Assembly: GCA_050084985.1 (NCBI GenBank)
Contig: JBITNC010000001.1
Location: forward strand, 183,706,001-183,770,000
Source of the DNA: Nageia nagi
Taxonomy: Eukaryota > Plantae > Pinophyta
Reading direction: 5' to 3'
DNA: 64,000 nucleotides
Part shown: piece after piece, positions 1-64,000 of the stretch
How the letters are laid out: each line of letters starts with the position of its first letter
How positions within the stretch are numbered: position 1 is the first letter of the stretch
Made by a program: the position numbers and the translations under genes
The notes under the pieces: model-generated
The model's input: the letters and a program-made list of their open reading frames with translations, nothing else
Told to the model about the DNA's origin: nothing
Databases searched by the model: none

Positions 1-309
1 CCATTTCCTTAATGGGAAATGTGGGTGGTGGATATGGGAAGGAAAATATTCCATGTTCTTAGCATTACAAGTTCACACCTAAATTCATAACTCCTTCCAC
101 TAGCCATCATGGTTGGGTAGGCTTTGATGGAAAACTAAGACCATCACCAAAATGTTCATGCTCGGTGATTATCATTCCATGTTCATCACTTGAAATAAAA
201 GGACTAATTTATTTACCTTTTCCAATTGCAACTGAATTAGTAGCACTATTCTCCATTCCATGTTGCACTATGTTAGGTGTAATAGCTACACCTAAGAGGC
301 TAAGGTGTT

Positions 310-1510
310 TTACACTCCAAAAGCATCTTTGACAAAACTGAATTGATAAGTCTCACTTGGACACATGTCATCTACTAGTGCATTGGGATTTAGCAACCAT
401 ATCCTTATCCTTTTGAAACCTGTAGTGATATTGGAGGGTTTCAATCCTCTCAGTAGGGACTTGCTTCCAATTTCATCCAATATTATCAGCCTCCTAATTT
501 CTATGTTAGGAAACCTTTCCATCCATGCTACTCATTCATATTTGAATTATGTTTTGAAGGGAGAAAACATGCTAACATCTAATGTTATAACTTATATGAT
601 GTGTGTGTAGGTAGGATTAGCAAGTGAATGCCCAACATCCTTGCCTCTTGTATTGTTGGTAGAGAAACATGGCTACCATGGCCATCAAATAGGAGTAAGT
701 GCCTATTTTTTGGTGACACTCCTCCAAGAATTGAACGTGCAAAGTGGTGCAATCAATTTAGGAATAGATATTTAGTCATCAATGCATATGGTTGGGATAT
801 CATACAAGCACCTAGTTCATAACTTGCAATGCAATTTTGTATCTTCCTCTTTCCTTGAACAGATAGATTCTCAATATACTTTGACCAGGAGCATTAACAC
901 AACATAGAATAGTGATCCATTCCTTACTCTTCAACAAAATGTAGGACATATTCATGCTTCCTCTTCTTGCCAACACCCTCGTTGCACCATTTCTAATAGC
1001 TTAAATACCTATCTCATCATAGTTCCACGTTCATTTAGTACCATATGAGTTTTCATCATATGTTATTGAAAGAGTTTTGTAAAACGTAGATACAACAATA
1101 GGCTTGAAGTTGACTACCTTATTCTTATTGATGCCTTCAGCTACACATAATGAAAATTATGGATGTTTCCTCTTAAAATCATTCCACCAAGACTTACTAG
1201 GCATCCCATCCTTGAAGGGGTTTACTCTATTTTGGAAAATCTAAGCCATATCGTACTTGAGATTGATAGGTCATGACCAACTTGATCCATGTCTTTGCAC
1301 CATTCCATAATATGTCCCTCTTATTTTTCTATGAGGACTATTGGAGGACCTTTCTTAGATGTGGATGAAACCCACCTAACTAGTTGGTGAGCATTGTTGT
1401 TGGGATTCTCCATTTCTTTGTTGCAACCCTTGTTGACATCCCATTTTCTTCCACATCATGAAGAGCATGAGCCATGTCCTTCATAGACCATTTTCATTCT
1501 CCTGTTATTG
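310..1510 (-). mobile_element. Decayed pogo-type (Tc1/mariner-related; HTH-psq + CENP-B HTH + DDE_1) transposase pseudogene
   Basis: Manual minus-strand translation gives KWSMKDMAHALHDVEE (~1500), RVNPFKDGMPSKSWWNDFKRKHP (~1160-1230), TWNYDEIG (~1005-1030), EWITILCCVNAPG, RHLLLFDGHGSH (D at 684-686), LPTHTSYKL*..LDVSMFSPFK (D at 577-579) and NITTGFKRIRIWLLNP (ORF 310-522). Contains stops and frameshifts; TIRs not identified. Confidence 0.85.
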
Positions 1511-2399
1511 TTCTCTACCTTGTGGGTGAAGTAGGACCAACCACAATTGTGTCAACATCCACAACAAAAATGGGTGTAGTAGGAATGTACACAACTATGT
1601 CAACAACTTCTAGGTTGCTCTCTATTTGAACTGTTGGATCTTATGGTGGATCTTCATTGGGATATAATTGAACACCTCTATTATGTGATGGTAACCTTAT
1701 TATTTATCTCTTATTAATTAATCACCTCCTCATTGTATATGCCTATGCAACCTACACATAAAAATAAACATGAATCAATTTTGCAAAGTACTAACTTGCA
1801 ACCTGCACACAATAACAAACACATTCTATATGAATTTAAATAAAAAAAATTGCATTCTTGATAAATAATGAAACATGTATTGATGTTAAAGGAATTAAAG
1901 ACTCTAGAAGATGCGTGCAATTACATAGATCAAAATGATCAAGATGTAAATGAACGATATCCAATTTTGGTCAAGATGCAAATGAACATCCAATGTTATC
2001 TCCCTCGCCTCAAGCTTACATGCCATGCAAGAGGAGTTAATGTAGAGGGATGCATAACAAGTGTGATAATACAAACTGGAGTGGAGTGGTGGTGAGAAAT
2101 TAATGTTGCTTTGTGCACGTCGGGGTTGGTGAATAACATGGTTGAAATCCATCCTTGCACCCTATTTCTAGGTAAGCTATGTGTGCTAACTCATGGTGGG
2201 CTCGATAGATGATCGATCAGCCCACCAAAACCATAGAATAACACCACATCATACCAATTCCATAAAAACTATATGGTCAAACAAGTGTGACTAGGTTGAA
2301 ACAAAATTCCCAGCATCCATGCTAGCATGCTAGAAATAAACTATGATTTATTTTTTCCATATGGAACTCATCAAATTAATTAGTTGGACATCATCTTTT

Positions 2400-3100
2400 C
2401 TATAGCCATGAATTGCACATCATCAAATCATCGCATTTAATTAAATTATGATTGCATCATGCATCTTGTTAATAATTTTCAAACCTTGTATATACTTCCA
2501 TATTTTGCATACATGAACATGAGGGCTCGCACAAGAATAATATTTGATCAAAAGCATTCAAAACTAATTTTTGATGGATTTCCATACCTTATTCTAGAAC
2601 TCACATGGTGGCACATGGTTGAAGAATGGTACCATTATTATTGTTTGTTACATTTTATGAAATAGTTTCAATTCATTGTAGTCTATAAAATTGTGTTTGC
2701 ATTATTTGTATATCCTACAATCATTGTAGTGCATGAAATTATGTTTGCATTATTTGTATGTCCTACGATCATTACAATCAATGAAATTATGTTTGCACCA
2801 TGCATCTTGAAAAATATTTCTTGTTCCTTATAAATGCTTATATATTTTGCATAGATATGATAGAAATGCACTTTTAAAGTGTCTTTGATATATGTATAAC
2901 CCTTATTGCAAATATGCTGGTGTGGTACATGCTTTAAGCGAAAAGGTGGATTGATCTAGTTTCACTAATATTGTTGTTTCTTGCATTTAGTAAAATATTA
3001 TCAATTCTTATCAAGTAAGGATAAGTGTAAAGATATTTATTTAGTTTGGTACATGCTTTGAGGATGTTGGGAAAGTTGAATTGATCTAGTTTTACTCATA
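2400..3100. repeat. Degenerate dispersed repeat, internally repetitive, related to 61885-62310
   Basis: Shared blocks such as ctata(g/a)ccatgaatt, caatgaaattat..ttgca.catgcatctt, catattttgcatacatg and ttttaaagt.tctttgat. Boundaries approximate. Confidence 0.5.
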
Positions 3101-3642
3101 CTCTTATTTATGACTCTAATGATCGATTGTTTGCATACACATAAGATAACAACAAAGCATAACAAAAAATATACCAGACACTTACTTATTGAACAAAGCA
3201 TAATAGACACTATGTTGACCACTTAACATATGAAATACAGAAAATATCACCTCTCACTACATCAAGAAAGCATAACACAACATAACAGATACTTAACTAA
3301 TAGACAACTGGTTTGGTCTCTTCCACTATTTTCTCTAGAGTAATGATATGCAATACAGATAAATATAAAATACATGTTTTAAAAATCCAAAGCAAAACAT
3401 AATGGATAATTACTTGTAAATAGAAAACACATGCATTGCAAATCCTAAGAAAAGAATAATAACAAAGCATAATAGACACTTACAAGTTCCACAAACACTT
3501 ACTTGACCACTGGACACCTCTTTGGTCTCTTGCTTTACTCTCTCCAATTCAAATAATTTTTTTTTGCTACTTTCTCTAATTAATATAGGACTTTTTGAAA
3601 TGATTTTGGAGGGATTGTAAATTTGAATTTAGCAAACTAATT

Positions 3643-4052
3643 TGTTAGGATCCCACATCCTAACATTTTAGTGTTAGTATTAGTATTTTATTAAATTGTT
3701 AGCGTATATTGTAAATTATAATATTGTGATTGTAAGGGTGGGGCTTGACTTTGCATTATTAATAGGGTTAGGGTTAGTATATTATAAATAGATATAAGTG
3801 TGTGGAGAAAGGCATATTAAACATTATTTTTTACTTTTGGAGTTGTAAGGAGGTAGCCCCCTCGAAGCAACCTATGATTCTATTGCTATTCAGTAAAATC
3901 CTATCCTTATCTGCTTATTGTTGCTATTTCATGTTCTATTTATCAACGCATGCTCTATTATTTCCACTAGATAGTTGTCATTTTCCTATTTCAATTTGAT
4001 ATTCATTTCATTTCTGCAATATTTCCCTTTTCATATTTGTAGCATTGTAACA
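3643..4052 (+). mobile_element. Solo LTR (410 bp)
   Basis: TGTTA...TAACA termini; perfect 5-bp TSD TAATT at 3638-3642 and 4053-4057; internal TATAAATAG near 3783. Confidence 0.8.
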
Positions 4053-6244
4053 TAATTAATGTTGATCAAAATGTTAGGTTTTTGTATATTCATTCATATT
4101 TTCTCATATTTCAAATTTCAACTTTGGTGGCCTTACATTTTTAGTTGCATGGATGCAAGTAGGATAGATAAGGGATGTGTTGGTGGGCAAACATGTTGGC
4201 AAGATAGGATAATTGGACTTGTATTGAATTAACAATGCCACCTATAACTGTGAATAAAGTCACACATTGTGGTTTTGATGTGACTTGTGATGGGAGTTTC
4301 ATGGGTTGAGCATATTCGCTAAGAAACTTGATTGGGTTAGTAATGCCATGTGTTAAGAAAAGAAGTTTTGCCTTTGGATTATGTTAGGTTGCTCCCAAGG
4401 CAACCATGCTTCACTCACGAACAAGATAGAGTGCGTAAGAAACATATCAAAAAGTCATTTGATTTTGTTTGACTTGAATGTTTGGTGTGTGTGTGTGTGT
4501 GTATAATGAACATTGTAATATGAATTGAAGTTATTTTTGAACCCTAAGTGTGATTGATGCTTGTATGTTTTTATTACGTCATAGGCATCCTCCTTTGAGC
4601 TTTGGAAGCTCATTTTCAAATCGATGGCTAAGAATTTGTTAGAGAGTAGGTTGACCATGAAATAGTTTTTAGCCTTTGGATTTAATTTTTTTTGTTTTAC
4701 ATGACTACATGTGTTGTCATTATACTAATGTTGCATATTATCATACTATGTCTTTTAACTAATCATTTAATTGATAAATAAGACGTCTTATCTAATATAA
4801 ATAATTTAGAATAAATATTTAATAAATTAAATAATATTAAAAATAAATTTACCATAATAACATGTGTTATAAATTATAAATATGATCTTTTAAAAAATGA
4901 TAGTTCAATATCATACTTTGAAATAGATATAAACTTATTTTTATTGAATACTTTCATTTAGTATATTATTATTTAATTTCATTTGTAATTATTGTATATA
5001 ATATTTTTTATTTGATTGAATATAACATTTCCCATTTGAATTTTAATATTTCTTATGTGGATGTTATTTTGTTTTCTAATGATATATCTAAAAAAGTGTA
5101 GTTCAACATTTATCTTATTATTTAGTTTAACTTTTATTTGATTGAATGCAATATTCTTTCTTGTGAAGAAAATAAGAAATATTTTATTAGATTACAATTC
5201 CTATAGGTGTAAACACATAATTAATGTCTTATGATTACAAGAAGATTATATTTACACAAGCATTTATCAATTTAGAATTATTATGTCTCATAAAATATTT
5301 TTAGTGATACTACATACTTATATTTTACAATTATAAATATTATCTTATAAGTTAACAAGAATCATTATTCTTTAATACTTTCGAAAGTAAAAAAATTATT
5401 GATATGTGCATAACGATATATTGTTTTTCTTTTCTTTTCAAAATGTCTTTACAAATCAAGATAATTTTTCACAATTAATTTTGGATTATTATGCTTACAT
5501 CATCATCATCATCATTATTATTATTATCATTATTTTAGTTTTTTTTTAATTATTATTATTTATTTTATTATCATGTAAATTGTTAAGATTATACATAAAA
5601 AGAATTTATAAGATCTTGAATAATTGATAAATAATTTATGTTCATTAGTTTTTAGAGATTATAGATAAGTATTTATTTTTTAAATAATACATAAAATTTA
5701 TAGTAAACAAATGCATAGTTAAATATTTATGAAATGAAAGTCTATTATAATATTATGAATTTCAACTATTACATTAGAATATGAAATTTTCATATATTCA
5801 CTTTGATAATATGGTATTTGCATGTTATTTTACTTTACTAATTTGTAATCATATAAGTAGAAAATATAATAATAAAATAAAGTATCCACATATGATATAT
5901 CCTATTAATAATGCATAAGGACAATCCACATAACATCATACTGGATGGAAATTATATTATAACTATTGAAATGTATTAATATGTTGCATCATCTTTATAT
6001 GCTAACAAAAAATGATGGATTGCTCCCTCAATCATTATGAGTTGCAAAATTTAGAGGATTGTGCAAGAATATAATGTCACATTTCTTGAAGTATAATTGA
6101 TATGGGAAAGAAAAATGTATAAAATTCATACTAACTTTATCAAACGAATAATAAAACTAAAACATGCATTACAATATAATCATAAATTACTATGTTAAGT
6201 TATTATAATTATCTAGATAATTAAAATTTCTAATTGATATTTTT

Positions 6245-9200
6245 TTTCAAATGAAAAGACTTTATATTATTAAAATACAAAGCTAGTCATATAAAAGGGG
6301 TCAAGTGGTAGAGAACACATCCCAAAAGAGTCACACTAACTACACTAGGGTTAGAAAGCATAAAACTAATACCAAACCAAAAGTAGCCATAGCTAATCGG
6401 AGACCAAAAACACCATACGAGTGAAGCACAATTGAAAAAAGAAAATTAACTATTCAGGAGGATGGGGGGTGAAGTTGTCAGTTGACCCTAAGTAGGCCCA
6501 ACCATCATTATTAGAGGGAGCATCATTCCAACCATCATGGCTCACCTCAAGAGAAGTGCCATCCAGTTCAAGTGTCACAGCAACAGGCATAGGAGGTTGA
6601 GGGTAAGGCCTACCAATCAATTATGGCAGACCCCCCTAGCTACTTTGAGGGTGAGGAGATCCATGGCCCTAGCTAACCACTGGAAGAGATTCCCTTGGAT
6701 GTACATCTTAGCTGGAATGAACACACAAGGGTGAGGGTGCATCTAAGCAGAACCACTTGGGATTCTATGGTAGTTGAGACTAGTGACATCTGGGCAAAGA
6801 GGAAGGATGGTCTTGCAAGGAACCATATTTGGAAGCCCATCATCATGAACCTAGAGAACATCGATGCTACAGCTGCTGTTGAGGATGATGTCGATTAGGG
6901 GGAACTCTGCTCATGGCACAAGGGGCATTGTCCCAAAAGTTTAGCATATGATGTAAGGTTTAAACTTCCATATTTATCTTCTCTACTTGCACAATAATCT
7001 ACAACCAAGCATCGTAAAAAATAGCATATTTATCAGCAAGAGAAAAGGAAGTAGAGACATCCTCCCTACCAAAAATAATTCTATTTCTAGCTTTACAAAG
7101 ATGAAATAGGATAGTGGTAAGAAAAATGTGCCAAACTTCCTATAGGGATTCTGAAAATTTAAGCGGGTCTCCTAAAATTGCATGAACCCAAGAACATGGA
7201 GTAACCAAGAATTGGTTAAAAAAAGATAGAATCTAGTCCCAAGCTTCCTTGGCTTTCAAATAGGACCAAAACACATGCAAAAAGTCTTCAGGGGAGTTAC
7301 AAAATGCACAAGTCAGGTTGAGCACTCCTAGATAACTTCTTCAAACCCTAATAGGCAAGCTTTGATGCAATAAACTCCAAAAACAATTGTACTTAGGTTC
7401 CAAATAGGACTTCCAAATTATGCAAAAACATAGTCACCACCAAGATGGTGAGGAGGCAAGATCCCATTGTAAATTGAGAATATCTACCATAGGAACATAA
7501 TAAGAAATTTAGGAGTGCCCAAGGTGGGGTTTGTACTTCATTAACTTGACTTTTTTGGCCAAGCCCAATCCTTCCACCAAAGAGATTGGAACCTTTCCTA
7601 GCCCAACCCAAATAGAAAAGGGGACTTTTTCCATAATGTAATCAAATGTGGACTTGTCACTAAGGGAGAGGCCATACTTGCTCCAAAATTTATCCCAAGA
7701 GAACCAACTCTTGGTTTAACAATCAAAAAGATCACGAAACAAGTCAATCCCTTTTCTGTGAAAATGAAGAGCATGAATCCATTGAACTTGGGTGAGAGGG
7801 AGGCTTTCATGTGTGATAGCTAGAGACCATCACAGGCTCAAGGAAGAGCATGAAGCTCCAAAACCTTTCCCAAATCTTTTCCATTTAAGCCAAGGTTTCA
7901 AGGCCTCCCAGGCTTTCCATATACTCTTGACCACAAAGGAACCAATAATTTTTATGGGCATTGATGCTGTCAGAAGCATTTGAAGGTTCAAACCTTTCCA
8001 AACCTTTTTACCAAAAGGAAGGCTAATGGATATGTAATGCCTAATTAGAATCTTTTAGGACTCCTTGCCCTCTAGAGCACAAAGGATCCACTTAGCACAA
8101 AGTGTAAACCCTTGGTGGTTGTAGTTAAAAAGTCCCATACCACCATCCAATCTAGGAAGGTAGTAGATGCTCCAAGCAACTCTATGAAACCCTCTCTTTT
8201 GCTCGTCAGAGGCCCAAATAAAATCCCACAATAGACAATCAAGCTTGTAGTAACAATTCTTAGAGGGAACCCAATAAGTAGAGTAGTAAACATGTGTCAA
8301 AGCTAGAATTTTATAACACACTTGAAACTTCCCAATAAGGGAAAGTTTCTTAGTGGACCAATACTCTAACTTTTTACCAACCTTTTGAACAACTACATCC
8401 CAGAGTTGAGTAGGGGAAGCCTGAAAGGCAAAGGGAATGCTAAGAAATTTAAACACCTCACCATGTTGAATCCATTTCTTGAGATAATTAGCAAGCCAGA
8501 TAGGGGTATCCTTGGGGGATTGATGATAACAAGAAGTTTTTTGCCATTGAATACTGGAACTTGAAGCTAAATAGAAGGTGTTCACACACTAAAGAGCAAC
8601 AGTGATAGATTGCTCATCTTCATGCAAGGTAAGGAATGAGTCATCAACAAAATGCCCATTGAGAAGCTGATTCTGAGAATTCAAAAGAGAAATGCCCCTA
8701 ATATTACCTAGGCCTGCATGATGCACCAGTAGGTAACTAAAGCCTTTAGCAACAAGAATAAACAAGGAAGGAGCTAAGGGGCAACCTTGAAAGATAGAAT
8801 AGGCAAGAGTGATGGCTTGGGAATGAGATCCATTCAAAGTAAGAATGGCTAAGGCATCCCTAAAAAGCATCTAAATAGACTACAAAAAATTGAACCAAAG
8901 CCCAAAGTTATCAACATGGCAAGAATGAAATTCCATTCAATTCTATCATAAGCCTTTTGAAAGTCAATCTTGATAAAGAGAGCATCTTAACTAGATTGAT
9001 GAGTCCATTCCATACCTTCCCAAATAGCAATGACATTATCAAGAATGTAACAACCCTTGATAAAACCTATTTGTTCAAGCTGAATGATGAGAGGCAAAAT
9101 TGGCTTGAGCTTGAGAGCTAAAGCTTTAGCAAGAATTTTGTGACAAACATTTAGCAGGGTAACAGGCCACCAATTGGTGATTAATTTAGAATCTCCCAAC

Positions 9201-9966
9201 TTGGGGAAAAGCTTGATATTGCCTTTATTAATAATTTCTCCAAGAGAACCCAAAAGCATAGCTTCTTGATAGACATGCAAGAGATTAGGTCCCACCATGT
9301 CCCAAAACATTTTATAAAACTAGCAGGGGAAACCATCAATGCCAAGAGCTTTGTCATTGGCCATCTCTGCCAAGGTAGACTTCAAATCTTCAAGGGTGAG
9401 GGGGGACTCACAAATGTCCTTTTGAGCTTGAGAAAGCCTCAAAGGTATGACAAAAGAGCATTCTTCCAGAGCCTACTGGCGAGCATCAGATATAGGCTGA
9501 GGTAAACACATTCTAATAATGCAGAACAAAAGATTGCAAAATGTTTGGGAAATGGGTCAACCTCTCATTATTCACTTTCAAGGCCTGGAATTGAGTGGAG
9601 TACAAAGGAGGTTGTAGCTGCTTATATAATTCTTTTGAGACTCTATCACCTACTTTCAACTATTTAAGTCTTGCCTTGAGCTGAGCCCCCTTAGCTTCAT
9701 AAAGGTTAGCCTTCCTTATCTCATTGTGAAGGGAAGCTACTTGGGCTTAAGTAGGTGGACTAAAAGGATGAGCCTCCAAAAATTTGAAAACACGGGCAAG
9801 CTCAGACCATATCATAGAATTGGATTTCTACCTTATTTTTGCAAACTCAACTCCTCAAGATCTAAGGACTTTGGAAGTTTGGTGAATGACACCATTCCAC
9901 TAATGAATCCAACCACTCGGGCCAAAAGGGCATGGAATAAGATTCTAATGTCAAAGAATATGAGCA
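6245..9966 (-). mobile_element. L1-type LINE, 3' half (post-endonuclease linker, RT, zf-RVT, short poly(A)); degenerate
   Basis: GAQLKARLK*LKVGDRVSKE (~9640-9700); ORF fragments 8987-9310 (NWWPVTLLNVCHKILAK...QIGFIKG), 8589-8870 (QGCPLAP, FVDD) and 8055-8585 (GGMGL); T-tract at 6240-6247; TSD copy TTCTAATTGATATTTTT at 6228-6244. Confidence 0.9.
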
Positions 9967-10189
9967 AGTTAGATTGGATCTCTTTGGTTCAGCTAGTGCG
10001 AGGATGGTGCAACCAGCAAGTAGAAAGGAAAGATAGTTGCCCATAGTATGTTTTGTAGAAACTACAGGGAATCTTAGAAGACAGTTTTTGAAATATGTGT
10101 AATACTGTAGAATATCTATAAACTTTTATATATACAGGTTTTGGGGCCCTATTTTTTTGAAAACTCGCTGCAAATTTTTTAACCTTATC

Positions 10190-10192
<3 letters not shown>

Positions 10193-10271
<79 letters not shown>

Positions 10272-10299
10272 GTATGTATGTATGTGTGTATGTGTGTGT
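10193..10299. repeat. Compound (TA)n/(TATG)n/(TG)n microsatellite
   Basis: Directly visible; the (TA)n part is much shorter in copy B (~44241). Confidence 0.95.
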
Positions 10300-10759
10300 C
10301 CACATGCATGCATGCACCCATGCACAAGTATTAAGAAGAAAAATATTTAAAAGAGATGTATATCTTAATTTAATCAAAAAAATAATTTACCTTTTTAATT
10401 TACCTCTTTCTTTGGTTGGTAAAATTTAATTGCAATGGAGATGTCATGAACTTAATTCAGGACTCTTATTGTCTTTTATGAAAACACTCTCCAATTGTTG
10501 GAAACTTAGAATATATCAAAGGAGACAATGAGAACTAATACTTAGCATGACAATGGTTCATATGCATAAGAGATTTAAAAGTAACTACTTATAGCTAGGA
10601 TTGTCCATACCACCATAGAATAGCAACTTATAACATATTTTACAATGGTTAAATTTCCTCAATTCAAAATATCGAAATGTATTTAGATGTTATAATGGAT
10701 GAGTTTCAAATTTTTTATGACAATTTTGTGCTCAATCAAGGTCCCAAACCTTTGTTACA

Positions 10760-13310
10760 CTATTAGTATTTTATTTATGATGTAACCATATACGATGAGA
10801 TTGGGCAACTATGGGATTCCACCCAATGCATAAAGTGAAATTGAAGCTACTTCATCTTCCATTTTTTTATGTTCCTATTCTTCCATTTCTTCAACATGTT
10901 CTTGTTGATCTTATTTCTCTTAATATTCATATTTTGAAGCATGTATGTCTCTTGTTCCATTTTTAGTCAAATTTGAATCAAAAGGACTTTGAATACGTTT
11001 TCATTAGCTTCACTCCTTTTCCTTCAAACAAAATTATTGTTTCCTTCTTGTTTTCCTATTGAGATCCTTAAATACATTTCCTTAAGGTTTATAGTAAATT
11101 AAGGTTTCCAATTATTGCAAACCTAGTAGTTATATATGCTTATATTATATTCATATAATACTTTTTTGTGAAAAGACTTATGCTTTAATATAATGGCAGA
11201 TACCTTTCCATGGCAAGTTTTCTCCATTAACAAGGAGTATGATGGAACTCTTATTAACTACATTAAGAAATTCAACCTTGCCAAATAATTATTGATAAAA
11301 TTATATAGATGTTATCATTATAAGGACTACTAGTATTTTATTTTTGATATAACCACATATCATGAGATTGTGCAACTATCAGATTCCACCCCATATACAA
11401 AGCGAAATTGAAGCTACTTCCTCCATTTTTTATGTTCTTATTCTTCCATTTATTCAACATGTTCCTAATGATTTTAACCCTGACAATATTCATATACTGG
11501 CGCATTTTTATCCCTTATTTCATTTTCCATCACGTTTGAAACAAAATGACTTTGACTACTTTTTAATTAGCGTCACACCTTGTCAATCAAACAAAACTAT
11601 TGCTTTCTTCTTGTTTGCTCATCATAATTCCTAATGCATTTCCTTAATTATCATAGCAAATTAGGTTTCCAACCATTACAAACCCAATAATACATTTTCT
11701 CCTACTAGATCCATATAATACATTTTTGTGTAAAGACTGATGCTTTAACATCATGATACATACCTTTCCATGACAAACTTTCTCCACTAGTAATGAGCAT
11801 GTTGAAACTCTTATCAACTACATAAAAAAATTTCAACCTAGATAAAGAATTATTGATAAAGTTGTATGTGCTACTCTTTTTTTTATTAGAACCAACGAGT
11901 AAATTTGATATTAATCAAAAAGAAAATCGAGTTTTGAAAGGACCTCAAAAACTAGTGTGTGCTAATATTATAAAGACTACTAGAATTTTATTTTTGATGT
12001 AACCACAGACCATGAGATTGTACAACTATGAGATTCCACCCATTGTATTACTATGATATATAGGTAAATATTTGTCGAGTATAGATAGGAGATTGTTAAA
12101 ACCTCCTAACAAGTTGGACAATTTATTGACTCAAACCACTCGTACTCTACTACACAATAAATATTGTTGAGATACTAAAAAATAATATATCAAACAATTA
12201 TATCTTTGACATTGCATTGAACGTTCAAGCTCTTCATTTCGCCTTTGCATTTCAACAAGGATCATCCTTATTCTTTATAAGGATTCAACCACCATGGCTT
12301 GCATCTTTAATGTTGAATTTAGAACTTCTGCTGACATAGCTTTCTCTCCTTTCAATAGTTCGAGAGTGTGTTATTGCTAGAGACCTTTGGGTATGACCCA
12401 ACCGCGATCGTCGTTGTCTCATTCACTAAGCTTTGGATATGGCATGAAACTTCTCCTCTATGAATGACATCCTCCTCACTCTCACCAATATTCATAGGCT
12501 CACTTCCATAACTTGCTTCCATAATTGCTTTTCAAGGAGCTTATCAAGGGGAGGGGTAAATATAAGGGTTTAGATAAATAGTGGAATTGCTTCTATTGGG
12601 TCGATAGCGGATTCCCATTGCTACCTGAGCAATAAAGGATTAGGGATTTGTGTTGCTCGATTGATAGTGGATTCCCATTGCCAAATTCATTGTTACCTAA
12701 TCGATAACAAATTCTTGCTACGAGGTTCATTATTGTTGGATCAACAGTAGATTCCTGTTGCATGGTTTGTTGTTATTGAATTGATAACATATGCTCCTCA
12801 TTTGAATATTTTTATTAAATATGTTTATTAAATTTATTTTTTTATAATGTTTTGTGAAATACTAATATAGGTAAAATCAACATTTAACATCATTCAAATA
12901 CTTATGGACAAAATTTTATAGATCTTACAAACCAATGGGTTTAAAATGGTATTAAAAGACTCCTATCTACTTATTCTATCAAACATTCAAATACTTAATT
13001 GTTTTATATTTACTTCTAGACAAACTTTATAGATCCTACAAACCAATGGGTTTAAATGGACATCAAAAGACTCCTATCCTATAAATGAAATTGAAAATAC
13101 TTTATCTTCCATTTTTTATGTCCTTATTCTTCCACTTCAACATGTTTATGTTGATCTTGTCTCAAAATTCATATATTGACGCATTTATATCCCTTGTTCC
13201 ATTTTTGTCACACTTGAAACAAAAGGACTTCGATTACTTTTTCATTAACTTTACTCCTTGTCCTTCAAACAAAATTATATTTCCTTGTTTACCTATCGAG
13301 ATGCTTTGAA
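10760..13310. repeat. Three degenerate ~570-bp tandem units, the third interrupted by a ~1-kb insertion (also present in copy B, ~44750-47300)
   Basis: Unit starts cta.tag.attttattt.tgat.taacca at ~10760, ~11327 and ~11977. The third unit breaks at ~12046 and resumes at ~13083 (aaatgaaattgaa...). Confidence 0.75.
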
Positions 13311-15789
13311 GGGTATTATTTATATTAATGTAAGATTTCCTTTCATTGTTTTTGCTATGGTGAGTGCTTCCACTTTTTTTTAATAGTAAATATTTTTTAC
13401 CAAAGTCTTATGTTTAAGCATATTCTCCACTTTCTAATATTCTCTTTCAACCCTTGAAGAAAATAATTGAGTGTCTCCCTTCAAATGCAATGCATATTAT
13501 TGATCAACTAAATAAGTTGAGATGCAAAATCTTCAACCAAATCTATATTGGGCTGAATAGTCATACAACATACACTCCATCATCAATAAGATTATACCAT
13601 CGTGATTGCCAAGGACACACTTCCTAGACGTGGAACATGGAAGAGTACAAAATTTTATCGAATTTACCCTAACCATCCTTTTGAATCATTCTAATTTAAG
13701 TTTCTTACATTCAAATTAAGCAATTTACTATTGCAAGGCCATTGTGAACAAAATTCATTATTGTTTTTTGAATTCAATTTGTAAAAAGACTCATACCTTT
13801 CTTTATATTATCAACACTATTGTTTCAAATATTTTTCTTGTTAGCTAATTGATTCTTTCTTCTTTGGATACATTATATTTGATATTTGTGTTTTGTTAAT
13901 TGTTTGTAACATTATATTCTATGTCCTTAGTGTTTGGTATGGATTGATCAAAGTTTTCTAAGTTGCTTATGGCAAATAAGATTTGTAACGTTGTGGAATT
14001 TTATTTTTACCAAATATCAATTGCTCTTTTGAAACTCATTAATGGATAATAGTTGATCTTGCCTAATATGGCTCCTTAAAATCATCCTTTTTTTCACGGT
14101 CTTAAATATGGGTCAATCAAAGGTGTTAATAAGTATACATGGTATTGTGATTACATCAACAAAATGAATTCACTAGAGTAGTTGTCCCGAAGGGGTGGAT
14201 CTCAATTTGAAGGCCCAAAGTATAAGAATTTTATGGCTGTTGTCAGATATGCATGTCATCATGATCACCTGGATGAGAAATGAATCAAATGATATATCTC
14301 TTGATGAGAGATTAATTGAATGATATATTCAACCCCAAAATTTTGTTTTTCCTTGTCATTGATATGATAAAGTTCAACAATAAGAAAAACAATTCCAAAA
14401 AAAGTTGGAAAAATTAGCACATAAAGATTAAGGTTTGATGTCTATTATTCTCAAATCATGGTAATGCTCCAAAATTGTTCTTAAAAACATGTAATTGAGA
14501 CAATTACTCTAATACCATTTGTTGTAGTTTAGATAATACAAATAATAAAAAGCATGTGTAGTCCACTCAAAATAATAACAATAACCAATAATCAACCAAT
14601 TAACATTAAAATATCATCCATGATTGCCATATCCAAAATAGTTGAATAATAAATATTCACAATTAATAATAATAAAGAGATTCTTGAGAGTGTTTGCTAC
14701 TTCAAAGGGACAATCTCCCAAGTATTCAAAAATGAAAAATTCTCCAATGATGATTATGAAACTTACTTGTAATTCTATTCGTAATTTTATTCAAGTGCAA
14801 GTGTAGCTAATGCACTAATCCTTATGCTCTATAAATAACATCCACATGATATAGAGCAAATAAAATAACAAAAATGTGATTATACATAACAAAGAGACAA
14901 TGATCTATTGAGAAACGAATGCAAGAGAACTCCTGAGTTTGGATCTCTTGAAAAACAAGTGGGAACATTAAAGTTAAGCTCCTTATAGAAAATGCTCAAC
15001 ACATCCTTGAGAGATGTTTGAATAAACCAATTAGTCACTTGTTTCATATTTTTTGTGATATTATATTCAAGTAATGCTACATTGTGGAATAACATTCTTT
15101 AAAAATTACCTCTAAACAAAATTGTGGGTAAAGGTCTTGTATTTCGTCAACAAAGCATGGGAGTACCATCAGCATGAATATGTTTATTGAGGATCTCAAG
15201 CACCAACAAAGGCTCCATCCTAGATTTAATGGGGAATGCTCTTGATAAGTGAATTACTGTTTTCATTGCTCATCTTTTTTTTTATGTTGTTTACTATATA
15301 ATATATAAAGTTGTTTGCTCGGAGTTGGAGAAGTAACGAGAATGCTTCATGAGAGCCTTAAGTTCAAATTTCCTTACCCTTGCATGGTCTAACAAATAGA
15401 AATCCTATAGATGCATGTGTGTGATCGAAGCCAAATCTATGGAAGGTGACAAACTCTACTTGTGAATCCCTAACCAGCTTTTGAATCAACCAATTTTGTA
15501 CAAACAACTCAGCCTTATTAGTTGATTTGTAGGTGCATATCCTAATATTGATCTGGTCCACCAAAGGCTGCAAATGAAATGGCCTACCAAAGGAAATGCT
15601 GAAGTTGTAACCATGCAAACCATTTCATGATGTTCAATTTCGCCAATGCAAAAGATCGAGATATGGTATTAAGCATAGGACAATTGTTCTTTGGGAAAAG
15701 AGGATTATTCTTACATGGTAGAACAACTAGAAATCTTAAGTGACTTTGAAGGAATAAATAACCCTTGATGCTGCACCTATCACAAAAGG

Positions 15790-15792
<3 letters not shown>

Positions 15793-15838
<46 letters not shown>
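15793..15838. repeat. (TA)n microsatellite (paralog at 49767-49806)
   Basis: Directly visible. Confidence 0.95.
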
Positions 15839-15842
<4 letters not shown>

Positions 15843-16559
15843 AATAGAGTTATCTGTAATGCTCTGGTTGAAAATACTATACACTTTTTTTGTTTAATAT
15901 GTTTGCCTGTAGTCTGTTTCATTTTCACTCAAATGGAAAAAGCCCATGTGGACTTTGATTGGGTTGTATTTGAGCTGCACTTAGTCCACAAGATTACCGA
16001 TGTTAATTTGAACTGAAATATTATGAATCATTTTTTACTCTTTTTAAAAAGATGAAAACATAAAATCAGATTATGAAAATCATAAGCTCCCATAGCATCT
16101 GCATGGTTCATGGTTTATCATAATATGTGTACCTAATTGATTGTTTTCAGCTCTTTGCATTCACCATTTAAACTTTTTATGTCCTTCAGTGGATGGCATA
16201 TGATTATAAAATGCATTCATAATGAGAAAAAAAAGCACCCAGATCTATATCATAACAGTATACAGTAGTCAGGACTGACATTAAAATAAAACACCAACTC
16301 CTTGCCCATAAGCATTTTCATAGAGAATCCTTGCCATATTAGGTATGCTTAATATTAACATCAAAGTTCAGAACTAATTTTAAACTAGCCAATTTAGGAC
16401 AAGCCATTCTAAGGAAATTTGTAAACTGATAGATTATTCCACGACAAACCTTAAGGTAAACCTCGTTACTGATGACAGCTGAGCTACATGGACTAAACAT
16501 TTATATTGTTCCGGCTCGTATGCCACTGGTAGTATTTTGCTGAAACAAATTAGAACAAT

Positions 16560-19500
16560 TTATTCATTTGGTGGAGCAAACTTGATTGAAATACTGTTGA
16601 CACAGTGCCTTTCATCTGTTGGTGTTGAAAATCCCTCTCCTTTGAACACATGTCCCAAGTGGCCACCACAAGCAGCACAGGTTATTTCAATATAACGTCC
16701 ATCTGGATCAGGCTATCATAGTTTCACAGTAATCATCATAAAATGCAAGAAATGAACTCTCTCACGCTCTCTCCCTCTCACACACACATGCACGTATACA
16801 CACACAATATATATATGCAAAAGTTAACATTTGGAGATCATGGAGATATCTAGAATCATGGTGGCTAGAGATAATACATACAGTGCGATTGATAGCTCCA
16901 GGAAGACCTTCATAGAATGCTGGCCAGCCACAACCGGAATCGAATTTGGTTGTAGATTTGTATAATGGTGTGCCACAACCGGCACATTTGTATATTCCAT
17001 CTTCATAATATTTGTTGTACTCTCCAGTTCCTGGTAACCTAGATTAAAGATACAAGAGCGACTTCTTTATTATATTCCACTTTCATGCATGTGTATATTA
17101 CCTAGAACAATTAAATATCCTTTATGCAATGAAAAAATCCCTGATCATTTTCAGTAAGCACTTCAATAAGTGTTTCGTAACCTGACAAATTCTGACGCTT
17201 TCTAATTCATCTTGCTTTAAGAGATGTGTTTTCACAAATAAACTATTGCATATAATAAATTTTTAAAGTTTGTAAAGACTGATTGCTTTGCTTAATTTAA
17301 GTATTTGGTGATATTTAAAGGAAATTTGATCCTTGATCAAAAACCTAGTTGTGTGCTGCTCCGTTTGGTACATTGTAACTTATTGATTGTAAATATGACA
17401 CTTCATTGGATAAGTGGAATATAAATACCAACTTGATGTTCTCTTCTGGCAAGAAGAGAGGGATTAGCCTCCCAACAAAAAGTCTGATCCTGTAGTATTG
17501 CCCTATGAATGTGCTAAAACCGTGCACTTGACATATAATGTAAGTATTTTGAAATCCATTCTGCTTGGGAGTTGGGAGAATGAAAACCATGTGATAGGTA
17601 ATAATGAAACATAACAGAAGAGAAATGGGATAGTTACATCATGAAGCAAACTATTATATAATTTAGAAACCTAAATTCCCTAATCTATAGTACTTTTTCC
17701 CCTAAGTCATCAGCTGAAAAATGAGCTACAGGATATTAGCATTCTGTTACGTAATACCTGAGTGTTATAAGGATATTAAATAACCCTTTGACACTAACAG
17801 TTAGATTTTAGAACAAACACACACAAAGGCACAAGGCTTTAAGAACTTAGCTAACCATTACACCAATATATTTTGGACAAATCATGCTTTATGCATTTCA
17901 GAGCAGCTGTTAAGATCTTAATATTATAAGTAGACATATTAACTTAACCACAAAAGTGCTGCTGATTTTAAACAGAAGCTGCTAGCAGTTTTTCAATTTA
18001 TTTTTACTACAGCAATGGTCCTCCAACGATTGAATAAACAATTTAAGAATTTGTTGACACTTATTTAGCATGCACCAAGAGCTTAAGGATTTGCATTCTT
18101 CATATAGTCCTATTTCTTCAGGCAATTATGCATGTAGTCAAAAGTACATCCTAAAGGAAAGAAGCTTTTCAAGCTGCTATGCATATCTCAATCCTTCTCT
18201 ATTTTGAGATGGTATATACACATGTTGCTGATATTTTTGAAACATGTTATATGCACACCCTTGACATTAGGTGAAAGAGCATTTTCGATTTCCTTTTCCT
18301 GTTCAGAGAAGTTTACTTGGAACCGCAACTAGATCAACAGCATGCCACATGAAAACTTCACAGGAAAAACACATTACAAAGCATGCAATATTTACTTTTT
18401 CATATTGACTGGAACAAGATCAACAACCATTTCATGTGTCTCACAATGTGTATTCATTAAGAAGAAATGCCAAGATTTACAACAGTTTAGGGGGGAATGG
18501 AAAATTAACATGACATTGTATTTTTCAAATCAGAGATCCCTACAGTTTGGATAGATCTCTAATGCAGTCGAGCAAGAAGTAGACCCCCTTTGTTTCTGAT
18601 ATAAATCTACTGAAATTGGATCTGTTTGGTGACCTTAAATCAATAACAAAAAAGTTGTTTTTAATGCAAGAGACAATGTCACTCTAGATACACCTTGTAA
18701 AGATTAAGAAAATAAAGCTTTAGTTTCAATACCACATTGGAAAAAGGACATTTACAGAATGCAAAGGGAAACAGCAAGAAGATTCTGAGCAGACTGAGAA
18801 ATATCCTAAGTTCTCATGGAAAATTGATATATTATGGTTGAAAGGTTGCATATACTTAGCTCCGATTCCTAAGATCAAGCTGCAAGTCTTGAAAAAGAAC
18901 CATGATTTGCAGCTTCAAGGCATGCTAGCTTCATTTACACCTAACAACATCCAACTATCGTTCTTTTCAAAAGGAATGCCAAAAAGACACACAGATTTAT
19001 GTCAAAAAAATGTGATGTTGTCCATGACTCCATAGACACGACAGCAAAACTATCCCTTTGATGCTGTGAAGATTGAATGTTCTACAACAACACAGAAAGA
19101 TGTTAAATGGACTCACTGATGGTTGTCTTATCTCTGATCTTAATGACTGTATACTGTTTCAGTTGATCATTTCACCAAGTATGCTTCTTTTAGGATATGC
19201 AGAAGACTAGTTCAATTCCCCGACTGGTAAAGGCCTATACTGATAATGTCTATAAGCCACATGAATTTCCAAATGTGATTAACTGAAATCTATTTTCACA
19301 ATTAGCTTCTAGATGTTAGCTTAATAGCTAATATATAGTTTGTGATTGTAATAAGCATATGTCTAATGTTGACTATGCCAATAATTAAGGTTTAGATTAG
19401 CTTGGAATGCTAAATAATAGGAGTGCTAGACTTTGTATAGCATGTTACAAGTTTAAGAGATTCTTTAACTTATTTTGTTCAACCATAATATTCTATTGTA

Positions 19501-22500
19501 AGGCTGTCTTGAGCCTATATATTACTTGTTTCCAATCAATACAAATCAGTTCATTATAGGAATTCTATATGGTATCAGAGCCACGTTGATCCATTGCTGG
19601 GATTAACAAACCTGTACAATAGTTTTTTGAGAGGAGTCTTGTGGAGAAAGTAATAGGAATTGCTTCTCTGCTGAGAAAGACTGAGAGGGAGATTAGTGTT
19701 AAGGTGATCACCTGCCTTGCGTTGCATTCCCCTGCTGGATTGAGATCTCTTCACACACGCTTCGTCCCTGGGATTTGCATGTTGCTTCATTGAGGACGTG
19801 GAGACTGTCAGAAAAGAATTGCTTCTCTGTCATAACGTGGAGGCTGAAGATACAAAATTTTTTTTTTTTTTTTTTTGCAGCATAGCGAAGTGTTAGTTGC
19901 TGCATTCAATCCAATTCACATCTCCTCCTAACTGCTGCTGTTGTTGTGCGAAGACGAGTTGCTGCTGCTGCCATTAGACGTTGCTGAGGAGCTCACAACG
20001 TGAATTAAATCAGTTAGTTCTGCTGCTGAAGAGAACGTGACCTGCTGTTTGAGGCGACTGCTGAAGGCATCTGTTGTGTTTGAGGAGAAAGTTTCGTGTG
20101 CAGAGGGGAGGCTTGCAACGTGAATGAATCCGCCTAGATCTACTGTTGTTTGAAAAAATGACTGCTGTTGTGTAAAGGGGGTCGTGCTGTTTAGATCTAA
20201 TTGTATGTGCTGCCAAAGAGCATTTCATGGACGTGTAGAGGAGGAGAGCCACCCAACAACGAGCTGCAGGAGGAGAGCCACCTGACACCGCGTAAAGAAA
20301 AAGCACAGAACCTGCCAAACCTGCCAACCAACGGAGGGCCCGCGCTTGGAAGTTGCTCGCCATAATGTGCTGCTGTTGCATGACATGGAGACTCTCAAAT
20401 TTACAATACCAGTGTTGGATACGAATTTGATGTACTGCTTGGACTGTTACTGCAGTGAAAGGAGATCACAGCTGCTGCAACTAGACATGTTGCTGTTATT
20501 TGCCACTAAATTGATCAGATTGGACATGATATTGCTATGAAAGGACGTGGAGATTGTTAATATATGTGTTGCATGATGTGTATGCTTTGAAGAAGTGTTA
20601 GTTTGCTGCTGATTACTGCTTTTTGCTACTGCTGTTGTTTATTGCTACTATTTGATCCAGCTGGTCATGTTGTAGTGGCTCTAAAAGGAGGTGGAAGATA
20701 ATACCTATCTTGCATTACGTGGAGATAACCACCCATGAGTTGAAGACCATCAACCACATAGACATCACACTCTGCTAGTAAGGAGGAGATAGTGTGCAAG
20801 TGTGCTGAACCGTATTCGTGTTCATAGGCAGCAAAGGAATAGAAAGAGCTTGTGTTCTCAAATCACGACATGATAAGAGCTAATGGGTGTTTCGCGGCAT
20901 TAAAATATCTTGTAGACAACGCATCTCCAGAATTGTTTGACGAGGAAGTTCAAGTGTATGGTATTGATACAGCTTTTGAGACTGTCAAACAATACGTAAT
21001 CCAGTGCCAAACTGTCAACGAAGGTTACGAGGGAGACACAGAAGAAGAAGATTCATTTGATAGTGGTTATACTCCAAACGACACTGAGGATCCAAACTAC
21101 GTTCCCGAGGAACCTGTCAGCATTGCACAATCTGAATCTGTGGAAGTGTTTGTTCCAGCACCAGTGGAACCTGAGTTGATCATTATCAGTGATAGTGACG
21201 ACTATACTCCTGCTCCTCAACCACCGGAAACTATCATTGTTAGAGATAGTGACGAGGAGATTCCGAACGCAGCTGTTAGAGAAGCTCAATCCTCTGAAGG
21301 TGATAACTTTGGTTATAGTGTACCTTGGGAGATATAGTGCATGATTTGCCTATAAAATCTATCTATTGTTTATTTTAGCATCATCAATTGCTATAAATAA
21401 AATTTTATTTTAACTCAATGACTAGTGTTAATAATTCTTTGCCCATTCCGGAGTTTAATGGTACAAAATATGAGTATTGGTCAATTCGGATGAAGACATT
21501 GCTCATTGGAAAGGGACTATGGAGTATTGTAGACACGGGTTACACTGAGCCTGCTGATTGGTCTATCTTGAATGAAGCTGCAAGAAAAGCAAAAGAAGAG
21601 GATCAGAGAAAGGACTCGTTAGCCTTATCTCATATTCAATCAGCCTTGGCAGATAACTTATTTCCTAGGATTGCTTCATGTACAACTGCTCTTCAAGCAT
21701 GGAAAGCTTTAAAGGATGCTTATCAAGGTAACACACAAGTAAAACAAGTGAGACTTCAGACATTCAAAAGGGAATTTGAAAATCTGAGAATGAAGGAGGA
21801 TGAGGCAGTTGGTGACTATTGTGTTCGAGTCAAAGCAATTATTGACCAAATGGAAACCCTTGGTGAGGAAGTGAAGCCAGAAGTTGTTGTGAAGAAAGTG
21901 TTGAGAACACTTCCTCGAAAATGGAACCATATTGCAATCATCATTGAGGAGTCGAAAGATCTTTCTACCCTCACCTTTGATGCACTAATCGGTTCCTTGA
22001 CATCTCATGAGGAACGACTGGAAGATCCTTCACCCTTTGGGGGTGAGGATAAAGCTTTTTCAACCCAAGGACGAGGTCAAGGCAGAGGTAAGAAACGAGG
22101 CAGAGGAGGTAGATCCCATGGAGGTGGTCAATCTCGAGGGGGAGGATCCCAAGCACCTGGCCGAGGAGCAGGTGGTAATCACAGTGGTAACCGAGGAGGA
22201 CAATCATCTAGAGGAAGAGGAGGTGACAAATCTAACAAAGAATGTCATTATTGTCACAAACTTGGTCACTATGCTCGAGAATGCCGACTGAAAGCATCCA
22301 ATGAAGGGAAATCCAATGCAAATTATGGAGAAGAGGAAGCAACCTCATCTTCAAATTTGTTTCTCACCTATGACCAATCACATCAAAATCTCAACACAAC
22401 TTGGATTTTGGATACGGGTTGCTCAAATCATATGACTGGGAAGAAGGAACTATTTTCCAAGGTAGATTCCTCTTATAAGTCACACATCAGATTGGGAGAT

Positions 22501-25500
22501 GACAAAGAGCTTCAAGTTGCAGGCATGGGCGCCATGGAGGTACCAACCAAGGAAGGCATCAAAAAGGTACATGACATCTATTACACTCCACATCTCAAGC
22601 ATAATTTGCTTAGTGTAGGACAAATGATAGAAAAAAATTATAAACTTGTTTTTGAAGATGGCGCTTGTGTCATTACTGATAAAAATAATGGTAATAGAGT
22701 TGTTACTACTGTATCTATGACCAAGAATAGATTATTTCCTTTGAAATTTGGGGACCATAATAATGCCCAACTGGCTAATGTAACCATTGAGAATCCAAGT
22801 GTACTTTGGCACTTGCGATATGGTCATCTCAACTTTGATAGTTTGAAGTTGTTAACTTCACAAAATATGGTTTGTGGACTACCAAAAGTTCAAGCTCCGA
22901 AGGAGGAGGTATGCGAAGGATGTGCTTTAGGAAAGCATGCACGTACAAAGTTTCCAAAAGATGAAGCATGGCGAGCCAGTTATCCATTACAGTTGGTCCA
23001 TTCAGACATTTGTGGGCCAATGCAAACCAAAAGTTGGGGTAATCATCGGTACTTTCTTACATTTATTGATGATTTCACCAGACTATGTTGGGTCTATTTT
23101 TTGCAGACTAAGGATCAAGCATTTGCATGTTTTCAAGATTTCAAGAATGATTCAGAAAAACAAAGTGGTTTTCTTGTTAAATGCCTAAGAACTGATAATG
23201 GAGGAGAATTTTGCTCGAAGGAATTTCTACAATTTTGTAAGGATGTTGGGATAAAAAGGCAATATACCGCTTCTTACACTCCTCAACAAAATGGTGTGGC
23301 TGAAAGGAAAAATCGCACCATTGTTGAAATGACCAGATCTATGCTACAGTCAAAAAGGCTCAGTAATATGTATTGGGCTGAAGCTGTCAGAACCAGTGTG
23401 TACATTCTGAATCGGTGTCCTACTTCCAGCTTAGATGGCATCACTCCCTATGAAGGATGGTATGGCAAGAAACCAAATGTCAAACACTTTCGTGTTTTTG
23501 GTTGTCTTGCATATGCACATATTCCAGATGAGAAAAGACAAAAACTTGATCCCAAAAGTCAAGCTTGCATTTTCCTTGGATACTGTGAGTCTAACAAAGC
23601 CTATAGACTCTATAATCCCCACACAAATAAGGTTGTGATTTCTCGAGATGTGATTTTCGATGAAGGGGGAGTCTGGGGTCATCAAAAGTTGTATACTGAT
23701 GATGGATCTCATCATGAAAATACATCTCAAGTTCAGCCATCTGGAAAGACCAATCTTGAAAATACAGGGCCAGTCGAGAATTCTAGTCCTATCTCAGGTG
23801 CTAAGAGAAAGAGACTTGAGAAGAATCATCCATCATCTCAAATGTTGGATACGAATTTTCAAAGAAGGTACACTAGAAGCCAAGCTAGTGAAATGCATGA
23901 TGTCTTGGAAAGACTTGAAAATATCCACCTATTTGGAGACGATGATTCTCAAGAGCCTAAGGGTGATGTGGTGCATTATGCCCTTATGTCTAATGTCGAG
24001 CTTGAGCCCTCTAGCTTTGAACAGGCATGTGAGTCTGATATATGGCAGGAAGCTATGCAGGTAGAAATCAACTCCATCAACAAGAATGACACATGGGAGC
24101 TAGTTGAGCTTCCTCAAGGCAAGAAATGTGTTGGTTGCAAATGGGTCTATAAGACTAAACTCAAACCTGATGGAAGCATTGATAAACACAAAGCAAGGTT
24201 AGTAGCAAAAGGTTTTACTCAAAAGTATGGATTTGACTATGAGGAAACATTTGCTCCTGTCGCTCGACAAGAGACCATCAGATTAGCACTCTCATTGGCT
24301 GCTCATAAAGGATGGAACATCCAGCATATGGATGTTAAGAGTGCATTTCTGAATGGATATTTGAATGAGGAGGTTTATGTGAACCAACCTCAAGGATTTG
24401 TAGAACAAGGTAAGGAGAACCTTGTCTACAAGTTGAAGAAGTCATTATATGGTTTGAAACAGGCTCCGAGGGCATGGTACTCTCGCATTGATGGCTACTT
24501 CACTAAATATGGTTTCACTAGGAGCAAAAGTGAACCTACACTCTACTACATGAACAAAGGTAACGATATCCTAATTGTGTGTTTGTATGTGGATGATCTT
24601 ATATTCATGGGTAGTAGTAACAAACTGAATAAGGATTTTCAGAATTCTATGATGCAAGAATTCGAGATGACAGATCTAGGCTTGATGCATTATTTCCTAG
24701 GCATGGAAATACATCAAAAGGAGAATGAGATCTTCATTTGTCAACTTAAGTATGCTCAGGAGATACTCAAAAAGTTTGCTATGGAGAAGTGCACACCAGT
24801 TGCAACTCCGATCGGACATGGGATTCAGTTATGCAAAGAAGATGGAGCATCAAAAGTTGATAAGACAAATTACAGAAGTATAGTTGGAAGTCTAATGTTT
24901 CTCACCAATACAAGGCCAGATATTCAGTATGCAGTTTCCCTAGTTTCAAGGTATATGGCTGATCCATCAGAACTTCATCTACAAGCAGCTAAGAGAATCT
25001 TGAGGTATGTAAAAGGTACAGTGGATTATGGGATTCACTACTACAAAACAGATGTTGCAAAGTTGGTTGGTTTCAGTGACAGTGATTGGGGAAGTAACAT
25101 TGATGATAGAAAGTCTACTTCAGGAAATTGTTTCAGTCTTGGGTCAGGGCTTATTTCTTGGTGTTCAAAGAAGCAGACAGTTGTAGCTCTATCATCTACT
25201 GAGGCTGAGTACATAGCAGTGATACATGCTAGTACCCAAGTCTTATGGCTACGAAAGATACTTGAAGAGATTGGTGAAAAACAGAATGATCCTACCATAC
25301 TATACAGTGACAACATGAGTGCCATTCAGTTGGCATACAATCCTATTCACCATAAAAGATCAAAGCACTTTGACATGAAATATCACTTCATTCGAGACAT
25401 GGTGGATAAGAAAGTTGTTGAGCTAAAGCATTGCAGTACTCTGGACAACATTGCAGATATCTTCACTAAAGGCATTGCCAAAGCTCAATTTTTAAAGTTG

Positions 25501-27065
25501 AGAGATTGCTTGGTCAGCCCTCTCATCTTTAAGGGGGAGAATGTTAGCTTAATAGCTAATATATAGTTTGTGATTGTAATAAGCATATGTCTAATGTTGA
25601 CTATGCCAATAATTAAGGTTTAGATTAGCTTGGAATGCTAAATAATAGGAGTGCTAGACTTTGTATAGCATGTTACAAGTTTAAGAGATTCTTTAACTTA
25701 TTTTGTTCAACCATAATATTCTATTGTAAGGCTGTCTTGAGCCTATATATTACTTGTTTCCAATCAATACAAATCAGTTCATTATAGGAATTCTATACTA
25801 GAAGGATTATGTTCATATGTCTGCTATCTCCAATTACAGATTCCTCACACTATCCTCCAACAGAAGGTCAATCAGTGATTGTAAATATATATTTGGTGGG
25901 ATTTTTTATGGTATTTTTCCTCCAATAAGCAAAACTAGTCGCTGAAAGGCTGGAATCTAGTTGAATGGTGGTATTGCCACATATCCTGCAAAATGACTTC
26001 AATTGATTTCTTCGAAAGGATGAAGATCAAATATTATTTGGGTGCTACAATCAAAGTGTGAATGGGAAAAGAACTTTTTGGCCCTCGCAATTTTAAAAAT
26101 TGTTTTTGGCCTGACTGTAATGCTTTTACCGGTGTATCTAGTCATGAAAGATCATTTTTGGATAATTTTAGTTAAAATTTTCAACAAAACCAAAGACAGG
26201 TACTCATGATCAGGAATCAGGAATTTTATGTAATTGTGCAAGCTACAAGCTTTATGTTCTAGACCATTGGAGACTTTATCTTTCGCACAAGGTAATAATA
26301 TTTTTGATTGAACGCTAAGTTCTCGAGTATACTAAATAGTGTATAATTGCACTCCCGAGGGAAGGTCTATTTCCATCTACAGTAATTCAACGGGAACCAA
26401 TAAATCGATCATCCAGCAAACTCAACCCCGAATGAATAATCCATGGTTACAAATTTTTGGTGGAAATTTCAGCCAGGGATCCAGAAACCATTCTTGAGAG
26501 ATGGAGTAGAAAAACTAACCCTTTGCCTTTCCTCCTCGTAAGCCACACACCCAGAACCCGCAAGTGATACTAACAAACGCAAAACTTTAAATTCCCTATG
26601 CAATTGATAGTTTTCTTCCTCACTATTGCCCAAATTCCCAAAAAGGGGCCTACAAAGGAAATCCCAAAACTAGAGATTGTAATGAAAACAGGAAAGACAG
26701 AGATATTGTAAATAAACTTACTCGGTGCCTTTCTGTCTGAGTATGCGAAACTGCTCTGCTGAGAGAACAGCCTGCCACTCCTCCTCTGATTTTTGCACCG
26801 CCATTGGCTTCTGTTGGGATTGTGAACAGGCAAATGCCACACCAATTCTTCTGCTCTTGAACAGTAAGGGCAAAGAGTGTTTGATTGAAACTGTGGTGAA
26901 CTTGGGATGTAATTTATAACAAGAATTTGTTGGAATGGCGACGGCTGACTTGAGATCGGTGTTGTGGGTAAATGAGATTTTGCTCGCAAGAAGAGGGAGA
27001 GCCGGATTGGATCCAGGGGTCAGAGTTGCCAAATGTAAGGTTGCTCGAGAAAAGGGTGCTGCCAT
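16560..27065 (-). CDS. MSRB: Peptide methionine-R-sulfoxide reductase B, 2-Cys, probable plastid transit peptide (copy A). Exons 27065-26722, 17038-16882, 16712-16560; 217 aa
   Basis: Spliced product MAAPFSR...[128 protein letters not shown]. Both introns are GT-AG with consistent phases. Two CxxC motifs, GCGWP resolving Cys and RHCVNS catalytic Cys. The ORF-track start at 27077 is GTG; the first ATG is at 27065. Confidence 0.95.
19314..19569 (+). repeat. 5' LTR of the copia element
   Basis: TGTTAGC...TTCTATA; no mismatch found by eye against 25542-25797. Confidence 0.97.
19570..19583 (+). promoter_or_regulatory. Primer-binding site (tRNA-iMet)
   Basis: TGGTATCAGAGCCA directly abutting the 5' LTR. 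Confidence 0.95.
20870..21337 (+). CDS. Extra ORF upstream of gag: 155-aa acidic protein of unknown function with two SIM-like repeats
   Basis: Open frame 20843-21337, first ATG at 20870. Very D/E-rich. An 18-aa tandem repeat (21152-21259) is conserved at protein level with synonymous codon changes. Confidence 0.65.
   Translation: MIRANGCFAALKYLVDNASPELFDEEVQVYGIDTAFETVKQYVIQCQTVNEGYEGDTEEEDSFDSGYTPNDTEDPNYVPEEPVSIAQSESVEVFVPAPVEPELIIISDSDDYTPAPQPPETIIVRDSDEEIPNAAVREAQSSEGDNFGYSVPWEI
21418..25566 (+). CDS. Copia Gag-Pol polyprotein (Gag, RGG tract, CCHC knuckle, protease, integrase, RT, RNase H), 1382 aa
   Basis: [14 protein letters not shown]; [11 protein letters not shown]; WHLRYGH..CEGC; [21 protein letters not shown]; [12 protein letters not shown]; YVDD; SDSDW/TEAEY/ADIFTK. 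Domain order IN-RT-RH. Confidence 0.98.
25531..25541 (+). promoter_or_regulatory. Polypurine tract
   Basis: AAGGGGGAGAA immediately before the 3' LTR. Confidence 0.93.
25542..25797 (+). repeat. 3' LTR of the copia element
   Basis: Matches the 5' LTR; followed by TSD CTAGA. Confidence 0.97.
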
Positions 27066-27546
27066 GTTTATCCCCACTAGTTCATGTAGAATTATTTGTT
27101 CACGTAGAATCCAATGACTGATAACTTGGGTGAAATTTTATTTATTTTCTTTTATAAAATTTAAGTAAGAAATAGTGGTGTGTATTATGTGAAAATTGGT
27201 GAAATATGAATTGACGGATAAAGGAGTTGGAGAGGTGGGTGGTTAAAAGCTCCTGGATACGGCAAGTTCAGGTTCAAAACTCTTCACCTTTAAAAGTTGA
27301 AACATACCTAAAATCCTATTGAGTTGATGGTAGGTGCAAATGAAGTTGGGATCGTGCCTCGGGTGGCTTTTGACAGCGTAAATGCCCCTCAATCGTGGCT
27401 CTAAGCTTAAAAGTTTTTGGTACCCAGTATCAGAGGACAAAATTCCAACAATAAAAAAAAAAATTAATGAAGTAACAAATCAGATTATATAAAAACTGTA
27501 ATGAAATGTATACGAAAGCTCAAAAGTTATAGAGATGATATTTATC

Positions 27547-28457
27547 TTTTTTTTTAATGAAAAGTTAAATTATATTAATAAAGTGATTTCATATAAAAAG
27601 GGTGGTGGACTTAACACACTCAAAATGGTATATCAACTAAAAAGATGGGTTAAATAAAAAATATCAAAACATTACATAATCTTGTAACATGGTCTTCAAA
27701 CATAAATGTCAAAAAGGGACTTTATTCATAACTGATAGAAATCACTCTCCATGATTGTGATCTAGAGGGCAAGATGAAAATTCTCCATATTGGGATCATA
27801 ATGCCACCCACTCAAAGAGTATGTGGGGACATTCCAACCATCATCATTAGACATTCATATCCTCACCATGGTGAATGTCTGGAGTTATCACAATAGCAAT
27901 CCTGGTATCACCCAATCCAATTATTAGTAGAGAAGCTTTTAGGTGTATGTCTCGACCAAAAGTATGGTAAGAGGGGCTCCCTCCATGAGCAAAGGCACAC
28001 TTGCAAGCTGGTGAAGGCTATGACCAGTGCTTTATTTCATGCAAAACCCCAAGCCATGGTTGCAAGCTCCATTGGGAGCGAGAACATGACCATTGGCAAT
28101 CGCAAGGTGGCGAGCTAGGAGGAACCCAATTAATAGTGCAAAATGCATTACCCAAGTGGTCCATGAGGTTCTTAAGGTGTTGAAACTTCACATTAACTTT
28201 TTCAACTTAAACAATGATTTACAACCAACAATCATAGAAAATATAGTACTTATTAGCAAGGGAAAAAGAGAGAGAAGTATCTTATTGATTAAACATTTCC
28301 CTATTATGAGTTTTCCAAATATGAAACAAAGTAGTAATGCAAAAAATATTCTAAATAATATGAAGATTATCTAAAAACTCAATGGGATCACCCATAATTG
28401 CACACGATCAGGAGAAGGGGTTGAGCATAAAGGGTATAAAAAATGAAAGCAACAAAT
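27547..28457 (-). mobile_element. 3' end of a second, older LINE upstream of MSRB-A
   Basis: T-tract followed by aatgaaaag..tatatta, resembling the LINE end at 6241; shared cattccaaccatcat motif. Confidence 0.6.
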
Positions 28458-28688
28458 TGTTGGAAATTGTAATGTAATATTGTGTAATATTTCTTTTTAA
28501 TATAAATTTATTTAATGTTTAAAGTATCTTTAGATACATTAAAGCATTAAAAGAATAAATATGGAAAGAAAAATAAATATAAAATACCTTTAACCTTACC
28601 TTTGGGTAAAAAGAAGGTTAAAGGGTGGGTTTCTTCTTATAAATAGAGAGGTACCCTTCTCATTATGTAATTGGATGAAGCATAGTAA
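28458..28688 (+). mobile_element. Truncated 5' LTR (first ~231 bp) of the element at 56091-59981
   Basis: About 90% match to 56091-56322; cut at the duplication breakpoint. Confidence 0.85.
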
Positions 28689-30540
28689 GGACAAAACTAA
28701 CCAACACCACAAGGTGGACCTTTCATGAGCATTATTGGAGGCATAAACATTCACGATACGGAAGGGCTTCTCAAACATTTTGAAAAGGACCCAAATGACC
28801 TAGTTGGACGGGTCCACTCCCCAAGAAATAATATTAAACTACCAATTGGGGGAAACAAAAATAATGGCACCGCTAGAACTAACCACATGATTCAAGTGAA
28901 AGAAGGGGCCACCTACCTGCAAAAGGAATTTAGAAACTTTAACTTCCTGAAAATAAATAAAATCTAATTTTCCAAACATGAGATTGACATCATCAATCTT
29001 TGTATGGATTGTATACTTTTGGGATGGGTCCGTTAATCCCCTCACATTCCAAGAAAGGTAATTCATTGGGAAATGTCAAGTTTTGAAGCTACCACAACAT
29101 TATCCTAGATATCCATATGCTATAGCATAGCAAAAGCATTTCCATCATGTCCACCATCCACCTGGTGATGTTTTTCCATAGGAGCATCCCTTCCACCTCG
29201 GAGAGGACTCCAAGATCATTGAGCATGAGAAGTTAAAGAATCCTCCCGTAGACAAGCAAAAGGTGGAGTAGAGATAACCATAGTTAAAGAAGGACCAGAC
29301 CATACAGGGTTCTCGGGCTCTTGAGCATTAGAAATGTGAACATCAAAATCTATGGGACTTAGAGAAATGGAAGGCATAGAAGAGGTAGTAGGCATAGAGG
29401 AAGTTTGAGGCCTAGCTTGAACATTGTTAATTGGGGCTCGGGCCTAAGGCATAAGAACATGGACTTGAGGCATCCCTACAGAGCCTTGAGGGGCATGGTT
29501 CTTATTTCAATGAGAAGAAATAGTAGTCCAAGCTTGATCCCTTGAAACTGGGGTTGAGGTAGCAGGTACAGGATTAGCTTACAAGGGGGTAGTAGCAGTG
29601 GTTTGGGCTTTAAACCTTCCTTCCATAAGGGGGCACTCTTGAATTTTATGGTGAGGGGATTGGAAGCAAAAGCAAGTATCAAGGAGACCAATGTAATTAA
29701 CCTTCTGATGAACAAACTCATCATCAATGACCAAGTCAATTTCATCAAGATGATATTTCGTGAGGTCTAGCCTCACACACACCCGCCTAACCGATCGAGC
29801 CAAAAAGAACTGCTCAGGTTCATAACACACAAATGTGTTAATTTACTTAGCACAAGGTTTCAAAAAAGTTCAAAGGGTATGGGGGAGATTAGGAAATTTA
29901 ATCCAAATAGGAAATTCCATAGAGGAGCTTTGTGACACATCAAAAGAACCAGAGTATGGTTGCAAAACTAGCAAAGAGTTTTGGATCATCCAAGGTCCTT
30001 TGGACAAGATTTTCTTGACATGCATGGGGTTAGAAAACTAAAACAAGAAATACCCTTTGGTCAGGTTTTGCACATTCTCAACCTTAAACCCATAAGGGCC
30101 CCAAACTTGAGAAACCCATTGACACAAAATACTCACTAGGAATTCTACCAAGAAAATAACCAACCAAATTGTGCAATTCAAACCATGCACAGGACTCCTT
30201 AAAGTCATGCAGGGGAATATAAACTCAAGGGACATGAGAATTACCTTATGTTATACCTTCGATAAGAGTTTTCATGGCTTCTTCTTAGGCATCATCTTGC
30301 ATGTGAGCCGCTTCACTAGAAAGTGAATCGACAGAATGAGACTCAACCATTCTTAAACACACCAAAGCCCACTGCTAGAGGCAAAAAAAGGAGGCTAATC
30401 AATATGAGTAGAAATCCCACAAAGGCTATCAAGCATGGTGGTCTGACCAAAGCAAGGACAATGAATGTAGGGTAGCTCGACATGGCAACTTAGGGTTTCT
30501 AGGAGGACTTTCCAGGGGTGTCCTTCATTTTCATGCAATG
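28689..30540 (-). mobile_element. L1-type LINE, 5' half (5'UTR, ORF1 with zinc knuckle, N-terminal part of the endonuclease); same element as 6245-9966
   Basis: ORF1 ATG at 30483, fragments with RVCVRLDL and CFCFQSPHHKIQECP; ORF2 start MNYLSWNVRGL at 29066, FQEVK, IVNVYASN; second TSD copy TTCTAATTGATATTTTT at 30541-30557. Confidence 0.88.
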
Positions 30541-31316
30541 TTCTAATTGATATTTTTCATTATAAAATATTTGATTTTTTTAGTCTATATAATTATTAAT
30601 ACTTTTTAGAATATTTTGACGATTATTTTGTAATTAGAATAGAATAACCTACAAAAATATGTACAATAAGATTTAAATATAAACTAATGAGTTTTAGAAT
30701 TCATGTAATCTCTTAATACAATTATTAATAAAGAAAAGTTTTCAATGAATATATTCAAATATTTTAGTTTTACTTATCCATGACATTCATAACACATAAT
30801 TTAACTCTTGTTGATAGAAAGAGATGAAATTCTCAAAAGACATTTATTTTCATAATGTGTATGAACAAAGTGAAAAAAAATGCATTTGATAAATTACTTC
30901 TCTTGATAATAAATTTTTATATTTAATAAATTTAAACTCCATATCTATATTTATTAATATGGTTTGTAATATATTTTGAAGTATAATTAAGATATAAAAT
31001 TATAATGTACGACAATAATGTTACCTATCTAGTATAGAAGATAGATTATTATTAAAAATAAATATTACAATATAATAGTATAATAAACAAGATGATTAAT
31101 ATGACCATATAAAAATAGGATGACTACGATTAATTTATTAAAATATATTCAAATCTTTACATATTATAATAGATCATCCATTATTCATTCACACCCTTGA
31201 ATAGCATTGTATGGAGGGATATTAGCAATTAAAGAATGACAACCTTGTTATTATGTGAGATATGTGAAACAAATATCGATTCTTTGATGAATATATCAAT
31301 TTGAGAAGGTAGTAAC

Positions 31317-33188
31317 TGTTGAGCATGTGTGATTGTCATTGTTGTCAACACGTGGTTTTGGTAAAGATCGGGTTCCGGAAGTGATGAAGTCAGCAAGGAG
31401 AATTGAAAAGCCGGGGTTAGTAAATAAAGCGTTCCGGAAGAGATGACGTCAGCGATTTCGGGCCTTAACCCAAAACCGAAGCCCGAAAGTGATGAGGTCA
31501 GCAAGGAGCGATCAAATAGCCGGCGCCAGTGAGTAAAACATTCCGGAGGGAAGAGATGACGTCACGGGAAGAACGATGTTCACATTTTTGAATGAAACCG
31601 GGTTCCGGAGATGATGAGGTCAGCAAGGGGTGATTAAAAAGGCCGGAGTCAGTAGATTAAGCATTCTGGAATGAAATGATAAAAGCTCAGTTGTGGAAAA
31701 AATCGAGTTCCGGAGAAAGTGAGTAGAGCATTCCGAAAGCATGAAGATGACGTCACGGGGAGAACAACGTTCACATTTTTGAATGAAACCGGTCCCGGAG
31801 ATGATGAGGTCAGCAAGGAGTGATCAAATAACCGGAGCCAGTGAGTAAAACATTCCAGAATGTAGAGATGAGAACAACAAAGAGAGATCAAATAGCCGGA
31901 GCCAGTAAATAGAATATCTCGGAAGCGATAAGGACAGCGAGAAGTCAGATCACAGTCTGTTGAGCATGTGTGATTATTTCTTTTTTTCGGAAGGCCACAC
32001 AGATACCTTGGAACTCTCTTCCAGAGTCCAGAGATGATGACATCATAGTGTATACAACAAACATCTGGACATCTTTAAGTTTCTTTTTTCCGAAAATGAC
32101 ATCAGCACGGACATCGCGGGAAGCGTTTTACTCTACTTCCGGAGTCCAGAGAAGATGACGTTAGCAGTTGGTGTTGAAAATTCTGGAAGGCCACGCAGAT
32201 ACATTGGAACTCTCTTCCGGAGTCCGAAAATTATGACATCATGGTGTATACAATAAACATCCGGTAAGCTAGTCAATCTCTAGGCTATAGAAAGAGACTC
32301 CGGAACTAAGGCTAGATAAAAAAGAGAAACCTAGAACTACCATTATGAAGAAGAAAAGAGTCCGGGATTATAAGAAATAATTAGATACTGTCAAATCTCC
32401 AAAATTAGTGGAGAAAGAGCTATACTTGTCTGAACAACTCTGTTTGAGCAATAGGAGCATTCGTCAGTTACAGCAGTTGCAGTCTTAGATAGTGAACTCT
32501 CTTAGTGCAGGAGCAGTTACAAATAAAGATTTTTTTTCAGTTTGTTTTGATAACGTGTGATGACAGGAACAGTTTCTTGGGGGGTTTTCTTGATGTGTAA
32601 CGGTTTTTAAGAGTGAATGTGAGATGGAGTAAGAGGGGCGTGTAGTGGAGTGTGAGGGGAGAAGGGCGGTAAATGAGGTAATAGCATGGAAGAGGGGAGT
32701 ATGAGGATGAGGTGAAGTGAGCAAACGAATATGCAGAGAGTATAGTGATTGTTTAACTGTGTTACTTTGGAGCTGTGTGCAGAGATCAAACAATGAGCAT
32801 TAGAGCTAGACCATTGAGGGTCTTCTAGAACTGTATTCTTTCCTCCTTATTGAATGTTGTATCAAGTGGGTGCTTGAGAGTTGGAGTTGGTGCTCCAAGC
32901 AGTAGGTGCTGCTATTTTTAAAGTGGTAGTTGGTGCTACCCTTCACAGTTGGTGCTGTGAATCTGTAAGCTTTCTTTAATGACTGGATTTGGATTGGAGT
33001 CCAAGCAGTCATTTTCGAGGATGTAGCCAATCTGGTGAACCTCGTTATATCTGGTGTTGTGTGATGTACTTGGTGTGCTTGCTCAATTTTCTCTGGATTT
33101 TAATCTGTCTTTATTTAAGAAGGTTAAATTGATTTTTTTTTGATACACTGATTCACCCCCCCCTCTCAGTGTCACTCGAAGTCCAACA
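31317..33188 (+). mobile_element. Long solo LTR (~1.87 kb), SIRE/Maximus-like
   Basis: TGTTG...CAACA termini; near-TSD GTAAC/GTAAA; ATTCACCCCCCCCTCT close to the 3' end; 5' half is an array of TCCGGA and TGACGTCA palindromes. Confidence 0.75.
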
Positions 33189-34479
33189 GTAAATATGCTA
33201 ATTATACGAGATTTCTTAGTTGTCATCATTTTCCCATGATACTAGTCGTGAGATATGCATAAAGAAAAAGAAAAATACTACTTGTAATCAACCATTAAAT
33301 GTTATAATATAGAAATATTATATTATTAATATGATAACATATTATTAGATTTTTATAAAAAAAAAATTTGGTATAGTTAGTTAACTATAATTTTCATATT
33401 AACTATCTCAAACTAAATATAGATATTTTTAAATATACATATTACAATATGATTGCACATAAATACTAAACATACAATGGATTTTAGATCTTTTTAAAAT
33501 CTATATTACCATATGTGATAAAAATAGTATGTATGTAGATGATTAATTATTCTCTAAGGAGAAATTCAATATAGGATTAAAACATAATTCATTTCCTACA
33601 CATGTTCCTTATCTAGTTGAGGTGCTATTTTATACCTTTATATACCTTTGAATCTAAGATAGCCTACAACACCTTAAATTAACCAAAAAAAGACTTATTT
33701 ATATGTTAGCAATACTCTCTATCCTCAAAACAATATGAATGATTCTAAGTTACCATTTATAATGAAGCATTGATGCTTGAGGCTTATCCTCCATATATAT
33801 ATAATTTTGTTCACAATTTTTTTGACATCTAAATCATATATAAAATTTTGTAAACATAATTAAAGAGATGTATAATATTTTATTTTTTATTATTTATTTA
33901 AAATATTAGAAAAAAAATTATGTATTATAATACAATGAAGGTTTTCTTTCTATATTATAAAAGGAATGTATGGTATTTATTATTTAAATTGATTAATAAA
34001 TGAATCAAGCCAATTAACATAATACACTATGATAAAATGAGATACAAAAATGATTTATGTATTTCATCCATCTATAAAGTTTCATGGTTTGGGTAAGAAT
34101 ATTTGGGGCAACTTATAGTATAAGACTCAATGCAGTGCAAATTTTGTTAAAGCTATTATATCATAAACTCAATATGAGCTTAAATGGGGTGGCACCATTG
34201 AAGAATACACTGGGTAGCTGCAAATTATTTGTGCATGCTTACATTGAACAGAAGGTTGAATGATGATCCCACATGCAGGAGTGTTGAGGGAGAGGGAAAG
34301 AGGAGAGAGAGGATAAATGGGAGGGGAGGAGAAGTATGAAAGCATACTTAACTGGATGGGGTCAATGGGTGATAAGCAAGGTCGATGGCCTAGGGAGGGC
34401 ACTCCCATTGCACATGGGAGGGGGCTCTTCCTAGCATCTCCCAATGCAGAGAGTGCATGTCATAATTTGTGAAAGAGGG

Positions 34480-35000
34480 GGATCATGTCCACACAGCCTC
34501 CACCAAACACAAATCTTAACCCACCAATATTATGGGTCTTCCATTTGCTTCTTGTCTTTTACAAAGAATATTACAACCCATTAATATCATTTATTTGAGG
34601 ACCAATAAGTAAGACTTAAATGTTTGGTTTAGGAATGGAATGGTTTCAGGTAAATATAGATTGTATTCTTCTTGGTAAGCAGATGATGTATATTCCTAGG
34701 TGATTAATCTTGCATTCCAGCTTTGAGACGAGTAGCTACTTTAGTGTGGTCATATATCTTCAACCCCCTTTTCTCTACCTTACAAAGTTATTCTTCCTAA
34801 AATACAATGACCAACATTCTACAGATGTAACTCCTTAACTGAAATATGATGGAACCACTAGCTAGATCAAAGTAGGAGCAGAGAATCTACCAATGCTATA
34901 AATACCGACCTCAAATTTTCAAATAATGAGAGAGGTAAGGGAAAATATTGGCTTGTACTTATTTCATATGTCCTCATCAACCTTCTCAAATCTTGATACC
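34480..35000 (-). mobile_element. Possible highly decayed LINE ORF2 fragment
   Basis: Weak GGL and KL.GW-like remnants on the minus strand; no intact frame. Confidence 0.3.
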
Positions 35001-35729
35001 ATAGTCTCTCTTCCTTCCCTTCTTGCCATGATGTATTCATATTTTCCTTTAGCTCATTGCTAGTTACTTTCCCACAAGTTTCTTACAAGTTGTAGACATA
35101 GTAATTTTGTGCTAAAAAAAAAGGTTGTTCTTTTATCACACAAAATCAAAGTATACAAGTGTTTATTTCAAAAGCACTTGCATGCGTTGGATTATATTTT
35201 CCATGTTTTGTATTTAATAAAATTTTTACGAAATATTTCTTCAATATAATTATGTATTACTTGTCTCTTACTTTTTATTTTTAACTTGTTCATATTTTCT
35301 GTATGCACATAAGTTGTTAAATTAATTTTAGTATACTAATGTTTGATTTTCTATATACAAGGTATATGTTTAAGCTTCCTTTGTATATGTGTAAGCATTC
35401 GTTTGGAATACAAATCAGTTATATTTGATAATGATAGTTAGTTACTCACTTGGGAGAGTTATATTTATATCCTAAGTGTCTTCTTTGGAGAGGGAGAATG
35501 CATAATGTTGAATCGATGATTATCAATCATTTTTGGACCATGTATGATGATGCAAATTCTTTGGAGCATCAATTTATTACATCGCGTGTTTGTTAGCATT
35601 ATGTGGGGGATGAGGATGGCTACTCTGCCAATAGCATGGAAAGTTGGTGTTGCACTCTGGTTGTTGGAAAATCTCTTATCCACCTTTCCCAGCATCGTCA
35701 AAGCCAACTCCAAAGGATCTTTAAAAGCA

Positions 35730-36730
35730 GATTAAATGTTGTAATGGTGAATACACTAGAATATGTATTGTACATAAAATGTGAAACATAGAGAATGCAT
35801 GTAAGTTATTTGATGAGATGCATGCGATATTTACAGCCTCACGACGTGTAGCGATCACAAAATATGGATAACATGAGAAAATTTTAGGTAGGTACAATTT
35901 TCAAGAGTAAAGCCCAACCCCGCAACCTTTTTCGTATCCTTTCAGCATGCACCATGATGGGAATTCTAGAAGGTGTAGAAATCCCTCAAAGAGTGATTGC
36001 AAATAGTCGTGCAAATAGCATAACATGTTTATGTGTTCTACTATATCCGAGAAGGACTAGTAGATGAGTCTTGTAGCAACTTTTATTGAAATTATTCTTG
36101 GGAATATTATTATACATGTATTATTGATCGCCTTTCGCTACACAGGTGCACCAAATTGGGTACGAAACGACATATTCTTGGTACGTGTACACCACTTATG
36201 AATGTAGGAGCAAAGATTATGTGGAAACAATTATTTTTGTTGGAGACTAAATATACTCCATCATATGTTCTCCTTTCAAATATTTTTGCTAAAGTGGGCA
36301 ACAAGGATGATGTTCTAAGTAAGGAAATTAATGAAAGATATAGGAAATAAGAAGACTCTTTGATGTATTTGGATTGAAGTTGACAGAGTATTCGTGCTTT
36401 TTTTATAAGAGATAGATTGAACACATGAGATCTATGGCAATTTGAAGAAACGATCGAGTAAGATGAGGGTAGCAAATTATATTTTCGAATATAATACCTG
36501 CGTTGAATGATATGGAAGCTGGAGATAAAGAATTGCTTAGAAAAGTTGGCAATTGCATTTAGGTTATTAAAGACTCCATTGGAAACGTTACTAAGGTTGT
36601 GAAAAGCCTTCGACTATGTGATGACTACAGTTCTGTAACCAAGTTTATCCCTAGGAATATTGCTACAAGGGATGCAAATCAATTTCTTCATTTCAAACAC
36701 GGAGAATGTTCTTATGGGAATTATTGGTGA
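35730..36730 (+). pseudogene. PLS-class PPR-DYW pseudogene remnant 1
   Basis: ENACKLFDEM; YVLLSNIFAKVG (E domain); EKLAIAF; RDANQFLHFKHGECSYGNYW* ending at 36730. Many indels and stops. Confidence 0.8.
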
Positions 36731-38199
36731 TACAAATTAATACGAACCGATTTCATCATTTCATTTTTCAAAAAAGTGTTGTTATTAATTATTTGTATGG
36801 ATATACAATGTTGTTGATTATAGACATCATTTTTTAGGAATCATCTACAATTGTAGAGTAAAGAGTTAGAGAAGGAAACACACGAATTGCAAAAATGAAA
36901 GGAGAAATATTTGAAGTAAATAAAGAACATTCAACGAATAATAAATTATTTTAGTAGGCTTACAAGTAACGAGGTACTTTAACATAAAGAGAGTAGAACA
37001 ACTTTGATATGTACTTTGCTCTTGGCTTTATTAGGATTAATGAAGGGAGTGAGCAATGCAAAAGTCTTGCATGCAGTCCAAGTTTGTTAATTTAAAACCA
37101 CGATTAATACTATTATCATTCACTTTCTAAGCATGAATGGAACCTTAGAACACAACAAGTGAAAATTGGATGAGATGCCACATAGCTTCCCTTAATAATT
37201 AAGCTGCGAAAAAGTGTGATGGCTTAAAGTTCTACATTGATAGTAAAATCAATGAGGCGTAAAAAAATACCCTTGCCAGCATGGTACTCCTCTAGCCATC
37301 ACCATCAACACATTAACCACTACGTCACACTACTTCTACGTCGACTATTTAACTTTCCTCTTACTATTTTTAATCTCAACTCCCATCTCTCCTTCCATTT
37401 GCTTGTTAAATTGCCTACAGAAGAGTAGAATACTGCTAGCAGGGGTACCTCATTCTCTCAATAGTTTTTGTTTTTTTTTCTAGTTTCTATTTTTTTGTTT
37501 TCAAGATATCTTGGAATCTACTATCGATTGTATGCATTTTAGAGATAAGTCGTTGCAATACCGTTGGGCCATTTTAGGGCTCCAAAAAGCTGGCGAGTCT
37601 GGTGGAAGAGCAACCTCTAGTGCTTACCTACCATAAAGGTTTATACAGATGAAGAGGAGGAGGAGGAAATTATCGAGGATGAAGAGATCGAGTCGAGGGA
37701 AGAGAAAATGATATCCAAAACAAAGATTTCAACTCAACCGCTTCCAAGATACCTAATTTTTATTTTTTTATTAAAAAATAATTGAATTTTTGAACGACTT
37801 ATTAGAAACTTATTTATTTATTAATTAAATACATATTAATTAAATATTTTGATTATGTTATCTTTTTTAATAAAAAAATAACACTTAAAATCAAAGATAA
37901 CTTTTTATTTACTTTTTTATTACATGAATGCTCTATTAACAGACCCTACTGATGTCGCCACTTTTAATCCCGACTCCACTTTGGGCTCTCTCGCCTATAT
38001 TAGACATGCTTTGAAGGCAGGAGAATAAAAAATCTGCGCATTGTTTGATACACATAGTAAAAAATGCAATGATGATGGGCACCGTTTGGCAAACGTAGCA
38101 GTTATTTAACTAAATGCAGCGTTCAGTTTAAGTGGATCAGTAGAAATTGAAAAACAAAGTGTGACGACAGGAAAATACATCACATGATCGAATTTCTGT

Positions 38200-39110
38200 C
38201 AAATGTTGTGGTTATGAACTGTTTGACAAAATGCCTTATCAAAATACCACCTCATGGAGTGTAATGATCGAAGGGTATGCATAGAACGGATACATAGAGA
38301 AGGTTGCGAGTTGTTTGACTAGATGCGTAATGCAGGCACAGTTTCATGAAATGCAATGATCATTGAATATTCACAAAATGGATTTTTTTGAAAAGGCGTT
38401 CGAGACATTAACCAGATGCAATTTTCAGGAGTAAAAACCCCACTTTGTAACTTTTGCCAGTATTCTACCAGCATGTGCCAACGTATTGTACAAAGGAGCC
38501 GGTGAGTTGTATGACAAAACGCGCAGTGAATATGCCACAAAATACACAGCAGAAAATACTCGTGAAGTGTTTGACAAAATGCAGCAAGCATAGTTTATAG
38601 AATGTAGTGATTGGAGGATATGCAATGACTGCCATACTACAATCAAGTTTATTTTCAAAATTGTTATAGGGGACATTGCTATGAAGGATGCAAAACGAGT
38701 CCATTATTTCAAATATGGAGAATGTTCTTGTGGAGACTATTGGTAATGCAGAGTAATGCAGTGATTGCTGGATATGAACAATATACAGAGACATAGTTAT
38801 ATGGAATGCAATGGTTGGAGGAGATGAAATTCATGGTTAAAGAAAAGATTATTTTAATACGATGAAGCACTTGGGAATCAGCCCTAATTATATAACCTTT
38901 GTATGTGTTCTATTTGTATGCAGCCATTCAGTTCTAATGGATGAAGGTTGTCAATGCTTTAATAGTATCAGTGAGTTTTATTGCATTATTTCCAGGAATG
39001 AACTATTATGCATGTATTATTGATTCTTTTGGCTATATAGGCTACGATGAGGAAGCTTCGGAGTTCATTGTCAAAGTGTTTATAAGACTGTCTAGTTTTT
39101 TGCCAAGTTG
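38200..39110 (+). pseudogene. Mosaic PPR/DYW pseudogene remnant 2
   Basis: ELFDKMPYQNTTSWSVMIEGYA; REVFDKM; RICNDCHTTIKFIFKIVIGDIAMKDAKRVHYFKYGECSCGDYW* (to 38746); then further PPR motifs (WNAMVGG, ITFVCVLFVCSH, YACIIDSFG). Confidence 0.85.
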
Positions 39111-42100
39111 GTTTCCAAAACTACCAAATAACAAGTTGTAAAACTGTCATATTAACTAACAAGGTGGTTTTAAAACTATTTATCTCTTGTTTTGTTACAA
39201 AAAAGACTTGGACAGTAATTGGAAGGGGTTTTTTTATTGAATTTTTTGTGAATAAAGAAGAGATCAACACTTTTACAAGGAAGACATCATACAAGATCGA
39301 AGATTGGAATTGCTATTGGGAGAATAAAAATCTAGATTGTAATTAAGCTTGAAATGTTGGTAACATTATAAGTTTTCTTTTATGATATTGCACTTAGTTT
39401 GAAGAATTGTATGCCTTTTAAATAAAATATTGTATGAGCATTGTTTTTATTACAATCTTCTTTTATGCTCTGCAAGTAGGTTATGTATTCTGGACCAATA
39501 TTTTCTATGTTATTTACAAAAAATATGTTTGCTTAACACTTCGTTACTTTCCATTGCCATTATCTTCTTCCATCTGTGATCCTTTAGATCAGATCTGAGA
39601 TTGCACTATTCTATATGTGGATTGAGCAAATACTGATTACTACAGAATTGGTTTTAGTTAAGCAAATCTTTCTTGCCAAATCCGAAAGTAAACTCTAGAC
39701 AATTCATAGCTGGTGATTCCTTTTCAAATTTTAATTTACAGTTTCTTGATTCTGAATTATTTAGTTTCTTTTTCTTTCTATTGTATCTCTTTCTTCATTA
39801 AATTTCTTTTCTTTCTTTGTTGCACTAAATCTTGGTTTGGTCGTGATTTTGGATTTTTTTTTTGGTAACAAATTGAAGCAAGATAAATCATAAAACTAGA
39901 AAACAACTCCAAAGTCTTTAAAATAATGGTGAATGGTTATTGCTTTACTGATTGAAATATTCCAAGAGTTTTGTTTTGATTTTGTGTATTTTGAAATAAA
40001 CTTTGAGGTTAAATTTCTTTGAAATGGACACAAGTAACGTTGTTTCACCTACATATCGAATTGTCTTTCCCATTTGACTATATAGAAAAGAAAACCTATC
40101 AACATGCCTCTTTTGGCAGATTAAGCATTTCTTTCTTGCTTTCCAAGTTGACTTCTATTTCATAAGTTGGAATAAAAAATCATTCCATAATTCATAAGAG
40201 TAAGAGACCTAGACAAAACTTACTGTATTGTGTTCACAAGTTTCGTTACCTAAGTTAACCAATATTAGGTAAGGTATTACAATTATTCTAAATGAATCAA
40301 TGCATCAATTTATTTAGAGTGTCACTCCATCTTTGTGTTTTTTACACATAATAAGTAGTACAAGTTCAACATTTCCAATTTAGTGTTTGATATTGTAGAA
40401 ATTATTTTCAAAATTTATCTTTTACTTATTGAATAATTTTGAATCATTAAGTTAACAAAATTAAATTGTACACATTAATTTTATTCATAAAGTTCATATA
40501 AATATTTATGTGGAAAAAATTCCTTGTGGGGAAAAGTCGTGGATAAAGAGATGAATCTTTATATTACTTTATCAATGATTTTAAATCTTCATATAAGCTA
40601 TATACATGAATAAATAATCTATGATAGTACAATATCAACTCGTTTTGGTACAATCATTAAATAACAATATTCCATAATGTAGAGTGATTCATGTATAGCC
40701 TCCCAAGTCTCCTAATTTGACATAGTCGATTAACCTTAATGCTTAACCTTCATTACCATGTCATGGAGGTTTTCAATGTTTATGTATAGATTTCATGTAA
40801 TGATTGTTATCAATGTGTGTACATGTACTATATGTCAAAATTGCATTATAAAGATCCTTTCAAATCAAAAATTTAAACCTCAAATACTTTAATATTAATT
40901 ACCATCATAATAATAAACTATAGAATTTTAAGAGCTTTCCTTCTTGCACTAAATACATTATATCTTCATAATATACTAATTCATGTCCTAAATTAACTTC
41001 ATATTCTTCAATTAATTAAAGTATTATTACTATACCTTCAAATTAAAGTACATATTTCATGAAGGGAAATATCATTTTAATTCCATACATCAAATGTGAC
41101 TTTTCCATCAAGAATTAAGGATAACCTTTCTTCTCTTTTTCAATATTTCTAATGTTCATAAAATATCATGAATCAAATATCCTTATCTACATAAATCATT
41201 ATATCCTTCCTTTTTCATATCCTTAACTTAATAAACCAAAATATTCTTATATATATTTATGAGCAAAAGTACTTGCTATTGTAAGAAAATAGTAATTCCA
41301 AAACTAAATTCTCAACTAACTAAATTAGAGTTGGTAATTACTTTGCAATAGATTCAAAATATATATATGAACATGAATAAATTTACCTTTAGAAAATATG
41401 GAAAAACAATCCTTCTAATGCATATAAGAGCATGATTAACTAAATGTTAAATGAGACTACTCTATATGATTTCATCCATATATAATGCAATTTAGACAAA
41501 ATATCTAACTATTCAAGCTTGGCTAGAAATCTTTTCCTCCTTTCTTGTAAGCTATATTTCTTTTATATATAATTGTATTCCTTACTATAATACAACTCCC
41601 TTGAAAAAGAAAATCATAATATTAAAATTGCAAAATAGTCTTAATATGGGTGCATTTTCTTCTTTCTTTAGAAACAAACTTGCTTATCACATTGTATTCA
41701 TTGCATGACATGTAGAGCAATTATGCGAAGGGGCCCTCGTACGACATGTAGAATAGTCATCAATGAATACAACATGATAGATAGTTAACTTTTGTTGAAT
41801 TTAAAGTCTCAATTCAAAGAGCATATCAAGATTTTCAAACTCTAAAGAAGGTTCATGACACCATTGACATGCAAACATGTATTTAATCCTAGTGTGATGG
41901 AGACTTCAAAAGGATACATGAACTCGTCACCAAAAAAACATAACTTGAGAGGAGAAACAATTGTGCAAACATTTCAAACAAAGGCATCCTTGCAAGTATG
42001 ACAAGGACAATATACCCAAAAAATCACTAACCATAAGGATTAAAGTTCGTTGACATGCTACAAGTGATTATCCCAACAAGAAATCACACAAAAGACAACA

Positions 42101-43099
42101 ACAAGTAGTTCATTAGTATAGTACTTAGAGGAGTAGTTTTGAAATAATATGGCTTTAAGATTTGTCTTAAGTGTCTAGATTGAAGACAAACGAAGTGCAT
42201 AAGCATGAGACTTCTTACCAACAAGATAACTTGATAAAACTTTTAACAAAAACCTATCCAGTACTCAAAATTATTTCAAACATTACCTACCAAGGACTAA
42301 ATCAACAAGAGACTATTTGTAAAAGCCAAAACCAAGCTAAGAGAAATATGCCATTCAAGAGCTCATGTCACTTTTCCTTGTGTAGATGAAGAAACATCAC
42401 AAAAAAAATAAGCTAATATGACATGCATAAAAATTGATTCTCTAAACGATATTTCTCCATACATATTCAAGAGAATACTACACTGAGGAGACAAATGGCA
42501 TGTATGATAGCTTCTTGAACCAAAGTTATTACTCACCAAGTGTGCATGCTCCTCTCCTCTTCCTTTATAATCTCCAAATAATACCACCAGCTATACTTCC
42601 TCAAAATTTCTAAGACTCCCTTGTGCATGGTGAGAGAAGTTGAGTTAGCATCGTGCATGGCCTTCTCCTCACATGTTTTCACCCCAATGTAATGTCCCCC
42701 AATCATTCACTTAATGCTTCTTAAGAACATCCCTCACCTGGGATTGAGATACCCTTGATTCTAGAAATCACACCAAACAAGATCCTCAATCATACCTCGC
42801 TCCCCTCTCACATTTCATCATCAACATCACAAAATTTAAAATATATCCCATGTATTCTATTACTATTAAACTCATTTATTTTCAATTTTTATTTATTTAT
42901 TAGAATTCAAACTATTGGATATAATACTCCTTTTATTTTTTTTAATCAAATATTTTTTATTTTATTATCTAAATAACACTTTATTTAAAAGAAATAATAT
43001 ATTTTATCATCTAAAGTGTATACATCTAGATATATAAACATATATATGTATGTGCAATGAAGAGGATCGAAATGAAATATTGAGCTCGGCTTGGTTCTT

Positions 43100-44060
43100 T
43101 GGAAATAGAGGATCGTTCCCCAAATGATGGAGACTTGGTTTCGATCCCTACAAGAACAAATAATGAGAGCACCCATTTGGGTGACCCTACCCAATCTGCC
43201 TTTTGACCTATGGCATCACAAGGTCTTTGAAGGAATTGGGAATTATTTCGGAAGATTTGTCACCGTAGATGATGTTCCCAAAGTTAGATCCATAATGGTT
43301 GTAGCACAATTTTGTGTTTTGGTAGAATTCAGAGTAAAACTATCAAGCTCAATAACCTTGGAAGAAGAAAGCAAAGATGTGGAACAAGAACTATGATATG
43401 AAACCAATAATTGCCTTTGCTCCCTTTGCAACCAGATAGGTCACATTCTGAATTCATGCTCGAGGAGTGTGTTGCGAGATAGGAAGGAATGGAAACCAAA
43501 GTTGCCACAGGAGGAGACACTTCCAGAGGAAGTGGCAGAAGGGAAAGGTCAGAAGGAAGGAGAAATCAACCAAGATAATCAAGGGGATAAGACAAGTGAG
43601 GAGGAAGAAGAAGATGAAAATGAAGTGGATAGCACATTGAACAATAATCCAATGATAGTCGAAGAAGTTCAACCCTTGCGAAATTCCAATGAAGACTGGC
43701 AGATGGTGGAAGGAAAAGGGAAGAGACGAAAGAGCTTCTCAAACTCAATTGGCACAATTATGAAAGAAAATCAATTTGAAAGGCAAATAATGACCAAAAG
43801 CTCATCAAAAGGAAGGCCAACTATGGGAAAAGTGAGAATGAAGGAAACAAAAAGGGATATTATGGATGGCAAGCAAGGCACACTTGACACCTTCAAGGGT
43901 AAAGTACTCTCCAAAAAGGGTGCCCAACAATAGTTCTCTCCAAGAATGTTGATGGTTTGTCCCAAGTAGGAATTAAGTTATTTTGGGAATGTTTCAACAA
44001 AAATTCCAAGTTCGAGTTAGATTGGATCTCTTTGGTTCAGCCAGTGCGAGGATGGTGCGA
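43100..44060 (+). mobile_element. L1-type LINE fragment (ORF1 C-terminal part and a decayed ORF2 start)
   Basis: APIWVTLPNLPFDLWHHKVFEGIGNYFG, CSLCNQIGH knuckle, acidic/basic tail (ORF 43469-43933), then IVLSKNVDGL resembling ILSWNVRGL. Confidence 0.8.
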
Positions 44061-44245
44061 CCAATAAGTAGAAAGGAAAGGTAGTTGCCCGTAGTATGTT
44101 TTGTAGAAACTAAAGGGAATCTTAGAAGACAGTTTTTGAAATATGTGTAATACTGTAGAATATCTATAAACTTTTATATATACAGGTTTTGGGGCCCTAT
44201 TTTTTTGAAAACTCGTTGCAAATTTTTTAACCTTATCCAAATATA

Positions 44246-44276
<31 letters not shown>

Positions 44277-47200
44277 GTGTATGTGTGTGTCCACATGCAT
44301 GCATGCACCCATGCACAAGTATTAAGAAGAAAAATATTTAAATGAGATGTATATCTTAATTTAATCAAAAAAATAATTTACCTTTTTAATTTACCTCTTT
44401 CTTTGGTTGGTAAATTTTAACTGCAATGGAGATGTCATGAACTTAATTCAGGACTCTTATTGTCTTTTATGAAAACACTCTCCAATTGTTGGAAACTTAG
44501 AATATATCAAAGGAGACAATGAGAACTAATACTTAGCATGACAATGGTTCATATGCATACGAGATTTAAAAGTAACTACTTATAGCTAGGATTGTCCATA
44601 TCACCATAGAATAGCAGCTTATAACATATTTTACAATGGTTAAATTTCCTCGATTCAAAATATCGAAACGTATTTAAATGTTATGATGGATGAGTTTAAA
44701 ATTTTTTATGACAATTTTGTGCTCAATCAAGGTCCCAAACCTTTGTTACACTATTAGTATTTTATTTATGATGTAACCATATATGATGAGATTGGGCAAC
44801 TATGGGATTCCACCCAATGCATAAAGTGAAATTGAAGCTACTTCATCTTCCATTTTTTTATGTTCCTATTCTTCCATTTCTTCAACATGTTCTTGTTGAT
44901 CTTATTTCTCTTAATATTCATATTTTGGAGCATGTATGTCTCTTGTTCCATTTTTAGTCAAATTTGAATCAAAAGGACTTTGAATACGTTTTCATTAGCT
45001 TCACTCCTTTTCCTTCAAACAAAATTATTGTTTCCTTCTTGTTTTCCTATTGAGATCCTTAAATACATTTCCTTAAGGTTTATAGTAAATTAAGGTTTCC
45101 AATTATTGCAAACCTAGTAGTTATATATGCTTATATTATATCCATATAATACTTTTTTGTGAAAAGACTTATGCTTTAATATAATGGCACATACCTTTCC
45201 ATGGCAAGTTTTCTCAATTAACAAGGAGTATGATGGAACTCTTATTAACTACATTAAGAAATTCAACCTTGTCAAATAATTATTGATAAAATTATATAGA
45301 TGTTATCATTATAGGGACTACTAGTATTTTATTTTTGATATAACCACATATCATGAGATTGTGCAACTATGAGATTCCACCCCATATACAAAGTGAAATT
45401 AAAGCTACTTCCTCCATTTTTTATGTTCTTATTCTTCCATTTATTCAACATGTTCCTAATGATTTTAACCCTCTCAATATTCATATACCGGCGCATTTTG
45501 TCCCTTATTTCATTCTCCATCACGTTTGAAACAAAATGACTTTGACTACTTTTTAATTAGTGTCACACCTTGTAAATCAAACAAAACTATTCTTTCTTCT
45601 TGTTTGCTCATCATAATTCCTAATGCATTTCCTTAATTATCATAGCAAATTAGGTTTCCAACCATTACAAACCCAATAATACATTTTCTCCTACTAGATC
45701 CATATAATACATTTTTGTGGAAAGACTGATGCTTTAACATCATGATACATACCTTTCCATGACAAACTTTCTCCACTAGTAATGAGCATGTTGAAACTCT
45801 TATCAACTACATAAAAAAATTTCAACCTAGATAAAGAATTATTGATAAAGTTGTATGTGCTACTTTTTTTTTTATTAGAACCAACGAGTAAATTTGATAT
45901 TAATCAAAAAGAAAATCGAGTTTTGAAAGGACCTCAAAAACCAGTGTGTGCTAATATTATAAAGACTACTAGTATTTTATTTTTGATGTAACCACATACC
46001 ATGAGATTGTACAACTATGAGATTCCACCCATTGTATTACTATGATATATAGGTAAATATTTGTCGAGTATAGATAGGAGATTGTTAAAACCTCCTAACA
46101 AGTTGGACAATTTATTGACTCAAACCACTCGTATTCTACTACACAATAAATATTGTTGAGATACTAAAAAATAATATATCAAACAATTATATCTTTGACA
46201 GTGCATTGAACGTTCAAGCTCTTCATTTTGCCTTTGCATTTCAACAAGGATCATCCTTATTCTTTATAAGGATTCAACCACCATGGCTTGCATCTTTAAT
46301 GTTGAATTTAGAACTTCTTCTGACATAGCTTTCTCTCCTTTCAATAGTTCGAGAGTGTGTTATTGCTAGAGACCTTTGGGTATGACCCCACCTTGATCGT
46401 CGTTGTCTCATTCACTAAGCTTTGGATATGGCATGAAACTTCTCCTCTATGAATGACATCCTCCTCACTCTCACAAATATTCATAGGCTCACTTCCATAA
46501 CTTGCTTCCATAATTGCTTTTCAAGGAGCTTATCAAGGGGAGGGGTAAATATAAGGGTTTAGATAAATAGTGGAATTGCTTCTATTGGGTCGATAGCGGA
46601 TTCCCATTGCTACCTGAGCAATAAAGGATTAGGGATTTGTGTTGCTTGGTTGATAGCGGATTCCCATTGCCAAATTCATTGTTACCTAATCGATAACAAA
46701 TTCTTGCTACGAGGTTCATTATTGTTGGATCAACAGTAGATTCCTGTTGCATGGTTTGTTGTTATTGAATTGATAACATATGCTCCTCATTTGAATATTT
46801 TTATTAAATATGTTTATTAAATTTATTTTTTTATAATGTTTTGTGAAATACTACTATAGGTAAAATCAACATTTAACATCATTCAAATACTTATGGACAA
46901 AATTTTATAGATCTTACAAACCAATGGGTTTAAAATGGTATTAAAAGACTCCTATCTACTTATTCTATCAAACATTCAAATACTTAATTGTTTTATATTT
47001 ACTTCTAGACAAACTTTTATAGATCCTACAAAACAATGGGTTTAAATGGACATAAAAAGACTCCTATCCTATAAGTGAAATTGAAAATACTTTATCTTCC
47101 ATTTTTTATGTCCTTATTCTTCCACTTCAACATGTTTATGTTGATCTTCTCTCAAAATTCATATATTGACGCATTTATATCCCTTGTTCCATTTTTGTCA

Positions 47201-49764
47201 CACTTGAAACAAAAGGACTTCGATTACTTTTTCATTAACTTTACTCCTTGTCCTTCAAACAAAATTATATTTCCTTGTTTACCTATCGAGATGCTTTGAA
47301 GGGTATTATTTATATTAATGTAAGATTTCCTTTCATTGTTTTTGCTATGGTGAGTGCTTCCACTTTTTTTTATAGTAAATAGTTTTTACCCATGTCTTAT
47401 GTTTAAGCATATTCTCCACTTTCTAATATTCTCTTTCAACCCTTGAAGAAAATAATTGAGTGTCTCCCTTCAAATGCAATGCATATTATTGATCAACTTA
47501 ATAAGTTGAGACACAAAATCTTCAACCAAATCTATATTAGGCTGAATAGTCATACAACATACACTCCATCATCAATAAGATTATACCATCGTGATTGCCA
47601 AGGACACACTTCCTAGACGTGGAACATGGAAGAGTACAAAATTTTATCGAATTTACCCTAACCATTCTTTTGAATCATTCTAATTTAAGTTTCTTACATT
47701 CAACTTAAGAAATTTGCTATTGCAAGGCCATTGTGAACAAAATTCATTATTGTTTTTTGAATTCAATTTGTAAAAAGACTCGTACCTTTCTTTATATTGT
47801 CAACACTATTGTTTCAAATATTTTTCTTGTTAGCTAATTGATTCTTTCTTCTTTGGATACATTATATTTAATATTTGTGTTTTGTTAATTGTTTGTAACA
47901 TTATATTCTATGTCCTTAGTGTTTGGTATGGATTGATCAAAGTTTTCTAAGTTGCTTATGGCAAATAAGATTTGTAACGTTGTGGAATTTTATTTTTACC
48001 AAATATCAATTGCTCTTTTGAAACTCATTAATGGATAATAGTTGATCTCGCCTAATATGGCTCCTTAAAATCATCCTTTTTTTCACGGTCTTAAATATGG
48101 GCCAATCAAAGGTGTTACTAAGTATACATGGTATTGTGATTACATCAACAAAATGAATTCACTAGAGTAGTTGTCCCGAAGGGGTGGATCTCAATTTGAA
48201 GGCCCGAAGTATAAGAATTTTATGGCTATTGTCAGATATGCATGTCATCATGATCACCTGGATGAGAAATGAATCAAATGATATATCTCTTGATGAGAGA
48301 TTAATTGAATGATATATTCAATCCCAAAATTTTGTTTTTCCTTGTCATTGATATGATAAAGTTCAACAATAAGAAAAACAATTCCAAAAAAAGTTGGAAA
48401 AATTAGCACATAAAGATTAAGGTTTGATGTCTAGCATTCTCACATCATGGTAATGCTCCAAAATTGTTCTTAAAAACATGTAATTGAGACAATTACTCTA
48501 ATACCATTTGTTGTAGTTTAGATAATACAAATAATAAAAAGCATGTGTAGTCCACTCAAAATAATAACAATAACCAATAATCAACCAATTAACATTATGA
48601 TTGCCATATCCAAAATAGTTGAATAATAAAAATTCACAATTAATAATAATAAAGAGATTCTTGAGAGTGTTTGCTACTTCAAAGGGACAATCTCCAAGTA
48701 TTCAAAAATGAAAAATTCTCCAATGATGATTATGAAACTTACTTGTAATTCTATTCGTAATTCTATTCAAGTTCAAGTGTAGCTAATGCACTAATCCTTA
48801 TGCTCTATAAATAACATCCACATGATATAGAGCAAATAAAATAACAAAAATGTGATTATACATAACAAAGAGACAATGATCTATTGAGAAATGAATGCAA
48901 GAGAACTCCTGAGTTTGGATCTCTTGAACAACAAGTGGGAACATTAAAGTTAAGCTCCTTATAGAACATGCTCAACACATCCTTGAGAGATGTTTGAATA
49001 AACCAATTAATCACTTGTTTCATATTTTTGTGATATTATATTCAAGTAATGCTACATTGTGGAATAACATTCTTTAAAAATTACCTCTAAACAAAATTGT
49101 TGATAAAGGTCTTGTATTTCGTCAACAAAGCATGGGAGTACCATTAGCATGAATATGTTTATTGAGGATCTCAAGCACCAACAAAGGCTCCATCCTAGAT
49201 TTAATGGGGAATGCTCTTGATAAGTGAATTACTGTTTTCATTGCTCATCTTTTTTTTTTATGTTGTTTACATATAATATATAAAGTTGTTTGCTCGGAGT
49301 TGGAGAAGTAACGAGAATGCTTCATGAGAGCCTTAAGTTCAAATTTCCTTGCCATTGCATGGTCTAACAAATAGAAATCCTATAGATGCATGTGTGTGAT
49401 CGAAGCCAAATCTATGGAAGGTGACAAACTCTACTTGTGAATCCCTAACCAGCTTTTGAATCAACCAATTTTGTACAAACAACTCAGCCTTATTAGTTGA
49501 TTTGTAGGTGCATATCCTAATATTGATCTGGTCCACCAAAGGCTGCAAATGAAATGGCCTACCAAAGGAAATGCTGAAGTTGTAACCATGCAAACCATTT
49601 CATGATGTTCAATTTCGCCAATGCAAAAGATCGAGATATGGTATTAAGCATAGGACAATTGTTCTTCGGGAAAAGAGGATTATTCTTACATGGTAGAACA
49701 ACTAGAAATCCTAAGTGACTTTGAAGGAATAAATAACCCTTGATGTGGCACCTATCACAAAAGG

Positions 49765-49809
<45 letters not shown>

Positions 49810-50528
49810 AATAGAGTTATCCGTAATGCTCTGGTTGAAAATACTATACCCTTTTTTTTGTTTAATATGTTTGGCTGTAGTCTGTTTCATTTTCACTCAA
49901 ATGGAAAAAGCCCATGTGGACTTTGATTGGGTTCTATTTGAGCTGCACTTAGTCCACAAGATTACCGATGTTATTTTGAACTGAAATATTATGAATCATT
50001 TTTTACTCTTTTTAAAAAAGATGAAAACATAAAATCAGATTATGAAAATCATAAGCTCCCATAGCATCTGCATGGTTCATGGTTTATCATAATATGTGTA
50101 CCTAATTGATTGTTTTCAGCTCTTTGCATTCACCATTTAAACTTTTTATGTCCTTCAGTGGATGGCATATGATTATAAAATGCATTCATAATGAGAAAAA
50201 AAAGCACCCAGATCTATATCATAACAGTATACAGTAGTCAGGACTGACATTAAAATAAAACACCAACTCCTTGCCCATAAGCATTTTCATAGAGAATCCT
50301 TGCCATATTAGGTATGCTTAATATTAACATCAAAGTTCAGAACTAATTTTAAACTAGCCAATTTAGGACAAGCCATTCTAAGGAAATTTGTAAACTGATA
50401 GATTATTCCACGACAAACCTTAAGGTAAACCTCGTTACTGATGACAGCTGAGCTACATGGACTAAACATTTATATTGTTCCGGCTCGTATGCCACTGGTA
50501 GTATTTTGCTGAAACAAATTAGAACAAT

Positions 50529-53500
50529 TTATTCATTTGGTGGAGCAAACTTGATTGAAATACTGTTGACACAGTGCCTTTCATCCGTTGGTGTTGAAAA
50601 TCCCTCTCCTTTGAACACATGTCCCAAGTGGCCACCACAAGCAGCACAGGTTATTTCAATACGACGTCCATCTGGATCAGGCTATCATAGTTTCACAGTA
50701 ATCATCATTAAATGCAAGAAATGAACTCTCTCTCGCTCTCTCCCTCTCACACACACATGCACGCATACACACACAATATATATATGCAAAAGTTAACATT
50801 TGGAGATCATGGAGATATCTAGAATCATGGTGGCTAGAGATAATACATACAGTGCGATTGATAGCTCCAGGAAGACCTTCATAGAATGCTGGCCAGCCAC
50901 AACCGGAATCGAATTTGGTTGTAGATTTGTATAATGGTGTGCCACAACCGGCACATTTGTATATTCCATCTTCAAAATATTTGTTGTACTCCCCAGTTCC
51001 TGGTAACCTAGATTAAAGATACAAGAGTGACTTCTTTATTATATTCCACTTTCATGCATGTGTATATTACCTAGAACAATTAAATATCCTTTATGCAATG
51101 AAAAAATCCCTGATCATTTTCAGTAAGCACTTCAATAAGTGTGTACTCTCCAGTTCCTGGTAACCTAGATTAAAGATACAAGAGCGACTTCTTTATTATA
51201 TTCCACTTTCATGCATGTGTATATTACCTAGAACAATTAAATATCCTTTATGCAATGAAAAAATCCCTGGTCATTTTCAGTAAGCACTTCAATAAGTGTT
51301 TCGTAACCTGACAAATTCTGACGCTTTCTAATTCATCTTGCTTTAAGAGATGTGTTTTCACAAATAAACTATTGCATATAATAAATTTTTAAAGTTTGTA
51401 AAGACTGATTGCTTTGCTTAATTTAAGTATTTGGTGATATTTAAAGGAAACTTGATCCTTGATCAAAAACCTAGTTGTGTGCTGCTCCGTTTGGTACATT
51501 GTAACTTATTGATTGTAAATATGACACTTCATTGGATAAGTGGAATATAAATACCAACTTGATGTTCTCTTCTGGCAAGAAGAGAGGGATTAGCCTCCCA
51601 ACAAAAAGTCTGATCCTGTAGTATTGCCCTATGAATGTGCCAAAACCGTGCACTTGACATATAATGTAAGTATTTTGAAATCCATTCTGCTTGGGAGTTG
51701 GGAGAATGAAAACCATGTGATAGGTAATAATGAAACATAACAGAAGAGAAATGGGATAGTTACATCATGAAGCAAACTATTATATAATTTAGAAACCTAA
51801 ATTCCCTAATCTATAGTACTTTTTCCCCTAAGTCATCAGCTGAAAAATGAGCTACAGGATATTAGCATTCTGTTACGTAATACCTGAGTGTTATAAGGAT
51901 ATTAAATAACCCTTTGACACTAACAGTTAGATTTTAGAACAAACACACACAAAGGCACAAGGCTTTAAGAACTTAGCTAACCATTACACCAATATATTTT
52001 GGACAAATCATGCTTTATGCATTTCAGAGCAGCTGTTAAGATCTTAATATTATAAGTAGACATATTAACTTAACCACAAAAGTGCTGCTGATTTTAAACA
52101 GAAGCTGCTAGCAGTTTTTCAATTTATTTTTACTACAGCAATGGTCCTCCAACGATTGAATAAACAATTTAAGAATTTGTTGACACTTATTTAGCATGCA
52201 CCAAGAGCTTAAGGATTTGCATTCTTCATATAGTCCTATTTCTTCAGGCAATTATGCATGTAGTCAAAAGTACATCCTAAAGGAAAGAAGCTTTTCAAGC
52301 TGCTATGCATATCTCAATCCTTCTCTATTTTGAGATGGTATATACACATGTTGCTGATATTTTTGAAACATGTTATATGCACACCCTTGACATTAGGTGA
52401 AAGAGCATTTTCGATTTCCTTTTCCTGTTCAGAGAAGTTTACTAGGAACCGCAACTAGATCAACAGCATGCCACATGAAAACTTCACAGGAAAAACACAT
52501 TACAAAGCATGCAATATTTACTTTTTCATATTGACTGGAACAAGATCAACAACCATTTCATGTGTCTCACAATGTGTATTCATTAAGAAGAAATGCCAAG
52601 ATTTACAACAGTTTAGGGGGAATGGAAAATTAACATGACATTGTATTTTTCAAATCAGAGATCCCTACAGTTTGGATAGATCTCTAATGCAGTCAAGCAA
52701 GAAGTAGACCCCCTTTGTTTCTGATATAAATCTACTGAAATTGGATCTGTTTGGTGACCTTAAATCAATAACAAAAAAGTTGTTTTTAATGCAAGAGACA
52801 ATGTCACTCTAGATACACCTTGTAAAGATTAAGAAAATAAAGCTTTAGTTTCAATACCACATTGGAAAAAGGACATTTACAGAATGCAAAGGGAAACAGC
52901 AAGAAGATTCTGAGCAGACTGAGAAATATCCTAAGTTCTCATGGAAAATTGATATATTATGGTTGAAAGGTTGCATATACTTAGCTCCGATTCCTAAGAT
53001 CAAGCTGCAAGTCTTGAAAAAGAACCATGATTTGCAGCTTCAAGGCATGCTAGCTTCATTTACACCTAACAACATCCAACTATCGTTCTTTTCAAAAGGA
53101 ATGCCAAAAAGACACACAGATTTATGTCAAAAAAATGTGATGTTGTCCATGACTCCATAGACACAACAGCAAAACTATCCCTTTGATGCTGTGAAGATTG
53201 AATGTTCTACAACAACACAGAAAGATGTTAAATGGACTCACTGATGGTTGTCTTATCTCTGATCTTAATGACTGTATACTGTTTCAGTTGATCATTTCAC
53301 CAAGTATGCTTCTTTTAGGATATGCAGAAGACTAGTTCAATTCCCCGACTGGTAAAGGCCTATACTGATAATGTCTATAAGCCACATGAATTTCCAAATG
53401 TGATTAACTGAAATCTATTTTCACAATTAGCTTCTAGAAGGATTATGTTCATATGTCTGCTATCTCCAATTACAGATTCCTTACATTATCCTCCAACAGA

Positions 53501-54702
53501 AGGTCAATCAGTGATTGTAAATATATATTTGGTGGGATTTTTTATGGTATTTTTCCTCCAATAAGCAAAACTAGTCGCTGAAAGGCTGGAATCTAGTTGA
53601 ATGGTGGTATTGCCACATATCCTGCAAAATGACTTCAATTGATTTCTTCGAAAGGATGAAGATCAAATATTATTTGGGTGCTACAATCAAAGTGTGAATG
53701 GGAAAAGAACTTTTTGGCCCTCGCAATTTTAAAAATTGTTTTTGGCCTGACTGTAATGCTTTTACCGGTGTATCTAGTCATGAAAGATCATTTTTGGATA
53801 ATTTTAGTTAAAATTTTCAACAAAACCAAAGACAGGTACTCATGATCAGGAATCAGGAATTTTATGTAATTGTGCAAGCTACAAGCTTTATGTTCTAGAC
53901 CATTGGAGACTTTATCTTTCGCACAAGGTAATAATATTTTTGATTGAACGCTAAGTTCTCGAGTATACTAAATAGTGTATAATTGCACTCCCGAGGGAAG
54001 GTCTATTTCCATCTACAGTAATTCAACGGGAACCAATAAATCGATCATCCGGCAAACTCAACCCCGAATGAATAATCCATGGTTACAAATTTTTGGTGGA
54101 AATTTCAGCCAGGGATCCAGAAACCATTCTTGAGAGATGGAGTAGAAAAACTAACCCTTTGCCTTTCCTCCTCGTAAGCCACACACCCAGAACCCGCAAG
54201 TGATACTAACAAACGCAAAACTTTAAATTCCCTATGCAATTGATAGTTTTCTTCCTCACTATTGCCCAAATTCCCAAAAAGGGGCCTACAAAGGAAATCC
54301 CAAAACTAGAGATTGTAATGAAAACAGGAAAGACAGAGATATTGTAAATAAACTTACTCGGTGCCTTTCTGTCTGAGTATGCGAAACTGCTCTGCTGAGA
54401 GAACAGCCTGCCACCTCCTCCTCTGATTTTTGCACCGCCATTGGCTTCTGTTGGGATTGTGAACAGGCAAATGCCACACCAATTCTTCTGCTCTTGAACA
54501 GTAAGGGCAAAGAGTGTTTGATTGAAACTGTGGTGAACTTGGGATGTAATTTATAACAAGAATTTGTTGGAATGGCGACGGCTGACTTGAGATCGGTGTT
54601 GTGGGTAAATGAGATTTTGCTCGCAAGAAGAGGGAGAGCCGGATTGGATCCAGGGGTCAGAGTTGCCAAATGTAAGGTTGCTCGAGAAAAGGGTGCTGCC
54701 AT
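50529..54702 (-). pseudogene. MSRB: MSRB copy B, frameshifted as assembled. Exons 54702-54358, 51007-50851, 50681-50529
   Basis: Near-identical to copy A, but exon 1 is 345 rather than 344 nt (extra C at 54414/54415, GAG GAG GAG G TGG). It also has a duplicated exon-2 acceptor. The frameshift could be a sequencing error. Confidence 0.75.
50986..51299. repeat. 157-bp tandem duplication (50986-51142, 51143-51299) spanning the MSRB-B exon-2 acceptor
   Basis: Present once in copy A (17017-17173); TGT microhomology at the junction. Confidence 0.95.
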
Positions 54703-55182
54703 GTTTATCCCCACTAGTTCATGTAGAATTATTTGTTCACGTAGAATCCAATGACTGATAACTTGGGTGAAATTTTATTTATTTTCTTTTATAAAATTTA
54801 AGTAAGAAATAGTGGTGTGTATTATGTGAAAATTGGTGAAATATGAATTGACGGATAAAGGAGTTGGAGAGGTGGGTGGTTAAAAGCTCCTGGATACGGC
54901 AAGTTCAGGTTCAAAACTCTTCACCTTTAAAAGTTGAAACATACCTAAAATCCTATTGAGTTGATGGTAGGTGCAAATGAAGTTGGGATCGTGTCTTGGG
55001 TGGATTTTGACAGCGTGAATGCCCTTCAATCGTGGCTCTAAGCTTAAAAGTTTTTGGTGCCTAGTATCAGAGGACAAAATTCCAACAACAAAAAAAAAAC
55101 ATTAATGAAGTAACAAATCAGATTATATAAAAACTGTAATGAAATGTATACGAAAGCTCAAAAGTTAGAGATGATATTTATC

Positions 55183-58100
55183 TTTTTTTTTAATGAAAAG
55201 TTAAATTATATTAATAAAGTGATTTCATATAAAAAGGGTGGTGGACTTAACACACTCAAAAATGGTGTATCAACTAAAAAGATGGGTTAAATAAAAAACA
55301 TCAAACATTACATAATCTTGTAACATGGTCTTCAAACATAAACGTTAAAAAGGGACATTATTCATAACTGATAGAAATCACTCTGCATGATTGTGATCTA
55401 GAGGGCAAGATGAAAATTCTCCATATTGGGATCATAATGCCACCCACTCAAAGAGTACGTGGGACATTCCAACCATCATCACTAGACATTCGTATCCTCA
55501 CCATGGTGAATGTCTGGAGTTATCACAATAGCAATCCCGGTATCACCCCATCCAATTATTGGTAGAGAAGCTTTTAGGTGTATGTCTCGACTAAAAGTAT
55601 GGTAAGAGGGGCTCCCTCCGTGAGCAAAGGCATGCTTGCAAGCTGTTGAAGGCTATGACCAGTGCCTTATTTCATGCAGAACCCCAAGCCATAATTGTAA
55701 GCTCCATTGGGAGCGAGAACATGACCATTGGTAATCACAAGGTGGCGAGCCAAGAGGAACCCAATTAATAGTGCAAAATGCATTACCCAAGTGGTCCATG
55801 AGGTTCTTAAGGTGTTGAAACTCCACATTAACTTTTTCAACTTAAAAAATGATTTACAACCAACAATCATAGAAAATATAGTACTTATTAGCAAGGGAAA
55901 AAGAGAGAAGTATCTTATTGATTAAACATTTCCCTATTATGAGTTTTCCAAATATGAAACAGAGTAGTAATGCAAAAAATATTCTAAATAATACAAAGAT
56001 TATCTAAAAACTCAATGGGATCACCCAAAATTGCATACGATCAAGAGAAGGGGTTGAGCATAAAGGGTATTAAAAATGAAAGCAACCAATTGCTGAAAAT
56101 TGTAATGTAATATTGTGTAAGATTTCTCTTTAATATAAATTCACTTAATATTTAAAGTATCTTTAGATATATTAAAGCATTAAGAGAATAAATATAAAAA
56201 GAGGAATAAATATAAAAATACATTTAAGTTTACTCTTGGGTAAAAGGAAGGTTAAAGGGTGGGTTTCTTCTTATAAATAGAGAGTTACCCTTCTTATTAT
56301 GTAATTGGATGAAGCATGGTAATGTTTGTCTTATAGAGATGCTGTTGTAGAAGCTTTGCAGAAGAATTCTTAAAAATTTGTAGAAGAGTTATCTTGTAAG
56401 AAGTAATAGAATGATGGTTCAAAGTGGATATACTCTTAAAAGATGAAAGAACCACTATACATGATATATTATTTTTTATGTGATTGATTATTACTTTGCT
56501 CAAAGGATAATATTAGATTTGTTGGAGAAGCTTCAAGGTGATCTTGGTTTATGGAATCCTTCAATTCCATTAAGTGATATCAGAGTTGTTCTTATGGTAA
56601 TCTCCTCAAATTTTTACTTGATAAGTTTGAGGTAACCACTCTCCTTAAATTTAAGGTATATCTAACTTCTAAATTGGTTTCAATTCTTTATTTGAAACTT
56701 CAATAGTTAGTCTATTTCAATTTTTTATTTTGAAGTTGAAATTTGATATCTATACTAATATGTTTATGTTAGAGTAATTGGCTAAGATCTAACATTTTTA
56801 TGTTAGTAACATGTTAGTAGTATTTGAAGTTAGATTTAACATATGGTATATGGTTAGAATCTAAGATCTTGAAAAAAATCAGTGCTTCTAATTTTTTTTA
56901 CCAGGTTGCATGTAATAAAAGTTCTTTTTTAGCAAGAAAGTTAAAATATTATCTTGCTATATTAACCAAGGTTATAATTTTTTTTGTAACAAATAAAGTT
57001 ACAAAAGCTTGCAATTTTTTTTATATATAAAAAATTTGATAAAATTATATATATATCTTTAATATCTTTAATATGAGTTATTTTTAAATTTTAATATCTT
57101 TAATATGAGTTTTTTTTATTATTTTTTAAAAAGAAAATTTTTTAATAAGTTAAAAAATGAAAAGTGGACTTTCTAATTTTTTAATGAGTTAAATTTAAAT
57201 CCTAAAGTTTTTTAAAGTATGATGTAATTTTTTAATGCAATTTTTAAGTATAGATTTAAATTATTGACAATTATTTACTTTTAAGTATTGACTAAATTGT
57301 AACTTATATGTATATTTTTAAATGAGAATTTACTAAATTCTAACTTTAGTGCAAATTATTTTACAGAACTTTATTAATCATATTTTTAAGATAAAAAGAG
57401 GAATGTTACTTAAATTTTTAAGTATATGGTTTAATATTTATATCTTAATGTATGATTATTGTTATGCACATATGTGATGGATAATTTTTTCAAGCATAAT
57501 TATTCCTAAGTGAATAATATTTTTTTAAATGCATAAAGTTAGATATATACATTGTGTTGTTAATATGCATAAAATTTAATATTTAAAATGCTTAGATGAA
57601 CATAGTGTTTGAAGTGGAAATTTAGATAAAAATTTCTTTCAAACTTTGAAATGCATAATTCTTATTGATTGCATTGATTTATTTTACATAAAGATTTATT
57701 ATGTGCATTGAACTATGAATTGATATTTGTGTATATCTACACATTTATTATCAATAGTTGATATAAAAGTTTTTGAACTTTCAAAATTAATTCTGTTATG
57801 CACATTATTTGAAGTAAAAATTTATGTAAGCTTTCTTCAAATATTACTATCCTTATAGGTTGTATACACATTTTTGTTGGAATAAAATTTGTAAACTTTT
57901 TCAACATTAGAATTGTTGTGCATTAATCTTTAATTTTTTTTTATGCACTTTAATATACTTGTTAGAAAGTTGATAAACTTCACAAGATTTATTGAAGATG
58001 TTGATAATGCAATATCAATCTTGCTTTGAAAAGGAAGTGTACAATACCTTTTTGAAAGTGTACATTCCTCTTTATATTTATAAAGCTTTGTAACATGCTA

Positions 58101-60860
58101 CAATTATTGATGAAGTTACTCTTAAAGGGGAGTATTAAATTCAAGCATATTTTTTTATCAAGAAATAAATTTATTCTTAAGAAGGTTTGAAGTAATGCTT
58201 ATTTCATCTTTAAAAGGGTTGTGACTATAAGTATTAGCTTGACATATTCGTGATGACTTATAGTGCACTATTTTCCATATTTTTTTATTTTTATATTGAA
58301 AAATTATATCTATAATTATGAATTGATTACCACTTTGCTATTTGTTAGCAACTTGTAGTATATGGAGTGGCTAAAAAGTTGTCCTTCTCTATAACTACAT
58401 TCTTAGAATGGTTAAAAAGGTTCAACCTTCTTCATGATTATTAAATGTTGGAGTGTTTAAAATAGTTCATCTTTCTTCACATTACAATCTTTGATGGAAA
58501 ATTGCATCCTTGTTGGATGAATGTTATTTTTTTTTATTATATACATCTTAACTAATAGCATTGTTAAGATGACATCTTGACTCATTTTTGGTAAAGTTGA
58601 GTTTATTTATTATGGCATCTTAACTCACTTTTGATAAAATCAAGTTTATTTTATTTATGGCTTATGCTTTACCTTATAAATCTTAACTTTATGTTTGGTC
58701 AACTTAGCATTTGTAGCTCAAAAATCCAAATTTAGTGGTTTAATTAAATTATTTTTTAATTATTTATGATATGGTTAAGATAACATTATCACATAAGTGT
58801 TTATTTAGTGAAGTTATCATAAAGGAGAGAATTAAAATTATAAAATATTATGATGTGATGACACCTTCATATACCCTCAACAAATACAAAATAATAATAT
58901 AAAATAAACAAATATAAAAATCAAAAATCAAATTTTTTATAAAGATTGATGATATTTTTTATATCTTTGGTTTTATATCACTTAATTGAATATGCATTTG
59001 ATAGTGTTGTGCACATATAATATTGTTGATATCATGTTATGGTTGATACATTTTATTTAGTATGCACATGTGATATATAGTTGATGATGTATGCCATCTT
59101 TGATGTTGTGCATATATGATGACTTGATATTTTTTATTAATTTATAGATGACATATATCTTATATGAGTGTCTATGATGTATCTAATGGATCTTATTTAT
59201 GAGTTGCTTTTAGCTTGCAAGTTCTTGAGATTACAAGTTACTTCAGGTATGCAGGCTTATGGAAGCTCATTATATCAACATGTTGTTGAATGACTACTCT
59301 TATATAAAGAAACCATTTTTTGTTAATTATTGTATTGTAAAACCATTCATTAAAATGGTTAAGTAATTGAACCATTGTAGAACCATCTATATTCTATTAC
59401 TTTCTTAAATATGTAAAGAATTCTCAACTCCACTTGTATCTCTATGGAGGAGAACTCTCTTTTACTCTTTCTTTTTATCTTTTCGACTCTCTATCTAATA
59501 TTGCATTAAATAATAGTGTTGAAAATCATAATGTAATGTTGTATAATATTTTTTTTTTAATATAAATTCACTTAATGCTTAAAGTATCTTTAGATACATT
59601 AAAGCATTAAGATAATAAATATAGAAAGAGATAAATATATAAACACCTTTAACCTTACCCTTGGGTAAAAAAAAAGGTAAAAAGTGAGTTTCTTCTTATA
59701 AATAGAGAGGTACCTATCTTATTATGTAACTAGATGAAGCAAGGTAATGCTTATCTTGTAAAGATGCTCTTGTAAAAACTTTGTAAAAAAAATTATTAAG
59801 AATTTGTAGAAGACTTATCTTGTGAAAAATAATAGAATGATAGTTCAAAGTAGATATACTCCCAAGAGATGGAAGAACCACTATACATATGTATTATTTT
59901 ATGTGATTGATTATTTTATGAATGTTAGATTTGTTGAAGCTTCAAAGTGATCTTGGTTTATAGAATCCTTCAATTTCATCACCAATCTCAAGCTAATTAA
60001 GCATGTTTATAATTTCAAAAGGGGTGGAGAAAATATTCTATCTCATCATAAAAAATACATGAAGGATTCTCAAACCTAAGGTATTTGAGCCTTTTCCCTA
60101 AATAAAAACCTTAATGAATGATACTCCATGCAAAAAAAGCATGTTTAGGTTCAATGTAGGTAACCCAAGTCATCTTGAATTTGATGGACCATCTAGAACG
60201 AGATAATATTATATCCCATCTTTCATTTAAGGATGCACCTATTAAAATATTAGGAGAAAGTCAATTGTAACCCAAGGTAAGCTTTATATTGTAATAGGAG
60301 AATATTATTGGGCTATAACCAATTAGACCAATAAGGCTTCTAGTAGTGCTTTTCTAGCTTGTGCCAAATTGAGAAAGGAATTTGATCAATCACTACATTA
60401 TAAGTATCTTGACCTTTTGGTGTTAAATTGTCAAATTGCTTGAAAGTCTCCCGTGGGATCTAATCTCTAGTATGATTAGAATAGAAGTTTGAAATATGAG
60501 CAATTACTTTTTGAAAAATCTTTTAACTATAACCCATTGAATTTACCCAAGAGGTTGACCTTAGTAAGAGATGACTAGAGACCACCAAACATTGATGGTG
60601 GAAAGGGAAGCTCCTACCTAATTATTTGAATCTTTTCAAGAAAATCCATGGTTTTAAAGCTTCCCATGCTTTCTAGATACTTTTAATAATGAAAGAGTAT
60701 GTAATCACCAAAATTTCCATTAAGCAATTACCTATCAAAGTAAGGGAGATATATAAATGCCCCTAATTTTCCCTTGACTAGCTTTATGAGCTAGTAAATA
60801 GCCAAAATCCTTTACAACAAGGACAAAAAGAGAGGGAACAAGAGGGAAACCTTGCATAAA
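55183..60860 (-). mobile_element. 5'-truncated old LINE, interrupted by the LTR element at 56091-59981
   Basis: Same 3' end as 27547. LINE-like sequence resumes after 59986, with similarity to ~7900-7950. Right boundary approximate. Confidence 0.55.
56091..59981 (+). mobile_element. Old non-autonomous LTR element (LTRs 56091-56572 and 59517-59981)
   Basis: Diverged direct repeats TG...TA/CA; TSD CCAAT at 56086-56090 and 59982-59986; decayed PBS TGATATCAGAG at 56575-56585; extremely AT-rich interior with no recognisable coding sequence. Confidence 0.85.
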
Positions 60861-61494
60861 AATGATCTATAATACTCTATAAGTTATTTTATTCAAGAAT
60901 TCATCAAATAAAAATTATATTAATTAAAATTTAGAACCCAATTATGTAAGAAATATGGAATTGATGCTCTAAATTACAAAGAAATAGGGCATTAATATTC
61001 CTCTTATAGTAGAGTTCATTTACAAAATTAAATATGCGATTGTAGTAAAACTAAAAGAATTGGCTAACAATATTAAAAACATCAATCACACAAAATAACA
61101 CAATCAAATTTATATTGGTTCCTTCCAATGTGAAAGTACATCCAATTTAACATCTCCTCTTCATTATGGGGTTATATCAATATTGTGATTACAAAATTAC
61201 AAGATTATGGACAATACATTGTTCATAAACAGAAATCTCATTCTTGAACCTGCAACCTCCCTGAAATTTCCTTAAATTAGATTTTCATCTTAAAAATATG
61301 CCTCAATAATTCCATATAATTGTCAAAACTTATTCCAACCCTCAACATTGGATTCTAAACATTTTGATAAATAAATAATAAACACTACTAGATTTAGTGC
61401 ATTTCATGTCAGCATAGGTGTCAAAATATAGTGTAATTTTTGTTGACTTTTGATTTGTAATTTTATGCCATATATGATGCTAAAGGTCACGTCA

Positions 61495-61650
61495 ATAATA
61501 GAGATACATTTGGCATCATCATTAGAGACATGTAGTGTCAGTCCTAAAAACACTTGGGGTCAACCCTAGACACACTTAGTGTCAATTTAGAGATACTTGG
61601 TGTCATATTTTGCATCAAATTTAGAGGCACTTTTCATCAACTCTAGCATC
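61495..61650. repeat. Degenerate ~21-23-bp minisatellite (tagaga.acttggtgtca-like)
   Basis: About six imperfect units visible. Confidence 0.5.
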
Positions 61651-63269
61651 AGACTTAAACCTAATTATGTGTATATACATAAATTATATCCATATGTCTA
61701 TAAACCTTGTATATATATATGTATGAACCTTGTATGTATATGTGTAATTTATATCCATATATAAATAAACCCTATGCATATATAAAGGAACCTTGCATTA
61801 GAAATAAAGAATTTCATCAATTTATTATATTAATTTGTGAGCTCTTCCAACTTATCCATTTTATGCATATCATACGATATTATAGTCCATGAAACTATGT
61901 TTGCATCATCCACTAGACTTGCATGGTTACATGCAAGTAAATTAAACATATACAAAGTTTATGTTGTTAGGGTTGGTTCTCAAGTGCTTCATCAGATCAA
62001 AGAGTTTAAGGGTATCCTTGCTATAACCATGAATTACATATCATTTGATCATTATAGTCAATGAAATTATTCTTGCATCATGCATCTTATTAAACAACTC
62101 GTGCACCTTCTCTACTCTTTCATATTTTGCATACATGTCTACCAAGGCATTCACAACCATAACATTTGATAGAAATTTAGTTTTAAAGTTTCTTTGATGT
62201 ATGCATAAAGCCTATTGCAAATATCCCAATTTGGTGTGTGCTTTAAGGATGATAGAAAAGGTGAATTGATTTAGTCAGACTATTTTTGTTTGTTGCATTT
62301 GGTAAAATAGTGTTAATACATATTTAGGAGATCCATTGGGCCTGTGAAATAGTATCCACTCTTTCTTCCTCCCTTCCCTTCTCCTTTTGCACTTCCCTCC
62401 ATTTTTCTTATTCGAATTTTAATAATACTTAAAGAGAAAATTGAATAGCTAAATTCTAACTTCTTAAATGCTTATTATCCTTAAAAAAATAGGAAGTTTT
62501 CTAATTAAGTTGGGTTTGGATGATGGATATGTGTTTCTTAATGATTCATGCACTCATTATGGTTTTTGTCATTATAATGGGTTATAAACTCATGAAATTT
62601 TAGTCATTATATCACATGCTATTATGATATAAGCACAAGGTTTTAAAATATACACATGGGCCATTAGAATGTGTGCACATATGCATGGGGTATTTACATA
62701 GCATAATTATGTCGAGAGGTGTAACTATAATGGTAGCCAAGGGCTAGGAGGTGGGGAGCCAAAATATTACATCATCTATTCGATCATAAACATTTGGTCA
62801 ACTGTTTTGATTTTATTAAAATTTTAAGATAATGTTGATTATATTAATTTTAATAAATATATTTTATGTATAAAGGAAATATTTTATTTTTTTTATATTA
62901 TTTAATTTATTTTATTAAAAATAATTTATTGATTTTAAAGAATGACTTCTTAAAAACTATTAGATATAGAAATACCAACAAATGATATTTCTTGATGTTT
63001 TTTTGATATATAAAGGGTTATATCAAAGCTATTTATATATAATGAAACTTGATATATGTACAATATTTACACTATACACACATACTTTACACTATACACA
63101 TACAATTTACATATATATGCATAAAGTTTTATGCTACTATACACACGAGTTATCTACTTTAATGCTGAATATCAACCCTAACATCAAAACATCCAAAAAA
63201 TGACTAAAATCAATACATGATGTCATATTGATTCCTACTAACTCTAATGGTATCAAGAAATTTTTTTCC

Positions 63270-64000
63270 CTGCTCTGATGCATGCTCTAACACTAAATGG
63301 CATTTTGGTAGTAATGAAACTTTCTCAAATATTGGACCACCTAAGGAAAATTCATTATTTCCATCACATTGCTTGGTCTTGGCCAATCCACAATGGCTCT
63401 TATTTTTCTAAATCTATCTTGAGTTTCCCACCACCAACAATGTGGCTTAAACACACCAAATACTTCTTACTAAACTCATATTTACTCATTTTTAATAATG
63501 ATTTTTCATCAAAGTTTGAAGCACTTTTCTAATATGTATCAAATGATCTTTCCAAGTAGAACTAGTATATCATCCAAGTATACAATAAGAAAATAATCCG
63601 TAAAAAATCTAAGGACTTCGTTCATTACCCTAATAAATATGGTTAGTGCATTACACATACCAAAAGGTAAAAAAAAATCATTCAAATAAGTCTTATCTTA
63701 TTTTAAAGGTTATTTTCCAAATATCCTCCTCATTGATCCTCACTTATTGATAACCACTCCTCAAATCCATATTAGAAAAGAATCTTACCCCTAAGATCAT
63801 TTATTTGAGGTAATGGATAGTGATTCTTAATGGTGATCTTGTTCAAAACCTTATAGTCAATGCACATTCTCCATGAACCATCCTTCTTTGGTATTAAAAC
63901 AATAGGTAACCTACATGGAGACATATTAGGTATAATCGCACCCCAATTAACTAGCTCTTGAATCTTATTTTTGATGGAATTGAAGGATTTTATAACCAAG
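63270..64000 (-). mobile_element. Ty3/gypsy reverse-transcriptase fragment, degenerate, running off the window edge
   Basis: [58 protein letters not shown]. Confidence 0.9.

Follow-up and report, generated by a model that had tools for sequence, protein, structure and literature searches.

A young plant copia retrotransposon carries a selected 5′ extra ORF with tandem SUMO-interacting-like motifs

Is a small open reading frame (ORF) between a retrotransposon's primer-binding site (PBS) and its gag a gene, and if so, what might its product do? Copia elements have largely been treated as gag-pol only, and, according to the part of PMC7264820 consulted, what extra ORFs do in plant LTR retrotransposons is unknown. 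The 64,000-nt stretch of DNA analysed here (the window) contains one complete, very young Ty1/copia element at 19314-25797 that raises this question. A preliminary description of the window had reported an intact 155-aa sense ORF between PBS and gag, flanked by identical LTRs, and had read it as a candidate anti-silencing or chromatin factor with SUMO-interacting motifs (SIMs). The ORF coordinates and the identity of the LTRs were confirmed (Table 1).

Table 1 Features of the copia element and its extra ORF, in window coordinates
Feature	Position	Strand	Remarks
Left target-site duplication CTAGA	19309..19313	+	The empty site 53434-53438 has one CTAGA
5′ LTR, 256 nt, TG...TA	19314..19569	+	0 mismatches to the 3′ LTR
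PBS TGGTATCAGAGCC	19570..19582	+	
Long non-coding leader ahead of the extra ORF	19583..20869	+	18 ATGs, 8 same-strand ACGTG cores
Extra ORF, 155 aa	20870..21337	+	Purifying selection, no known family
Conserved N-terminal region	20870..21025	+	Two helices (4-17, 25-49) predicted by a low-confidence model
Acidic tract, Y-[ED]-x-D...F pattern	21026..21115	+	D56 and F63 unchanged across all 7 sequences of the alignment
SIM-like motif 1, residues 102-111	21173..21202	+	
SIM-like motif 2, residues 120-130	21227..21259	+	
AT-rich spacer, 80 nt	21338..21417	+	By sequence likeness, acceptor-like TTTTAG (21378) and two TATAAA boxes (21351, 21392)
gag-pol, intact single frame, 1382 aa, GAG-PR-INT-RT(-RH)	21418..25566	+	
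Polypurine tract AAGGGGGAGAA	25531..25541	+	
3′ LTR, 256 nt	25542..25797	+	
Right target-site duplication CTAGA	25798..25802	+	

The element has LTRs, a PBS, a polypurine tract and a 5-nt target-site duplication, and the Pfam domains of gag-pol (gag, protease-type, integrase, RVT_2) follow the copia order, with integrase before reverse transcriptase (RT) (rve 523-622, RVT_2 890-1132). Domain order, PBS, 5-nt duplication and the single gag-pol ORF are common to plant Ty1/copia elements with a tRNA-Met PBS, and we take the PBS here to be of the tRNA-iMet type; unlike those elements, this one has a leader of about 1.85 kb from PBS to gag and an extra gene. The RT is 42-65% identical to 34 copia proteins (angiosperm and unnamed), and from familiar motifs we assume an Ivana/Oryco-like lineage, Gymco groups being also possible. 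A second copy of the locus at about 10250-28700, 97-99.7% identical, lies at about 44240-56320 and lacks the element; it could be either a tandem paralogue or another haplotype. Since this near-identical copy keeps the empty site at 53434-53438, the insertion must be very recent. The element lies antisense to a host gene, inside its first intron; the gene, presumably plant MsrB-like by its motifs, is found at 16600-27065 (-) and 50570-54700 (-), and exon 1 of the second copy shifts frame near 54400. Both LTRs end in TA instead of the usual CA and have a CpG count of 0, and the gag-pol frame enters the 3′ LTR by about 25 nt.

The stop-to-stop frame of the extra ORF opens at 20843, and the gag-pol ATG follows 80 nt after its end. 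Order-1 Markov simulation of the 1835-nt leader yielded an ATG ORF of at least 155 aa in 1 of 2000 runs (chance about 0.0005), and no second copy of the ORF was found in the 64,000-nt window. The encoded protein has a net charge of -31, with five Lys+Arg. The AlphaFold2 model is of low confidence (mean pLDDT 53.6, pTM 0.20), with the two helices as its secondary structure and none past residue 49.

Seven relatives of the protein were identified, at 29-93% identity. A word-index search returned three proteins among 29 candidates (66-82% identity), and HMMER analysis of 1.84 billion representatives gave seven matches at E ≤ 0.001, all unnamed singletons, consisting of two of the three word-index proteins, P0044, P0045, P0046, P0047 and P0048. 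The last of these, a repeat-rich 1395-aa protein matched solely via a short motif, was dropped. P0044, P0045 and P0047 are distant relatives (29-42% identity), represented here by their protein sequences, while P0046 is a 41-aa piece that was excluded from the alignment, leaving seven sequences (the query and six relatives). P0002 and P0046, from contigs of the same size, cover the ORF between them, and P0002 probably continues P0046 as one broken copy; P0003 stops after the first SIM-like motif. Pairwise identity over the N-terminal 52 columns is 27-78%, and a Met-x-x-x-x-Gly-Cys motif stands at or next to the start in six of the seven relatives, P0002 being without that part. The window copy stops four residues before P0001 and P0002 (155 versus 159 aa in frame, 21320-21340), and contigs of three sequencing runs depart from it at 21333.

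A repeat search using the alignment brought no further family members, and no locus encoding the ORF was present in the metagenome, viral or prokaryote contigs scanned. Pfam gave no family at E ≤ 10, and neither Pfam, PDB sequences nor the ESM Atlas (whole protein; residues 1-66) gave a usable match. Foldseek (PDB, viral) also gave none, which means little because the model is of low confidence. No host protein matched among the 1.84 billion representatives; a clear match to a captured host-gene fragment or a described copia domain was what the preliminary description had named as contrary evidence.

Selection on the ORF was assayed with public DNA data: in four runs, drawn from three studies, 166, 645, 845 and 481 contigs matched the ORF at ≥80% identity. 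No indel was listed in the ORF at the 40% threshold across the four runs, and the 40 common differences (of 45 rows, scored against a single reference copy with neighbouring changes taken singly) comprised 21 synonymous and 19 amino-acid-changing differences and 0 stops. The expected synonymous number was 10.1 by mutation type (P = 5e-5), or 13.0 with CG/CHG methylation context (P = 0.0017, rough omega-like ratio 0.44); without CpG rows, 11 of 27 were synonymous versus 5.6 expected (P = 0.009). Lack of stop-creating differences was not significant by itself (P = 0.14). Neither of the remaining sense frames had a synonymous excess (13 versus 14.2 expected; 5 versus 11.0 expected), and the antisense frame did show one, as expected because third positions are shared. 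For gag-pol, to which 27 of 40 rows in a separate listing belong, the ratio was 0.29; these omega-like figures are rough, because they rest on one reference copy, on sites that are not independent and on contigs filtered by identity. Summed contig depth over ORF versus leader was 115-250 versus 3-4 in run X1 and 746-1962 versus 43-81 in run X6, at most a hint of higher ORF depth, because this measure cannot rank the parts. The preliminary description had proposed selection on the protein from codon differences between two repeats, and the 21 of 40 synonymous differences (P about 0.002) agree with this. We consider the ORF very probably to encode a real, selected protein, and the data support a selected, family-wide, element-borne gene without a known family.

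The two repeats lie 54 nt apart, and the codons quoted for them were right: the 18 aligned codons comprise 5 identical, 5 synonymous and 8 amino-acid-changing pairs. The Ala of the repeat-1 'PAP' is Glu in P0001-P0003, and the 'PAP' likeness between repeats is therefore peculiar to the lineage of the window copy. The cores of the SIM-like motifs, LIII and TIIV, are four residues long with at least three V/I/L, and are flanked by SDSDD and DSDEE in a region predicted to be disordered (low-confidence model). The pattern is present in the query and five of the six aligned relatives, two of them at about 30% identity, in keeping with the SIM-like motifs first described: two copies are seen in the query and in P0001, P0002 and P0047, one copy in each of P0003 and P0044, and none in P0045. 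None of the 40 difference rows alters an amino acid in either hydrophobic core or Ser/acidic tail. Background frequency was 0.12 per 155 aa in gag-pol proteins and 0.07-0.35 per protein in shuffles; the per-protein shuffle values of 0.011-0.16 (P0045 being without a match) are optimistic because the pattern was written after the motif had been seen. The second motif also resembles an off-frame stretch of gag over 9 residues (E about 1.5), which was taken as chance.

One example of a phospho-SIM is the C-terminal IIVLSDSD of DAXX, with which the preliminary description had compared the motifs. This string is absent from the portion of the review PMC6735914 searched, which does report an affinity gain of about 30-fold upon CK2 phosphorylation beside the DAXX SIM. 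The published definition, a four-residue core with at least three V/I/L, is called a loose motif by its own authors in the part of PMC12751080 covered. The extra ORF resembles phospho-SIM proteins (DAXX SIM2; HSV-1 ICP0, EBV BGLF4, KSHV K-bZIP and LANA) in having a hydrophobic core and then Ser with acidic residues, as these are described in the covered parts of PMC12751080 and PMC6735914; it differs from them in that the likeness is one of motif, with no homology and no ligase or kinase domain. Complex prediction with residues 90-135 and a stand-in giant-virus SUMO gave a score of 0.06 and a mark of 0.34, values taken neither for nor against binding. The stand-in is a 90-aa SUMO-like protein (Rad60-SLD, E = 4.6e-20) encoded at L001:200-472, on a giant-virus-type IMG/VR contig; it is close to SUMO2/3 entries, and its gene may be viral or host contamination.

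The distribution of the ORF was analysed in the best 80 of at least 318 related gag loci from a metagenome scan (34-46% identity), 63 of which carry at least 700 nt upstream. The ORF profile matched in 0 of these 80 (best E 1.2), and among the 41 with a recognisable PBS the leader was 25-268 nt in 40 and 1036 nt in one. The 80 loci do not amount to 80 independent lineages, because many appear to come from few related samples. Absence of the ORF from these loci and their short leaders indicate that the extra ORF is an addition in one lineage. The locus with the long leader (L042:2880-3920) contains a 66-aa repetitive ORF unrelated to the family, and a scan of viral contigs for related gag found none.

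The leader of the window element contains CTG-rich short repeats in addition to its ATGs. Same-strand ACGTG cores number 8 versus 0.9 expected (0 of 3000 simulations), and 9 of the 27 ACGTG matches of the window fall in this leader; several of the cores occur as ACGTGGAG or ACGTGAA. ACGTG is the G-box/ABRE core bound by bZIP factors, and the cluster is possibly a G-box/ABRE enhancer cluster within the element. Observed/expected CpG and CHG are 0.49/1.51 in the leader, 0.71/1.37 in the ORF and 0.25/0.85 in pol. Leaky scanning via an AUG-free leader does not agree with the 18 ATGs, and translation of the ORF would therefore need splicing, an internal promoter or shunting. Donor-like sites are found, by sequence likeness, near 19650 and 19703. 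In run X5, guessed to be RNA, a contig covers 20865-21156 and no joint was listed in the leader; this run was left out of the evidence.

Our best reading of the protein is a lineage-specific accessory adaptor in which a predicted helical hairpin is followed by a tail that is acidic and probably disordered and that links it to tandem phospho-SIM-like motifs (coordinates in Table 1). The predicted hairpin would dock on a partner, providing a second contact or oligomerisation. The serines of SDSD and DSD may be phosphorylated by a CK2-type kinase, and the two phospho-SIM-like motifs would then bind SUMO-tagged host nuclear proteins. The conserved tandem cores and CK2-type serines would be best explained by binding of SUMO or poly-SUMO. 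Judged from its sequence, the chance that the protein binds SUMO is about even, and that it serves as a SUMO-binding adaptor encoded by an element-borne accessory gene slightly below even; the lack of an evident basic nuclear localisation signal was counted against the adaptor. Such an adaptor may target the complex in which the element itself replicates or integrates, and would guide this complex to chromatin marked by SUMO or protect it from that chromatin. Action on this complex is favoured; a diffusible, general inhibitor of silencing would help every element alike, and a single family would find it harder to keep. A role in anti-silencing is the least supported of the proposals, and we consider it unlikely; the SIM of the Arabidopsis silencing factor MOM1 is dispensable for silencing, according to the part of PMC6084981 covered.

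The selection evidence fits equally well a real accessory protein whose acidic motifs bind a partner other than SUMO, such as H2A-H2B (by way of the acidic-aromatic tract) or, in the manner of an acidic chaperone, the basic Gag nucleocapsid or integrase of the element itself. Several histone chaperones bind H2A-H2B through acidic-aromatic motifs, and the net charge, the invariant D56 and F63 within the acidic tract and the long Arg-Gly tract of Gag are all consistent with such a partner. However, a purely electrostatic role leaves unexplained why a branched-chain hydrophobic core immediately before S/D-S-D/E is kept at about 30% identity, and why that core is duplicated in tandem, and we regard a non-SUMO partner as possible but rather unlikely. 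That no functional protein is made, the frame being a decaying captured host-gene fragment, a regulatory upstream ORF or open by chance or RNA-level constraint, would suit the 18 upstream ATGs, the broken or short state of some relatives and an omega-like ratio that is no more than moderate. We judge this quite unlikely, given a synonymous excess confined to the ORF frame among the sense frames, an amino-acid pattern and start position kept at about 30% identity, the lack of a host match among the 1.84 billion representatives and the low probability of an ORF of this length.

A VANC-like, sequence-specific anti-silencing factor acting on leader motifs such as the ACGTG cluster appears highly unlikely: five basic residues and a net charge of -31 speak against direct DNA binding, Pfam and PDB gave no match to any known protein, and a bZIP-bound G-box/ABRE core is a simpler account of the cluster. 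In its favour are the 8 same-strand cores together with the short repeats, the greater retention of CpG/CHG in leader and ORF than in pol, and the nature of VANC targets, which are motif repeats in non-coding regions in the covered part of PMC10398659. The same part describes VANC21 as binding short DNA motifs in its own element. The analogy with VANC of VANDAL (Mutator-like) elements, drawn in the preliminary description, is weak. It extends to a lineage-specific accessory gene and a motif-rich non-coding region in the same element, but hardly to the protein: VANC21 is a DNA-transposon protein that binds DNA motifs (PMC10398659, as far as covered), whereas the window protein is small and acidic, with no evident DNA-binding part. 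Pfam and PDB searches found no homology to the VANC family.

Among retrotransposons, the closest counterparts are the eORF-5′F found in gypsy elements (Tekay, TatII, Ogre) and in certain copia elements of the Bianca and Ikeros lineages, which are likewise sense and upstream of gag; those were counted at ≥250 codons in the survey part covered (Neumann 2019, PMC6317226), whereas the window ORF has 155 codons and no Pfam match. The survey part gives 5′ sense ORFs for 33% of Tekay, 23% of TatII, 21% of Ogre, 5% of Bianca and 4% of Ikeros elements, and the statement that 5′ extra ORFs typify Ogre was therefore too narrow. It lists no extra ORFs of at least 250 codons for Ivana, Ale, Tork or Gymco I-IV, and would miss a 155-codon ORF because of this cut-off. 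Ogre 5′ ORFs often bear a plant mobile domain (PMC6317226); an Ogre-type ORF was ruled out here by copia order and by the absence of PF10536 or any other Pfam family at E ≤ 10. A SIRE env-like ORF, which would sit between pol and the 3′ LTR, was ruled out as well, since pol extends into that LTR and the extra ORF lies on the 5′ side. No SIM-bearing 5′ ORF in plant copia was found in the titles and abstract openings searched, outside which most subscription papers lie, and the word 'SUMO' has 0 occurrences in the parts of bioRxiv 10.1101/2024.04.02.587720 and PMC13547354 searched.

5′ sense extra ORFs are already known as a kind; the case added here is a copia element whose accessory gene is under selection and has not been described before. 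It suggests that a class of accessory genes escapes surveys whose cut-off is 250 codons. If true, SUMO handling by a copia accessory protein would be an undescribed way of dealing with host chromatin. A whole plant copia lineage may encode a dedicated tandem-phospho-SIM accessory protein that engages host SUMO and thereby protects the element or guides it. This would be a retrotransposon's equivalent of viral SIM effectors, overlooked by surveys because it is so small; we put forward this broader proposal tentatively, at well under an even chance. The small ORF, the intact and recently moved element and the two short, mutable motifs make a direct test of SUMO use possible. Elsewhere in the window, at 8058-10043, open frames contain decayed reverse-transcriptase fragments, which we take from familiar motifs to be LINE-like.
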